Below, piece by piece: positions 1 to 64,000 of a stretch of 64,000 nucleotides of DNA. Below the pieces are notes generated by a model, which had not been told where the DNA came from, ran no database searches, and saw only the letters and a program-made list of their open reading frames with translations. The position numbers were made by a program, and so were the translations under genes. This stretch comes from Candidatus Spongiisociaceae bacterium (GTDB taxonomy: Bacteria > Actinomycetota > Acidimicrobiia > Spongiisociales > Spongiisociaceae): NCBI GenBank assembly GCA_965262915.1, contig OZ253564.1:4896001-4960000 (forward strand), given 5' to 3'. Positions within the stretch are counted from its first letter, which is position 1. Each line of letters starts with the position of its first letter.

Positions 1-250
1 GGCGTTCCTGGGCCTGGCGGGCGGAGTTGCGGGTCGCTTCATCGGTCGAGACCTCTCCCAGGAACGGGCCTCGCCCGTACGCGATGGCACCGATGCGGCG
101 CACCTCCTCGCAAGGACGCAGGGTGTTGTCGAAGGTCCTGGGGCCTTGTTCGGCGAGGAGTCCGTCGATCAGCAACCCACTGCGGGAAATGGCTGTCTCG
201 ACCACGTCGGATACCGACTCGGCCGTAACGGAGGAGTAATCGAACAACAT
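1..250 (-). CDS. M3-family Zn oligopeptidase, N-terminal part (runs off window)
   Basis: Manual translation from ATG at 250: MLFDYSSVTAESVSDVVETAISRSGLLIDGLLAEQGPRTFDNTLRPCEEV...; RTFDNTLRP resembles thimet/M3 oligopeptidase N-termini; -10-like TAGATT 7 nt upstream. Confidence 0.65.
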   Translation of the reverse strand, partial: MLFDYSSVTAESVSDVVETAISRSGLLIDGLLAEQGPRTFDNTLRPCEEVRRIGAIAYGRGPFLGEVSTDEATRNSARQAQER

Positions 251-260
251 CCCGCGCAAT

Positions 261-406
261 CTAGTGGCCTGTCCGTGGAATTGCGCCGTGGCATGCGCCG
301 GCAGCGGCCTTCCTCGCAAGGCCCGCCGACGAAGGCGTACCTGCAGCCCGGGTCGAGGAGGCGCCGGAGGCCATCAACCAGCGGCTGTGACCCGACGGAC
401 CACCGG
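261..406. mobile_element. MITE-like repeat family A, copy 1 (CTAGTGG.. end)
   Basis: First ~100 nt align with 50693 onward; degenerate terminal inverted repeat (10/15 match between 261-275 and 392-406). Confidence 0.6.
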
Positions 407-409
407 CCG

Positions 410-1417
410 TCATCGTATCTCTTCGTAGATGTCCCACCCCGGGTCGGGCTCAGCCACCACCTCGTACACCGCCGGACGCCAGCGATCGGCCAACCCTGAC
501 ACGGCCTCCACCCCGTCGGGGCCGGCGTAGGCGTATATGACCGTGAAGGTGTCGAATATCCGGTGGGCGAAGATCACCCCGTCGGCGCCGAGCCTCACGG
601 CAAGATCCTCCTCCACCCCACGGACCAGCCGGTCCTCGGACCCGGAGATCTCGATGCTGACGGTGAGGACGAACTCCATGTCCAGGAAATGGAGGCGTTT
701 CAGGGCCCGGTTGATGAACAGGTCGCAATCACCGAGGTCCGGGTCTTCCTCGTGCAACATCTGCCACTGCTGGCCTGTGGCGGCGGCGGCCTGCCGGTCC
801 ACCTCCCCGGCCATATCGAGGAAGGGCATTCCCCATGGAAGCGGGTGGGGCACAACGTCCACCGACCCGATCCACATCTCCATGCCATCCTCCCCCAGCA
901 GGTCGTCGAGCAGCCGGAAGGCACTCTGGAGCTGGAGGGTCTCGTCCATCCGGGCGAAATCGGGATGTCCGAGAGTCAGGTTCAGTTCCTCGGTGGAGGG
1001 ATCGGGCTCGACGACCACGGTCAGGTCGCGGGGATGGATACCGATCGTCCCGATGAAGCGCGGGGCGGGCTCCACCGCGATCCGGGCCGCGTGGTACTCC
1101 CAGGTGGTGTCAGCGGCCGGTCCGGCCCGGAGCCACTTCTCGGTCAGGGGACGCAGTGCCGGGTCGGCCGCCGCGCTCAGGCAGAGGGCGTAAAGGCCCG
1201 AGCGCCCCGCCATCAGGTCCCATTCGAGGTACGGGTCGATGGCCTTGGTCAGTTCGGTGAGTTCCTCGGTGCCCTCCCCGTAGTGACCGGCCTCCATCTC
1301 CTCTTCGAGGGGGGACCGCAGCTGGGGCCACGCCTCCCAGAAGGCGTCGATCGCTTCCCGGGTCACTGCCGGGCCCTCTCGTTGCGGCGGACGCCGCTCA
1401 ACCAGCGGCCCGAACAT
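410..1417 (-). CDS. Conserved hypothetical protein, DUF695-like
   Basis: Long ORF with GC-typical codon use; FW..W N-terminus, LLDDLLGEDGME.WIG.V and terminal DPGW motifs; start uncertain (1417 or 1366). Confidence 0.6.
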   Translation of the reverse strand: MFGPLVERRPPQREGPAVTREAIDAFWEAWPQLRSPLEEEMEAGHYGEGTEELTELTKAIDPYLEWDLMAGRSGLYALCLSAAADPALRPLTEKWLRAGPAADTTWEYHAARIAVEPAPRFIGTIGIHPRDLTVVVEPDPSTEELNLTLGHPDFARMDETLQLQSAFRLLDDLLGEDGMEMWIGSVDVVPHPLPWGMPFLDMAGEVDRQAAAATGQQWQMLHEEDPDLGDCDLFINRALKRLHFLDMEFVLTVSIEISGSEDRLVRGVEEDLAVRLGADGVIFAHRIFDTFTVIYAYAGPDGVEAVSGLADRWRPAVYEVVAEPDPGWDIYEEIR

Positions 1418-2225
1418 GACGGGGAGCAAGCGACCGGATCAGGTTGATGAACTGCTCCGCGATCCCTGGGGTTGCGAGGATGAAGTCGGTTGAGGTCACC
1501 GTCGCCGGACGCGTCACGAGGTCGGCGGACAACCCGCCCGCCTCGTCGACCAGCAGGAGCCCGGCGGCCACGTCCCAGGGCAGCAGGCCGTACTCCCAGA
1601 ACCCATCGAGTCTGCCGCAGGCCACCCAGGCAAAGTCGAGGGCCGCGGACCCGAGGCGACGCACGTCTCGCACCCGCAGCATCACCTGCCCCATGGCCGC
1701 GGTGTAGGCGAGCCCGTGGATGTCCCGGTCGTAGGGAAAACCGGTCCCCACCACGCACTCGGCCAGATTCGTACGCGACGAGACCCTGACGGGTCGATCG
1801 TCCAGATGGGTGCCCTCCCCCTTGGCGGCGCTGAAGACCTCGCCCCGCATCACGTCGATCACCGCCCCGGCCAAGGGGACCGCGCCATCCCACAGTCCAA
1901 CGGACACCGCCACCTGGGGGATGGCGTGGACGAAGTTCACTGTCCCGTCGAGCGGATCGACGATCCATCGCCGCCCCACCGGCTCTGTCCGGCCTCCCCG
2001 CTCCTCGGCCAGCACGCCGTCTTCGGGCCGGAGCGAGGCGAGGACATCCAATACCGCCTCCTCGGCCGCCCGGTCCACCTCCGTGACGGGATTCACGGCG
2101 CCCTTGAGCTCGGGGACGATCGCGCGACCGAACGCCTCCCGGATCACGCCGGCCCCTGCTCGGGCGGCGGCGATCGCCACTTCACGGTCGCTACGCGGGT
2201 GGCTGTCGGGGTCGGGGAAGTTCAT
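1398..2225 (-). CDS. suhB: Inositol monophosphatase family protein
   Basis: VTEVD, AEE, WIVDPLDGTVNF, RRLGSAALD, PWDVAAG motifs. Confidence 0.92.
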   Translation of the reverse strand: MNFPDPDSHPRSDREVAIAAARAGAGVIREAFGRAIVPELKGAVNPVTEVDRAAEEAVLDVLASLRPEDGVLAEERGGRTEPVGRRWIVDPLDGTVNFVHAIPQVAVSVGLWDGAVPLAGAVIDVMRGEVFSAAKGEGTHLDDRPVRVSSRTNLAECVVGTGFPYDRDIHGLAYTAAMGQVMLRVRDVRRLGSAALDFAWVACGRLDGFWEYGLLPWDVAAGLLLVDEAGGLSADLVTRPATVTSTDFILATPGIAEQFINLIRSLAPRHVRAAG

Positions 2226-2399
2226 GGGGGGTCCTGGGTTCGGTGGTCGGATGCGGGCTGGGTTGTCTCGGGTGCCAACCCGGGTCGGCCCTCCATCCGG
2301 CCTCACGTATGCTGGGATTCCTATCCTAAGAGGCGAACCGTCGGGTGTCGGGTATTGAGATGCCCAGCCGCCGACCGCCCCGCACGTACAATCCCGCCG

Positions 2400-3893
2400 G
2401 TGGCTTCGATGAAATCGGTTCTCCGTCTGGTCTCCTCGGTGGGGGCCGGGGTCCTGCTGGCCCTCGGGTACCCGCCGTTCGAGTGGACCGCGCTCTCCTG
2501 GTCGGGCTTGGTGGTCCTGTTGTGGCTGGTGGCGACCGCGCCCACTCGGCGGGTGGCGCTGTGGTCCGGGTACCTGTACGGGCTGGCCTACTTCGGCGTG
2601 ATCCTGTGGTGGCTGACCGAGGTGGAGCTGATCGCCTACTACCCGTTGGCGATGGTGCAGGCCGTGGCCCTGCTGATCGTGGCGGTCGGTGCCTACCGCT
2701 ACCGGGATGCTCCGCCCTGGATCTTCGTCCTGGCGGCGGCGGGGTCGTCCGGCCTGGCCGAGTTCCTGCGGGTGCGATGGCCGTTCGGGGGGTTCCCGTG
2801 GGGATCGATCGGCGTGACGGTGGGCGCCACCCCGCTGCGCCCCACCGCCCAGTGGTTCGGGGCCACGGGTTGGGGCGTCGTCCTGATGGGGATGGCCGCT
2901 ATAACGGTGATGGTGGTCCTGCGACGGCTGTGCTGGAAGGCGCTGGCCGGAGGGGTGGCGGTGCTGTGCCTGCTCGGGCTGGCCGGCAACATGTGGCCGG
3001 CCGTCCCCGAGGGGCAGCCGAGGGCGGTCACCATCGTGCAGGGCAACTCACCGTGCCCGGGGACCCGCTGCCCCGACGAGCGCCGACTGATCTACGAGAG
3101 CCACCTGGCGCTCACCCGGAGCCTGCCCCCGGGAGCGGACCTCATCGTGTGGCCGGAGAGTTCGACCGGAGGGCGCGCCGACCCGCTGCGGGACCCGGCG
3201 GTCACCGCCGCGATCGGGGACGAGGCGGTCAGGCTCGACGCCATGATCCTCGTCGGGGGGGACCTCGATGCGGGGCCGGACCACTTCCAGAACGTGAACA
3301 TGGTGTTCGGACCGGACGGGACCATCGTGGGCAAATACCACAAGCGGCACCCGGTGCCGTTCGGGGAGTACATACCGATCCGTCCCGTGTTCGAACGGGT
3401 ACCCGCCCTGGATCGGGTACCCCGCGACATGATTCGTGGCGACGAACAGGCCTTGTTCGATCTGGAGGGAGTGCCCTTCGGGACTGTGATCAGCTACGAA
3501 GGGGCCTATGCACGCTACGAGCGGCAGGCGGTCGGGTCGGGCGCGGCCTTCGTCGTGCTGGCCACCAACGAGGCCTCCTTCGGGGAGAGCGCGGCGAGCG
3601 ATCAGTTCATCGCCATCAGTCGGGTGCGGGCTGCCGAACTCGGGGTGGACATCGTCCACGCCGCAGTGACAGGCCGTTCGGCCTTCGTCCGTGCCGACGG
3701 CCGGGTCGAGGGGCTGACGGACCTCTTCGAGACCGCGACGGTGAGCGGGACCATCCCGGCCCGCTCCGCAGGTCCCACCCTCTACACAAGCTGGGGTGAC
3801 TGGCTCCAAGTGTCGGCGATGATCGCCTTCCTGGTTCTGGCCGTCCACACCTGGTTCTCGGGACGGCGCCGACCCGGGCGGAAGACGAAATAG
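2400..3893 (+). CDS. lnt: Apolipoprotein N-acyltransferase (nucleophile motif reads ISYE rather than ICYE)
   Basis: TM N-terminus with GGFPWG, IVQGN, IVWPES, YHKRHPVPFGEYIP, R.RAAE.G motifs; TACAAT 7 nt before GTG 2400. Confidence 0.9.
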   Translation: MASMKSVLRLVSSVGAGVLLALGYPPFEWTALSWSGLVVLLWLVATAPTRRVALWSGYLYGLAYFGVILWWLTEVELIAYYPLAMVQAVALLIVAVGAYRYRDAPPWIFVLAAAGSSGLAEFLRVRWPFGGFPWGSIGVTVGATPLRPTAQWFGATGWGVVLMGMAAITVMVVLRRLCWKALAGGVAVLCLLGLAGNMWPAVPEGQPRAVTIVQGNSPCPGTRCPDERRLIYESHLALTRSLPPGADLIVWPESSTGGRADPLRDPAVTAAIGDEAVRLDAMILVGGDLDAGPDHFQNVNMVFGPDGTIVGKYHKRHPVPFGEYIPIRPVFERVPALDRVPRDMIRGDEQALFDLEGVPFGTVISYEGAYARYERQAVGSGAAFVVLATNEASFGESAASDQFIAISRVRAAELGVDIVHAAVTGRSAFVRADGRVEGLTDLFETATVSGTIPARSAGPTLYTSWGDWLQVSAMIAFLVLAVHTWFSGRRRPGRKTK

Positions 3894-4013
3894 GCAGCCT
3901 TCGATGGGTATGGGACGCCACGGCTACCCACTGCACCCGAGGCATACCGTCGACCGCGAGCGCATCGATTCAGGTCGGAAGGGCGGTCGTAGGCGTACGG
4001 TTACGGTGAACCC

Positions 4014-4907
4014 ATGCGTATAGGCGTGGACCTCGGCGGTACCAAGATCGAAGGGGTGGTTCTCGACGACGGGGATGCTGTAGTGGTACGGCGACGGGTC
4101 CCCACCCCCACCGGCGACTATGCGGGAACCGTGCGCGCCGTGGTCCGCCTGATAGACGAACTCGAGACGGATGTGGGTGCGACCTGTACGGTGGGAATCG
4201 GTACACCCGGTTCGATCTCCCCCTTCACCGGGCTGATGCGTAACTCCAACTCGGTGGCGCTCAACGGCAGGCCGCTGGATCGAGACTTGGAGACCGCGCT
4301 GGTTCGCCGGATCCGTCTTGCCAACGATGCCGATTGTTTTGCCCTGTCCGAAGCCGTCAGCGGTGCCGGGCAGGATGTCCGAACCGTATTCGGGGTGATC
4401 ATCGGAACCGGGGTGGGCGCTGGTCTGGTGATCGACAGGGAGGTGCGGGTGGGACCGAACCGGATCACGGGCGAATGGGGCCACAACCCCTTTCCCGGAC
4501 TGGCCGCATCCTGTGACTGTTACTGCGGGCGGCGCGGGTGCATCGAGTTGTACCTATCGGGTCCGGCCGCCGCGGCCGAATACCGCCGGGAGAGCGGGAT
4601 CGAACTCTCCGCCGAGCAGGTTATGGGTCGGGTGGGAGAGGATCGGTGGGCGCGGGCGATCCTCGACCGGTATGTCACCCGGCTGGCCCGGGCTCTGGCG
4701 GCCGTCATCAACATCCTCGACCCCGACATCGTGGTCCTGGGCGGAGGGCTGTCCAATGTCGACGAACTGTACGAAACTGTCCCTACGCTCTGGGGGGAGT
4801 GGATCTTTTCCGACGGCGTGGCCACCCGCCTGGCCAAGAACCATCACGGTGACTCGGGCGGGGTGCTCGGCGCTGCATGGCTCTGGCCCGCCGGCGTACG
4901 GAGCTAG
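4014..4907 (+). CDS. ROK family sugar kinase (fructokinase/Mak-like)
   Basis: IGVDLGGTKIE, NDADCFALSE, GTGVG, GEWGH, CYCG..GCIE motifs. Confidence 0.92.
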   Translation: MRIGVDLGGTKIEGVVLDDGDAVVVRRRVPTPTGDYAGTVRAVVRLIDELETDVGATCTVGIGTPGSISPFTGLMRNSNSVALNGRPLDRDLETALVRRIRLANDADCFALSEAVSGAGQDVRTVFGVIIGTGVGAGLVIDREVRVGPNRITGEWGHNPFPGLAASCDCYCGRRGCIELYLSGPAAAAEYRRESGIELSAEQVMGRVGEDRWARAILDRYVTRLARALAAVINILDPDIVVLGGGLSNVDELYETVPTLWGEWIFSDGVATRLAKNHHGDSGGVLGAAWLWPAGVRS

Positions 4908-4961
4908 TCGCTATGGCAGCGGTCGCTACGATTCCAGTGACACTGACGCAGTGGAGGTGAG

Positions 4962-5666
4962 TTGATGGGATCCGGCCGCAGAGCCCGAGTCTGGATCGGA
5001 CTGGTGCTCGTGATACTCGGGGCAGTGTTTCTACTGGACAATCTGACCGATTGGCATTTTCCCCGCCAGACCCTCTGGCCCATCATCCTGATCGCCGTCG
5101 GCATGACGAACCTGGTGCGGCGCGGCTCGCCCGGGTGGCTAGGCGGCGCGATCACTCTATTGGGGGTGGTGTTCCTGCTCGACGCCTTGGACGTAGTGAC
5201 GTTCCACATGCGGGATGTCGGGCGGTTCTGGCCGGTGCTCCTGCTGGTCATCGGGGTCCAGATCCTTCTCGGCAACAGGAAGACTCGCCATGGACGCGCC
5301 CGGCGTCGAGATTCGACCGCCGTAGGTGGCTCCGATCACCTCGGAGCTACCTACGTATTCGGCTCAGGCGTGCAGCGGGTAACGAGCCAGAGTTTCTCGG
5401 GTGGCGCGGCCACCGCCGTGTTCGGGACGGCCCGCATAGACCTGCGCCCTGCATCTCTCGCCGACGGAGGAGCGACGATCGATCTGACGGTTCTCTTCGG
5501 CAGCGCCGAACTCCGGCTACCCGACAACTGGGCAGTCGACGCGCAGACCACCTGCTTCCTGGGGGGTGTGGAGGACAAACGCCCCCAGTCGGTAAGCAGC
5601 ACTGACGGAGAGCAGGTCACCATCACCGGCGTCTGTATGTTCGGGTCGGTCGTCATCGATTCCTGA
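4962..5666 (+). CDS. LiaF-like membrane protein (DUF5668 TM region + cell-wall-antibiotic-response C-terminal domain)
   Basis: Repeated WP.LLI TM units and VFG...IDLR / LFG.AEL..P..W motifs; GGAGG RBS. Confidence 0.75.
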   Translation: MMGSGRRARVWIGLVLVILGAVFLLDNLTDWHFPRQTLWPIILIAVGMTNLVRRGSPGWLGGAITLLGVVFLLDALDVVTFHMRDVGRFWPVLLLVIGVQILLGNRKTRHGRARRRDSTAVGGSDHLGATYVFGSGVQRVTSQSFSGGAATAVFGTARIDLRPASLADGGATIDLTVLFGSAELRLPDNWAVDAQTTCFLGGVEDKRPQSVSSTDGEQVTITGVCMFGSVVIDS

Positions 5667-5740
5667 ACCCGGCGTAAGGTCGGCACGGACTTGCAATTGA
5701 TGCAGAGATCGGCCGGGAATCCGCAGGTGTCTGCCCGGGG

Positions 5741-7057
5741 CTAGCGCTTGGCCGGTCCCCACCAGCCGGACAGCACTTCGTTGAATGTCTCCGCGGGCAA
5801 CAGCACCTGGGCGCCTTCGGAAGTCCGGTAGTCCTCGACCGGAATCCGCAGCTGGGTTACCTGGGACGGGTCGATAGCCCGGTAGCGCCAGACCCACTCG
5901 ACAGCCTGCGCGATCGACCAACCGCTGTCGAGTCGGAACGTATGGGAAAGGTTCTGGAGAGAGGAAACCAGAGTAGCGAGAGACGAACTCCGGAGCTGCC
6001 CGGCAAGTTTGAGCAGCAACTCGCGCTGGTGTTGCTGACGGCTGAAATCCGACGACCATGCCTGGCGCCACTCCCCCTCCACCAGCTGGGTGGCATTGCG
6101 GGATCGGGCATATGCCAGCGCGGTAGCCCCGTCCGTCCGGCACGAAGGTTCGGGAATGTCCAAGCCGGCTTTCTCGTCATAGGTGGGGTACTCGAAACAT
6201 ATCTGGACCCCGCCCAACCCGTCCACCAACTCGACGAAGCCCTCGAAGTTGATCCGCACGTAGTGGTCGACTTCTACACCGGTGAACTTCTCGATGGCCA
6301 GGGACAGGAGTTCCGGTCCGTTGGCCCACCCGGTGCATCCGCCCAGGTTGGCGTTGACCCGCCGGTAATCGTCGGAGCAGAAGTTGTACAGGTAGAGATC
6401 GCGAGGGATCGAGACCAGGGCAGGCGCCGAGCCACCTTCGGGAAACAATGCCAGGATGATGCTGTCGGCCAGGTAGCCGCTCGCGTCGGCGCCTACAAGC
6501 ACGACTGCGTTGAACATCCCGTCGGGTAGTGGAGGGCTGGAGGCGTTGGGAATCTCGATGGGATCCTCGGCCTCTACCTCCGGAGAAACCGATATCTCCT
6601 CGGGTTCTTGGATCGGTGGGTCGTCCTCCTCTTCAGGCTCAGTCGAGTAAACCACTCGGGACAGTTCGTCTTCCGGCGGCTGCCCGGGTCCGGGACCGAG
6701 CGTTTCCTCCAACTCCTCGATCCTCTCTCGGCTCTCGCGCACCTCCTCGGGAGTCCGTTCTTCCAGCTCGTTCCTGGCCTGGCCCGGATCATGTGGCTCC
6801 GCGTCCTTGAAGGACTGGAAGACAAGGATCACCAGGGTCAGCACTACGGCCACTACCCCGAGAACCCCGATCCATATCAGCCGCCGGATGCTGCGAGGCG
6901 ACCACCTGCGTGCGGCGTGCTTACCCAATGTGGTCAGTCCCCATTCGACAACAGCTTCCCCGGGCTGTCCTGCGAGGCCACCCGATACGGCTGGATGGCC
7001 CCCCGGCCACGACATCGGCAAGTGCTCGTGTCGACCGGGACGGGATGACCCGACCAT
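5741..7057 (-). CDS. LCP (LytR-CpsA-Psr) family protein
   Basis: TM anchor, acidic linker, LVGAD, ADSI, VSIPRDL, F..LVD.LGGV, ALAYARSR, SDF.R..QR; start uncertain. Confidence 0.88.
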   Translation of the reverse strand: MVGSSRPGRHEHLPMSWPGGHPAVSGGLAGQPGEAVVEWGLTTLGKHAARRWSPRSIRRLIWIGVLGVVAVVLTLVILVFQSFKDAEPHDPGQARNELEERTPEEVRESRERIEELEETLGPGPGQPPEDELSRVVYSTEPEEEDDPPIQEPEEISVSPEVEAEDPIEIPNASSPPLPDGMFNAVVLVGADASGYLADSIILALFPEGGSAPALVSIPRDLYLYNFCSDDYRRVNANLGGCTGWANGPELLSLAIEKFTGVEVDHYVRINFEGFVELVDGLGGVQICFEYPTYDEKAGLDIPEPSCRTDGATALAYARSRNATQLVEGEWRQAWSSDFSRQQHQRELLLKLAGQLRSSSLATLVSSLQNLSHTFRLDSGWSIAQAVEWVWRYRAIDPSQVTQLRIPVEDYRTSEGAQVLLPAETFNEVLSGWWGPAKR

Positions 7058-7236
7058 GCAGGCAACCTGCCCCCGGAAGCGATGGACCGGGAGTCTCCCG
7101 GGAGAACCGGCTCACCCGCCACGGCGCCGGACCACCCTCACATCGGCTCGACCACTCATGCACGAGACACGAAACTAACCGTCCGGGGAAACTATGCAGG
7201 GATTCCGCACTCCGACCGAGGAGTCGAGACGCTCCA

Positions 7237-7926
7237 TCAGGTCAGACCGTCGATCCAGGCGTCGAACAACCGATAGGCCCCATCGGCCAACTCCTGTTCG
7301 GCGTGAGCCATGCCTGCGGCGAACTCCTCGGGGCTGCTTCCGGCCCTCTCCACCATCTCGCGGGCGCCGTGATTGGCCCACTTGTTGGCCTCGGAATTAT
7401 GCGCTTCGGGATGAAACTGGATTGCAAGCGCCGACCCCGACGCAAAGGCCTGAGGGAACCGGTCGGAACTGGCCAGCAGCACGCTTGCGGGAGGCGGGTC
7501 GAACGTGTCCTGGTGCATTTCGAACACCCGCCGGCCGGCCACGTTGGATACCACCGGGTGGCGACGTCCGGCGTCGGTGAGTTCGACGGGAACTGCTCCC
7601 ACCTCCGGGCGGTCAGCCAGGTAGGCCCGACCTCCGAGAGCGGCCGCCAGCAGTTGGGATCCGAGACAGATCCCCAGCACGGGGATGTCCCGCTCCACCA
7701 ACTCGCGCACCAGTTCCATCTCGTCGACGAGGTAGGGATGCTCCTCGGTCTCGTAAGCGCCCATAGTGCCGCCCATCGTCACCAGAGCCTCTATCTCATC
7801 CGCCTGCGGCAACGGCTCTCCATCGATCACCGTGATCTCCTCCCACTCCACCCCGCAGTGCTCCAAACGCTCGGCGAGCCTGCCCAAGGACTCGTGGGAA
7901 TGCTTGATCACCACCATCTTCCCCAT
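7237..7926 (-). CDS. Type 1 glutamine amidotransferase (GMP synthase-like)
   Basis: PVLGICLGSQLLA and QFHPE motifs. Confidence 0.88.
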   Translation of the reverse strand: MGKMVVIKHSHESLGRLAERLEHCGVEWEEITVIDGEPLPQADEIEALVTMGGTMGAYETEEHPYLVDEMELVRELVERDIPVLGICLGSQLLAAALGGRAYLADRPEVGAVPVELTDAGRRHPVVSNVAGRRVFEMHQDTFDPPPASVLLASSDRFPQAFASGSALAIQFHPEAHNSEANKWANHGAREMVERAGSSPEEFAAGMAHAEQELADGAYRLFDAWIDGLT

Positions 7927-8112
7927 CGCCCGGCAGTCTACCGCCCCTATGGTCGCCCTTCACGGAGTCCGACGCCAACGCTCGATGAAGGTCCAGCAGA
8001 ATCAACAGCGGGGACACGACAAACCCGACGGGTGGCGGATAGGGACCAAGCGGCCCAACGCCCGCTGCCTCCGAATGTGCTTACCCACCCGTCGGTATCA
8101 AACGGAGAAGGA

Positions 8113-9558
8113 TCAGAGGAGGGGTTCGGGTCGGTAGGTCGCGGCTTCCGGGTGCTGTTCGACCACCTGAGCGATCTCCGCGGCGATGGCATCCACTTGG
8201 GCGCCCGCCCGGCCGCTCAGCACCCCGGACTCGGCGGCAGCGCGGACTCCGCCCGTACTGAGCGGGAACTCGGCATCGTCACCGAGAGCCGACCAGAGAT
8301 CGTACTCACCACCCGAGCGGCGGGCTTCTGCAGATCTCGACGTATGGGCCCGGATCACCCGGTGGGCCTGCTCGCGCCCCATGCCCGCCTTCACCGCGGC
8401 CGTGAGGACCCGCGTAGTGGTGAGGAACGGAAGCTCGGTGTTCAACTCGGCCTCGATCCTGCCCGAGAAGGCCCCGAAGTCGTCGAGAACATGCAGCGTC
8501 GACTCGAGCAGGCCGTCGCAGGCGAAGAACGAATCCGGCATCATCACCCTCCGCACCACCGAGTCGCTGACATCCCCCTCGTTCCACTGACGGCCGGCCA
8601 GACCATTCGCCATGGTGAGGTACCCGCTCAGTATCACCGCCAGCCCGTTGATCCGCTCGCAGGTCCGCATGTTCATCTTGTGGGGCATGGCCGACGAACC
8701 GACCTGTCCGGATCGGAACCCCTCGGTGACCAGGTCGCCGCCTGCCATGAGACGCAGCGTGGTGGCCAGGCTCGAGGGTCCGGCCGCCAGCTGAACCAGA
8801 ATGCTCACGACTTCCAGATCGAGGGACCGGGGGTAAACCTGTCCGACAGAGGTCATCACATCACCGAACCCGAGTGCCTCGACCACCATCAGTTCGAGCT
8901 TCTCGGCCTTCTCCCCGTCCCCGTCGAAGAGGTCGAGCAGATCCTGCTGCGTTCCGACCGGACCCTTGAGACCTCTGAGCGGATAGTCGGAGAGGGACTG
9001 CGCCAAGCGGCGGTAGGCCGGGAGGAGCTCGCCGGCGGCGGTCGCGAATCGTTTACCCAAAGTGGTGGGCTGGGCGGCAACGTTGTGGGTACGCCCGACC
9101 ACGAGCGTGTCTCGATACTCCAGTGCCCGGTCGGCAAGCCGGGCCAGAACCGCCACCGTCTTATCCCGGATGACCTCCAGGGACCGTCGGATGATCATCT
9201 GCTCCACGTTCTCGGTCACATCACGGGACGTGAGGCCCCTGTGTATGTGTTCGTGGCCCGCCAGCGCGCAGAACTCGTCGATGCGGGCCTTGACGTCGTG
9301 CCGGGTCACCTCCTCCCGGGCGCGGATCGATTCGAGATCGACCACTCGGATGACGGCCCGGTACGCCTCCAGCACCCCGCCGGGTACCGGCACCCCAAGT
9401 TCGATCTGGGCCTCTAGCACCACCATCCATAGTTGCCGCTCCATGACAACCCGGCCTTCCGGGGACCAAAGGGAGCGCACGGGTGTCGAGGCATAACGGG
9501 AAGCGAGGATGTTTGGAACGTCCAACTGCCCTGCGGCCTCTATCGGGATCGGCGACAT
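8113..9558 (-). CDS. purB: Adenylosuccinate lyase
   Basis: TRHDVKA, TSRDVTEN, GRTHNVAAQPTTLGKR, GSSAMPHKMN signature. Confidence 0.96.
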   Translation of the reverse strand: MSPIPIEAAGQLDVPNILASRYASTPVRSLWSPEGRVVMERQLWMVVLEAQIELGVPVPGGVLEAYRAVIRVVDLESIRAREEVTRHDVKARIDEFCALAGHEHIHRGLTSRDVTENVEQMIIRRSLEVIRDKTVAVLARLADRALEYRDTLVVGRTHNVAAQPTTLGKRFATAAGELLPAYRRLAQSLSDYPLRGLKGPVGTQQDLLDLFDGDGEKAEKLELMVVEALGFGDVMTSVGQVYPRSLDLEVVSILVQLAAGPSSLATTLRLMAGGDLVTEGFRSGQVGSSAMPHKMNMRTCERINGLAVILSGYLTMANGLAGRQWNEGDVSDSVVRRVMMPDSFFACDGLLESTLHVLDDFGAFSGRIEAELNTELPFLTTTRVLTAAVKAGMGREQAHRVIRAHTSRSAEARRSGGEYDLWSALGDDAEFPLSTGGVRAAAESGVLSGRAGAQVDAIAAEIAQVVEQHPEAATYRPEPLL

Positions 9559-9603
9559 GCGGAAAGAATGCTACCGCTCCTGAGTCCCAGGGCCTTCCGG
9601 CAA

Positions 9604-9643
9604 GGCAGGCGGGCAGGCGGGCAGGCGGGCAGGCGGGCAGGCG
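9604..9643 (+). repeat. Perfect octamer tandem repeat (GGCAGGCG)x5
   Basis: Read directly; lies just upstream of the purB promoter region. Confidence 0.9.
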
Positions 9644-9921
9644 GACGGCCGGATCGCAAGAACTTCGCTGCGTGAGGCGGTTGACCCTGTCACAGGCGTA
9701 CTGCATCATGGGGGATACCAAACATCCGAGCGGGCTCGAACGGGCGACATTCGACCGCCCGAGGAATCACGAATGTCGGAACCAGGTCGCCCGTAGCAAC
9801 CGGGACAGAACGCGCTCCGATATCAGGAACGGCGGTGGTGGGGTGGGCCCGGCAGAGGGGTGGGTGGCCGCGTTTTTCGCGATCTGACACGGGTTTCGGT
9901 TGTGTTACGGACTGGCGAAGG

Positions 9922-10833
9922 TCAATCGGCGGCGAGGGGCGGGTCCCACTCCAGAGCGCCCAGACGCGCCAGAGCCAGAATCAGCGACTGGGTGCCCTTC
10001 CTCCCGAGCCCCTGGGCCTGGAGCGACACGTACAGTTCGTGGGCCATCGCCAGGCCGGGCACCGGCAGCTTCATCGCCGCGGCCTCGCGCAGCGCGATCC
10101 CCATGTCCTTGACGAAGTGGTCAACGAAGAAACCCGGCTCGAAGTCGCCCGAGAGAATCCTCGGACCGTAGTTGGTCAAGGACCACGACCCGGCAGCGCC
10201 TCCGCTCACCGACTCCATCACCGTGTCGAGGTCGAGGCCGGCCTGCTGGCCGTACAGAAGCGCCTCCGATACCCCGATCATCAAGGTGGCGATCAGGATC
10301 TGGTTCACAGCCTTCGTGTGTTGGCCGGCTCCCGGTCCGCCTTGGCGGACGATGGTCTTTCCCATCGTCTCGAAGATCGGACGGACCCGTTCCACCGCCC
10401 CCTCGTCTCCACCAATCATTATCGATAGGGTGCCGTTACGGGCACCGATGTCTCCCCCACTCACCGGGGCGTCGATGGCTGCCACACCCGCCTCGCCGGC
10501 CTTCTCGGCGATCTCGATAGCCAGAGCCGGCTCGGAAGTCGTCATGTCCACCAGGACATCCCCGGGGGAGGCGCCGGCCGCTAGACCCGAAGAGCCGAGA
10601 AACACCTCCCGGACATCGTCGGGGAAACCGACTATCGCACAGGAGATATCGGAGGCGGCCGCGACCTCGGCGGGGGTGTCCGCCCAGACCGCTCCGCGGT
10701 CGATGAGCCCTTGGGCCTTCGACTTGGTACGGGTGGTCACGGTCACCGGGTATCCGGTGTCGAGAACGTGCCCGCACATGGCCGCGCCCATCACCCCGGT
10801 TCCGACCCATCCGATCCCGGGCTTCCCGGTCAT
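9922..10833 (-). CDS. NAD(P)-dependent beta-hydroxyacid dehydrogenase (2-hydroxy-3-oxopropionate reductase / HIBADH family)
   Basis: [23 protein letters not shown]...HFVKD motifs. Confidence 0.9.
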
Positions 10834-11843
10834 GCCGCCCTCCTTCTGACAACGAGCTTTCCTTGCTGGTCACCGGCCTTCATGCGGGCCAGGGCGGCAG
10901 GTAGATCCTCGAACTCGTACACGCTGTCCACCAACACTGGGAGAGCGCCGTTCGCCACCCAGGTGCTGACCCGCGCGAAGTCATCGTGGTCGAACATAGT
11001 GGAGCCGATGATCTCCTGGTGGCGGAAGAACAGCGGCGGCATGCTGACCTCCACCTTGGTGCCGCTCGTCGAGCCGCACGTGACCACCCGCCCACCGGGT
11101 TTGAGGGACCGCATCGACTGGTTCCAGGTTACCGGCCCCACGTTCTCAAAGACCACATCGGCCTGGCGGCGGGCCGCCGCCCGCAACTCCTTGGAGAACT
11201 GGGCGGTCGATCCGAAGCCTCCCACGGCGCCCAACTCGATGGCGCGGGCGATCTTGGCCGGGCTACGCGAGGTGACGTAGACCTCGGCGCCCATGAGCAG
11301 GCCTATGAGCAGGCCGGCGGAACTGACCCCTCCCCCGACCCCCACGACCAGCAGCAGGTCACCGGCCGAGAGGCGGGCCCGCCGGAGCATGCGGTAGGCG
11401 GTCCCGTATGCCAGCCCGTAGGCCGCTGCCTGCTCCCAGTCGAGGTGAGGCGCCTTGGGCGTTACGTTGGAGGCCGGGACGACCACGTACTCCCCCATCG
11501 TTCCCCAGGAATGCTCGCCCAGCACCCCGAGCTTGCCGCTGAAGGGAATGTGGTTGGTGGTAGGGGCGAAACCGATGCTGGGGTTGACTACCACCTCGTC
11601 GCCCTCCGCCAGACCTTCCACCCCTTCGCCCAGCGCGTCGACTAAGCCTGCGCCGTCGCCGCCGGCTACGTGGGGAAAGTCCTTGGGCGCGGGCAGCCCC
11701 ATTGACATCCACAGGTCCAGGCGGTTGAGGGCCGACATGACCAGCTTCACCCTCACCTCGTCCGGACCGGGCTCCGGCGTGCCGACTTCCGCCAAGGTAT
11801 AGGAGGACGGCCCCCTGGTGTCGTTGAGAATCCATGCATGCAT
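10830..11843 (-). CDS. MDR-family (quinone oxidoreductase-like) dehydrogenase
   Basis: ALNRLD, G.DGAG, GVGGGV, GKLVV; TACGCT 6 nt before ATG 11843; 4-nt overlap with next gene. Confidence 0.88.
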
Positions 11844-11952
11844 GAACTCAGCGTAGCCAGGGGCCGGAGCCCCAGAGTCGGCTGCCAACCAGCTGTCCGA
11901 CCGGTAGTTGTCGGCCTCGATCCGGCTAATTTGGCACCACCGGAGGATCACT

Positions 11953-12345
11953 GTGCTCTACCACCGCTCGACCATCGATGTCCGTTTCTACGAACTCGAC
12001 CCCTACAACCACCTCAACCACACCGTCTACCTGGCTTATTGCGAAACCGCCCGCATCGAGGCGATGGATCGACGAGGGATCGGCATGTCCGAACTGGACG
12101 AGCGCGGGTTCCGCATCCTCTTGGTCGACCTCGTTGCCAAGTTCATCGCACCGGCCGTGGCCGGAGACCGGCTCGACGTGGCAACCGAGGTAGTGGCAAT
12201 CCGCCGGGCCGGTCACGACTGGCACCAGCGGATCGAGCGGGACGGAAGAGTGCTCTTCACCGCCCAGATACGGGCGGCAATGACCGACCGTGCGGGCCGT
12301 CCGGTCCGTGTTCCGGACTTCGTCCGGTTGGCTCTCTCGCGATGA
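11953..12345 (+). CDS. Acyl-CoA thioesterase (YbgC/4HBT family)
   Basis: VRFYELDPYNHLNH..Y..Y.E.AR motif; GGAGG RBS before GTG 11953. Confidence 0.88.
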   Translation: MLYHRSTIDVRFYELDPYNHLNHTVYLAYCETARIEAMDRRGIGMSELDERGFRILLVDLVAKFIAPAVAGDRLDVATEVVAIRRAGHDWHQRIERDGRVLFTAQIRAAMTDRAGRPVRVPDFVRLALSR

Positions 12346-12507
12346 TCATCTGCGTCGAGAGGAGCAGCCTCGGTCCGTGATGACCTCCGCCTGCCGGGTG
12401 ATGCCCGGTGCGGGTCGGCGGCGATCTCCGCCCCGTTCGAGTCGTGCTCACCCCTCCCGACCAACACGCTTGAAGCAATCAACCGGCAACCGGCCGTTGG
12501 TACGGGC

Positions 12508-13302
12508 TCAGGCCCAGCCGAAGTGGTCGATCGGCCCTTCGCCCCGGCCCAGCCGCCATCCGGCTCCGCCCGCGATCGCCCGGGCTACCCAGGCTTTGGC
12601 CTCGCCGACCGCTACCAGGATGCCCGCACCCCCGGCCAAGCGAGCCGCTATGGATGCCGACAGGGCATCGCCGGTTCCATGCACGTTGCGGGACCGCACC
12701 CAGCGGCCCGGGAGCGAGTGGGTCTCGATCCCGTTCGAGAGGACGTCGACCGGTCGCTGCCCTTCGATGCGGCCTCCGGTGACCAGGATCGGGGTCCCGG
12801 TGGAACGGGCCAGGTCCCGAGCCACAGATTGCTGCTGGATCTCGCTGCGGACCGGCCGCCCAGCAAGCAGGGCGGCCTCGCGATGGTTGGGAGTGGCCAG
12901 GGTCGCGGCGGGTATCAGCTCCTCCCGGTAGGCGTCGATCGTCGCCTCGTCGACCAGGACATTCCCGTTCCGGTCTACCAGGACCGGATCCACCACCAGG
13001 TTCGGGAGCCTACGGGCGTGGTCGGCGACAAGCCGGACGACCTCCACCGAACCGAGCAGACCGGTCTTGACGGCATCCGGGGGGAGGTCTGCCAGCAAGG
13101 CCTTCATCTGGGCTGCAATCAGTCCGATCGCCATGGGTTCGGCTGCCTTCACACCTCTGGTGTTCTGGGCAGTGACCGTGGTAATCACGGTGGTGGCGAA
13201 GACGCCATGGGCCGAGAGCGTCTTGAGATCGGCCTGTACACCGGCGCCGGCGCCCGAGTCGCTGCCGCCGATCGCCATCACGATGGTCGGGGTGGCTGTC
13301 AT
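12508..13302 (-). CDS. thiD: Hydroxymethylpyrimidine/phosphomethylpyrimidine kinase
   Basis: IGGSDSGAGAGVQADLKT, TAQNT.GV, VVDPV, TPN..EA, HGTG motifs. Confidence 0.93.
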   Translation of the reverse strand: MTATPTIVMAIGGSDSGAGAGVQADLKTLSAHGVFATTVITTVTAQNTRGVKAAEPMAIGLIAAQMKALLADLPPDAVKTGLLGSVEVVRLVADHARRLPNLVVDPVLVDRNGNVLVDEATIDAYREELIPAATLATPNHREAALLAGRPVRSEIQQQSVARDLARSTGTPILVTGGRIEGQRPVDVLSNGIETHSLPGRWVRSRNVHGTGDALSASIAARLAGGAGILVAVGEAKAWVARAIAGGAGWRLGRGEGPIDHFGWA

Positions 13303-14087
13303 ATCCTCCATCTGACCATGGCTTCGTGGGGCACCCGGCGCTCGCAACCGGACCGCTGCACGACGCCGATCTCGTCGGTCTCAACGGTGGTGTTGGTACA
13401 CCCGCCGGCTCGGTAGGCCTGATAAGTCACTCGGCCTTTGTCCACCCGGAGGACGGCGCCGTCCAGGCTGACCGCGCTCGGCTCGCTCCACCGTACTTCG
13501 ATGGGCGGGTCGTCGCACCTGGTGAACAGCTCGGACCACACCACCGGGGCGCGCAGGTGGTCACCGTCGCAGATCAGTTCCCTCACCACTACGTCCTCTC
13601 CGGTGTCCAGACCTTCGATCCTGGCCGGCCAGTGGGCCCAATCCCTGACACCCGGCAGCCGCGGTCCGATGGTGAGGCGATACCTCGCTCGGGGTGCCCA
13701 GGCGAAGTCCCTGGTGTTCGGATCATGGGGAGTGGACAGCAGGTGCGATGGCGTGCCGGAGAGGACGGACCCGCTCCGGTCGTATCCGCCCCAGTTCACC
13801 GCCCCGTTCCCGGGATGGCGGGGATTCCACTGGATCCCGGCGTGAGCGCCACCCTCGTGGCCTGCTCCCGACCAGAAGGAAGCCTGGATGGCGAAGAACG
13901 CCAAGCGACTCACCTCCGGTGGTGTCACCACCTCCAGCACCACCGACACGGAGGCGAGAGGAACATCGGGTACATCCCACCAGATGTGGAAGGAGGAAGC
14001 ACCGTTGGGGGACGTTGGCAGACCGCGGTCCCTGATCGGACCGGCTTCCACCGGCTCGGGATGAGCTCCAAAGCCTTCGTCACCCAT
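13299..14087 (-). CDS. Hypothetical protein (Trp-rich, probably beta-rich), translationally coupled to thiD
   Basis: Coding-like ORF; stop overlaps thiD start (ATGA). Confidence 0.65.
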   Translation of the reverse strand: MGDEGFGAHPEPVEAGPIRDRGLPTSPNGASSFHIWWDVPDVPLASVSVVLEVVTPPEVSRLAFFAIQASFWSGAGHEGGAHAGIQWNPRHPGNGAVNWGGYDRSGSVLSGTPSHLLSTPHDPNTRDFAWAPRARYRLTIGPRLPGVRDWAHWPARIEGLDTGEDVVVRELICDGDHLRAPVVWSELFTRCDDPPIEVRWSEPSAVSLDGAVLRVDKGRVTYQAYRAGGCTNTTVETDEIGVVQRSGCERRVPHEAMVRWRI

Positions 14088-14205
14088 CGCTGCTCTCACC
14101 GGCGGGGCGCATCGTCTGTGCTCTCAGGAACGGGGAGGACCCGGACCGACCACCGGGTGGCCGTCTTCACGGAGCGGCCGGTAGCAAGATAACGCTCCGC
14201 CAGGA

Positions 14206-14660
14206 TCACCCCCATCGATGCCGCCACCTCGTACAACGATGTCTCGACCGCCGGGCGATCCCTGTCATGTCGTGCTGACGGAGGGCTGCGGATATACCGG
14301 GTGTGAGGTTGGCCCCCGAGTGGACGTCGACAGCCGCATAACCGGCTCTGACCGGGGGACAGTCCAGGCGACCGGTCGCCGCCATGAGGCCCAACTCGCC
14401 CTGCATGACAACGTCGTAGCCTCCGTCGTTGCCCCTCGGTCCTTCTCGGCCATGACCCGATAGCGCCGCGATACGATCCTCGCCGAGATATCCCGGATGT
14501 CCTCCTTTCCGAGCCCCAGGCGCTCTACGGTGCCGGGCTTGGAGTTGTGAACGAACACGTCGGCGGTTCGCAGCAGATCCACCATGATCTCCCGGCCTTC
14601 GGCCCGTTTGACGTCGAGCACGATGGGCATCTTCCCCTTGCCCAGCGCGAGGACGAGACC
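14206..14660 (-). pseudogene. CaiB/BaiF CoA-transferase remnant
   Basis: LDVK..EGR...DL.RTADVFVHN.KPGT.ERLGLG in one frame, MQGELGLMAATG...PPVR.G...VD..SG in another. Confidence 0.75.
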
Positions 14661-14928
14661 GACTGGTCGTCGAGGAAGTCGGGGCCCTGCCTGCGGTATG
14701 TGTCGCACTCCGGTCACATCCATACCCTCATCTGGCACCGCCGGAGCTACGGGTCGCCGGCAGTTGCCGATCCGTCAATGGCGGTCGATCAACTCCACCG
14801 AAGAGGCTTCCAGGGTGCGTACCGCCCTGGTCCGGCTGGGCCGGCTACCAACCGCCGCTCTGCTCACCAGACCCGATGACACGGTGCCCGAACCTCCACC
14901 CGGCCAGGGCAACGTGGATGCCCCGTCG

Positions 14929-15153
14929 CTAGGCTGACCTGGCCTTTCGCTCCTGGCGAGCTTTCTCCGTGGCCCATTCTGCGTACCTGCGACCGAACTC
15001 CCGCGGGTCGTCGCCGCCGCGGTACTCCGGTCCGTCCTCAGGGTTGTGGGGGAGCAACGCATCGTTCATCTTCTTGATCAGACGAGTGATGTAATCATTG
15101 TCGATGACTACGGGTGGTGTCTCCATGACATCCTTCCTGACCACGCTGATCAC
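14929..15153 (-). CDS. Small hypothetical protein coupled to the upstream remnant
   Basis: 74-aa ORF with ATGA overlap at 15150-15153; AGGAAGG RBS before alternative ATG (METPP). Confidence 0.5.
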   Translation of the reverse strand: MISVVRKDVMETPPVVIDNDYITRLIKKMNDALLPHNPEDGPEYRGGDDPREFGRRYAEWATEKARQERKARSA

Positions 15154-15300
15154 CCTAACCGGTTTCGCTCGAAGTAGCGGAAGTTCAGCGACGGGTCGAA
15201 GTAGTGTTTGCGTTTGATCCAGACGAGTCCGTCACCCTTGGAGATGACGGCGACGTCTATCGGCCCTCCGACAGTTTCCGACCCTGGCGTGACACACTGC
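15150..15300 (-). pseudogene. C-terminal remnant of a proteasome-beta/Ntn-hydrolase-like hypothetical protein
   Basis: ETVGGPIDVAVISKGDGLVWIKRKHYF matches a recognisable conserved C-terminal motif; upstream part missing. Confidence 0.55.
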
Positions 15301-15556
15301 CACAGCGAGGTCAGACACCCGTGTCCCCGCCCGGAGTGTTGGATCCGGGATGGAGGAGTCTCAAGTCTCAACCCTGACGTCTCTCACCCTTGACGTCCAG
15401 GCCGGTGGCCACCACTTGCACTTTCGGCTCCGTGATCACTCGCAGGGCCTGCCCGCTACGTGCCGCCCATGCGAGCTAGGTATCCTGAACGCGGCTCGGC
15501 ATCGGCGCTCGCGATCCGGGCAGAGCACGCGCAAACGCTTGAATGGGGAGCATCCC

Positions 15557-16459
15557 ATGATTATTGACACTCACGTCTGGCTGTCGGAGCCGGAGAGTTG
15601 GGGCGACCTGACCATGATGGACGACGCGATGATCGCTGCTGGTTGGACCGAGATCGGTGAGAAGACGGGCCTGAACCAGGGTATGAGCGGCGAAGAGATG
15701 GTCGCCCGTATGGACGAAGCAGGCGTCGACATAGCTATTAGTCACGCGATCAAGATGCCTCATCTGAACGCCCACGTGCCGTCCGAGTTCGTGGCGGGTG
15801 AGGTGGCCAAGTTCCCCGATCGGCTGATCGGCATGGGCAGCGTCGACCTCCTCGGCGGCCTCCCCGCGCTGCGGGAGATGGAAGAGATCACAGATATGGG
15901 TCTCATCGGCATGAAGATCACACCGGCGCCTGACTACGACATGGACCTCAACGACGAGCGGATCATGCCCATCTACGAGAAGGCCGAGGAGCTTGGGATG
16001 ATCATCCAGGTCCACACCGGGTGGGCCGGATACGGGTTGTTGAGCCAGCAGCATCCCCTGCATCTGGACGAGGTTTCGGTTCGGTTCCCCGACTTGAAGC
16101 TGATCGTGGTCCACGCCGGATTCAACTACTACGAAGAAGTCGTGATGATGATGCTAAAGAACCGCAACATGTACGCCGGGACCGGCTGGTGGGGGTTCCT
16201 CCAACCGTTGGAGACCAACGTGCGGTTCTTGAAGTACGCCAAACACTTCAAGGTCCTCGACAAGTGTCTCTGGGGCACCGACAACTACGACTGCCGCGAA
16301 GACGTCCCTTACATCAAGTCCTTCCCCCGCCTCGCCAAGGAGCTCAACATCGCTCCCGGCCTCCCCGACCTCACCGGCGACGACATCGACGCCTACCTCG
16401 GCAACAACGCAGCCCGCCTCCTCCAACTCGGCGGCTCCGATAAGGATCAGCAGAACTGA
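15557..16459 (+). CDS. Amidohydrolase_2 family protein
   Basis: MIIDTHVW, ...PIYEKAEELG...VHTG, FP.LK.IVVHAG, WGTD motifs; GGGGAG RBS. Confidence 0.88.
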   Translation: MIIDTHVWLSEPESWGDLTMMDDAMIAAGWTEIGEKTGLNQGMSGEEMVARMDEAGVDIAISHAIKMPHLNAHVPSEFVAGEVAKFPDRLIGMGSVDLLGGLPALREMEEITDMGLIGMKITPAPDYDMDLNDERIMPIYEKAEELGMIIQVHTGWAGYGLLSQQHPLHLDEVSVRFPDLKLIVVHAGFNYYEEVVMMMLKNRNMYAGTGWWGFLQPLETNVRFLKYAKHFKVLDKCLWGTDNYDCREDVPYIKSFPRLAKELNIAPGLPDLTGDDIDAYLGNNAARLLQLGGSDKDQQN

Positions 16460-16475
16460 GGGAAGCTGGTAGCTC

Positions 16476-17528
16476 ATGGCCACCGTGCGTACCGTCCTCG
16501 GCGATATTTCACCGGATGACCTCGGCATCACATTGAGCCACGAGCACCTGCTGCTCGACACGTCGCATCTGTTCTGGAACGAGCCTTCCGCAAGCGATCC
16601 TCCCGAGATCCACACTCTGGCAGCGGCCCCGGTGACCCCGGAGAGTTCCGACGACTTGGCCGCCCGCCCGTATCTCTCGAAGGACAACCTGCGGATGACC
16701 GAGCGCGATGTTGCGATCCGGGAGCTGTTGTTGTACAGGGATGCCGGGGGGAAGAGCTTTGTCGATGTCAGCGGCCGGATCCCCGGCTGGCACCCCGATG
16801 ACCTCGTCGTCGCCAGCGAAGCCACCGGAGTCAACATCGTCGCCTCCACCGGCTGGTATATCTCACCTGCCCACCCGCCAAGCCACGCCGAGGCCAGTGT
16901 GGACGAGCTGGCGGAGATGCTGGTCAAACACATCGAGGTGGGTATCGAAGGCACCGATGTGCGCGCCGGGGTGATCGGCGAGCTCGGCATGACCGAGCCG
17001 CTCCACCCCCTAGAAGAGAAAGTGCTCCGCGCCGGAGGCCGCGCCCAAGCACGAACCGGCGTTCCCTTGACCGTGCATCCCATGGTGTTCAAAAAAGAGG
17101 CCCACCAATACATCGACATCCTCGAGGCGGAAGGCGCCAACCTCGACAAGGTCTACATCAGCCACATGGACGGCAGCTGCCCCGACTACGAGTACCACGA
17201 GTCCGTGATGGACCGGGGCGTCTCCATCGACTACGACCTCTTCGGAGACACATCGTGGAACGACGCGCACCTCCTTTTCGGAGGCGACCACTGGGTCTCG
17301 GACCACGAACGCGTCGAAACGCTGGCCCGCCTCTGCGCCGACGGCTACAGCCGGCAAATTATGCTCGCCCAGGATCGGTGTTTGAAAACGCACTGGGTCG
17401 CCTACGGCGGCAAAGGCTACGCGTATGTTCTCACCGAGATCGTTCCCCAACTCCTCGACGCCGGTGTCACCCAAGACCAGATCGACGACATGCTCATCGA
17501 AAACCCGAAACGAATCCTCGCCGTCTGA
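16476..17528 (+). CDS. Phosphotriesterase-related protein (PHP/PTE family)
   Basis: RTVLG.I....LGITL.HEHL, TG.NIVASTG.Y, AGVIGE.G, SHMD, ENPKR motifs. Confidence 0.92.
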   Translation: MATVRTVLGDISPDDLGITLSHEHLLLDTSHLFWNEPSASDPPEIHTLAAAPVTPESSDDLAARPYLSKDNLRMTERDVAIRELLLYRDAGGKSFVDVSGRIPGWHPDDLVVASEATGVNIVASTGWYISPAHPPSHAEASVDELAEMLVKHIEVGIEGTDVRAGVIGELGMTEPLHPLEEKVLRAGGRAQARTGVPLTVHPMVFKKEAHQYIDILEAEGANLDKVYISHMDGSCPDYEYHESVMDRGVSIDYDLFGDTSWNDAHLLFGGDHWVSDHERVETLARLCADGYSRQIMLAQDRCLKTHWVAYGGKGYAYVLTEIVPQLLDAGVTQDQIDDMLIENPKRILAV

Positions 17529-17569
17529 GGCCGTGCCGCAAGCGCGGACAACACCGAATCGGATTCTGA

Positions 17570-19624
17570 CTACACCAGCTGCCTGGCGAATTCATGGTTC
17601 CATGACCGCTCGAATACGGGTCGCCCAGTTTCGTAAGCTATTGCACTGTTCGATACGAAGAACCGCTCTGAACTAGACCACATTCTGCCGTTGACCTCGA
17701 GCCGCGTTTGCCACTCGTTTCGCCCGATCTCGATTTCCCATTCTGTCTGGGCCTGCGCGGACAACGGATCATAAGTGGCGATACTGAACGTGTTTCTTTG
17801 GATGCCACCAAACTCCAGTCCACCTGCATGAAGTCTCTTCTTGTCGAAATCCTCCACGTACACCGTCGTCACCAAGCCTCTGCCGACGTCCCGACACGTT
17901 TCTCGGCCTTGCGGTCCTCTCCGCAACACCTGCGTAGCGACCGGTTCGGCCCACTCCGCTTCCAGAAAAGCAACGATTTCCTCACGGTTGTTCCACGACC
18001 TGAGCGGTACGTCGAGATGGCAATCCTTCGTCTTCACCGTCAAAGTGGCCATCTTCGGCGACGGCCAAAGCCATGGCCAATACGTCGGCGATATTGCCAA
18101 GCGCAGTCGGTGACCGGGTGGAACCGCATACCCAATCGCGTTCAGAGCTATCTCCACAGTCGTGAACTCATCCGAAACCAGTGGGGCGGGCACGTGATAT
18201 CCATGCCGGTGTGTGAGGTTAAGCGCACCACGCGTGATCAGGGTCGAAGCTCCGGTATCCGATACGCTGCAAAGCCGGGCCATTACCAATGCGTTGGGTT
18301 GGTCGGCCGCGAGGCGTAGCCGGACGACTGGAAACCCAACAATCTCGAGTCGTTCCCCTAGAGGTCCGGTTGTAAAGCAGAGCGATGCTCCGTCTTCTAG
18401 GCGCTGGTCGGGTGGAAGGTCTGCCAGATTCCTGTAGGCACACCACGCTCCGGCGTCCTGTCCACAGAGCAAGGTGCCACCAAACCCGACGTCCATCGGC
18501 GCTCCCCGACCGACGTCAAGACGATCACGATCAAAGTAGAAACGCTGCGACCTCGCCGTCGCGGGCGGCCAACTCGTCTCGCTTACCCACCGCCCAGCAC
18601 GCTGGGGGCCGTCGCGCCCGTCGGGGTCCCATGCGTACCATTCGCCCTCGGAAGGCGTTGGCTCAAACGACTCTTGAAGCCAAAGCTGAAGCATCGGCTC
18701 CGCCATTATCCCCGTCTCCATCCCTTTGAGCCAGTAGTCCCACCATCGCAGCGCCTCCTGCAAGAACCCAATGGCAGGTCCCGGAACACCTTCCTCCGGG
18801 AACCGATGCATCCAAGGTCCGATCAGGCCCTTTCTAGGTCCCGGATAATTCTCGAGGACGCGCAGTATCGAGCTGTGATAAGGGTCCGCCCAGCCACCCA
18901 CCATGTAAACGGGACAGTCGATAGCTCGATAATCCTCGCAGACGGAGCCTTACTTCCAGTAATCGTCACGCCACTGGTGCGAGAGCCAATGTGTGGTCCA
19001 CGGCTGATTCTCTTCTAGCCGCCGCCTCCACATCTGTCGCCATCGATCTCTTACGACACGAGGATCTGGCGGTCGAGCATTGAAGGCAAGCATGCTTGTG
19101 GACCACCACAACATGTCCGATGCGAGGACGCAACCGCCCATGTAATGGACGTCGTCGGCGTAACGATCATCTGTCGAACACACACTGATGATGGCCTTTA
19201 GCGCGGGAGGTCTCAACGCTGCTACCTGGAGACTGTTGAAACCACCCCAGGAGATGCCGAACATCCCGACACTGCCCGAGCACCAAGGTTGCTTCGCGAG
19301 CTAATCGATTACTTCTGTGGCATCCGCCTGTTCCTGGGGGAGGTATTCGTCCTCGAGAATGCCGTCGGAATTACCGCTCCCTCTCATGTCTACGCGTACT
19401 GCTGCGTAGCCATGGCCGGCAAGGTAGGGGTGACGGATCGAGTCCATCTCAATCGTCCAGTCATCCTTCCGATACGGAAGGTATTCCAAGATGGCAGGAA
19501 CCGGAACCGTGGCAGCACTGGTCGGTAGCCAAATCGTCGCACTCACGCGAATCCCGTCAGACAGCGGTATCCATACATCCTTGAGAACCCGTACCTCGTG
19601 CGGGAATTGCTTTAGGATTCTCAC
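17570..19624 (-). pseudogene. CocE/NonD family hydrolase with two in-frame stops
   Basis: Three ORF pieces in one frame; TAG at 19301-19303 (EVID*LAKQPW) and TAA at 18950-18952 (YWK*GSVCED); GISWGG nucleophile motif. Confidence 0.88.
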
Positions 19625-19781
19625 CCAGCTCCTTTCGTCCAGGCTTAGGTCGTCGGCCCTGCAGCTACAGCGCAGCGTTAACAACCTATGCAAGCGCGGA
19701 TGGCACCAAGCCTATCGACGCGTGGCCCGCGACGTTGACCTAGTGCCGCTGCCTCGCTGTATTGCTTCGCTGATTCCGGTG

Positions 19782-21615
19782 TCATGGCTCTGCCCCACCG
19801 ACCAGGCCGGCTGGGCCGCCGGTTCGCATCGCCGTGCCGTTCGGGTCGTAGGGTGAGGGGGCGATTACCCGCACACGGCGTTGGACCCCGACGATGTGGG
19901 TTGTGAGTTCGGTTCCTTCTGCGGTGTGTTCCCGGTCGATGAGGGCCATGGCGAGGCTCTTGCCGGTGGTATGGCCGTAGTCGCCCGAGGTGATGTAGCC
20001 GACCCTTCGGTCGCCGTTCCACACTGGCTCGTACCCGGTGGCGTCCGCATCGGTGGCTTCCACTTCGAGGGTGACCAGCCTCCTTGTGGCGCTGTCGTTG
20101 TCCCGCTCCTTGCGGGCCGCCCCGGAGCCGATGAAGTCGTCCTTGGACCAGTCGATCCATCGGTCCATTCCGGTCATGGCCGGGGTGTACTCCTGGCGGA
20201 ACTCGGTCGACCAGACGCCGAAGCTCTTCTCGATCCGGAGCGAGAGCAGCGCGTTGTAGCCGTACTCGATCGCATCGAGACCGTCGGCGGCCTCGAGAAG
20301 GAGGCGGCGCAGGGCGATGTGCTCGGCGGCCGAGCAGTGGATCTCGTATCCGAGCTCTCCGGTGACCGAGATCCGACCCACCCGGGCGCGGATCATGCCG
20401 ACGTCGAGCTCACGACACCTCATGAAACGCATCCCCTCCGCCGAGACGTCATCCGACGTGACCCGTTGCAACAGCTCACGAGAACTCGGCCCCGAAAGCG
20501 AAAAGCCAACGACTGCATCGGAGATGTCACGCACCGTCACCCCGCCGCTGAGGTGGTCGTTGAACCAGCGCATGTGCCAGGCCCGCAGGTAATACGAGCC
20601 CACGATCCACCACGTGCCATCCCCCCAGTTGAACAACGTCAAGTCTCCTTTGAGCCGGCCGTCGTGGCCCAACATCGGGGCAAGCTTGATCCGCCCCGGT
20701 GCGGGCAACGCGCTGGCAAAGAGCCGATCGAGCCACGCCGCGGCGTCGGGACCGGTGACCTCGTACCGGGAGAACCCGGCAATATCGAGGATCCCCACAC
20801 CGGAACGCACCTGGCGGCACTCTTCGCCGACGATGTCAAACGCGTTGGAGCGGCGCAACGTCGGCACCTCCACGAAGCCCTCGGGGGCGAAGTAGATCGA
20901 GACCTCGAGACCATACGAGCACCCCCACTGCGCCCCCGCCGCGGTCATCGCATCGTACGCCGGGGCCATCCGCAGCGGCCGGCCCGCCCACAACTGCTCG
21001 TTCGGGTAGGTGATCACAAACCGACGCGAATAGAACTGCCCGGTCATCTGGCGGATGTACTCACGGTTCTGGGCGAAGGACCCGAAACCGGCCACGTCCA
21101 TCGCAAAGATGTCCTCCTCCGGCTCCCCCTCGATCATCCACTCCGCCATCGACTTGCCCACGCCGCCACCCTGGAGGAAACCGGCCATCACCGCACACGC
21201 CGACCAGTAGTTGCGCAACCCAGGCACCGGACCCACCAGCGGGTTGCCGTCCGGTGAGAACGTGAACGCCCCGTTCACCCAGCGGCTGATACCGGTGTGC
21301 TCGAGGACCGGGTAGCGGGACATCGCAAACGACAGCTCACTCGAGATCCGATCCACGTCCGGTGGGATCAACTCCAGGCCGTAATCCCACGGCGCACCAT
21401 CCATGTTCCAATGCCGGTAATCGCGCTCATAGACCCCGACCAACACCCCCTGGAGCTCCTGACGCATATAGGTATACCCCTCCAAGTCGATCATCATCGG
21501 CACCTCGAAGTCGAGCGCCGCGATCTCGGGGATCGTCTCGGTAACCAAATAGTGATGCTGCATCGGCGAGACAGCAAGCTCCACCCCCGCCATCCGTCCC
21601 ACCTGCTTGGCGGTC
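19782..21615 (-). pseudogene. GcvT-family (dimethylglycine/sarcosine dehydrogenase-like) oxidoreductase, 5'-truncated
   Basis: NGAFTFSPDGNPLVGP, R.SVTGELGYE, SLRIEK; N-terminal GxGxxG FAD-binding part absent. Confidence 0.85.
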
Positions 21616-21891
21616 AGGCCGGAGCGCATCATGCTCGAACCAGCGGACTCGGCGTCACCCGGCGAGGGGTCACGCGTCTACGGGCGCATCGAGGAGATCA
21701 TCTATCTCGGTGCGGTCACCCACTTCCACCTCTCGACGCCGTCGTTGGGCCGTTTGTCGAGCCAGAAGCTGTCCGACGAGGTGGCGTCGTCCCTCCACGT
21801 CGGCCAGGACGTCGTCGCCTCGTGGAACCGCGAGCACTCGCTCGTGCTGCCCGGTGGAGGGGTCGACGAGGTCGAGGCGGCCGCCGGGTAA
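21607..21891 (+). pseudogene. C-terminal TOBE fragment of a PotA-like ABC ATPase
   Basis: AVRPERI...G.IEEIIYLG...G..V..SW; no ATPase domain upstream. Confidence 0.75.
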
Positions 21892-21896
21892 AGGGC

Positions 21897-23477
21897 TCAG
21901 GCCCTGAGCACCGCGCCGTGGCGGGCTCCGGTCTCGGCGCCAGACACGATCGTCGGACCGCCGTTCACGATGAGGTGCTCGACCCCTACCGCCAGCCGGT
22001 TGGGATCTTCGAGGGAACCACGCTCGGCGAACCGGTCGCCGTCGAACACCGCGATGTCGGCCCTATGACCCTCACGTAGCTCACCGCGGTCGGCCAGCCC
22101 TACGCGGCCCGCCGGCTGCGCCGTGAGCTTGTGAACGGCCTCCTCGAGGGACAGGTGCGACGCCTCGCGCACCATGTGGCGGAAGAACCACGAGGCCCAG
22201 GTGTATGCGCCGAGGAAGGTCGTTTCGGCGAGCGGCCCGTCGATGCACAGCGCGGTGGCATCCGACTCCGTCGTGCATAGAGGATGGCGGAAGATCTCGG
22301 TCAGCATGTCCTCCTCGTAGCTGTGGACGATGACCAGAGCCGGGTGGGGATCGTCGCCTTCGGCGAGGAGAAGGTCGTAGATCGTGTCGAACACGTCGCC
22401 TCCTGGCGGAGTCAGGTCGGCCAGCGACCTTCCGACCCCCTCCGGCGACCCGTCGCTGGCGAACAAGAAGACGCGATCCCAGCCCCCCAGCCCGAACGAC
22501 GAGATGATGCTCTCATAGCGCTTGAGGCGGCGTCTCGCCGCCGGATCACGCAATCGGGCCGCGAGGTCGGCCGGTCCGCCTTCGAGCGCCCACTGCGGCA
22601 GGGAGGCGCTGAGGTTGGTGATGCCGTGGAGCCGTGTGTGTGCATCGAACTGCACGTCGAGCCCGTCGGCGACCGCGGCCTCGGCGAGCCCGATCATGGC
22701 CTCCAGGGCGCCGTCGGGAGCGCCGCGGTGGGGGATCAGATGCGAGAGCTGCAGCCTGACGCCCGATGCCATCGAGGCCCTGATGCCCTCTTCGACGGCC
22801 TCGATCGCAAGCAAGTCGCGCTCCCTCTCATGGGTGGCGTAGAGCCCGCCGCGTGCTGCGACGATGCGGCACAACTCGATGATCTCCTCTTCGGATGCAT
22901 GGTGCTCAGGCAGGTACTCCAGGCCGGTAGACAGCCCGAAAGCGCCGGCGTCCAGGGCGGCTTCGAGCAGCCTCGCCATGTCGCGGGTCTCGGAGGCCAT
23001 TGCCGGTCGGGCCACATCATCGACTGCAGCGATCCGGAGGTTGCCGTTGGGAACCAGGGTGGCAACGTTCACCACGGGGCGGAACTCGTCGAGAAGATCC
23101 AGGTAGTCGCCGAGGCTCCCCCAGTCGATCTTGAGCAGATCCTAGTACCCGTAGATGTTGCCCTTGAAGCGCTCGATGTCGCCCACGAAGGGCCCGCAGC
23201 CGTGGCCGCAGTTGCCGACCAACTCGGTGGTCACCCCCTGGTAGATCTGGCTCTGGGCCCTGGGGTCGACGAGCAGCGTGAAGTCCGAGTGGCTGTGGAT
23301 GTCGACGAAGCCGGGAGCGACCACCATTTCGGCGGCGTCGAGCGTGAGCGACGCCTCCCCACTCCGCAGATTCCCGATTGCGGCGATCCGGTCGCCGTTC
23401 ACACCGATGTCGGCGTTGCGGCCGGGAGCTCCCGTTCCGTCCACGACGAAGCCGCCGCTCACAACGATGTCAAACAT
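21897..23477 (-). pseudogene. N-acyl-D-amino-acid deacylase with one in-frame TAG
   Basis: VVAPGFVDIHSHSD, QGVTTE..GNCG, GLSTGLEY.P, G..ADIAVFD; two ORFs in the same frame separated by TAG at 23142-23144. Confidence 0.88.
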
Positions 23478-23488
23478 CGGTCTTCCCC

Positions 23489-24469
23489 TCACCACGCATC
23501 GGCGTAGAAGTTGCGAGGCCACGAGTGGTCCCGCAACTTCTCGAGCACCTCAGACACCAACAGCCGCCCGTCTGAGACGGCGCAATTCTGGCCCACATGA
23601 GCCAGCGAGCGCATCCCCGGGATAACGGTGGACACCGCGTCCTCGCTGAGACAGAAGCGCAGTGCGCCTTCGGCGAGGCTCGAGGCGTGCTCGGCGAGGG
23701 TCTCCGCTACTGCTCCGGCCCGGGCTACCGTCTCGGCCAGGCGGCCGCCTTTGAAGTAGCCGCGGCGCCAGTCACCGGCCGCAAACACGGTGTCGGAGCG
23801 GAGGGCACCAGTGAGGCCGCCCTCGTCGAATGGAGAACGGGCGATCACGCCGATGTCGAGTTCCTCGCATCGGGGCAGCAGGCGCTCGTGTGCCGACTGG
23901 TCGAAGAGGTTGTAGATCACCTGCACGGTGTCCACCAGTCCCGATTCCAACAGGCGCAGCACCGAATCGGGCTCATGATCGTTAGTGGACACCCCGAAGA
24001 ACCGGATCTTGCCCCCATTCTTGAGCGCCGACACCGCGTCCGCCCACTGGCCCTGGTCGGTCCAGGAGTCGGCCCAGAAGTGGAATTGCTGGAGATCGAT
24101 GTGGTCGGTGCCGAGACGGCGCAGGCTCTCCTCGGTGCACGATCGAATCCACCCCGGTGAATAGCAGTCCTCGACCGCCATGTCGTCGGTAGCGGGCCAC
24201 ACACGTGTCTCGAGCGGGACCTTGGTAGCGACAATGGGTGTGACATCCGGTCGGCTTACGAGGACCTCGCCTATCAACTCCTCCGACCGGCCTTCGCCGT
24301 ATCCGTACGCCGTGTCGATGAAGTTGACGCCCAAGTCCAAAGCGTGATGGAGGGCTTGCTTGGACCCCTCGTCGTCTCGCTCGCCCCAAGCCAGCCCACC
24401 GATGCCCCACGTCCCGATGCCGACTTCCGACACTTCCAGCCCGGTACACCCGAGCTTTCGGTAGCGCAT
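23489..24469 (-). CDS. Aldo/keto reductase
   Basis: LG.TGL.VSE.G.GTW, G.NFIDTA..YG.G.SE, ESL.RLGTD.IDL.Q.H. Confidence 0.93.
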   Translation of the reverse strand: MRYRKLGCTGLEVSEVGIGTWGIGGLAWGERDDEGSKQALHHALDLGVNFIDTAYGYGEGRSEELIGEVLVSRPDVTPIVATKVPLETRVWPATDDMAVEDCYSPGWIRSCTEESLRRLGTDHIDLQQFHFWADSWTDQGQWADAVSALKNGGKIRFFGVSTNDHEPDSVLRLLESGLVDTVQVIYNLFDQSAHERLLPRCEELDIGVIARSPFDEGGLTGALRSDTVFAAGDWRRGYFKGGRLAETVARAGAVAETLAEHASSLAEGALRFCLSEDAVSTVIPGMRSLAHVGQNCAVSDGRLLVSEVLEKLRDHSWPRNFYADAW

Positions 24470-24470
24470 C

Positions 24471-25175
24471 TCAACCTTCCGGGGGAAGCGGATTCCACTC
24501 TTCGTAGGTCATCCCGACGGCTTGTCGAGGCTCCTTGGTGCGGACGTGGTTGTAAATGTGCAGGTACGGCCGGTAGACATGGAGCAGGGAGCGAAGCTCG
24601 CCGACGGCGTCGGACGCGTGGAAGTCGATGCGCAAATCGATGTCGGGAAACGTATCCGTCTCGGCCACCACCAGCGTGGCCGAGCGCTCGTAGAAGTCCC
24701 CGCCCTGGCCTCCGGCATCGCGACCGGCCTCCAGGCCGGCCACCAAGCGATCCTCCACAGGATTACCCGCCGCCGACTCGAACGCATCGGCCATCGCTTC
24801 GACCACCCCTTCACCCTCGAGGGCGTTCCCCGTGGCGATGTAGCCGTCGCCGATGACGTGGCCGGACCAGTAGCCTGTCCTGTCCCCGGTGTGCGCAGCG
24901 GCGACCCCGTCCGGGGTCAGCACTGCCGTCTGGCGAAAGGCGTAGTCGGGATCAACGTCGGCCAACCCAGTGACGACTTCCCCAGGAGAGAGACCGCGCT
25001 CCAGCATGCCGGTTGCCACGGGGAGCAACCTGGGATCGGCGTACGCCTGGCTGGCGATCGCGCCGACCCCAGACCGGACCACCTGACAGTACCCGCCGGC
25101 GGCGATCGAGTGGGTGGCAATGCCGACGCCGACACGGCCCGTCGCAAAGTCACATCCGAGGATCGTGTAAGTCAT
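24471..25175 (-). CDS. DUF1028 family (Ntn-hydrolase-like) protein
   Basis: MTYTI, GVGAIASQA, RQ.AV, GN.L, AG..AGG, DLRID motifs. Confidence 0.85.
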   Translation of the reverse strand: MTYTILGCDFATGRVGVGIATHSIAAGGYCQVVRSGVGAIASQAYADPRLLPVATGMLERGLSPGEVVTGLADVDPDYAFRQTAVLTPDGVAAAHTGDRTGYWSGHVIGDGYIATGNALEGEGVVEAMADAFESAAGNPVEDRLVAGLEAGRDAGGQGGDFYERSATLVVAETDTFPDIDLRIDFHASDAVGELRSLLHVYRPYLHIYNHVRTKEPRQAVGMTYEEWNPLPPEG

Positions 25176-25400
25176 GTCGCCATTCCGCCTTTGCTGGTCA
25201 TTGCTGGTCCGGGCCGAGCCAACCGAACTCGTACGAGATCTGGTTGGCCGCTGCGATCACGAGAGCGGCGAGCGCGGCCTGGTCGTCCTCACCGGCGGGT
25301 GAAGCGACCGGGTCCGCTGTCGGCTGGGCCATCGGGGGTACCTCGTCGGGGGGTTTCCGATACTAGACCGCCGGGGTACCGGCAGACAGCCGCCCACGCG

Positions 25401-25583
25401 CTGGGGCGGGTCAGCCCCTGTCGAACTGGTCGTCGGTAAGCCGAGCGACGGCTTCGGGACCGGGCCGGGTGTAAACGCCGAGGGTGCGCAGATCCCCGGT
25501 GGCGGCTCTTGGCCTGCAGCATCACCGCCGAAGCTCCACCCTCCGGAGTGTCGGCCGAATAGGCACGACCCATAGCCCCGAGT
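25401..25583 (-). pseudogene. Tyrosine recombinase remnant 1 (internally deleted, frameshifted C-terminus)
   Basis: GGASAVMLQAKSRHR then (+1 shift) DLRTLGVYTRPGPEAVARLTDDQFDRG*, homologous to the C-terminus of 34987-35895. Confidence 0.75.
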
Positions 25584-25783
25584 ATCCCCCACCGGTAATG
25601 AGACAGCCCGGTAAATGCCCGGCTTCTACGACCCCAAGAATGGGAGAACCCCCGACCTTGCAGAGGTCCGGGGGCTCCCATGGGTGCTGGGATGTTAAGG
25701 ATACCAGAAACCTAACCGCCGACACCCAGCGACCGTCAACAACCGTGACCGACGGCCCGAACATGCGGTATTGCACATATCCG

Positions 25784-25816
25784 TCCCATACCTGCAATAA
25801 CCAGGCAGGTATGGGA
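25784..25816. other. Palindromic putative recombinase site TCCCATACCTGC-N9-GCAGGTATGGGA (copy 1)
   Basis: Perfect 12-bp arms around an asymmetric 9-bp spacer; upstream of recombinase remnant 1. Confidence 0.55.
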
Positions 25817-25932
25817 TGTTGTGGGGTTCGGTGTGGGTTGAGGGATCCCGATCGGGGGACGGGTTAAGGACCCGGGGGCTAGATGATGCCAGCGCTGGGG
25901 CTAGGAACCTCCACACCCGAGATCGTCGACCG

Positions 25933-26145
25933 CTAGGTGTCGTCCGTCCCAGACCCCGCCCCACGCTGCCGCCGGTCGAGGGCTTCCACGACGGCTTCTG
26001 CGACCGCGGCGGCGAAGCGGCGTCTGCCTCGCTCCGACCATGCCCGCCGTATCATCGGACCTACGATGATCCCCCCCAAAGCGATCCCACCGACGGTGAG
26101 GACCGTGGGAAGATCAGCATTGATAACAAGACCGCTGGTGTCCAC
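25933..26145 (-). CDS. 70-aa single-TM small protein (copy 1)
   Basis: Hydrophobic PTVLTVGGIALGGIIVGP followed by a basic tail; protein identical to 28320-28532; TACCTT -10-like box upstream. Confidence 0.55.
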   Translation of the reverse strand: MDTSGLVINADLPTVLTVGGIALGGIIVGPMIRRAWSERGRRRFAAAVAEAVVEALDRRQRGAGSGTDDT

Positions 26146-26223
26146 CGCGGAGAAGGTAGCACCAGTCGGGGAGCCACACCCCAGCGTGTCCGCCGCTCCA
26201 CCAACCCGGAGCCGCGGCTGCGC

Positions 26224-26324
26224 TCAGGCCCTGTCGAACTGGTCGTCGGTGAGCCGGGCGACGGCTTCGGGACCGGGCCGGGTGTAAACCCCGAGAGTGC
26301 GCAGATCCCGGTGGCGGCTCTTAG
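26224..26324 (-). pseudogene. Tyrosine recombinase remnant 2 (C-terminus, cut by IS1380)
   Basis: KSRHRDLRTLGVYTRPGPEAVARLTDDQFDRA*. Confidence 0.8.
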
Positions 26325-28140
26325 CCTGAATCCACCGACGGCCTCCCCGGGGGGTGGTCCGGGGTGCGGTTGGTGGGGGGTTGAGGGGTTGGGGCTGGTT
26401 GGATTCGGGGGGTTTCGGGGGTGTGGTGGGTGTGGTTTGGTGGGTTAGGTAGTGTTGGAGGCTGGTTGGGATGGTTTCGGGCGTGTGTGGTCGGGGTTTG
26501 GGTGGTTGGTTATGGTTGCGGCGGGTCCGTCGGGCCGGGTCAGCAGAGCTGTGGCAGCGCCCGGAGGTTAGTGAGGGTGGTTAGGTAGGCGCCGGCCCAG
26601 GGCCATCGGGCGGGTAGACGCAGGAGGCGGCGTCCGCCGTGGTTGACGAGGCGTCCAGGGAGTCCGAACAGTCGGGTACGGATGGTACGTCCACAGACCA
26701 GCCGCCCGGGCGGCTGCGTACCCCCGAGGAGGGCTATCTGCCGGTAGAGGTTATGGGCTAGGGCGGCGCAGATCAGCCAGGCGGCGTTAGCTGCGAAGAC
26801 GCCGGAGGGTAGGTGGGCGAGACCCCCGGAGTCTTTGAGGTCGCGGATGGCGAGTTCGCATGTGGCGTGGCGGCGGTGGTACCGGTCGATTTCGACCGCG
26901 GGCAGCGGGCTGTGCGCTTCCCCAGGGTTGTCACCGATCTCTACCACCGGCAGTTCGGCCACTTCGGTGTCTTGTTCTCCGCGGCGGGGTTGGTGGCCGG
27001 TGTCGTCTTGTCCGGCCCCGGGTTGGTGGCGCCGGTCGGCTTCTGCCGCGGGCAGGTCCAGGTTGGTGACGAACGCGTGGTATCGCCAGTCGGGCCACAG
27101 CTCGGCTTGGGAACCGAGCAGGCGGGTGCGGCGCACTACCAGGCGAACCCGGCGTTTCTGCGACCGTTTCTTGGGGTTGGTCATCTCCAGGACTGTTTCC
27201 CCCACTTGTGCCAGCCCGCCTTCGGGATAGGCAATGGGGGTCCACGCGTCTTTGTCGATATTGCTGATCAGTGTCCTAATCTTGGCATTCAGCGGGCAGG
27301 TGATCGACCAGCCCACCCCGAGGCGGTCGAGGGCGGCCAAGAGGGTATAGGACCAGAACCCCGAATCGGCCCGCACGCTCACCGGGCCCCTGGCCCCGGC
27401 CCGTCGCACACGCCGCACTGTCTCCCCAACGAAATGGACCACACCCCTCTGCGATGCTCCTTCCCGCAGACGGGCGCCGACCACTTCCCCCGTATCGGCT
27501 CGGAACGCCAACAGCGGGTGATAACCCAACTCTTTGGTGTAGCCATAGGCGGCCCCTTGTTTGGTCTTGGCAGACACCTCACAGATCGTCGAGTCCACAT
27601 CGAGGGTCACCGCTCCCTTACCGGGACCGGCGCCCGCCCCCCACGCACGGCCCAGCGCTACGGTCACCACCTTCTCCAACTGGCGTACATGACCCCAGGT
27701 GAACGAACGCAGGAAGGTTCCCACAGTGGACGGGGCCATCACCGCATGGGGCAACACCCGGTCGGTGGAACCCGCCCGGAGCCGATCCACATGGTCAATA
27801 TGGGAGGCGCCCACCAGCATCGCAGCTACCAACGTGCACACCTTACGACCCGGATGCGCGCCACCCACCCGGCCGCCCAACCGCACCGTCCGATCCACCA
27901 AACCTTCCAAACCCAAACGGTCCATCAACGTCCCGGCCGCCAACAACCCAGCGTCGGCCACCAGCCCCTCATCATCGAAAACCGCCCCATACCGGTCGAT
28001 ATTCTGCAATACTCCACTCACAGGAAGCGCCTCCAGACTCCGAGCCAATCACCATGTTTCGTATGGCTATTGTCCCAGATCAGAGGCACTTTCCGCGTCT
28101 ATCCACCCCCAACCACAGAATATCTACCGGTGGATTCAGG
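26325..28140 (-). mobile_element. IS1380-family insertion sequence
   Basis: 13-bp terminal IRs CCTGAATCCACCG / CGGTGGATTCAGG; flanked by TTAG and CTAA; contains transposase. Confidence 0.9.
26540..28048 (-). CDS. IS1380-family DDE transposase
   Basis: AGL...L...LGL, APST.GTFLRSF..GHVRQL, LDVDST, GYHPLLA, VRADSGF, HRRHA..E..IRDLK, LPSG.FAANAAWL, L.LP..WPW. Confidence 0.93.
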   Translation of the reverse strand: MARSLEALPVSGVLQNIDRYGAVFDDEGLVADAGLLAAGTLMDRLGLEGLVDRTVRLGGRVGGAHPGRKVCTLVAAMLVGASHIDHVDRLRAGSTDRVLPHAVMAPSTVGTFLRSFTWGHVRQLEKVVTVALGRAWGAGAGPGKGAVTLDVDSTICEVSAKTKQGAAYGYTKELGYHPLLAFRADTGEVVGARLREGASQRGVVHFVGETVRRVRRAGARGPVSVRADSGFWSYTLLAALDRLGVGWSITCPLNAKIRTLISNIDKDAWTPIAYPEGGLAQVGETVLEMTNPKKRSQKRRVRLVVRRTRLLGSQAELWPDWRYHAFVTNLDLPAAEADRRHQPGAGQDDTGHQPRRGEQDTEVAELPVVEIGDNPGEAHSPLPAVEIDRYHRRHATCELAIRDLKDSGGLAHLPSGVFAANAAWLICAALAHNLYRQIALLGGTQPPGRLVCGRTIRTRLFGLPGRLVNHGGRRLLRLPARWPWAGAYLTTLTNLRALPQLC

Positions 28141-28241
28141 CTAAGAGCCGCCACCGGGATCTGCACACTCTGGGGGTTTACACCCGGCCCGGTCCCGAAG
28201 CCGTCGCCCGGCTCACCGACGACCAGTTCGACAGGGCCTGA
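28141..28241 (+). pseudogene. Tyrosine recombinase remnant 3 (C-terminus, cut by IS1380)
   Basis: KSRHRDLHTLGVYTRPGPEAVARLTDDQFDRA*. Confidence 0.8.
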
Positions 28242-28319
28242 CAGCAGCGGCAGCTCCGGGTTGGTGGAGCGGCGGACACGCTGGGGTGTAGCCGCCCGAC
28301 TGGTGCTACCTTCTCCGCG

Positions 28320-28532
28320 GTGGACACCAGCGGTCTTGTTATCAATGCTGATCTTCCCACGGTCCTCACCGTCGGTGGGATCGCTTTGGGGGGGATCATC
28401 GTAGGTCCGATGATACGGCGGGCATGGTCGGAGCGAGGCAGACGCCGCTTCGCCGCCGCGGTCGCAGAAGCCGTCGTGGAAGCCCTCGACCGGCGGCAGC
28501 GTGGGGCGGGGTCTGGGACGGACGACACCTAG
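28320..28532 (+). CDS. 70-aa single-TM small protein (copy 2)
   Basis: Protein identical to 25933-26145. Confidence 0.55.
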   Translation: MDTSGLVINADLPTVLTVGGIALGGIIVGPMIRRAWSERGRRRFAAAVAEAVVEALDRRQRGAGSGTDDT

Positions 28533-28646
28533 CGGTCGACGATCTCGGGTGTGGATTCCTAGCCCCAGCGCTGGCATCATCTAGCCCCCGGGTCCTTAAC
28601 CCGTCCCCCGATCAGGATCCCTCAACCCACACCGAACCCCACAACA

Positions 28647-28679
28647 TCCCATACCTGCCTGGTTATTGCAGGTATGGGA
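28647..28679. other. Palindromic putative recombinase site (copy 2)
   Basis: TCCCATACCTGC-CTGGTTATT-GCAGGTATGGGA, upstream of recombinase remnant 4. Confidence 0.55.
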
Positions 28680-28894
28680 CGGACATGTGCAATACCGCAT
28701 GTTCGGGCTGTCGGGCACGGTCGCTGGGACAGGGCCGGGTGTCGGCGGTTGGGTTTCTGGTATCCTTAGCAACCCACACCCATGGGAGCCCCCGGACCTC
28801 TGCAAGGTCGGGGGTTCTCCCATTCTTGGGGTTGTAGAGGCCGGGCATTTACCGTGCCGTGTTGTTCGTTTCTCCCCACCTGTGGGTCCGGGTC

Positions 28895-29227
28895 CGGTGT
28901 CACCGGTTCATCCGGTGTGTCATGTGCCGTCTGTGGGTGGGCGGTGGAGGCGTTCTTCGCCGGCCGTGATCTGGCTTCGGCGACTTGTCGTACTTACCGT
29001 CAGGCTCTCGGTCCTCTCGTCGAAACGGTGGGTAGTGATCGTCCTGTCACCGACCTCGACGCCGACCGGGTAGCGGCTGTGTTCGAGGAGTTGTGGGCCG
29101 ACCACACGCCGGCGGCGTGGAACACTCGGCGGGTGGCGGTGCAGGCGTTCGCTTCGTGGTGTGGGGAGCGATGGCCCCTGGCCGGCGATCTGCTGGTGGG
29201 GGTGGGTCCACGCCGCCGGCGGACGGC
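28895..29227 (+). pseudogene. Tyrosine recombinase remnant 4 (N-terminus, frameshifted and truncated)
   Basis: VPSVG / AVEAFFAGRDLASATCRTYRQAL...LW....PAAWNTRRVAVQAFASW aligns with VPSLGRAVEQFLAAKPLSPNARRSY...WGNAAAATWNSR of 34987-35895. Confidence 0.8.
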
Positions 29228-29259
29228 TCCCCCAGGCAAGGAGCTATCCGCGCATCCTC
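29228..29259. mobile_element. Isolated end of MITE family B
   Basis: CCCCAGG...CTATCCGCGCATCCTC + TAA resembles the right end of 44829-44972. Confidence 0.6.
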
Positions 29260-29263
29260 TAAG

Positions 29264-29440
29264 CCTGGATCCACCGAAAGGGATGTGGGTGTGGTGTCGC
29301 CTGAGCGAATGGAAGGCTCTTGATCGTCTTGCGAACGCCACGTGGGCCTCGCCTGCGTCGGCTGCGTTGGCTGGTCCGGTGGCTGGTGGTGGACGGTTGT
29401 CCCGATCGTGGCTGCTGGCTATGCCCTCGACTGGCTCCTG
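29264..29440. mobile_element. Truncated IS1380-like end
   Basis: CCTGGATCCACCG (1 mismatch to the IS1380 IR) followed by G/T-rich DNA like the intact IS left end; right boundary approximate. Confidence 0.5.
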
Positions 29441-29457
29441 AGTTGATTACCCGCCTG

Positions 29458-29501
29458 CGGAGGGGTAGACCGCTGCCACCGGCGGTGAACAGCCAGGTAA
29501 C
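29458..29501 (+). repeat. 44-bp direct repeat, copy 1 (Tn3-IR-like GGGG start)
   Basis: 35/44 identical to 31297-31340. Confidence 0.7.
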
Positions 29502-29725
29502 CGGTTCCCCCAGCACGCCATGGCGGCTCTCCCCCCTCGAGGGTTTCGGGCGGAAACACCCCACAACCAGCTGTCAGAACGCTAACCAACACAACACAAA
29601 CGGCTAGAAGCCGGTCTACGGGCTGGGAGAACCCTGCCACGACCCAGGGAGGCTTAACCGCTCCGGTTTGTACGGTTCACCCGGACCGGCCAGAAATCAT
29701 CGGGGGTTGGGCGGGTCGGTCTGTT

Positions 29726-31159
29726 TCAGCTGGTGCAGCCTTGGCCGTCTCCGTCACGGTCCAAGCGGTAGGGGTCCACACCGGCCACGAGTACGGTTAC
29801 CGGTTTCTGCGCGGTGGTCAGGTCACCACAGTTGAGCGCGTCGCCTTCCAGGTAGGGGATGCACGGACTGTAATCAGGGTGGCATCCCTGTTCGGGGGTG
29901 CTGGTGGCGGTCGTAGTCGTCACTGCCGGTGCCGGCAGTGCCGCATCGGCAGCATCGTCGGGACAGTCCGAGATGATGCCCCTCAGGGTGTCAGCCTCGG
30001 CTGTGTCCACACTGAGTTCCCACCGTACCTTGACATGGATCCACGCCGCCGCATACCAACAACGCTGCGACACTTCGGGTGGCAGCCAAGTTGTGGGATC
30101 CTGCGCACCCTTCGAACGGTTCGACCCAGCAGACACCCCAACAAGGGAATGCTCGTAACCAAGATCGTTAGCGAACCGTTCCCTGTCCTGAGAGTCCCAG
30201 CTGTGGGCCCCGGACTCCCACGCTTCTTTGAGCGGGACTAGATGATCGATATCGAAACCGCGTCCGCTGCCCGTCTCGGTCAAAGCGTCGTAGCGACTCA
30301 CCCACACCCCACCCGACAGGACACAACCCCCACCAACCGTCGGTGCGGTCACAGCCTCGGCGATCAACACTTCGCGGCGGGTGTCGCAGCCGTCCCCATC
30401 CGCGTCGATCCAATGACGGAACAGGTCCCGGTCGTAACCGTCGGGCTGTTCCACCACCACAGACAACCCGTCCAACAAAACCACCAAACCCCCGTCAGCC
30501 ACCGGCGCCTCGAGGTCGAGGGCCCGCACCAAAAACGTCGCCATCTGCGCGCGGGTAACAGACTGATCCGGGCAGTAACGCAAAGGACCGGTCTTACACC
30601 CCGAAGTCACACCAGCCGCTGCTAGAGCATCAATATTCTCCTCATGTGTGTTGCCCCCGGTATCGGCAAAACCAGCCGCCGGCGCGGCTTCGAGGTCGAG
30701 GGCCCGCACCAAAAACGTCGCCATCTGCGCGCGGGTAACAGACTGATCCGGGCAGTAACGCAAAGGACCGGTCTTACACCCCGAAGTCACACCCAGGTCA
30801 GCAAGACGTTCGACATAACTCACCCACCAAACAGCGGGGTCCACATCGGCGAACCGTGTCTCGACTTCGGAACCTTCCGGTGCCTGGTTGAGGGCTCGGG
30901 TGACCCACACCGCCATAACCCAACGCAGAAGCGGATCCCCAGGACAGACCCGCCGTTCGCCGCATTCGGTACCGTCAAGAACCCCCGCCTCCGACAGCCT
31001 GTTAATCGACGGTTCGTGAACGCCCCCATCGTCGTCAAAACTATCCGATTCTGCTCCCACCACCACAGCAGCAGCCCCAACAGCAGCCAACGCGGCCACA
31101 GCCACCCACAACAAACGGAAACGCATCCCAACCCCAAACCAGACTCGCCAAACATGCAT
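29726..31159 (-). CDS. Secreted S-layer-homology protein with DUF1524 HNH nuclease and Excalibur-like C-terminus
   Basis: Signal peptide; SLH repeats (CPDQSVTRAQMATFLVRAL); YDRDLF.HW.D.DGDGCDTR, DIDHLVPL.EAW.SGA, NRSKG; LNC.D...DPYRLDRDGDG.GC. Confidence 0.88.
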   Translation of the reverse strand: MHVWRVWFGVGMRFRLLWVAVAALAAVGAAAVVVGAESDSFDDDGGVHEPSINRLSEAGVLDGTECGERRVCPGDPLLRWVMAVWVTRALNQAPEGSEVETRFADVDPAVWWVSYVERLADLGVTSGCKTGPLRYCPDQSVTRAQMATFLVRALDLEAAPAAGFADTGGNTHEENIDALAAAGVTSGCKTGPLRYCPDQSVTRAQMATFLVRALDLEAPVADGGLVVLLDGLSVVVEQPDGYDRDLFRHWIDADGDGCDTRREVLIAEAVTAPTVGGGCVLSGGVWVSRYDALTETGSGRGFDIDHLVPLKEAWESGAHSWDSQDRERFANDLGYEHSLVGVSAGSNRSKGAQDPTTWLPPEVSQRCWYAAAWIHVKVRWELSVDTAEADTLRGIISDCPDDAADAALPAPAVTTTTATSTPEQGCHPDYSPCIPYLEGDALNCGDLTTAQKPVTVLVAGVDPYRLDRDGDGQGCTS

Positions 31160-31296
31160 CCTAAACCCTGTCCGAACCGCCCCAACCCGGGACCATCAAC
31201 CAACACCGGCGAAGACCCCGACGCAGGAGCCACGACGCTGGCTGCCACAACACGCCCAGTCTGCCTAACTCCCCCACCACCCCCTGAGCCTCGCTA

Positions 31297-31340
31297 CGGA
31301 GGGGTAGTCCGCTGCCAACAGGGGTGAACAACCACCTGAG
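31297..31340 (+). repeat. 44-bp direct repeat, copy 2
   Basis: See 29458-29501. Confidence 0.7.
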
Positions 31341-31349
31341 CGACTACAG

Positions 31350-31710
31350 GCCGTTCTCCAACGCGACAGCCTCGTCGTCGGGGTCCTTCAGCGCCAAAGA
31401 CTTCACCCCCCGTGCCCAACCTGACCCCAACGGGCCGCTGTTCGCGAAAAAGATCGTGTTCACCGGCACGCTGGAGTGCATGCCGCGGCGAGAAGCGTTT
31501 CAAGCAACAGTCGACGCAGGAGCCGCCCCGATCGGATCTGTGAGCAAGCGCACCGACTATCTCGTCGCAGGAGCCACCGACCTTCCGCAAGGTCGGGGAA
31601 TCAGGGCTGAGCACCAAACACCGCAAGGCCCTCGCCCTAGCCGCTACAGGCAACCACATCCAGATCATCGACGAGGACCAGTTCATGTGCCTCCTCGCCG
31701 GCACAGTCAC
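31350..31710 (+). pseudogene. BRCT-domain remnant (as in DnaQ-like exonuclease-BRCT proteins), frameshifted
   Basis: PLFAKKIVFTGTL..M.R.EA......G....SVSKRTDYLVAG, then in a shifted frame S.KHRKALAL...G..IQIIDEDQF. Confidence 0.75.
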
Positions 31711-32007
31711 CAGCGACGCTCCCATCGCTCACAGCGACGACGATGCCAGTCACCACCGACCCACACTCGCCTAAAGCAGAGCCCCAACCCCCGGTGCGGC
31801 AGAACACCCCGAACGCCGGTGAGACGGTTGTTCCACATCGCCGACGATGCGTCACCCCAGCGGTCCTCGAGGACGCGGCATACCCGCTCGGCGCTAACCC
31901 CGGAACCGGACACAAGGGTGGTGGTCGACATACTTAAACAGTTGGGCACCCCTCCGGTTTTGCAAGGGCCGGGGGTCGCTGATTTGCCGGCGGCGAAGGG
32001 GCCCCAC

Positions 32008-32075
32008 ACAGAAACAGCCCCAGCCAGGCGGCTGGGGCCGTCGGGCCGGGGCTACTCACCCCGGCGGGGTACCCC
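32008..32075 (-). ncRNA. Candidate ~70-nt structured small RNA divergent from the NYN gene
   Basis: Minus-strand promoter upstream; hairpin 32045-32065; 11-bp stem 32015-32040 followed by UUUCUGU (terminator-like). Confidence 0.5.
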
Positions 32076-32078
32076 CCG

Positions 32079-32108
32079 ATTATCCGACGCCGACCACCCG
32101 ATTGTCAA
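32079..32108 (-). promoter_or_regulatory. Sigma70-like promoter TTGACA-N18-GATAAT
   Basis: Perfect -35 at 32103-32108 and 5/6 -10 at 32079-32084 on the minus strand. Confidence 0.6.
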
Positions 32109-32126
32109 GTACCTTCTCTCCTGACG

Positions 32127-32765
32127 ATGAGCCAACAACGGGTGATCACCTACATCGACGGCTACAACCTGTACCACGGTCTGCTGGAAGCAGGTCTGCG
32201 TTCCTCACGGTGGCTCGACCTCCCCAAGCTCGGCAGGTCGCTTCTGAAACCCGGCCAGCACCTGGTCCTGACCAGGTATTTCACGACCCGGGTGAAAGGT
32301 GACCCGGCCAAGGCCCGCCGCCAGGCCCGCTACATCGATGCTCTCACAACCCGGGGAGGCATCGAGATCGACTTCGGCCACTTCTTATCCAAACGCGTCA
32401 CCTGCCACAGCTGCGGACACACCTGGACCAAAAGCGAAGAGAAAAAGACCGACGTGAACATAGCGGTACGGATGCTCGAAGACACCTACGACGACCGCTT
32501 CGACACAGCCATAGTCATCTCCGGTGACAGCGACCTCGCCACACCGGTCGAGACGATCCGAAAACGGTACCCCCACAAGCGGGTGCTAGTCGCGTTCCCA
32601 CCGAAACGCTACTCCCACGAACTCCGCCGGGTCGCCGGCGTCACGTTCAGGATCTTCAACCGCAACATCCGAACAAGCCACCTACCAGCAACCGTCACCA
32701 CCAACGGCGGGATCGCCCTCACAGCCCCACAAGGATGGCTGCCAACCCCCACGACCAACACGTAA
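32127..32765 (+). CDS. NYN (LabA/DUF88, PIN-like) ribonuclease with CxxC insert
   Basis: YIDGYNLYHG, RYFT, CHSC, EEKKTDVNIA, ISGDSDL, FPP motifs. Confidence 0.92.
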   Translation: MSQQRVITYIDGYNLYHGLLEAGLRSSRWLDLPKLGRSLLKPGQHLVLTRYFTTRVKGDPAKARRQARYIDALTTRGGIEIDFGHFLSKRVTCHSCGHTWTKSEEKKTDVNIAVRMLEDTYDDRFDTAIVISGDSDLATPVETIRKRYPHKRVLVAFPPKRYSHELRRVAGVTFRIFNRNIRTSHLPATVTTNGGIALTAPQGWLPTPTTNT

Positions 32766-32953
32766 ACCAGGGAACACGTGGTTGCCTCCCCGATCAGGTG
32801 GGTACCGAAGGGAAGTCACGGTGTTCCGAACCCTGGGGTCCGTCGCCCGCTCTCGAGGCCTTGAGGCCTCCTGTCCACACCGAACCTGCACTGTCATATA
32901 CACAGACTGCTTGGATTTGTATATACCCGGGCTGCACCAGGTGGCCACTGGCC

Positions 32954-34147
32954 CTACCGCGGAGTGGGGGTGTACCTGCTGAGTTCGTAGCCTCCGGGTT
33001 GATCGGGAGGATCGGCAGGCGGCAGTGATGAGGCTGGCTGGGCGGGGGCAATGCTGAGACGCACGGCGGGTTCTTGCTCTCCTACGAGGTGGTCTATCAG
33101 GGTACGTGGGAGGCAGAGCGTGTTGGCGAGGTCGTCTCGAGGGATCCCGAGGCTTTCGGCTTGTTCTACGCATCGGCGGAGGAGGATGGGCTGTTCGGGG
33201 GGGCCGAGGGTTCCGGGTTCGTTGATTCGCCATGTGGTTCCGTCAGCGTTCTTGGCTGTGCTGAGCTTGATGAACGCCCGCCGGTAGCTGTGTTCGGATA
33301 TGGTGCCCAGGTTTTTTGCTCGCACGATCAGCGACTGTAGAGAAACCCCCCAATGCCGTTTTAGTCTGAACAGCATGTTCCAGTCGAGCGGTGATGCCAG
33401 ATATGGGGCTACCTCGTCGGCTGGTAGGAGGAAGGCAGACGCGAAGGCGTGGGCTTGCTGCTCGACGATCTGGCTTCCCGGCTCCGTGTCGTCGTGTGCT
33501 ACCAGATGACCGAATTCGTGGGCCGCGTCGTGGCGGGAACGGGCCTTGTCGCCTTTGTCGGAGTTCAACACGACAATGGGGCGGTCTTCGAGCACACAGG
33601 AGAACGCGTCGACCTTCTCGCACCCGACCGGTAACCTGACTACCACCGCGCCGAGGCTTTCCAGGTGTCGGGTCATGTTGCCTATTGGAGCCGACCCTAG
33701 GTTCAGAAGCCGCCGGCACTCGCCAGCGAGGTTCTCCATGTCGTCCCTTGACGCCCGTTCCGGTAGCACAGCCCTCGGGAAGGCTACTGGTGGGATGGAT
33801 AGATAGCTCTCCAAGAGGTTGGTGAGTTCCCAAGCGAAGACCGCATGTGTGAGCGCTCGGCGGCGGTCTCGTACAGGAGTCGAACGAAGGCTCCGGAAGT
33901 GCACCACGCTGCTGCTGGCAGCTGCCGTCGGCCGTCCCGGCACGAAGAACTCGCGTGGCATGCCCAACGCTATCGCGATCCTGGCTATCACACCACGGGT
34001 GGGTTGATAGGTTCCGTTCTCGTACTGCGATACCGCCGCGGGTGTCACCTCCGCCGCGACGGCCAGCTGCCTCCTGGTCCAGCCTTTGGCTTCGCGGGCC
34101 ATCCGAAGACGGTCCCGGTCAAAGGCTACAGCTCTTCTATTCCGCAT
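32954..34147 (-). CDS. XRE HTH + ImmA/IrrE (DUF955) metallopeptidase, Rv2017-like
   Basis: RLRMARE.KGWT...LA....VT.AAVSQYENG...P; HFRSLRS; HDAAHEFGH (HExxH); E.QA.AFASAFLLP; LKRHWGVS. Confidence 0.92.
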   Translation of the reverse strand: MRNRRAVAFDRDRLRMAREAKGWTRRQLAVAAEVTPAAVSQYENGTYQPTRGVIARIAIALGMPREFFVPGRPTAAASSSVVHFRSLRSTPVRDRRRALTHAVFAWELTNLLESYLSIPPVAFPRAVLPERASRDDMENLAGECRRLLNLGSAPIGNMTRHLESLGAVVVRLPVGCEKVDAFSCVLEDRPIVVLNSDKGDKARSRHDAAHEFGHLVAHDDTEPGSQIVEQQAHAFASAFLLPADEVAPYLASPLDWNMLFRLKRHWGVSLQSLIVRAKNLGTISEHSYRRAFIKLSTAKNADGTTWRINEPGTLGPPEQPILLRRCVEQAESLGIPRDDLANTLCLPRTLIDHLVGEQEPAVRLSIAPAQPASSLPPADPPDQPGGYELSRYTPTPR

Positions 34148-34923
34148 TCCTGAGAGGGCTCAATCAAGATCCTGGGTTCGGATATCTGATCGTAGGACGG
34201 GCCGGACGGGCCACCGGGGCTTGGCGCCACCGAGACACCGCCTAGGGCGTCACCGTCTTCGCCGCATCCTCTCTCCGCGCAGAAGTCAGGGAGGCGAAGC
34301 GTGAAGAAATACCGCGAACCTGAGGTACGACCCCTAGGGGCTCCGACCCACATTCCGAGGAGGCCTTCCAACGGACCGCCGTAGTGAACGATGTACCACA
34401 CGGGAAGACCCAACCGTGCGGCATGCTCGCCGAGACCGATCCGGTCTCGGTCGAACAGAGACAACTGTTGAAACTTGTTTCTTGCTACATTCCGTCGTTT
34501 CGTGATCGACCCGGACCCCGGGTCGTAACCCTCGAGCTTGAACGAAGGGTCTGACCCGCCACGGTAAACCTTGATCTCCAGTCCCCCCGCTGTGGTGATC
34601 GTAAGGGAATTCCCCGGACGCGCAACGGTGACATCCGGGTGGCGCCCAGATAGTCGTTCCTCGATTCGCCACCACGAGTGCCGCCAGATGCTTAGACCAT
34701 GGAGGGTCCGATCGTCGCCTATTGCCTCGTCGTAGCGCTCACCGTTGGCCCGGTACACGTCGTCGAGGATGTGCTGCAGGTCATGCAGAAACCCCTCCGG
34801 GTCCTCAAGCCCCATCCCAGCACATACGTCCTCAAACGTCGGCCCGCTGCTAGTGATAGGATCCCCCTCCCTCTTCTTCTGCTCGACGGCTGGTACGAAC
34901 AGAACTATATCATACCCGCTCAT
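34126..34923 (-). CDS. Hypothetical partner of XRE-ImmA protein (Rv2016-like putative toxin)
   Basis: Overlaps the XRE gene start; ...N..QQLSLF motif typical of such partners. Confidence 0.6.
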   Translation of the reverse strand: MSGYDIVLFVPAVEQKKREGDPITSSGPTFEDVCAGMGLEDPEGFLHDLQHILDDVYRANGERYDEAIGDDRTLHGLSIWRHSWWRIEERLSGRHPDVTVARPGNSLTITTAGGLEIKVYRGGSDPSFKLEGYDPGSGSITKRRNVARNKFQQLSLFDRDRIGLGEHAARLGLPVWYIVHYGGPLEGLLGMWVGAPRGRTSGSRYFFTLRLPDFCAERGCGEDGDALGGVSVAPSPGGPSGPSYDQISEPRILIEPSQECGIEEL

Positions 34924-34986
34924 AACTCGGTAGTAAATGAAGCTAGTCCACCAGGTGGGCTTCCTGAACTGAAGGCGGTGGTCTCC

Positions 34987-35895
34987 TTACTCCGGGTAGC
35001 GACGGCCCGGGTCGTGCTCGGCGGTCAAGGCGGCTACCGCTTCTATACCCGGCCGTACGTACCGGTCGAGGCTGCGCAGGCTGCGGTGGCGGCTTTTGGC
35101 TTTCAGCAGCGGTGCACCTACTCCCCTCTCGCCTAGATGGGTGAGGGCGGAGTGGCGCAGCTGGTGCAGCGTCCAGCCCGACGCGTTGCGGAACAGCTTC
35201 CAGGCCTGCTGATACGACAGGCGTCCCCGCCCCGTGTCAGGACACACATCAGAAAGGGCCGGTGCCTGGTTGGGTCGGCGGTGGGTGACGAACACCGGTC
35301 CCCGCTGCCGGCCACCCAAATATCGGGGCAGGAGGCGGGCGGTTCCCGAAGCCCACACCACTTCTTGGCGGTGGCCGCCTTTGCCCCTCACCACAGCCCT
35401 CCTAGCCCCCAAGTCGAGGTCCTCAATGTTGAGGGCCAGTATCTCGTTCGCCCGGGCGGCGGTTTCGTACAGCATCCTCCACAGCGTCTTTTCCCGAACG
35501 TGGATATCCGCTCGGGTCCAGAGGGTGTGCAGCTGTTCGTAGCGGACCGGTGCGGTGTCGTCCCGTACCTGCGGGCGGCGTTCTATCCCCGCCAGCGGAT
35601 CCTCGGTTACCCAACCCTGCGCCTGTACCCAACGGCGGAACGACCCCACCGCCGCCAGACGACTGTTCCACGTCGCCGCCGCCGCGTTCCCCCATCGCTG
35701 CTCGAGGACCCCTCGCAGCCGTTCGGGAGTGGCATCGGCCAGAGCAGAACCGGCACCGAGGTCCGACACGACTGCCCCCAGACAGTACGCGTAGCTGCGT
35801 CGGGCGTTTGGGGACAGCGGTTTGGCGGCGAGGAACTGTTCGACAGCGCGGCCCAGAGACGGCACCCGATCCGGGAGAAGAACAACCTCAGCCAT
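34987..35895 (-). CDS. Tyrosine recombinase/integrase (intact)
   Basis: LYETAAR (R), RGKGG (K), HQLRH (HxxR), SRH, RY (Y); AAGGAAGG RBS. Confidence 0.93.
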   Translation of the reverse strand: MAEVVLLPDRVPSLGRAVEQFLAAKPLSPNARRSYAYCLGAVVSDLGAGSALADATPERLRGVLEQRWGNAAAATWNSRLAAVGSFRRWVQAQGWVTEDPLAGIERRPQVRDDTAPVRYEQLHTLWTRADIHVREKTLWRMLYETAARANEILALNIEDLDLGARRAVVRGKGGHRQEVVWASGTARLLPRYLGGRQRGPVFVTHRRPNQAPALSDVCPDTGRGRLSYQQAWKLFRNASGWTLHQLRHSALTHLGERGVGAPLLKAKSRHRSLRSLDRYVRPGIEAVAALTAEHDPGRRYPE

Positions 35896-35908
35896 CCCAG
35901 GACCTTCC

Positions 35909-36021
35909 TTAGTAGAGATAACAGGCAGGGTTCACCGGAAGGGACGGTAACCGCTCCCCCAGCGTGTTCGGGGTTTCGTTCCGCTGTTAGTAGAGATTCC
36001 GCCAATATCTCCAGTAGCTGC
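35909..36021. promoter_or_regulatory. Putative recombinase binding/recombination region
   Basis: TTAGTAGAGAT repeated at 35909 and 35987; second copy forms an imperfect inverted repeat with ATCTCCAGTAG (36007-36017). Confidence 0.5.
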
Positions 36022-36408
36022 TGGGACGCAGCCCGTAGCTGGCGGCCAAACGAGGTGGCAGCCTTCCGGAACGCCCCGGGTGATCGCCATCAGCGGGGGT
36101 TGAGCCTGTTCTGTGGTCCCAACGGTCGCTTCTGCCATCCACGTGATCGTTCTGCGAGACAGCGATCATGTGGACGCAACTGCTGCATACCAGATACGTC
36201 TACCTTTGGACCTGATCCGTCGGTACGCGCCCGGGACCAATCGCGGCTACCTAATAGGCCTTCTTCTCCCGCCTACCCGAATGCCCTCGAAACTCAACTC
36301 GGCGTGTATGCGGGGCGCCCCATAGATACCGCGCTCCGGAGTGGGGGTGTAGATCAGGTCCGCTTACAACGGAAGCGCCGCGAATCGTTAGGCGGGGATC
36401 CGACGCTG

Positions 36409-36909
36409 CTAGTCAACCCGGATTCGACGGAAGTCCCTCTGCCAGTAGAGGAGGGGTCGGGCGGGGTCGTAGCGGACGGCGTGCTCGGCGTGCCCGATGA
36501 AGATGGTGTGATCACCGGCCTCGACAAACTCAACCTTGCGGCACTCCAAGCTTGCGTACGATTGCTCCGGGAGGCACAGTCCCGCTCCTTCATATGTCGG
36601 GGGCCTCACCGCCAAGCCCGAGAACTTGTCGGTAGCCTTCGAGGCGAATCTCAGCGCCACCTGACCCGTTCCCTCCCGAAGCATGTTGACAGTGAACCCC
36701 TCGGCGGCTCGCAACGCCTTGATGCTCTGGGATGCATGGTCGATGCAGATCAGTACAAGAGGGGGATCGAGCGAGACCGATGTGAATGCCGAAACGGTAA
36801 GGCCATGATGCCACCCCTGGGTGTGGCCGGTTACCACGGTAACGGAGGCTGCGAAGTTGGACATGATGTCGCGGAAAACATCCTGAAGGGGCGGCAGGCC
36901 TTGGGTCAC
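36409..36909 (-). CDS. Flavin reductase-like protein (HpaC/DszD family)
   Basis: FR..MS.FA..VTVVT, GLTVSAFTSVSLDPPLVLICI, AGDHTIFIG, PLLY. Confidence 0.9.
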   Translation of the reverse strand: MTQGLPPLQDVFRDIMSNFAASVTVVTGHTQGWHHGLTVSAFTSVSLDPPLVLICIDHASQSIKALRAAEGFTVNMLREGTGQVALRFASKATDKFSGLAVRPPTYEGAGLCLPEQSYASLECRKVEFVEAGDHTIFIGHAEHAVRYDPARPLLYWQRDFRRIRVD

Positions 36910-37354
36910 GCGGAGTCCTTTCTTCGGCAGCTTCCCAGCGACTTGAAGTATCCCCGCGCCCCGACCACCGTGCCCAACGAGACGAACATGCCATACGCCG
37001 CGCCGTCTCGCACCGCCCGAGAATTCGGTCTCGTCCCATGATCCGGCCACGGTCGCCGCGCTGAACACCATAGCATCCGGTGCCCAACAGGCAGGGACAC
37101 CTGGCCCTGGCAACCCTGTCCATATTCGAGATGCTGAACGTAACCACCGATCCCACCCTTCCCGCGCGGCGGCATGGACCAATCGGGGGGGTAGGGGACC
37201 CTCTGCCAAGACCAGGGGCCTCAAGTCCGCCAACTCTCTGGTACTGAGGCTCAATACTGGCAGCCCTCGGTGCGGTTCCCGCGGCTGTGCAGCTGCCACC
37301 CATCATGGACAACTGGCTAGATTCGGTGTGGACGACTCGCGAAGAGAGGGAACC

Positions 37355-38380
37355 ATGGCTCTGGGATTCGACGCTGTATGCGCGCGGGAACTCGAACTTT
37401 GTGGGATCCGCGAAGACGATTCGGTGGCGATACTCACTGCTGGGAGCCGTGAAGTTCACGCAGCTGCGATGTTCGCCGCAGCCGAGGCGCTGGGAGCATT
37501 CGCCTATGAGGTTCGCGTCTCGCCCCGGCGACCGGGGGGGATGGACACGGGCACATACGGTACAACGCCGCTGGCCGGCAACAGGGCCGCTATCCAATCT
37601 CTCAAGGAGGCCGATCTGGTGATCGACCTCATCGGGCTGCTGTTCTCTCCCGAGCAGGAGGAGATACTGGAGTCCGGTACCCGGATGGTGCTTGCCATGG
37701 AGTCCATACCCATCCTGACTCGGCTGTTCCCGTCAAAGGATCTCCGTCGTCGGGTGGAGGCCGGGGCACGCGTGATGGGTGAAGCTGCTTCGATCCGACT
37801 CACCAACCCCGAAGGCACGGAAGTGACCTACGACGTCGGGACGATGTCGATCCTGACCGAGTACGGCTACAGCGATCAACCGGGCCGCTGGGATCACTGG
37901 CCGTCGGGTTTCGTAGCAACCGCTCCTGACGAGGGAGGGGTCAATGGACGCATCGTGCTGACCCCGGGAGACATCGTGTGTGAGTTCAGACGCTATCTCC
38001 AGACACCGGTCGACATGCGGGTCGAAGAGGGGAGAATCGTCGACATCAGCGGGGGCATCGACGCGGATCTGATGCGCGATTACATCGAGGGGTTCTCCGA
38101 TGACGACGCCTATGCCATCGCCCACGTGGGGTGGGGTCTGAACGAGCGAGCCCGTTGGTCCGCACTGCTCACCGAGCCCCGAAGCCAGGGCATGGAAGCC
38201 AGATCGTTTTACGGCAACGTGCTGATCTCTACGGGCCCGAACACCGAGTTCGGCGGGACGAATAGTTCGGAGTGTCACCTAGATATTCCGATGCACGGTT
38301 GCACGCTGTACCTCGATGACGATCCGGTCGTGGTCGACGGTGCGGTCGCCGTTGACGAGATGAAGGCCTCCGGCCGCTGA
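37355..38380 (+). CDS. nicX: 2,5-dihydroxypyridine 5,6-dioxygenase-like protein
   Basis: G.TPL.GN..A..LK.ADLV.DL..LLFSPEQ.EIL..GTR, EYG..D.PGRWDHWPSGF, AYA..HVGWGL..RA.W, GM.AR.F.GN.L.STGPN.E.GG, CHLDIP. Confidence 0.85.
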   Translation: MALGFDAVCARELELCGIREDDSVAILTAGSREVHAAAMFAAAEALGAFAYEVRVSPRRPGGMDTGTYGTTPLAGNRAAIQSLKEADLVIDLIGLLFSPEQEEILESGTRMVLAMESIPILTRLFPSKDLRRRVEAGARVMGEAASIRLTNPEGTEVTYDVGTMSILTEYGYSDQPGRWDHWPSGFVATAPDEGGVNGRIVLTPGDIVCEFRRYLQTPVDMRVEEGRIVDISGGIDADLMRDYIEGFSDDDAYAIAHVGWGLNERARWSALLTEPRSQGMEARSFYGNVLISTGPNTEFGGTNSSECHLDIPMHGCTLYLDDDPVVVDGAVAVDEMKASGR

Positions 38381-38441
38381 CCCACGCGACCAGATTCGGC
38401 CCTCGCCCCGCCGCGATCGCATTCGCGTTGCAGGGGAGCCG

Positions 38442-39229
38442 TCAGATCACCATGGTTGCAGACCGAGATAGGACTGCGTAGATAACGCTGTGAGCTGTCA
38501 CTACCGATATCTTGGCGTTCTCAGCTGCCGCCGGGCCTACTGCCTCGACCCGTATGCTGCCAGCCGGGCCCGAGGCTTCAAGCAAGCCGGCATTGTCGGT
38601 TCGATCCGGGTCGGCTACAAGGTGCACTTCGGTTTCGTCGAAGCCCTTCCCGGCGAGCGCGACAGTGGCTGCGATATTGGCGTTACGTGGATAGAGGAGC
38701 GCAGCCTTGCGAGCCGAGCCGCGAAACAGCACGGTCCGCTTCCGAAGAAGGGCGAGATCAACCAGGCTTTCGGCCGGTGTACCCTGCCACGCATGCGGTG
38801 GCTTCGTCGATGGTCGAGGCCTCCCTGACGCAGTGCGGTAAGTCCGTCGATTCCTGCGATCGCTCCGGCAGGCAGGATGAGCTTGGCGCGACCTCGACGG
38901 GCCGCCTCGTTCAGACCACGGCGCTCGGCATCGTCGGCGAGAACACCGGTCGAGATGACCAGAAACTCGATGCCCTGGGCGAGCAGTGGCCGCCCATAGG
39001 ATCGAACCGCGCCGTGTCCGGCGCACTCCGCCACGATGTCGGGGCCTGTCTGCGCGAGGTCGCCGGGCGACGACACCACGTCGAGGCCGGGCGGCAACTC
39101 TTGTCGCATACGAGCTTCCGTCCCGGACTTCACTGCCACGGCAACGATCGAGACTTCGTCGGATCGGGCCAACTCCGAGACGACGATCCGCCCTATCGCT
39201 CCATATCCGACGATCGCGACCCGTGTCAC
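38442..39229 (-). pseudogene. nadX: L-aspartate dehydrogenase, frameshifted near 38812
   Basis: IVGYGAIG, ECAGH.AV, GAIAGIDGL in one frame; KPP.AW.GTPAE, F.GSAR.AA..YP.NAN.AATVALAG, N.K.S..TA.S in another. Confidence 0.85.
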
Positions 39230-39340
39230 CGGCGAACGGGCGTCCTTCCTTGGATATTCGAACAGGCCCTACAGCGGGTGCGTTCCATCTTCTCTACGCC
39301 GGCCTCGTGAGCCTTGGTGTCGGTCGAATAGAGTCTGCCC

Positions 39341-40754
39341 ATGGATGTCGACGTTTGTGGCAAATCCGCACTCGAACTCCTTGATGCATACACCCGTCGC
39401 ATTGTCTCTCCCGTGGAGGTCGTCGACGCCATCTTCGAGCGGATCGATACGCTCAATCCGTCGCTCAATGCCTTCGTTACGCTAGCCCGGGATGATGCCA
39501 GAGCTGATGCCCTTCGTGTCGAGGACGCGCTGGAAGCAAACGAAGGACCCCCTCGTCCCTTGCTGGGGATTCCGATCTCCATCAAGGACCTCACCCCTAC
39601 CCGCGGTTTGCGCACGACGTTCGGGTCCCTACTCTCGAAGGACTGGGTTCCTGGTACAGATTCGGTCGTCGTGGAGCGCCTTCGGGCGGCCGGGGCCATC
39701 ATCCTCGGAAAGACGAACACCTCCGAGTTCGGCTGGAAGGGAGAGGCCGGCAATCGGCTGATCGGCCCGACGCGTAATCCGTGGGGACTGTCGCGGACAT
39801 CCGGAGGGTCGAGTGGCGGATCGGCCGCTGCAGTTGCCGCCGGCATGGGGCCGGTCGCCCACGGGACGGATGGGGCTGGATCAGTCAGGATCCCCGCAGC
39901 GTTTTGCGGCGTGTTCGGCATGAAGCCGTCATTCGGCGTCCGTGCCCTACCACCCGGCCAGCCCGGTCGGTACATTGGCCCACACGGGCGCTCTGAGCCG
40001 AACTGTGGCCGACGCCCGCCTCCTGCTCTCGGTGATGTCGGGTGGGGACCCTCGGGACCGCTTCTCGATCGACCAACGTATCCCGGCAGAATCCTCGTCC
40101 ACGGAAGGTCTGGCTGCTAGCAGGGTGGCCTGGAGCGTCGATCTCGGCCATGCTCCCGTCGAGACCGAGGTTGTCGAGATAACCTCACGCGCCGTCGCCG
40201 CGTTCGAAGAACTCGGCTGTGATGTGGTAGAGGCACAACCCGACTTCGGAGATCCCTACGACGCGTTGGAATCGATCTGGGCCGCTGCCCACGCCGGCGC
40301 CCATCGTGACGACCTTGATGAGGTCAGGGAACTGATCGACCCCGGCCGCTTGGCCGTCATAGAGAGAGGGCGCGCTCTCGGCGCTCAAGACGTCGGCAGG
40401 GCACACATAGATCTGTCACGATTCGCGTCCGACGTTCTCGCGTTCATGGAGCCGTTCGATCTCCTGGTGACGCCGACACTTCCGCTGGCGGCTTTCGAGG
40501 CCGGCGCCGACCAGCCGGGATCGGTTGCCGGCAAAGAGACAGAGTATCTCAGTTGGACGCCGTTCACGTATCCTTTCAACATCACGGGACAGCCCGCCGC
40601 TACGGTGCCGTGTGGCTTCGATTCACAAGGACTTCCGGTTGGGCTGCAGATCGTGGGGAGGTGGCGGGACGATGAGACGGTCCTTCGAGCCGCCGCGGCG
40701 TTCGAGAGTATTCGCCCCTGGCCCCGGCTCGCACCGCTATCTACAACGCGATAG
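39341..40754 (+). pseudogene. Amidase-signature enzyme, frameshifted near 39940
   Basis: IKDL, GKTNTSEFG, GGSSGGSA, GTDGAGSVRIPA in ORF1; FTYPFNITGQPA..VP.G....GLPVGLQIVG in ORF2. Confidence 0.88.
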
Positions 40755-40874
40755 CAAAGAACTCTCCAGACCCAGGAGAGTGCTGAGCAATCCATCCGCG
40801 GTCCGTTGGTCGATGACAGAATACCGGGTCGTCGAACGGCGGACCGTCAGCAATCGTCATTGTTCAGCATTCTC

Positions 40875-41422
40875 CTACAGGCTTCTCAGGAAGTCTCTCG
40901 TGGTTCGGATCACTTCGGTCGGTCGTTCTACGGTCAGACCGTGGCTCGAGCCCTCCCCCACGAGCATCGAGAACCGACAGCCTGCGATCCTGCCATGGAT
41001 CTCGCGAGCGTAGGACGGAGGAATGAACGTGTCGTCTTCGCCTGCAATGACGAGCGCATCGCATCGTACCTTGTCCAGCCGATTCCGAACATCGTGGGCG
41101 ATCGCTGCTTCGAAATGAGCGACGATCGCTCGTCGGGATGGGTAGGAGGGCGACGACAGCATCTCGTCGATCTCCGGGGCGAGCCCCGCTTTCGCTCGAA
41201 GAAACGAATCCGAGAACACCAGATCGGCTACTCGCCGCTCGAGCCGCCTGATGGAACCGGTGGCGGCTTCGTTCCTGAGGCCGCTAAAGACCCGGCGCAG
41301 TGCATCATCCGTCGTGGCCCAAGGCGTCACCAGCACCAGCGATGTCACCACGTCCGGTTTGTGGAGAGCAAGTTCCAACCCCACGGCGGCACCCATCGAG
41401 ACGCCGATGACATGGACGGACG
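40875..41422 (-). pseudogene. Alpha/beta hydrolase, 5'-truncated
   Basis: VHVIGVSMGA nucleophile elbow, LVIAGEDD, SH...E.P; N-terminus missing. Confidence 0.75.
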
Positions 41423-42267
41423 CCGCACAGCGGCCCCACGGGCAAGTGTCGAACGACGGTGATCGCAATATCGTCGATGCAGTCGATTACCTGATCTCGG
41501 GGGTTGGCCGAGGCATCGGCGCCGTGGGGATCCAGGACGAGCGGATCTTCGCCGCGCGCGACTTCAAGAAGGGCGACGACCGGCCCGGTGGCTACAAGGC
41601 GACGGGCGGACACGGAGGGATTCTCGGCACCGTCGGTCCCCCGGTCACCCTGTGGTACCGGCCCGCCTACCGCCACACCACGCAGTCCGCCGTGACACTC
41701 GACCGGCTTCCTCAGACCGTGGCATTTCAGGAATACGCCGATGGGCCCGGCGAGGCCGGCATCAAGATCAAGGATCGATCCGGATCGCTGCTGGGGCAGG
41801 CGGCGCCTCGAGTGACCATCGTCAAGTACGGAGCGTTCATGGACGAGTCGGAGATCCTGGATCCGGACCTCGAGGTCGGCATCATGGCGAGGATCACAGC
41901 TTCGGTCGAGGAGCAGGCGAACGGCGACGGTCCCCACTTCCAGGGCTTCGTGCTCGAGGGCGACAGCCCATATGCGATGGGGAGCGGGAGTCAGGCTGCC
42001 GCACTGGAGGTAGGTACGTTCAGCGGCATGCCGGTCGTGCGAGTGGGGCGGGCCGATCCAGGCGGCCTCGTGCCGAGATTGTGGAGTGATCACACGATCC
42101 TCGGGAACAACCTGGATGCGAACAAGGCGCGGATGCTGCTGTCCGCAGCGATGTTGCGCCTTGGGCGGTTGCCGAAAGCTCGCGACCCGCGCAATCCGAC
42201 ACCGGCCGAACGCGAAGTGGTGACCCGGCGTATCGCGGAATATCAAAGGGTTTTCGACGAACACTAA
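41422..42267 (+). pseudogene. Asparaginase/glutaminase-like protein, 5'-truncated
   Basis: AAQRPH...SNDGDRNIVDAV, IFAARD..K, G.PVVRVGR, NL..NKARMLL, ..YQRVFD; N-terminal TGGT/HGT region absent. Confidence 0.7.
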
Positions 42268-42293
42268 CGATAGCTTGAAGGGGAGGAGGTCTG

Positions 42294-43868
42294 ATGGCGC
42301 ACGCAACTATGGGCCCGGGCGTTTCGAGAATCGAGGCGGACGTCGTGGTCGTCGGCTACGGGGCCGCAGGTGCTGCGACGGCGATCACCGCCCGGGAAGC
42401 GAGCGCCGAGGTGGTAGTGCTCGAGAAGATGCCAGAGGATGCGACCGATGCCGACGGAAACATCGTGGAGGTCAGGCACACGCCGAACAGCAGGTTCGCC
42501 TCCGGAATCGTTCTCAGCCCTACCGATCCGGATGCGGCGTTCGAATATCAAAAGGCGCTGACGGAAGCGTACGGGGTCTCCGACGTCCCCGACGAGATGC
42601 TGCGCGTGTGGGCCGCCATGATCTCCGAGAACGAATCGTGGCTATGTTCGCTGGAGGGGGATCTCGATTATTTCGAGGGCCATGAAGACGGCCCCTTCGG
42701 TCTGGGAGGCGGGCAGTACCCCGAACTCCCCGGGGCGGCTTCGACCCGTCGCGTTCAGAACAAGGGAGGGGGTTTCGGGCTCTTTGGGCACCTCGACGCC
42801 AACGTCGGTGCCGCGGGCGTTGAAATCCGGTACGGGACTGCTGCCGTCGGGCTGCTCCAGGATCCCCGCTCGCGGGCCATCACGGGCGTGCTGGCCGACG
42901 CCGACGGATCCGAGCTGGAGGTGAATGCTCGCCGTGGAGTGGTACTCACAACAGGCGGCTTCGAGTTCAACGAACGGATGAAGGCAACCTACCTGCGGGT
43001 CTGGCCGAGCCGGTTCTACGGTAATCCCGCCAACACAGGGGACGGGGTACGACTGGCGCAGTCGGTCGGAGCCGATTTGTGGCATATGAACAACATCTCC
43101 GGAATGGCCGTGGCGACGTGGCCCGGTGAGCGGCACTCGTTCTGGATCACCCCATGGCTGCGAACCGCCTTCCTAGCGACGGAGTTTCGAGACGGCAGCC
43201 CCCTAGGCTCCTACCCGCCCAGCTACGGCGTTGTGATCGTGGATCGGTACGGGAGGCGATTTGCCCAGGAGATCTACAAACCGTATTCGTTCTACTGGGA
43301 GATGAGTTATTTCGATACTGATCGTGCGGAATTCCCAAGAATCCCCTCACATATGATCTTCGACGAGCGCACGAGGCTCGAGGGGCCAGTCGCCAATCCG
43401 TCGGGGCCCTACGGGCCCATCAAACTCTACGAATGGAGTTCGGACAACAGCGCTGAGATCGACAGGGGATGGATCCGCACGGCCGACACGGTTGGCGGGC
43501 TTGCAGAGCTGATAGGTGTTCCGTCTGCGGCCCTCGAGGAGACGATCGAGAATTGGAATCGCTACTGCCGGGAGGGAAACGATCCCGAACACGGCCGCAA
43601 CCCTTCGACATTGACCCCCATCGACACGCCGCCCTTCTACGAGATCATCCAATGGCCCGGCAGCGGCAACACCCTCGGGGGACCTCGTCGAGATCAACGC
43701 GCCCGTGTGCTCGATCCCGACGGAAAGCCGATACCCCGGCTGTACAGCGCCGGGGAGCTGGGATCGATCTACGGTTTCCTCTATCAGGGTGGCGGGAACC
43801 TGGCCGAGTGCATCGCCTTCGGTCGACTCGCAGGTGCGAATGCGGCTGCGGAAGCTCCACGGCTATGA
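42294..43868 (+). CDS. FAD-binding oxidoreductase (3-ketosteroid dehydrogenase / fumarate reductase flavoprotein family)
   Basis: DVVVVGYGAAG, GVVLTTGGFE.N, NTGDG, T.GGP, PIPRLYSAGE.G, Y.GGGNL.EC..FGR.AG. Confidence 0.88.
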   Translation: MAHATMGPGVSRIEADVVVVGYGAAGAATAITAREASAEVVVLEKMPEDATDADGNIVEVRHTPNSRFASGIVLSPTDPDAAFEYQKALTEAYGVSDVPDEMLRVWAAMISENESWLCSLEGDLDYFEGHEDGPFGLGGGQYPELPGAASTRRVQNKGGGFGLFGHLDANVGAAGVEIRYGTAAVGLLQDPRSRAITGVLADADGSELEVNARRGVVLTTGGFEFNERMKATYLRVWPSRFYGNPANTGDGVRLAQSVGADLWHMNNISGMAVATWPGERHSFWITPWLRTAFLATEFRDGSPLGSYPPSYGVVIVDRYGRRFAQEIYKPYSFYWEMSYFDTDRAEFPRIPSHMIFDERTRLEGPVANPSGPYGPIKLYEWSSDNSAEIDRGWIRTADTVGGLAELIGVPSAALEETIENWNRYCREGNDPEHGRNPSTLTPIDTPPFYEIIQWPGSGNTLGGPRRDQRARVLDPDGKPIPRLYSAGELGSIYGFLYQGGGNLAECIAFGRLAGANAAAEAPRL

Positions 43869-43892
43869 GTGCGGCCACGTAGGAAGGTAAAC

Positions 43893-44822
43893 ATGCCGGT
43901 CGATCGCCAATCACAGGCCGTTCTCGATTACATGGCCAAGATGGAGAGGACACCGCTCCATGAGTTGACGCCCGCCCAAGCCCGCAAGAACGAGATGCTG
44001 GTCCTTGAGCCCGGTCCCGCGATGTCCTCGGTCACCGATGTCTCGATCCCCGGTCCCGGCGGTGAGTTGGACCTCCGGGTCTACGACCCTCACGGGGACG
44101 ATCCCAAGCCCACGCTGCTCTGGTTTCACGGAGGAGGCTGGGTACTCGGCGACCTCGACATGGAAGACGGAACGTGCCGCCGAATAGCGGCCCGGGCCGG
44201 ATGCAAGGTCGTCTCCGTCGACTATCGCCTCGCGCCCGAATCGAAGTTCCCGGCGGCTCCCGAGGACTGCTACGCGGCGGCTTCGTGGGTCGCGGCAAAC
44301 GGTTGGTCGATAGGACTCGACGGCGGAGTACTGGCCGTCGGCGGTGACAGTGCAGGTGGAACCCTCGCGGCTGCTGTTTGCCTCATGGCGCGAGACCGGA
44401 CCGGCCCCCCGATTCGCCACCAACTCATGGTCTGTCCGGTCATGGACCGCGATTTCTCCACCCCCTCGTACCTCGAGTGCGGTGATTCCTTTCGACCGAC
44501 AACGCAACTGATGCGGTGGTTCTGGCGTCACTACCTGGAGGATCCAGAAGATGTCTCCGATCCGCGGGCCGCTCCTCTCCGGGCAGGCGACTTCTCCGAC
44601 CTGCCCCCGGCGACCATCATCACGGCCGAGTACGACGTGCTCAGGAGCGAGGGGGAGGAATACGCGGCAAGGCTTCGAGACGCGGGCGGTCAGGTTACTC
44701 TGACTCGTTACGAGGGAACGATCCACTTCCTGGTCCTATTGGCCGATCGCATCGACAAAGGCCGGCGGGCTCTCGATGAACTCGCCCGTGCCTTGGCCTG
44801 GACCCAAGTATCCGGTTCCTGA
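43893..44822 (+). CDS. HSL-family (family IV) esterase/lipase
   Basis: FHGGGW, VDYRLAPE.KFP, GDSAGG, AEYDVLR.EG, H near C-terminus; AGGAAGG RBS. Confidence 0.93.
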   Translation: MPVDRQSQAVLDYMAKMERTPLHELTPAQARKNEMLVLEPGPAMSSVTDVSIPGPGGELDLRVYDPHGDDPKPTLLWFHGGGWVLGDLDMEDGTCRRIAARAGCKVVSVDYRLAPESKFPAAPEDCYAAASWVAANGWSIGLDGGVLAVGGDSAGGTLAAAVCLMARDRTGPPIRHQLMVCPVMDRDFSTPSYLECGDSFRPTTQLMRWFWRHYLEDPEDVSDPRAAPLRAGDFSDLPPATIITAEYDVLRSEGEEYAARLRDAGGQVTLTRYEGTIHFLVLLADRIDKGRRALDELARALAWTQVSGS

Positions 44823-44828
44823 TACTCA

Positions 44829-44972
44829 GAGGGTGCGCGGATAGGCGGACGCGACTGCTCCTATCCGTAGACCCAACCCGGTTTCCCCGCCGGAGAACCC
44901 CTGGTCAGGGCCGTGGACTCGTCAACCGTCGCGGTCACTGTTCCCCAGGTGAGCACCTATCCGCGCACCCTC
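44829..44972. mobile_element. 144-bp MITE family B (IS5/IS1031-like ends)
   Basis: Perfect 17-bp TIR GAGGGTGCGCGGATAGG; TCA duplicated on both sides. Confidence 0.88.
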
Positions 44973-45079
44973 TCAGGGTCGGTTTGGTCGCTGGGACCCG
45001 GTAACGGTTGGGGCCTAACCCTTCTACGAGGGACGCTGCCTGTCGCTGGCCGGCTCTCAACGAGACGGAGGTGATCAGA

Positions 45080-45270
45080 CAGAACGGCAGCGGCCATCCT
45101 CGATCCGCTTGAACGGTCGGGCCATACCTTGGCGCTAGGGGAAATCCACTTCGCTTTGGTGCCGCAGCCCGACTACCTGCGACTGCAATCCTGCCTCATC
45201 TCTCTCAGGAATCGGGGACTCGTAAAGCTCACGGGTCGGGGCCGCGGAACACGTTGGCAACGGTATAGAG
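45080..45270 (+). pseudogene. C-terminal winged-helix remnant (as in AlbA/RecG-C-like ATP-binding proteins)
   Basis: L..LRNRGLVKLTGRGRGTRW motif, with no upstream gene body. Confidence 0.45.
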
Positions 45271-45448
45271 CCGCTGACCTGGCTGATTCCGGGCTAATAC
45301 TCGGGGTCTACCCGCGCTCGAACGAGAACTCGCGACGACAGCTAGCCCTATTACGACTCAGAAAAACGGTGAGCAATAGGAGCACATTCTGGGAACGCGT
45401 CGCGCGTATTCCCCGGAATGAACCGCCAGGGTTGAGCGCGATCGAATT

Positions 45449-46681
45449 TCACCGGAGTCGGCTGGAAACAGCGAGGACGGACAGGACGTGGTCGATGTCG
45501 GCGGCGGTGTGGTCGGCGTTGACCTGGAGGCGGATCTCCTCGTCGCCTCTGGGCACGACGGGGTAGGCGAGGCCGGTTGCGAGGACCCCGCCCTCGAACA
45601 GGACCGATACCAGGCGGCGGGTCTCGTCGGTGTCGCGCAGCATCAGGGGCACGATGGGGTGGTCTCCGGGGATGATCTCGTAACCGAGTGACACGAGCCC
45701 GGACTCGAGCCGGCGGGTGAGGGCTTGGAGGCGGACGAGGAGTTCTCGGCCTTCCGGACCATCCAGGATCCGGAGGGCTGCCAGGGCGGCGCTCGCCTCG
45801 GCGGCGGTGATCGGGTTGGAGTAGATGTAGAACGGGGATGTCTCCCGGAGGAAGCGGATCACCGGGCCGGCGGACACGACGTATCCCCCGTTCACCGCGA
45901 GGGCCTTGCCGAGGGTGCCGATCAGCACATCCGCAGGCGCGCTACCCGTGTACTCCTCCGTCCCCCTGCCGGTGGGACCGAAGGCACCGACGCCGTGGGA
46001 GTCGTCCACGACCACCACGACGTTCTCGGGAAAGCCGCCGTCGTGTCGGCGGGCGATCTGCATGACCTCGTCGAGGGGAGCATGGTCGCCGCGCATCGAG
46101 AAGATCCCGTCGGTGACGACCACCGCTCGGCGCGCCCGGCCCCGTGCCTCCTCGAGTTGACGGTCCAGTGCCGCCATGTCCAGATGGGGGTACACGGACT
46201 TGCTCAGGGGCCGGGCCAGGCGGATCGCGTTGATGATGGAGTTGTGGTTGAGCTCGTCGGAGATGACCGTCGTGGTCGGATCGATGAGGGAGACCAGGGT
46301 GCCTACCACCGCGGCGTAGGCCGAGGAGAAGATCATCCCCTCCTCCCTTCCGTGGAAGGCGGCCAGCGTGGCCTCCAACTCGACGTGCGGTGTATGGGTT
46401 CCGATTATGAAGCGAACCGCGCCCGGGCCGGTTCCCATCGCCTGCGCGGTGGCCTCCTCGGCCCGGATCACCGTCGGATGCATCCCCAGCCCGAGGTAGG
46501 AGTTGGCGTTCATCCGGATGAAAGCCCGGTCCTCCTCGCCCTCGAGGAGAAAACGAGGGCCCCGTTCCCCTTCGGGAGGGAGGACTCCGCGAACCACGAC
46601 CTCGCTTCCTTTGGCGGTCCCCTGCTCCTCAAGGCCGGTGACATGGCGGGCGAGTATGTCTTTCAAGCGGTCCAGTGGCAT
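45449..46681 (-). CDS. kbl: Glycine C-acetyltransferase / AONS-family PLP enzyme
   Basis: ANSYLG, GAVRFI.GT, ISDELNHNSII, TDGIFSM.GD, DDSHG.G, GTLGKA, YPVVPRG. Confidence 0.85.
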   Translation of the reverse strand: MPLDRLKDILARHVTGLEEQGTAKGSEVVVRGVLPPEGERGPRFLLEGEEDRAFIRMNANSYLGLGMHPTVIRAEEATAQAMGTGPGAVRFIIGTHTPHVELEATLAAFHGREEGMIFSSAYAAVVGTLVSLIDPTTTVISDELNHNSIINAIRLARPLSKSVYPHLDMAALDRQLEEARGRARRAVVVTDGIFSMRGDHAPLDEVMQIARRHDGGFPENVVVVVDDSHGVGAFGPTGRGTEEYTGSAPADVLIGTLGKALAVNGGYVVSAGPVIRFLRETSPFYIYSNPITAAEASAALAALRILDGPEGRELLVRLQALTRRLESGLVSLGYEIIPGDHPIVPLMLRDTDETRRLVSVLFEGGVLATGLAYPVVPRGDEEIRLQVNADHTAADIDHVLSVLAVSSRLR

Positions 46682-46897
46682 TTCAATCTCGTGGTCTCGG
46701 AATCGACAGCCAGGATATCGTCATCCGCGCCGCGGCCTGCCGCGGCGCGAGGTCCGGCCCATATGCGCAACCGTGAGGCAATCCCGGACACTGGACAATC
46801 TCGTCCGCGACCTTTGGTCATCTGCGGTCTCCCACGCCGGACCTGCCCGCTTGCCCTACCTGCCGGGCGCGGTTAACGGGGTCTGCGGGGCTTCGGT

Positions 46898-47698
46898 ATG
46901 CCTGCTAGACATTGCGATGTGCCGACTCAAGCAGGTCTCAGGAGCGAGACGACTGTCGTCCTGATGCTCGTCGCCCTCACGACCGTGATGCCGATCGTGC
47001 CCCCAGGTGGAATCCTGCTCACCGGTGGGATCGCTGCGGCCGCACTCGCAACCATCGCTATACAGCAGCGGATGTCTGCAGCGGGTTCCATGGGCGTGCT
47101 GTTGGTTGCGGTTCTCGTATTCGGGTTGGTCGGCGTGGGCCCGCAGCAGGTGACATTCGCCCTTGCGTTCGTTGTCTACGGGGTGGTCATATCCCGAACG
47201 CTATGGCTGCGCGAGGCTGTGCGCTGGCGCGTCGCCGGGTCACGTGATCCTCGGCTCATAACCCTAGGCACCGGGTTCGGCCTGATTTCGGGGTTGGTCG
47301 TGTGGTTCTGGTACGCGGGGAGGCAGGCGGAGTTGGCTGATCTCGCCGAAATGGTGCCGGACTGGCCGATCTGGATCCTTCTACCGTCCGGCGTCGCGTT
47401 CGCCGTAGTCAATGCGGTACTCGAAGAGGCGGTTTATCGAGGGGTCGTGCAGGACGCTCTCGAGAGGGTTGTCGGCTCAGGGTCCACGTCCCTTGGATTG
47501 CAGGCGGCCGCTTTCGCAACGCTGCACTTTCAAACGGGCTTCCCCCGGGGCGTTGCCGGTATCGGCCTTGCCTTCCTCTATGGCTTGGTGCTGGGCGTGT
47601 TGCGCCGCCGCTCCCGGGGTCTGGCGGTACCGGTCGTCACCCACCTCGTCACCGATCTGGTAATCGTCGGGATCCTCCTTGCCCAGGTAGTTGGGTAG
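46898..47698 (+). CDS. CPBP (CAAX/Abi) intramembrane protease
   Basis: EEAVYRG, F...H, H...D motifs with multiple TMs; start uncertain. Confidence 0.85.
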   Translation: MPARHCDVPTQAGLRSETTVVLMLVALTTVMPIVPPGGILLTGGIAAAALATIAIQQRMSAAGSMGVLLVAVLVFGLVGVGPQQVTFALAFVVYGVVISRTLWLREAVRWRVAGSRDPRLITLGTGFGLISGLVVWFWYAGRQAELADLAEMVPDWPIWILLPSGVAFAVVNAVLEEAVYRGVVQDALERVVGSGSTSLGLQAAAFATLHFQTGFPRGVAGIGLAFLYGLVLGVLRRRSRGLAVPVVTHLVTDLVIVGILLAQVVG

Positions 47699-47814
47699 GT
47701 CCACCAGCAGGGCAACTACACCCGACTACCCTCCCGGGTCCTGCCCCAGGCGTTGCAAGCCGCGCCATAATCACCGGAAGAGCTACGTCAGCAGCCCGAT
47801 CAAGAGCGCCCGAA

Positions 47815-48624
47815 ATGGGAGATCACATGTTCGCCAGTTCATCTCGGCCCGTCGTGCGGATCAGCGCCGAGGGGCGTGCGGAGCACGTCGACCTCCTGCC
47901 GACCGAGGAGCCGGTCGAGTTCCGGATGGGAAGGGTGCCTATCGCCGTCCTGATGCGCACCCCCGGCCATGACGAGGAACTGGCCCGCGGGTTCGCCCTC
48001 ACAGAAGGTATCGTCCTGCGTCCGGGCGAACTGGCGGAGGTCCGGACCCTGCCGGGCAGGGACGGGGAGGGACGGTACGAGCTGGTTCTGGCCGACGGTC
48101 TGGAGATCGATCCGGAGCAGTTTCGCCGGAACCTGTATTCCACCTCGTCGTGCGGGGTGTGCGGCAAGGCGTCGATCGATGCGATACGGGTGACCTCGCC
48201 ACCGCTTCCGTCCGGCCCGACCGTTCCCGCGGACCTGCTGGTGGAGTTGATGGAGGCCATGCGCGCCGCCCAGGCCGGCTTCGAGGCGACCGGCGGACTG
48301 CACGCCGCGGCAGCCTTCACGCCGGACGGGGAGTTGGTGGGCCTGCGGGAGGACGTGGGCCGGCACAACGCCATGGACAAGCTGGTGGGGTTTCTCTCCG
48401 TCCGCGGATGGCCCTTGGACGAGATGATCATCACGGTCTCGGGACGGGTGTCCTTCGAGTTGGTACAGAAGGCGGCCGTGGCCGGGCTGAGCATCCTGGC
48501 GGGCGTGTCGGCGGCCTCCTCGCTGGCCGTGGACCTGGCCGACGAGCTGGGCCTGACGGTGGCCGGGTTCGTCCGCCCGGGCGGGTTCAACCTCTACACC
48601 CACCCCCACCGCGTAACCGCCTGA
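47815..48624 (+). CDS. fdhD: Formate dehydrogenase accessory sulfurtransferase
   Basis: EEP, MRTPG.D.EL..GF.LTEG, SSCGVCG, TGGLHAA, REDVGRHNAMDK, SGRVSFELVQKA. Confidence 0.95.
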   Translation: MGDHMFASSSRPVVRISAEGRAEHVDLLPTEEPVEFRMGRVPIAVLMRTPGHDEELARGFALTEGIVLRPGELAEVRTLPGRDGEGRYELVLADGLEIDPEQFRRNLYSTSSCGVCGKASIDAIRVTSPPLPSGPTVPADLLVELMEAMRAAQAGFEATGGLHAAAAFTPDGELVGLREDVGRHNAMDKLVGFLSVRGWPLDEMIITVSGRVSFELVQKAAVAGLSILAGVSAASSLAVDLADELGLTVAGFVRPGGFNLYTHPHRVTA

Positions 48625-48648
48625 ACCCGATCCCGACCGGCAGGACCG

Positions 48649-49128
48649 CTAGCGGTGCTCGGTGTCGCCGGCCAGCAACTGGAGGATGTGGGGTAGGAGG
48701 GGTTCGAGCGCATCGAGACCTTCCTTCACGGCTTTGGGGCTGCCCGGCAGGTTGACCACCAAGCACGAGCCGATCACCCCGGCCACACCGCGAGACAACG
48801 CCGCCATCGGTGTGTGTCGCAGACCCTCCGCCCTGACCAGCTCGGCAAGACCGGGAGCCGGGCGGTCGATGAGAGCCGTGGTGGCCTCGGGCGTCACGTC
48901 CCGGGGCCCGAAACCGGTCCCCCCCGTGGTGATGATCAGCCTCCTGTGGCGGGCCAGATCGGCCAGCAGACCCCTGATGAGCCGCTGCTCATCCGCCACC
49001 ACGTGCCGGTCCACCTCGAAGCGCATCTCCGCTAGGCGTCGGACGAGCACGTCTCCGGACAGATCTTCTCTCGTCCCGTGGGTTACGCCGTCGCTCACCG
49101 TGACCGCGGCCGTCGGTACCGGTTCCAT
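48649..49128 (-). CDS. MogA/MoaB molybdopterin adenylyltransferase
   Basis: [39 protein letters not shown]. Confidence 0.92.
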
Positions 49129-49194
49129 GCTCGTATGCTACGTGCCCGCCCCAGATAGCGGGAACACCCTGGCAGGTCGCTACCCTTCCGGCGC

Positions 49195-49980
49195 GTGTCC
49201 TGGATACTGCTGACCAACGACGATGGTGTCGACAGCCCGGCCCTCACGCCGTTCAGGGCTGCTCTCGAGGAGATGGGCGAGGTGCGTACCGTGGTTCCGG
49301 CCAGCGAGCGGAGCTGGATCGGCAAGGCCCTCACCCGGTTCGACGCCATCGAGGTGGCCGAGGTGGAACGGGGGGGCGCCAGGGTGGTGACGGTGTCGGG
49401 CACTCCTGCCGATGCTGTCCAGGTGGCGGCCTCCTACTTCGACATCCCGCCGGACCTGGTCGTGTCGGGGATCAACCTCGGCTACAACCACGGGGCCGGC
49501 TACATCATCTCGTCGGGAACGGTGGGAGCGGCCTTCGAGGGCTGGGAACTGGGCATCCCGGCCGTGGCATTCTCGGCCGGGATCCGGGGCAGGTGGGCCG
49601 AGTGGTACCGGTACATGCGCACGGAGGAGGCCGTTCCGGTGTGGGTTCGTCTGGCCGAACTGTGTACGGAGATCCTCGGCGACCTCCTTGGTGTCGAGAT
49701 GCCCGGCGACGTGGTCACCGTGAACGTTCCGTGGGAGGCCGACTCCTCCACACCTCGCCGGATCGTGCCTCCCGCCCGGGTTACCTATGGGCGGATCCAC
49801 CACCAGCGCCCCGACGGTAGCTTCGCCTTCCGCTACCGGGAGCAGTTCGGTGCGGTCTCACTGGAAGGTACCGATGTCGGGGCGAACCGAGCAGGACTGA
49901 TCGCCATCACCCCGCTCGCGGCGCCGACCTCGCCCCACGTGCCGGGCGAGGTACGGGAAAGGCTCGAGCGCAGCCGCTGA
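49195..49980 (+). CDS. surE: 5'/3'-nucleotidase SurE
   Basis: ILLTNDDG, GTPAD.V, DLVVSGIN.G.N, SGTVGAA.EG, NVP, ITPL. Confidence 0.92.
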   Translation: MSWILLTNDDGVDSPALTPFRAALEEMGEVRTVVPASERSWIGKALTRFDAIEVAEVERGGARVVTVSGTPADAVQVAASYFDIPPDLVVSGINLGYNHGAGYIISSGTVGAAFEGWELGIPAVAFSAGIRGRWAEWYRYMRTEEAVPVWVRLAELCTEILGDLLGVEMPGDVVTVNVPWEADSSTPRRIVPPARVTYGRIHHQRPDGSFAFRYREQFGAVSLEGTDVGANRAGLIAITPLAAPTSPHVPGEVRERLERSR

Positions 49981-49993
49981 TGGTCTGTCGGCG

Positions 49994-50473
49994 TCAGACC
50001 GGGACGTCGGTAAGAGATTCTTTGCGGGCTTCCTCGCGGCCTTCCAGCCGCGCGATCCGCTCGCCCTGGCCGCGCAGCAACCCAACGACACGGGCGAGGG
50101 TCTCGTGGACCTTCCTGAACTCTTTGTCGGACGCCGCGGCGTTGGCAGCGATCTCCGTCCGGACCTCGGTAACATCCGACTTAAGCCCGGCAATATCCAA
50201 CTGGACCTCGCTGACATCCCCCCGGACACCGCTGACATCCGACTTGAGCCCCGAGATATCCGACTTGACCTCGGCGACATCCGACTTAAGCCCGGCGACA
50301 TCCAACTGGACCTCGGCCACATCCGACTTAAGCCCGGCGACATCCAACTTAACCTCGGCCACATCCGACTTAACCTCGCTGACATCCGACTTGATGTCCG
50401 AGCGTATCCAGGACAGGACGGTGGCCAGCAACACGGCTGCGAAACCGATCAGTGCGGCGATGATGGCTTCCAT
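49994..50473 (-). CDS. Membrane-anchored heptad-repeat coiled-coil protein
   Basis: N-terminal TM, ~11 tandem 7-aa units (KSDVAEV/KLDVAGL; 21-bp repeats at ~50160-50395), C-terminal ERIARLEG. Confidence 0.8.
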   Translation of the reverse strand: MEAIIAALIGFAAVLLATVLSWIRSDIKSDVSEVKSDVAEVKLDVAGLKSDVAEVQLDVAGLKSDVAEVKSDISGLKSDVSGVRGDVSEVQLDIAGLKSDVTEVRTEIAANAAASDKEFRKVHETLARVVGLLRGQGERIARLEGREEARKESLTDVPV

Positions 50474-50692
50474 GTCTCTACTCCCCTCAGCATGGCACGA
50501 GGCGTGCCTCACGCTGTCCAGTCGCCTCAGGCACCGCCAAACCTCAACCTACGATACATGAACGCATCATAAACAACAATAGAACAACCGGAGTCCGCCG
50601 GTCGGATAGTCGAGTTGGTAGCGGTTCGCCATGCCAAGACGAGCTAGGGGCCTCGACCTAATCTCCCAAGTCCGAGACATACCCACGGATGG

Positions 50693-50830
50693 CTAGTGAT
50701 CTGTCTGTGAAATGGCGGCGTGGTATGCGCCGGCAGCGGCGTTCCTCGCAAGACCCGCCGACGAAAGCGTACCGGCAGCGCACATCGAGGAGGAGGAACG
50801 GAGCGAGGGGCGTCGTTGGCGAGCAGAGGG
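50693..50830. mobile_element. MITE-like repeat family A, copy 2
   Basis: Aligns with 261-365; right end eroded, boundary approximate. Confidence 0.55.
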
Positions 50831-50862
50831 TGCCGACCCGAACGTACCGCCTTCAGATCGGT

Positions 50863-52539
50863 TCACGTGGCAATGTCTCTGCGCCGCAAGCCATGGACCG
50901 CCACCCATCCCGCGGCGAGCGTACCGGCCAGGAGAAGGAAGTACGTGGGTTCGAAGCCCTTGGCGAGCGGCGGGGTATCTCCGAAATACCAGTAGAAGGG
51001 GGAGATCATCCGAAGCGGTGCGAGGGCATCGGTGAGGGAGCCGAGGCCGTTGAGGAAGAACGTGGCCAGAGCAACTATCGCCGTGATCCGTATGGCCGGG
51101 AGTGAAGATCCCGCCAGCGCCCAGATCATCATCGCCAGCCCACCGAAGAACAGGCCGAGAAGGCCGAGCCCGGCGCCGGCGGCCAAGATCCTCGCGGCGC
51201 CCAGGTCGGTCTCCCATGCGGCGTCCCCCAGCACCGCCACGATGGTCGGGATCAGGACCACCAAGCCGGTGGAGAACGCTATCCCCCCGGCTTTGGTTGC
51301 GATCACCTTCCTGCGTGTGGAGGGGTTGGCGAGCACCAGGTCGAGAACCCCGGCCTTCTCCTCCTTCACCAGGACCATCGAGACTCCCCTGACGGCGAAC
51401 ATGATCATGAGGATCGGACCGATGGTCTGGTAGGTCCGGGAGGATATGAACCCGGCCGGGGTGACGATGGCCTCCGGGTCGGTCATGCCGAACATGGCGA
51501 ACACCTCGCGGGGAAGGGAGGTGATGAGAGCCGCCAGCGCCTCGGCGTCCTCAGAGAGGGCCGGCCAGGCGGAGAACATGGCGAGCGTCAGGAGTCCCAG
51601 TCCCCCTCCCCACGCCCACAGGGACCGGCGACGGTCCCAGAGGGTCTTGCGGAACAACCCGGCTAGCAGCCAGGCCGCCCGGGGGCGGCGGACCCGCGAG
51701 GGGGACCGGCGGGTGACAGTGGTGTCCGGGAGCACGGCGCGCTCGGTGGCGATGTCCCGCTTGCGGAACAGCAGGGTGGCCACCGTTACGAGGACCGCGG
51801 TCGTTATGGCCGGCCACAGGTGGCCGGCGCCCAACCCTTCGATCAGAGGGTTCGGCTCCAGGTACCAGGAGAACGGGCTGGCCGCGCTCGGACCCTCCAA
51901 CCACGAGTAGAGGCCGGAGAAACCGTGGATGAACCAGGCCAGGAACGCCAGGAAGCCCGCCATCCCACCCGCCACCGCCGCCCGGCCCGTGAAGGCGCCG
52001 GCCAGCAGGGTCACCGCCCCGAACACGACCCCGAGCAACCATAGGGAGAGGCCGGCGGCCAGCACCCCGACCACCGGCAGGTCCATCCCGAAGACCGGGT
52101 TGACGACCAGGAGGGCCGAGGTCATGACACCGACCAGCACCAGGGTCGCCAGGGCCACTCCCCCGGCCTTCTCCAGAAGGGCGCGGCTGCGCGAGACAGG
52201 AACCGAGAGCAGCATGTCCATGAGGCCGTCCCGTTCCTCGGCCACGGTCTCGGTAATGACCGCGCTGATGACGAAGATGAGTATCAGAAGGGGTGCGAAC
52301 AGCGAGTAGAGCTCGGTGGAGAGGAATCCGGCGGCGGTGAGGAAAGTAGCGGGGTCGAATCCGAAGACGGACAGCGCATCCGGAGGGAGTCTCTCGATCA
52401 GGTCGGTGAAGGCGTCGGAGTCCCGCAAGATCGGGAACACCACCCCCAACCAGGCGATCAGCGCCACCAGGCCGGCGCTGTTCCCGATCAAGGCCCGGCG
52501 GCGGTCGCGGAGGCTCTTGGTGAGGATGGCGGTGTTCAT
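50863..52539 (-). CDS. ABC-2 type permease (tandem duplicated domain)
   Basis: Two homologous halves (K.L.DRRR.L..., EE..G.LD..L..P..R, SPF.WY). Confidence 0.9.
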   Translation of the reverse strand: MNTAILTKSLRDRRRALIGNSAGLVALIAWLGVVFPILRDSDAFTDLIERLPPDALSVFGFDPATFLTAAGFLSTELYSLFAPLLILIFVISAVITETVAEERDGLMDMLLSVPVSRSRALLEKAGGVALATLVLVGVMTSALLVVNPVFGMDLPVVGVLAAGLSLWLLGVVFGAVTLLAGAFTGRAAVAGGMAGFLAFLAWFIHGFSGLYSWLEGPSAASPFSWYLEPNPLIEGLGAGHLWPAITTAVLVTVATLLFRKRDIATERAVLPDTTVTRRSPSRVRRPRAAWLLAGLFRKTLWDRRRSLWAWGGGLGLLTLAMFSAWPALSEDAEALAALITSLPREVFAMFGMTDPEAIVTPAGFISSRTYQTIGPILMIMFAVRGVSMVLVKEEKAGVLDLVLANPSTRRKVIATKAGGIAFSTGLVVLIPTIVAVLGDAAWETDLGAARILAAGAGLGLLGLFFGGLAMMIWALAGSSLPAIRITAIVALATFFLNGLGSLTDALAPLRMISPFYWYFGDTPPLAKGFEPTYFLLLAGTLAAGWVAVHGLRRRDIAT

Positions 52540-52543
52540 GCGC

Positions 52544-53464
52544 TCAACCCGCCTCGGTCGGGTCGGTGTCCGGGCCGTAGTAAGAGAGGAAAACGTCGTC
52601 GAGGTCGGCCTCTTCGGAGGTGACGCTCCTCACGTCCCACGCCGCGGCCGCCTTTATCACCGCGTCCTGCGATCCCGCCACGCTGAGGCGCAGGAGGGCG
52701 CCGCCCTTGTGCGTGTCGATCACGGTTACGCCATCGATCGATGTGAAGGTCGTCGGGTCGACCGGGGACCCGAACTCGATCGACAGGTTGGACTGGATCC
52801 TCGACCTGAACCCTCCGAGGGTGTCAACTGCGATGAGACGGCCTTGACGGACGATCCCGACGCGATCCGCCATCCGCTCCACTTCGGGCAGGTAATGGGA
52901 GGACAGGAAGACCGTGCGGCCTTCCCGGCCGACCTCGGCCAGCAACTCCGCGAACTCCTGCTGCATGAGCGGGTCGAGGCCGCCGGTGGGTTCGTCGAGG
53001 ATCAGCAGCTCCGGTTCGTGCATGAAGGCGTTCACGAGACCCACCTTCTGGCGGTTGCCCTTCGAGTACTCCTTGATCCGCCGGTCGAGATCCAAGTCGA
53101 AGCGCTCGGCGAGACGGGCGGTGGCGGCAGCGGTGTCGATACCCCGCAACCTGCTGAAGTAGAGCAGGAACTCCCGCCCGGTCATCGACGGGTACAGGGC
53201 CAGGTCGCCCGGTACGTACCCGACCCGGCGCCGAATGGGCAGGGAGTGGCTCACGATGTCCATCCCGAAAATGGATCCCGAGCCTCTCGTGGGGTGGAGG
53301 AGATTGAGCAGCAGGCGGATGGTGGTGGTCTTGCCGGCCCCGTTGGGCCCGATGAAACCGAACACCTCGCCGACATCGACCGCGAGATCGAGATCGACGA
53401 TGCCCGGTGTTTGCCCGTAGTACTTGGTGAGACCCGCGGTCTCGATCGCAGCCGGCATCGCCAT
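52544..53464 (-). CDS. ABC transporter ATP-binding protein
   Basis: GPNGAGKTT, YSKGNRQK, LILDEPT, SSH. Confidence 0.95.
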   Translation of the reverse strand: MAMPAAIETAGLTKYYGQTPGIVDLDLAVDVGEVFGFIGPNGAGKTTTIRLLLNLLHPTRGSGSIFGMDIVSHSLPIRRRVGYVPGDLALYPSMTGREFLLYFSRLRGIDTAAATARLAERFDLDLDRRIKEYSKGNRQKVGLVNAFMHEPELLILDEPTGGLDPLMQQEFAELLAEVGREGRTVFLSSHYLPEVERMADRVGIVRQGRLIAVDTLGGFRSRIQSNLSIEFGSPVDPTTFTSIDGVTVIDTHKGGALLRLSVAGSQDAVIKAAAAWDVRSVTSEEADLDDVFLSYYGPDTDPTEAG

Positions 53465-53488
53465 CCGCCTCCCCTGTTTCCCGCCGGG

Positions 53489-54262
53489 CTATCCGGCCCG
53501 GACCGGGCGGCGGGTCTTGTTGGCTTCGAAGAACTCTACAACCCGTCGCCAGGCATCGGCCGAGTCGGCGGCGAAGTCCTCGTGGTGACGGTCGAAGAAG
53601 GAGTGCGGAGCCCCGGGATAGACGACCACCTCATGGGGGATCCCGGCTTGGTGGAGCGCCGCTCTGAACTCCTCCACCTGGTCGAGGGGGATGCTCGGGT
53701 CGTCCCCACCCATCAGGGCCAGGATCGGACAGGCCATGCCCGCCACCCGGTCGATGGCGCCGCCGGTCTCCTCGGGTCGGCGGGGCTTGCCGTAGAAGCC
53801 GACGGCGCCCGCCAGACCGAGGCCGTTGGCGGCCTGGTGCCAGGAATTGGAGCCGCCGAAGCAGAACCCGACTGTGAACACCGGACGGTCTGGGTCCGCG
53901 GCCCGCAGGCGTGAGACGGCAGCGGTCACGTCGTCACGTATCCCCGCAAAGGTCGTGCCGTGGACGTGTGGCCAGAAGTCCCAGTCGTTGGGACGGTCCC
54001 CTATTCCGGCGGTGCGCCCGAAGTAGTCGATGGCGATGGCGTCGTACCCGGCCTGGGCGAAGCGAAGCGCCAGATCCGTGTAGAAACGGTAGAGACCGCG
54101 CACGTCGGGGAGCACCACCACCGCGGTCTCCGACGGGGTCGGTCCCGTTGCCTCGAACGCTGCGAACGCGTTGCCGTCCCGCGCGGTGAGCCTGAGATCC
54201 CGCCCGGTGGCTTTCCGGTCACCCTCTGGGACCGGAGGTTCGGAATCGTGGTCGAAACACAT
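53489..54262 (-). CDS. Dienelactone hydrolase family protein
   Basis: GFCFGG nucleophile, G..D, YPGAPHSF. Confidence 0.92.
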   Translation of the reverse strand: MCFDHDSEPPVPEGDRKATGRDLRLTARDGNAFAAFEATGPTPSETAVVVLPDVRGLYRFYTDLALRFAQAGYDAIAIDYFGRTAGIGDRPNDWDFWPHVHGTTFAGIRDDVTAAVSRLRAADPDRPVFTVGFCFGGSNSWHQAANGLGLAGAVGFYGKPRRPEETGGAIDRVAGMACPILALMGGDDPSIPLDQVEEFRAALHQAGIPHEVVVYPGAPHSFFDRHHEDFAADSADAWRRVVEFFEANKTRRPVRAG

Positions 54263-54314
54263 GCCGCCTCCGTTGCTTCTTCACGGCGGAAGGATATCGG
54301 CCTCCGGCTACTAA

Positions 54315-54458
54315 GAAGGGTAGCGGATAGGTGCTCACGTGGGGAGACACGAGCTACGACATTTCAAGAACCGCCCGCGATGACCTGGGGTTTCCCGACC
54401 AGCAGCCGCCTCGGAATGACTACACGGGCGAGCGCGCTCCGCCTATCCGCTAGCCCTC
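54315..54458. mobile_element. 144-bp MITE family B (divergent copy)
   Basis: TIR GAAGGGTAGCGGATAGG / CCTATCCGCTAGCCCTC; TAA on both sides. Confidence 0.82.
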
Positions 54459-54532
54459 TAACGCCGATCCCGCAACAGTCGCCGCCATGAGACGGAGGAA
54501 GCAGACCACCGAGATACCGTTCCTGCGCCTGA

Positions 54533-54677
54533 GAGGGTGCGCGGATAGGTGCTCACCCTGGGGAAACAGCGAGTACGACCGTTGACGCGTACACACCGAT
54601 GACCAGGGGTTCTTCGAGTTGGAACCGGGTAGGTCCATTGACAGGGGCGGTTACGGTCCGCCTACCCGCGCACCCTC
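54533..54677. mobile_element. 145-bp MITE family B (inverted relative to the 44829 copy)
   Basis: GAGGGTGCGCGGATAGG...CCTACCCGCGCACCCTC; flanks TGA/CAA do not match. Confidence 0.82.
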
Positions 54678-54774
54678 CAAAGGTGTTCACCCCAGAGATG
54701 GTTCCCGTGGGAGACGGGCGCCGATCTGTGCGTGATCCGAGGGATAGCCCGAACCGCAGGCTAGCCTTGCGGTT

Positions 54775-55605
54775 ATGTCACGGATAGGAAACTCACTCGC
54801 ACTGGCCCGGTCGTCCTGGGCGGTACTCAAGGCGGACAAGGAACTGGTGCTCCTGCCGGTGATCTCCGGGATCGCTTCGCTGATAGTCGCCGCCTCGTTC
54901 ATCCTCCCGATCATCTTTGCGGGTTTCGCCGACATAGGGGGAGCGACCATCGGGCTCCTGCTTCTGATGTACTTCGTTCTGGCTTATATCACGATCTTCT
55001 TCAACGCGGCCCTGATAAGCGCGGCGAACGAACGCTTGGAGGGTGGTGACCCGACGATCGGTAGCGCTATCAGGGGAGCGGCCCGCCGTGCGGGGAAGAT
55101 CCTCCCGTGGGCGCTGCTGTCAGCTGTCGTGTCGGTGATCCTGAGAGCGATCGAGGAACGGGTCGGATTGGTTGGCAAGATCGTGATCGCCGTGGTCGGG
55201 ATGGCCTGGACGGTGGTCACTTTCCTCGTACTGCCCATAATCGTGGTCGAGGGCATAGGCACGGGCAAAGCACTCAAGAAGTCGGGTTCACTGGTTCGGA
55301 ATACCTGGGGCGAGAACCTCGCGGGCCATATCGGCCTCGGTATCGTCGGGTTCCTTCTGATCCTCCCGTCGATCGCTCTGGTGGCCGCCGGGATCGCGTC
55401 GGCCGGCACCGGGGTGGGCGGAGTCGCGATCGGCTTGGGCGTGCTCTGGGGAATCATCGTCATGGTGGTCATGGCCGCCCTAACCGGCATCTACCAGACA
55501 GCCCTGTACCACTTCGCGGTATCCGGCCATGTCCCGTCGGGTTACTTCGACAGCACGCTGCTGCAGTCAGCGTTCCAGACTCGTCGCCTTCGTCGGCGAC
55601 GCTAG
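54775..55605 (+). CDS. DUF6159-like membrane protein
   Basis: S..LA.SSW.VL..DKEL..LP, FFNAAL, W...TF..LP..V.EG, S..L...TWGE. Confidence 0.75.
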   Translation: MSRIGNSLALARSSWAVLKADKELVLLPVISGIASLIVAASFILPIIFAGFADIGGATIGLLLLMYFVLAYITIFFNAALISAANERLEGGDPTIGSAIRGAARRAGKILPWALLSAVVSVILRAIEERVGLVGKIVIAVVGMAWTVVTFLVLPIIVVEGIGTGKALKKSGSLVRNTWGENLAGHIGLGIVGFLLILPSIALVAAGIASAGTGVGGVAIGLGVLWGIIVMVVMAALTGIYQTALYHFAVSGHVPSGYFDSTLLQSAFQTRRLRRRR

Positions 55606-55681
55606 CCGGATACCACTCCCCCCAACAGTCGGTACGAACACTTCGGGATCTCCGCGACGCGACGGTGCCTGAGGTATTCCG

Positions 55682-56200
55682 TCAACCGGCGGCAGGTGAC
55701 CAGATCGGACACCAGTCCTTGTAGTGGGTTTCAGTGACCTGGTTCAATACACCGCTGTCCACGTCAATGACGTGGATCTCGCCTTCACGACCGCTGGAGA
55801 AAGCTATACGGCTACTATCCGGATGCCACTCAGCACAGGAGCTATCCGCATCATCGTCTGAGCCGGCGCAAGTTTTCACCGTCTACATCGATGATGAACA
55901 GGCTCTCGCGATAGTCCATGTCTAGGTCACGAATAAAGGCGATACGGCGTCCATCAGGAGACCAGATGGGATAGCTGCCTTTGGTGAGTTCCTGTGTAGT
56001 TCCATCGTCCAGGTTGTATATGACGACTCTCTTGGATTCGTCCTGCCCCTCCACAGTGAAGGCCAGATGTTTACTGTCAGGGGACCAAGCTACAGCTTCA
56101 TATCCGCTGGCCTCAGTCGTTATTCTGTCCAATTCCGTTCCGTCCGCACTGGCAATCCAGATGGCCCCGTAACCACTGAAAGTTCTGTCCGGAGAGGCCG
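55682..56200 (-). pseudogene. TolB-like PD40/beta-propeller repeat remnant
   Basis: Repeated WSPD/WHPD...IAF units split across two frames; visibly lower GC. Confidence 0.7.
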
Positions 56201-56262
56201 GTAACCCGCTCCCAGAGTGGCCACCTTCATCGCTCGGCCAGAGGGCTAATGGAACCACCCAC

Positions 56263-56352
56263 ACGCACCGACGGATCGATCACATGCTGGGGAGCCAACA
56301 GCTGGGGCAGGCAGACGAACCTCCCGGCACATACGCAGCCGTTTCCGCCGGG
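56263..56352 (+). pseudogene. RCC1-like repeat remnant
   Basis: RTDGSITCWGANSWG / QADEPPGTYAAVSAG (frameshifted). Confidence 0.55.
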
Positions 56353-56531
56353 TGCCGGACGACGGAGGCACGTGAGAACGTGCGCGCAGCCTCATATTGT
56401 TGACAGGTTGAACCCTCCGGTCACGTCGACCCTATCAACCCAGCGGCGTCATGAAGCGGTGCCGCCGCAGTCTGACAACCGAACCCCCTTGACTGCCGCC
56501 GTCGGGCAACGGGGCCTCTCCCGGCTGGCTC

Positions 56532-56972
56532 CTAGCTTCCCAGGAACGGATCGCGGGTCCTCAGTTCCGGGAACATGGAGAAGTCGCGGTCCCGGGTGAA
56601 TAGCTCCTCAACTCCGTGGGCCACGCAGATGGCCGCGATCCGAGCATCGTGAACGACGCCACCGACAATCCGCGGGCGGTCCACGAATCGGCGAAGGATG
56701 GGGACGAAGTCATCCGTCTCGCCGATCATGCGATTCGACGGCGACGCTGTCCACGCATGAAACTGCTTCCAGGCCTGCGTAGGGGTACTGGCACTGTCCT
56801 TCCAGATCCGGCGGTTAGTCACCACGCTCAGGAACTCGAAACAGCACGGCCATGGGATCGCCCAGGGCCGATCACCTTCGGCTAGGGACACCAGAACCTC
56901 GTAAGCTCTCGCGCCGAGGCGTGCCTCCCTGCGATGGGCGTAGACGAGCACATTGGTATCTACGGCGATCAT
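56532..56972 (-). CDS. vapC: VapC PIN-domain toxin
   Basis: MIAVDTNVLVYAHR, EFL.VVT, VHDARIAA, TRDRDF..FP. Confidence 0.93.
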   Translation of the reverse strand: MIAVDTNVLVYAHRREARLGARAYEVLVSLAEGDRPWAIPWPCCFEFLSVVTNRRIWKDSASTPTQAWKQFHAWTASPSNRMIGETDDFVPILRRFVDRPRIVGGVVHDARIAAICVAHGVEELFTRDRDFSMFPELRTRDPFLGS

Positions 56973-57226
56973 CGGGGTCCGGCATCGCCGTAGATCAACT
57001 CCCGAAGCTCCGGCCACGAATAGCTTTCCAATGGGTCCGCTGCCTGAGGATCACCGACTCTCAGGTCGGGAAGTTCGAAGGACGGGCCAGGGGAGGGTGC
57101 CGAGAGTACGAGACGCAGTCCATCCTCAACAACAGCTCGTAGTGGCCTGCCCGTTGCTCTTGCGTGGAGCTTGGCGCGTCTCAGCAGTTCGTCATGGATG
57201 TTCAGCGTTGTCTTCACGAGTGCCAT
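56969..57226 (-). CDS. vapB: VapB-type (RHH) antitoxin
   Basis: KTTLNI.DELLRRAK..A...G..L..VVE.GLR; ATGA overlap with vapC; palindromic CCATA..TATGG upstream. Confidence 0.88.
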   Translation of the reverse strand: MALVKTTLNIHDELLRRAKLHARATGRPLRAVVEDGLRLVLSAPSPGPSFELPDLRVGDPQAADPLESYSWPELRELIYGDAGPR

Positions 57227-57495
57227 ACTACCCATACATGAGTATATGGTATAGCCATACTCAGTTGAGTAAGTGGTCGGTGGGAACGGGCGGTCCGGAA
57301 CTTGGGCATGAACAGGCAGAACCCCGGATGGCCACTCTCGACAAGCGTGTGCTTGCTGTGTGCCTTCCAACCCCGGCGTTTCCGGCCGAGAACGGCGGAA
57401 GGCGGGAGACCGGCCCGACAGGCGCAGGAAGTATCGCGGTTGGCCGGGCCGGGACGGAAACTGTCGTCGGCCGGTTATCGACCCTTACGGATTCC

Positions 57496-57771
57496 TCATG
57501 GGGAGCCCGCCCGGCGGCGAGCGGCCCTGGCTCGGGCCTTGGCTGCTTCTACCTCGCGGTTCTTGGGTGGGGCCGCTGTGACCAGAGCGTCCACCAGCAT
57601 CCGGGTATCCGCCGCAATCTGCTCCACCGCCCGGTCGAAGGCTGCCCGGTTGGCTCCCGATGGGCGGGAGGCGCCCATGATCTTGCGAACGTACTGCAGG
57701 GCGGCAGCGTGGACCTCCTCGTCCGTCGCCGGGGGCTCGAAGTTGTGGAGGGTTCGGATGCTGCGACACAT
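57496..57771 (-). CDS. DUF2277 family protein
   Basis: MCRSI.TL.NFEPPAT.EE..AAALQYVRK...PS.AN..AF..AV. Confidence 0.88.
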   Translation of the reverse strand: MCRSIRTLHNFEPPATDEEVHAAALQYVRKIMGASRPSGANRAAFDRAVEQIAADTRMLVDALVTAAPPKNREVEAAKARARAARRRAGSP

Positions 57772-57805
57772 GGCTCACGAGGTTAACGAGCGTTCGGAAC
57801 GCTCG

Positions 57806-59497
57806 TCACTCGGTGTAGGGAATCACCTCGGGACCATCAGTGCGGGCCACGATCAGCAGGCGCTCGTGCTCGGCTAACTCGATGGCCTCTATCACCGCCT
57901 CGGCCGAGAGGGCCGCGTCCGCGTCGGGCCGGTCCCAGACCCGGGCTTTGACGCCCGTCTGTTCCTCGACCGCCCTGGCGACCTCGCCGCCTTCAGACCC
58001 GACCAGCACAACCGAGAGGACGGTCCTTCCAGGTGGTTTCGGGGGCATGTCTGCCAGGTCGGCCCGCCGGATCGCCCAGTGGTATGCGGCTGCTATGCCC
58101 ACGGTCAACACCAGAGCCAGCGGCCAACGGATTGCGTAGATCGTCGTGGAGCCCACATCCCCCTCCAGTACAGCCTCCAGGATCCGGTAGGCCAGGAAGA
58201 ACAGGCTTCCCAGGGCCAACACGCCACCTGCTCCGAACACGCATATCAGGTAGATCCGCCTCGTGGGCGAACCAAGCTCGGAATCCGGATCCGCCCGCCG
58301 CCAGCGCTGGGTCGCTGTCCAGTACCGCCACCACACGGGGAAACCGACCAGGAGCATGGCCACGGCCGCCACGAGGCCCGATCGATCGGAAGACCTGACG
58401 AGGTCGGCAGGCACGAGGGCGCCGATGGAGGCCGCGATCACAGCTCCGAGGCCACCGACCGTAGCGATGAGCCCGACACCCGTGACCGTGTACTCGTGGA
58501 CCCGGTCGACCTCCGATCGGCGGGCCGGTCCCGCCGCGCGGAGAGCAGCGTGGTGGTAACGCCACAAGAGACCGCCGACCGCCATCAGCGCCAGGGCGAG
58601 CGGCAGTTCCTCGAAGTGCAGCCGGGCAGGATCCGTGGAATCCCCGACGAACCAGTCGAGGATCCGGTAGAGGAGGCTCCACACGCCGGTGAGGGCCGTG
58701 AGCAGGCCGCCGACCACTCCGGGGAGCAACACGTAGGCACGCCACAACGGGGTCCTTTCGGTGCGAATCGCGAGGAACCACCAGTAGCGGAGCCAGACGA
58801 CCCCCCATACCACCAACCCGACCAGCGCGGTCAGGATCAGTTCTGCCCTGCCCTCGACCACGGTGGCGCCCACCAAGAGGTCATAGAGCCTGCCGAGGAC
58901 TCCCTCGAGGAACAGAACTCCGAAAGTGGCCCCGGTGGCCAGCCCAATGAGGGAACCCAGCAGCACGCCGTAACGCAGGTAACCCGCGCGGTCCCGCCAA
59001 CCGGCCAGAACATGATGCGAGAACCAGACGATTCCCCACACCACCATCACCGCGGCCGGCGTGATCCGGAACCTGCCTTCCGTCAGGCCTACGCCCCAGA
59101 GGTATGCACCGGTACCGGCGGCACCAAGGCTGATCAGTTCCGCCACCACCAGGTAGATCTCCCAACCCGGATCCACCCCGCCCGAACGGTCGAGGGCTCG
59201 CCTCACCCAACGAGACACCAGTACGAGGCCGGGCCCACAGACGATCACGCAGGCCAGCATGAAGGCCGTGTATCCCGACCCCCCGATCACCTCGGGATCG
59301 GCCAAGGCAAGTAGTCCGGTCAGCCCGGTCCCCACCAGCACCATGAGCACCAGCAGCATCCCGTACCGGAAGCAACGCCTCAGAGCACCCCCGGTGTCCC
59401 CGCCCGACCTACGGGACAGGAAGGTCACCACGGCCACAGCTAGAGCTATGGCAACCAATACCTCCAGAATCAGAGCAAGTATCACCACCACCTCCAT
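57806..59497 (-). CDS. DUF5671-like multi-pass membrane protein
   Basis: Repeated TM modules (RR.Y.Y, W..HW/W.YH). Confidence 0.75.
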   Translation of the reverse strand: MEVVVILALILEVLVAIALAVAVVTFLSRRSGGDTGGALRRCFRYGMLLVLMVLVGTGLTGLLALADPEVIGGSGYTAFMLACVIVCGPGLVLVSRWVRRALDRSGGVDPGWEIYLVVAELISLGAAGTGAYLWGVGLTEGRFRITPAAVMVVWGIVWFSHHVLAGWRDRAGYLRYGVLLGSLIGLATGATFGVLFLEGVLGRLYDLLVGATVVEGRAELILTALVGLVVWGVVWLRYWWFLAIRTERTPLWRAYVLLPGVVGGLLTALTGVWSLLYRILDWFVGDSTDPARLHFEELPLALALMAVGGLLWRYHHAALRAAGPARRSEVDRVHEYTVTGVGLIATVGGLGAVIAASIGALVPADLVRSSDRSGLVAAVAMLLVGFPVWWRYWTATQRWRRADPDSELGSPTRRIYLICVFGAGGVLALGSLFFLAYRILEAVLEGDVGSTTIYAIRWPLALVLTVGIAAAYHWAIRRADLADMPPKPPGRTVLSVVLVGSEGGEVARAVEEQTGVKARVWDRPDADAALSAEAVIEAIELAEHERLLIVARTDGPEVIPYTE

Positions 59498-60045
59498 CAG
59501 GGATTTCCTTCACGGTCCAGCATGGGCTCGGAACAGCCGTACCATGGCCACTCCTGGTCCGTGATGCGCCATTCGGCCCCGGACAACTGCAGGCTGAAGA
59601 ACGCGTCGAACTCGTGGTACGAGTCGAAGATCCCCCGGTGCTCGGCCACCAGCACCTCGACCTCGGCTCCCGACCCGTCAACAACGGTCTCCATCCACTC
59701 GATCCGGTAGGCATCGTGCGAGAGGTGCCGGGGAAACCTGGAGTCGCACTCTCGCTGCAACCGGTCCGACAGGTAGGAGCGGGCCTCGGCACGCCTGCCT
59801 TCGATCACCGCCTGCAGGTAGCGCTGAACCACGCCTTCCGGTGTGGCCGGATCGAGCTGTGGACTGCGGATGAACGTGAAAGCGACCGCGACCGCCACCA
59901 GCACGCCGACCGCGATCCCCGCCCATAAGATGATCCGCGCACCGGGAGGAAACGACCCCTTCGGATCGGACCCGGATCGTGTTGGCGGCTCAGGGGTGTT
60001 CACGCCGTTGCAGACCGACCGCACGCCCGGCGAGATGGTCCCCAC
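59497..60045 (-). CDS. Membrane-anchored hypothetical protein (TPEGVVQRYL; LpqB-N-like)
   Basis: TM plus LDP.TPEGVVQRYL.AV; coupled to the downstream gene; start uncertain. Confidence 0.65.
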   Translation of the reverse strand: MGTISPGVRSVCNGVNTPEPPTRSGSDPKGSFPPGARIILWAGIAVGVLVAVAVAFTFIRSPQLDPATPEGVVQRYLQAVIEGRRAEARSYLSDRLQRECDSRFPRHLSHDAYRIEWMETVVDGSGAEVEVLVAEHRGIFDSYHEFDAFFSLQLSGAEWRITDQEWPWYGCSEPMLDREGNP

Positions 60046-60081
60046 CCGCGGATTGCGTCCGGTCCTGGGAGCTGTAGTCTC

Positions 60082-60588
60082 ATGAGCATGAGCGTAACCT
60101 ACGAACGAATCCTACGCCTGAGGGCCATCCGCCAATACCAGAACCGTTCCGTAGACCCCGACGACCTCAACCGGGTACTGCAGGCGGCCCGCTGGACCGG
60201 CAGTTCCAAGAACCGCCAGAACTGGTCGGTGGTGGTGATACAGGACCGGGAACGAGTCGAGCGGCTGGCCGCATGCGGCAATTTCACGAAACCCCTGGTG
60301 GCCGCCCCCGTCGCCCTGGCTCTTGTGGAGGAGCCGGAAACCTACGAGTTCGACACCGGGCGCATGGCGCAGAACATCATGCTGGCCGCGGACGCTCTCG
60401 GTATGGCCACCTGCCCCATCACCATGCACCGGCACGAAGACGCGGCCCGCGTGCTCGGCCTCCCACCAGGGTGGCGTTGCCGCTACGCAATCGCACTCGG
60501 ATATCCGGCTCCGACCGCCCGCCCGGCGAGGTTCGGGGGCCGCAAACCGCTCGAGAACATCCTTCACCAGGACTCGTTCGGTCAGTGA
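60082..60588 (+). CDS. Nitroreductase family protein
   Basis: R.IR.Y, L.AARW..SS.N.Q.W, D.GRMAQNIMLAA..LG..TC, IALGYP, RKPL. Confidence 0.9.
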   Translation: MSMSVTYERILRLRAIRQYQNRSVDPDDLNRVLQAARWTGSSKNRQNWSVVVIQDRERVERLAACGNFTKPLVAAPVALALVEEPETYEFDTGRMAQNIMLAADALGMATCPITMHRHEDAARVLGLPPGWRCRYAIALGYPAPTARPARFGGRKPLENILHQDSFGQ

Positions 60589-62264
60589 CCACGACTTCTC
60601 GGGAACTGGCCGACGAGTACTGGGAGTTCCTGCTCGACCACCGTCACTTCTCCAACCTGGCCCGGGGCGAACTGAGTCGGATCGAGCAATGGGACGATCT
60701 CTCGGCCGAGGGAATACAGGCCGCCAGGGAGGCCTGCTTCCGGTTCGCTGCCCGCGCCGCCGACTCGACCGCGGACACGGCCTCCGACCGGATCCTGCGG
60801 GAGACCGTCGCAGCAGCCGCGTTCATGGGCGCGACGGTCGGCGTCTGGTGGCCGCACCTCCAAGCAGCCAGCCGCCAGTCCGGGCTGCTGAGCGCCCTGC
60901 TGCCGGCGATCCACCTCCAGCCTCTCGTCACCGCCGACCACGGTCGTCGGTATCTGGAGAAGCTGCGCCGCTTCCCGGCGATGATCGACCAGTTGGTGGA
61001 TCGGCTCGAAGAGGGCGCCGTGACCCGGATAGTCCCCCTTGCCCTGCATGTGGGCCAGACAATCGGCAAGCTGGACCAGACGCTCTCCCGGCCTCCGGTG
61101 GACGACCCGATCACCACGCAGGCCGCTCCGGCCCGGCTGGGCGAGGCCGAGGCGATCCGGTGGCGAGGGGACCTGGTGGAGGCGATCGAGGCTCATGTGC
61201 GTCCGAGCCTGTCTCGCTTCGCAGGGGCACTCCACGATGTGACGCTCCCTTCGGCACGCCCCTCGGACCAGGCAGGATTGTGCCACCTGCCCGGGGGCGA
61301 TGCGGTGTATGCCGACATGGTCAAGGGTCACACGACGCTCGACCTCGAGCCGGAAGCGATCCACCAACTGGGCCTCGGCAGGGTTGGCTTGTTGGAGGAC
61401 GAGTACCGGCGCATCGCGGGACCGCTGCTCGGTACCTACGAAATGCCTGAGATCTACACTCGACTGCGCGATGATCCGGGACTCAAATACGATCGCTCCG
61501 ATGACCTGGTGGCAGACGCGTTCCGCTGCCTGGAGAAGGCCACCGCTGCAATGGGGGGTTGGTTCGACCCCCTGCCCCGGGCGCCCTGCCTAGCCGACCC
61601 GATCGATGTGGGAGCCATGGCCTACTACTACCCGCCCACCGCCGACGGGGTACGCCCGGGGCGTTTCTTCTTCAACGTCGCCGACCCGACCGCCTGGGCC
61701 ACCTTCCAGATTCCGGCGGTCGCCTACCACGAGGGCATCCCGGGACACCACCTCCAGATCGCTCTGGCCATCGAGAACACCGGTATCCACGACCTTCACA
61801 GGCACGTCTACCTGCCGGCCTTCGGCGAGGGGTGGGGCCTCTACAGCGAGCGCCTCTCCGACGAGATGGGCCTGTACGAGGACGACTGGGAACGGGTCGG
61901 TATGCTCACCGCCGACTCGTTGCGGGCCGGGCGGCTGGTGGTGGACACCGGTATCCACGCCTTGGGTTGGACGAGGACCGAAGCCATCAGGTACCTGGCC
62001 GACCACTCTCCCATGTCCATCCATGAGATCACCGAAGAGGTCGACCGGTACATCGCCTCTCCCGGCCAGGCGCTCTCCTACATGCTGGGACGCCTGGAGA
62101 TCGAGTCCCTGCGCGCCGAAGCCGAGGCCCGGTCGGGCAAGGCGTTCGACATCAAGAGCTTCCACGGAACGGTCCTCGGTAGCGGCACCGTGCCGCTACC
62201 CACCCTGCGTTGGATGGTCCGGGATTGGCTGGACGGGGACGATTCCGCCGCAGGTGGCCGCTGA
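60585..62264 (+). CDS. DUF885 family protein
   Basis: G...LPGG...Y, TT......IHQLG, AYY.PP..DG.RPG, YHEGIPGHH.Q, EGWGLYSE, R..RLVVDTGIH, E.DRYI..PGQAL.Y..G. Confidence 0.92.
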   Translation: MTTTSRELADEYWEFLLDHRHFSNLARGELSRIEQWDDLSAEGIQAAREACFRFAARAADSTADTASDRILRETVAAAAFMGATVGVWWPHLQAASRQSGLLSALLPAIHLQPLVTADHGRRYLEKLRRFPAMIDQLVDRLEEGAVTRIVPLALHVGQTIGKLDQTLSRPPVDDPITTQAAPARLGEAEAIRWRGDLVEAIEAHVRPSLSRFAGALHDVTLPSARPSDQAGLCHLPGGDAVYADMVKGHTTLDLEPEAIHQLGLGRVGLLEDEYRRIAGPLLGTYEMPEIYTRLRDDPGLKYDRSDDLVADAFRCLEKATAAMGGWFDPLPRAPCLADPIDVGAMAYYYPPTADGVRPGRFFFNVADPTAWATFQIPAVAYHEGIPGHHLQIALAIENTGIHDLHRHVYLPAFGEGWGLYSERLSDEMGLYEDDWERVGMLTADSLRAGRLVVDTGIHALGWTRTEAIRYLADHSPMSIHEITEEVDRYIASPGQALSYMLGRLEIESLRAEAEARSGKAFDIKSFHGTVLGSGTVPLPTLRWMVRDWLDGDDSAAGGR

Positions 62265-62395
62265 GCAGGGCACCAAGGACGGCGGCTCCGAGGCGCCACC
62301 GGTGTGATCCGGTTGCCACACGTTCACCGTCGACCGGGTTCCGGCGCCCATCGGGGCCGGGAGGACCGGCGTCCTCGGTGTAGCATCGGTCGGCC

Positions 62396-63601
62396 ATGAG
62401 CGACTTGCTTGCCGCAGCCCGAGCGATCTTCCCCGAAACGGTGGACCTACGCCGCCGGCTCCATCGTTTTCCCGAGCGCGGCAACCACCTTCCGACGACC
62501 CGGACGGTCGTCCTCGACGCGCTGGATGGCTTACCGCTGGGGATCAACCTGCACGAGAGCACCTCCGGGGTGGCGGCGGTGCTTCGGGGTGACCGGCCGG
62601 GGCCGACCATCGTCCTGCGCGGCGATATGGACGCCCTGCCGGTTCAGGAGGACACCGGCCTCCCCTTCGCCAGCGAGCATCCCGGGTTCATGCATGCCTG
62701 CGGTCACGACCTGCACACGGCGATGCTGGTCGGAGCGGCCCGGATCCTGTCATCCATGAAGCAAGAACTGGCAGGCACGGTGATCTTCATGTTCCAGCCC
62801 GGCGAGGAGGGATTCTTCGGCGCCCGGCTCATGCTCGAGGAAGGCCTGCTCGACACCACCGAGGAAAGGCCCACCGGCGCCTTCGCCATGCATGTGACCA
62901 CCTGGTTCGCCTCCGGCACCATCCAGCACCGTCCGGGACCCCAGATGGCGGCAGCCGACGAAGTTCATATAACGGTGAGGGGGAAGGGCGGCCATGCATC
63001 GGCCCCCTACCTGTGCCACGATCCCATTCCGGTGGCGGCCGAGATCGTGCTGGCGGTCCAGATCGCGCTGACCCGCCGCATCAACGTCTTCCACCCGGGC
63101 GTGATCACGTTCGCCATGATCGAGGCAGGCACCACCCACAACGTGATCCCCGAGACCGCCCGTCTGGTGGGAACGGTCCGGGCGCTGTCCGATGACACCC
63201 GGGAAGAACTGCATGCCATCCTCCGGCGGGTGGCGAGCAACGTGGCCGCGGCCCACGGCGTGGAAGCCGACGTACAGATCGATATCGGTTACCCGGTGAC
63301 CGTCAACGATCCTTCCTACACGGCCTTCGTGGATACGATCGCCAAGCGGACGCTGGGAGATGACCTGGTCCGGCCGCTCAAGAATCCGTCGATGGGAGGT
63401 GAGGACTGGGCCTACGTGCTCAGAGAGGTTCCGGGAATGATGTCCTACCTCGGCGCATGCCTACCGGGCCAGGTTCCCGGGAAGGCTCCGGGAAACCACT
63501 CCAACCGGGTGGTGTTCCACGAGGAGTCGATGGTGGCGGGGATGGCCCTGCATGCCGCAGTGGCGATGGCTCACGGCAGGGACGAGTTCGCCACCGGATG
63601 A
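62396..63601 (+). CDS. M20D amidohydrolase (hippurate hydrolase-like)
   Basis: RR.LH..PE, LRGDMDALP, MHACGHD.H, FQPGEEG, G.GGHAS.P, GGED. Confidence 0.93.
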   Translation: MSDLLAAARAIFPETVDLRRRLHRFPERGNHLPTTRTVVLDALDGLPLGINLHESTSGVAAVLRGDRPGPTIVLRGDMDALPVQEDTGLPFASEHPGFMHACGHDLHTAMLVGAARILSSMKQELAGTVIFMFQPGEEGFFGARLMLEEGLLDTTEERPTGAFAMHVTTWFASGTIQHRPGPQMAAADEVHITVRGKGGHASAPYLCHDPIPVAAEIVLAVQIALTRRINVFHPGVITFAMIEAGTTHNVIPETARLVGTVRALSDDTREELHAILRRVASNVAAAHGVEADVQIDIGYPVTVNDPSYTAFVDTIAKRTLGDDLVRPLKNPSMGGEDWAYVLREVPGMMSYLGACLPGQVPGKAPGNHSNRVVFHEESMVAGMALHAAVAMAHGRDEFATG

Positions 63602-63703
63602 CCGAATCCGCAGTCGTTACCCAACATCGATATAAATATACCTTACTATCTATCGTATCCCTCTACTCACCTTAATCGACAAGGCTAAGTTGTCTTGAGC
63701 TAC

Positions 63704-63859
63704 ATGATCGACGTCGCCATCGTCGAATTGCGGAATGAGATGAACCACAGGTTCGACAGAATGGACCAGAGGATCGACGGGCTGGGCGGCGTGGAGGTGC
63801 AGGTCGCGACCCTGGCCGGTCCCGCCCCGCCAGTCCCCGTCGGGACGAGCGACCGGTAA
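63704..63859 (+). CDS. Small coiled-coil ORF or remnant (51 aa)
   Basis: Manual translation MIDVAIVELRNEMNHRFDRMDQRIDGLGGVEVQVATLAG...; follows an AT-rich patch. Confidence 0.35.
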   Translation: MIDVAIVELRNEMNHRFDRMDQRIDGLGGVEVQVATLAGPAPPVPVGTSDR

Positions 63860-64000
63860 CCCCCGATCGTCGCCCACACCGGGACCCTCGAGGCGAGTCC
63901 ACCACGTTGAGCCGGCAGCCGCGAACCGCTCCCGAGTTCCCGGAACTCCGGCAACGCCGTACCCTTGCCCATTGATGACCAGCAACGCGATTCTCGACGA

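Follow-up and report, generated by a model that had tools for sequence, protein, structure and literature searches.

What kind of element leaves pieces of a single tyrosine recombinase family scattered among defence-like genes in the chromosome of an acidimicrobial bacterium? The question was raised by a 64-kb stretch of contig OZ253564.1 (the window) from a Candidatus Spongiisociaceae bacterium, in which an earlier note had described a chain of units, each with its own recombinase, site, and cargo. Judged from its sequence, the window appears to hold a decayed gene island around a transposon-derived recombinase.

Recombinases and cargo of the island

The left edge of the island cuts the 3' end of a chromosomal gene (25201 to 25290, minus strand), which we take to be IclR-like and which matches the tail of P0208 at 94%; in that other genome, the tail is fused to the start of the transmembrane (TM) gene described below. 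Locus L019 is 93 to 97% identical to the window over positions 23165 to 25231, and the sequences differ beyond. An IS3-family remnant (36100 to 36351, minus strand) marks the right edge. Neither tRNA genes nor Rfam families (at gathering thresholds) were found in the 64-kb window.

The intact recombinase (34987 to 35895, minus strand) is an A-type enzyme of 302 aa with SAM-like core-binding and catalytic domains, in which the catalytic residues R148, K172, H244, R247, H270, and Y279 are all present. No arm-binding domain was matched in it, and it has the features of a simple, arm-less tyrosine recombinase with an R-K-H-R-H-Y signature. Assignment as a phage or integrative and conjugative element integrase was rejected given the lack of an arm domain, of a tRNA, and of any match among 50,697 phage records.

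The four remnants of the same family listed in the earlier note were all recovered, and a fifth was added. The leftmost (25411 to 25573, minus strand; 89% to L005) is a chimera with deletions, composed of ca. 10 nt of a B1-type start and a B2-type C-terminus, a tail that appears in none of the 25 B1 proteins having a C-terminus. Two B2-type C-termini, one at 26224 to 26324 (minus strand), cut by an insertion sequence (IS), and its right copy at 28141 to 28241 (plus strand), are followed by the N-terminal third of a B1-type enzyme that has lost its start codon (ca. 28857 to 29230, plus strand). The fifth, previously overlooked, consists of ca. 100 bp of an A-type N-terminal domain (ca. 31797 to 31913, minus strand), with no core site detected upstream.

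The cargo had been called defence- or surface-like, and these annotations hold. They include a protein combining SLH, GmrSD_C (HNH-like), and Excalibur domains (29726 to 31159, minus strand), a frameshifted BRCT remnant (31324 to 31770, plus strand; a weak Pfam match, E = 0.009), a NYN nuclease (PADLOC HEC-09; 32127 to 32765, plus strand), and a RosmerTA pair. The latter is formed by the XRE-peptidase M78 antitoxin RmrA (32954 to 34147, minus strand; PADLOC E = 9e-113) and its partner RmrT (34126 to 34923, minus strand; PADLOC E = 3e-14), directly 3' of the intact recombinase. However, the placement of this cargo between units did not stand: three scans of positions 28696 to 35986 found no core among the SLH-nuclease, BRCT, NYN, and RosmerTA genes, and the only gene that the window holds between a recombinase and a core is the TM gene. 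A repeated element behind every cargo gene was not found in the window. Among the candidates tried, a 41-bp direct repeat (29455/31294) showed no similarity to the core and was not matched by blastn in any of the loci, while a 21-bp resemblance to the A accessory region (29497 to 29520) and a 17-bp resemblance to the B2 region near 31950 lacked nhmmer support. The 41-bp repeat overlaps gene starts.

The core site

Upstream of the intact enzyme, the palindrome seen earlier corresponds to an A-type core (35987 to 36017, minus strand), although with a gap of 7 nt, where relatives have 9; it is thus 2 nt shorter than the cores of L030, L032, and L005:2490 (the P0004 and P0007 translations were also compared) and may be inactive. 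An accessory half-site, a direct repeat of the right arm, adjoins the recombinase start codon (35909 to 35920, minus strand).

The B1-type core (25768 to 25800, minus strand) has two 12-bp arms around a 9-nt spacer, scores 38 bits with a position weight matrix that gave no shuffled matches per 100 kb at 16 bits, and was aligned with those of L009, L019, and L025; its accessory half-site has been deleted. The right copy lies at 28663 to 28695 (plus strand). The 12-9-12 palindromes that had been proposed as sites (25784 to 25816 and 28647 to 28679) do exist and are the sole perfect inverted repeats with arms >9 bp between 25200 and 36400. However, they face outward, sharing only one arm with the core, and are missing upstream of all three aligned B1 relatives; their reversed polarity and lack of conservation ruled them out as the recombination site.

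The expectation that palindromes are kept upstream of the recombinases was confirmed for the core, which was found in 56 of 81 loci compared with 0.7% of 1,490 random windows (arm symmetry of at least 8/12 in both cases). Across the family, an inverted core together with a directly repeated accessory motif precedes the gene, as in a resolution site, and the core arms covary with the recombinase subfamily. Identity was 0.83 to 1.0 in the right arm of the core and 0.25 to 0.33 to the left of the core in six of seven groups, the seventh reaching 0.52 in the nearest 30 bp.

Mirror duplication around an IS1380 element

An IS1380 (26325 to 28140, minus strand; 12-bp terminal repeats; NF033539, E = 2e-89) is directly flanked by a 737-bp inverted duplication, 95.8% identical, whose two mirror copies it joins at the same CTAAG position. 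A lone IS1380-like end follows CTAAG at 29264 to 29275 (plus strand). Each copy carries a 70-aa gene with a single hydrophobic stretch (KD 1.94), identical along its whole length (25933 to 26145, minus strand; 28320 to 28532, plus strand). In L009, a homologue (54%) lies downstream of a recombinase, and in L005, another (42%) is enclosed by two cores. An inserted hairpin (28765 to 28845, plus strand; z = −3.3; mirror copy near 25620 to 25700) separates the core from the gene; L009 shares it, whereas L019 and L025 lack it.

The order of recombinase end, TM gene, site, hairpin, and recombinase start, from which a tandem chain had been deduced, is real on each side, although on the left only ca. 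10 nt of the recombinase start are left, fused by deletions to a C-terminus. However, the two sides are neither independent nor a chain, because they belong to one inverted duplication. The divergence between the copies jumps at the core from 2.0% (11/545) to 11% (19/172; P = 3e-6); of the 19 differences on the right side, 13 are clustered within one stretch of 60 bp. A long inverted repeat abutting an IS, with frameshifts close by, could be taken for an assembly or read artefact, but we regard this as very unlikely: a fold-back artefact is expected to be nearly identical, whereas ca. 30 positions distinguish these copies, their divergence steps up at the core, and each copy runs on into a different sequence.

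A family of Tn3-type resolvases

We surveyed the best 79 of 458 GTDB relatives, ranked by a B-type query, within a set of 83 loci that also counts 4 of 14 isolate-plasmid loci. A Tn3 transposase was present in the flanks taken for 31 of the 83 loci, within ca. 300 bp in 12 of them, and near 8 of the 14 isolate-plasmid loci. In a quick tree, from which the frameshifted L009, L019, and L025 were left out, the intact enzyme fell in a clade with the transposase-adjacent L013, L014, and L016 (SH-aLRT 94). Linkage and tree bear out the suggested origin from Tn3 resolution systems, and the family appears to be one of single-protein, Tn3-type tyrosine resolvases. Its best non-actinobacterial plasmid matches were 24 to 28% identical (Bacillus plasmids, ca. 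24%).

Relatives are not always single resolvases beside a Tn3 transposase with fixed cargo, the outcome that would have spoken against the earlier proposal: cargo varies, and near many copies no Tn3 transposase was present. Of 13 loci assigned to the window's own subfamily or one sister to it, none had a Tn3 transposase nearby, and no match to one was found in the 64-kb window, where the sole pattern match to the 38-bp Tn3 terminal repeats falls inside a recombinase remnant. The locus was thus rejected as a Tn3-family transposon. It could still be debris, left by Tn3 transposons and ISs that accumulated in a defence island and whose transposases were lost, with extra sites as leftovers and arm exchange as a by-product. 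ISs are found all over the window and the loci, most recombinase copies are broken, plasmid copies resemble plain resolvases, and exchange of arms at the res site is described for Tn3 (excerpts of PMC7157771). Nevertheless, this seems improbable to us given the missing transposase traces, and deletion of whole transposons would not yield core-only sites, reciprocal hybrids with common spacers, or the empty and filled pair described below.

Nor does a head-to-tail stack of units, each integrated by an enzyme that it encodes itself, seem likely. The window order of B2 end, TM gene, core, and B1 start recurs in the translations P0171, P0190, and P0198, L019 carries two B pieces on one strand, separated by 1.1 kb, and many degenerate copies occur among 84 matches. 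However, two intact same-strand enzymes were found in none of the 83 loci and a second family copy of any kind in only 5, the cassettes of relatives are usually enzyme-less, and such units would have no defined right end because most loci lack a second core downstream of the gene. A chain of such units as the typical arrangement was not supported.

Gene capture at the core in relatives

In relatives, homology breaks off at the core, which these alignments indicate to be a point of gene capture where DNA has accreted. Relative to the empty L078, the filled L060 contains an additional 3,961 bp, bounded by reciprocal hybrid cores. L047 and L048 have a transposase end and left arm in common (95%), then differ in their inserts of 4.6 and 3.5 kb, and rejoin at the next core. 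Extra cores numbered 11 against 0.8 expected (66 loci), L006 adding three, and arrays reach up to four cores. Direct core pairs with spacers matching at 8/9 or 9/9 positions were found in L006, L007, L008, and L048; one L007 pair flanks ordinary-looking genes (MMPL, D-Tyr-tRNA deacylase). Natural core pairs lie, for instance, at 2807/5244 in L006 and at 6348/9836 in L008. In L061, L062, and L083, the left arms were swapped at res, with cargo adjoining the crossover site. The double-core examples all come from metagenome-assembled genomes, except L072 (a convergent duplicate). A single core was present in 7 of the 13 loci of the window's group. Among the 14 isolate-plasmid loci, 11 had a core and none a second one; homology persists there for ca. 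100 bp to the left of the core, like that at an ordinary transposon end, and no plasmid relative spanning the L078 junction was found. The outcome that the earlier note had compared to integron cassettes is thus supported as accretion at the site in relatives, but not as units with their own enzyme or as a chain in the window.

These inserts could also reflect a dedicated integron-like system, in which circles with one core each would be released and would then integrate at the core preceding a recombinase gene that itself stays in place. We see this as possible while leaning against it. The reciprocal hybrid cores and near-identical spacers around inserts (L048, L060), the arrays in L005 and L006, the three different positions occupied by TM gene homologues, and the stop codon of the L048 cargo gene inside a core arm all fit it. 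However, the same cassette was never found flanked by cores in two unrelated places, the cargo frame of L060 crosses the left core, consistent with capture at a pseudo-site arising by chance, several of the extra sites are either inverted or full resolution sites that lack an enzyme, and the look-alike pdif modules move via cointegration, without excision (excerpts of PMC11705084).

Comparison with known systems

One close likeness is to TnpI/IRS of Tn4430 and Tn5401, with one tyrosine recombinase, an upstream site with an inverted core and directly repeated accessory motif, and, like many relatives here, a linked Tn3 transposase (excerpts of PMC7157771 and PMC2847244). In contrast to TnpI/IRS, one accessory half-site was found here instead of two, the inner GATA/TATC motifs enclose 9 nt that vary strongly among copies, the family is actinobacterial, the window's group is transposase free, and extra cores bound cargo. 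The recombinase of Rhodococcus plasmid pFAJ2600, presumably PmrA, is 42% identical over its full length with the same core upstream, although it occurs only once, on a plasmid of 5.9 kb, with no array and a Tn3-like end ca. 40 bp from the core.

The pdif/xrs modules of Acinetobacter plasmids likewise have accessory genes between short double-stranded tyrosine recombinase sites whose spacers differ from site to site. However, they use host XerCD, whereas here there is a single enzyme of the family's own (71 and 63 bits against XerC and XerD cut-offs of 335 and 330) and many core pairs are in direct orientation. Integrons (IntI, attI, attC) share the insertion point beside the recombinase gene and arrays of defence and toxin-antitoxin genes, but variable inserts at one such site were found only in relatives, not at the window's A site. 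The intact enzyme is not IntI (TIGR02249, 16.9 bits against a cut-off of 265), the sites are short duplex palindromes, and cassettes of 1 to 4.6 kb lie in either orientation in arrays of a few units at most. Regarding attC-type hairpins, the search of the window covered general Rfam models, with no match at gathering thresholds. Finally, in Tn3 transposons with arm exchange and toxin-antitoxin genes beside res, cargo also abuts the crossover site (excerpts of PMC7157771), whereas here the inserts have a core on either side and the module is retained where a transposase is missing.

A model for the locus

We consider it probable that the locus derives from a transposase-free resolvase module whose core acts as a crossover point gaining DNA, the window being a decayed relic. 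Each gene is preceded by a resolution site whose core consists of two inverted arms of ca. 12 bp separated by an asymmetric spacer of 9 nt, with a third, directly repeated half-site 66 to 100 bp beyond the core, and this site-plus-gene module would have multiplied in an Acidimicrobiia lineage without a nearby transposase. Recombination of the core with a second core, or with chromosomal sequence resembling one, putatively catalyzed by this enzyme, would add DNA, giving a core-cargo-core-recombinase product and, if repeated, short arrays. TnpI cores without accessory motifs recombine both intra- and intermolecularly (excerpts of PMC2847244). The joined DNA would mostly be enzyme-less, an occasional paralogue producing the B2-to-B1 order of the window. 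This junction may once have been present twice. IS1380 would have inserted into the two junctions at an identical CTAAG position, after which recombination of one IS1380 with the other could have fused them back to back.

More tentatively, the resolvase may have escaped Tn3 to become an integron-like platform, in which blocks of mostly defence and surface genes, some with a paralogous enzyme, would excise and re-insert next to the enzyme at lox-like duplex cores whose 9-nt spacers vary, forming arrays in Acidimicrobiia and some soil actinobacteria.

Single-tyrosine-resolvase transposons are three among 190, and the molecular step of gene gain at the Tn3 resolution site is called unclear in excerpts of PMC7157771. 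Our literature search, which covered mainly open-access papers, found nothing on this family of recombinases or on its cassettes. With 458 GTDB stretches and 197 plasmid records, the family extends the tyrosine resolvases by a large actinobacterial group. Its natural cores combine constant arms with a wide choice of spacers and could be a source of orthogonal, Cre-like pairs of enzyme and site. It offers a possible route for Tn3 transposons and defence islands to gain genes right at the resolution site and hints at a little-known, integron-like way to collect genes, often anti-phage, in related bacteria.

A mirrored recombinase unit around IS1380

The window holds one intact tyrosine recombinase of 302 aa (34987-35895, minus strand) with all six catalytic residues, together with the four remnants of the same family recognized in the earlier note (25401-25583, 26224-26324, 28141-28241, and 28895-29227). 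A fifth remnant, ca. 100 bp long, lies at 31797-31913. We named the intact enzyme type A and the four remnants, which share ca. 50% protein identity with it, type B. A near-consensus sigma-70 promoter (11/12; 32108-32079, minus strand) aims at the fifth remnant and is divergent from the NYN gene. Close relatives of both types were numerous and often broken (2,796 matches/8,000 scored candidates; 84/1,781), and the closest genome records among the matches listed were metagenome-assembled Acidimicrobiia, one of them a “Ca. Spongiisociaceae.” The phage records searched gave no match. A relative on pFAJ2600 is presumably the recombinase named PmrA.

A 737-bp inverted repeat (95.8% identity) directly abuts IS1380 (26325-28140, ends located) on both sides, so that the two units previously read as a tandem chain are one unit present twice, in mirror image. 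The order described for each side is real: recombinase end, 70-aa single-TM gene, site, hairpin, and recombinase start. The right-hand start is an N-terminal third without its start codon; on the left only ~10 nt remain, deletion-fused to a C-terminus. Divergence between the mirror copies rises from 11/545 to 19/172 positions across the core (P = 3e-6), although 13 of these 19 differences cluster within 60 bp. The C-terminal pieces belong to subfamily B2 (87 to 89% DNA identity to locus L005, 75 to 79% to B1 loci), their tail being found in none of the 25 B1 proteins with a preserved C-terminus, while the core and the N-terminal piece are B1; two different paralogues thus stand head to tail. 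Within the BRCT remnant, 31570-31598 is 83% similar to the hairpin that precedes the B recombinase (28785-28813). The lone IS end is followed at 29340-29441 by part of the 3' end of a further membrane-protein gene, with weak similarity to the TM gene of L005 (E = 0.095).

Resolution site and probable Tn3 origin

A GTDB scan yielded 458 relatives, 79 of which entered the comparison as loci. The site upstream of the recombinase gene comprises a core, in which 9 asymmetric bases separate two inverted arms of ~12 bp, and a third half-site that repeats the right arm 66 to 100 bp farther along. With inner motifs derived from the same loci, the core (≥8/12 symmetric positions) was found in 56/81 upstream regions versus 0.7% of 1,490 random windows, bearing out a conserved site ahead of the recombinases. 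This is not the perfect 12-9-12 palindrome of the earlier note (25784-25816 and 28647-28679), which shares one core arm but faces outward and is absent from three aligned B1 loci. The B sites of the window (cores at 28663-28695 and 25768-25800) no longer include a third half-site; its A core falls 2 nt short of the spacing usual in the family. Arms vary by subfamily and spacers from copy to copy. In eight upstream cores (L054, L061, L062, L067, L072, L079, L082, and L083), arms are nearly identical (0.96 to 1.0) and spacers differ (0.70), as in heterospecific lox sites; differing spacers may prevent recombination between elements residing in one cell.

In its layout the site is similar to that of TnpI in Tn4430, as described in PMC7157771 and PMC2847244. 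A Tn3 transposase occurs in the flanks of 31 of the 83 loci examined (within about 300 bp in 12), and the intact enzyme clusters with the transposase-adjacent L013, L014, and L016 (SH-aLRT 94, quick tree), which backs the suggested derivation from a Tn3-type resolution system. At the family level this is a Tn3-type tyrosine resolvase. The window locus itself is not a transposon: no transposase was found in the window or in any of the 13 loci that represent types A and B and the sister type D (8 of them with ~10 kb on both sides), so the relatives are not always single resolvases beside a Tn3 transposase, the pattern that would have counted against the cassette reading. Restriction, AbiEii, Kiwa, Avs, and SLH genes abound in the neighborhoods of these types.

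The core as a joining point

Among relatives, sequences to the left of the core share an identity of 0.25 to 0.33 in six of the seven groups, and identity is high once the arms begin. Extra cores numbered 11 against 0.8 expected (66 loci); by counts whose methods differ, they occur in 6/13 loci of the window's group versus 5/66 other GTDB loci. L006 has three further cores, two with identical spacers, with toxin-antitoxin and membrane genes between. In L078 a gene is followed directly by an intact core, and in L060 the same gene leads to a core (left arm good, right poor), 3,961 bp of other genes, a second core (left poor, right good), and the recombinase. L047 and L048 have a transposase end and left arm in common; their inserts then differ, and the two loci match again at the next core. 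Homologues of the window's TM gene are enclosed by two cores in L005 and follow a recombinase in L009, and L019 matches the window's left flank at 93 to 97% before other genes, including two same-strand B pieces.

Several blocks were observed besides. In L019 a cargo gene (10989-11852) that contains a 72-bp sequence repeated four times in tandem, and that has no Pfam match, lies between two recombinase pieces. Two cores in L007 (16803-20814), with spacers matching 8/9, surround MMPL and D-Tyr-tRNA deacylase genes that look chromosomal. In L008 (11166-12814) a ShosA-like DprA gene and its partner directly follow a D-type recombinase, and an inverted full site at 12997 closes the block. The site beside the DUF1028 gene (window 25201-25330; P0208, a translation from another genome; L019:4362) carries different insertions in at least three genomes and is a hot spot; the gene cut at the island's left edge (25201-25290, minus strand) we take to be IclR-like.

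The stacking of units each with its own enzyme was not supported: none of the 83 loci has two intact same-strand enzymes, and five have a second family copy. Window scans found no core among the SLH-nuclease (29726-31159), BRCT (31324-31770), NYN (32127-32765), and RosmerTA (32954-34923) genes, so this defense/surface-like cargo represents island neighbors rather than demonstrated cassettes. A 41-bp direct repeat (85%; 29455-29495 and 31294-31334) brackets the SLH-nuclease gene, each copy entering a reading-frame start; it is not a family core. The SLH domains are encoded by an internal repeat (96%; 30496-30613 and 30673-30793). Certain extra sites are inverted, or full sites without an enzyme. 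Among the loci examined, no cassette recurred at a second, unrelated core, and the 14 isolate-plasmid loci, where the module resembles a plain transposon end plus resolvase, had no second core. That cargo travels as circles is possible but rather doubtful. The similar-looking pdif modules exchange via cointegrates without excision, according to part of PMC11705084, so the family's blocks could do likewise.

Proposed mechanism

The available part of a tyrosine recombinase survey (10.1101/542381) describes no such system, and our literature search, with most subscription journals outside it, found no paper on the family or its cassettes. TnpI cores without accessory motifs recombine intermolecularly (PMC2847244, in part). 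We consider it probable that a Tn3-derived resolvase module, persisting in this lineage without its transposase, joins DNA at its core through occasional intermolecular or pseudo-site recombination. Repeated joining would give core-cargo-core-recombinase arrangements, the cargo at times including a paralogue, as the window illustrates. The paralogue-core junction would have been present twice and each copy struck by IS1380 at the same CTAAG, judging from the IS ends, and recombination between the IS copies would then have fused both junctions. In the way it works the family is comparable to a small integron or to a pdif array, though it is a member of neither system.
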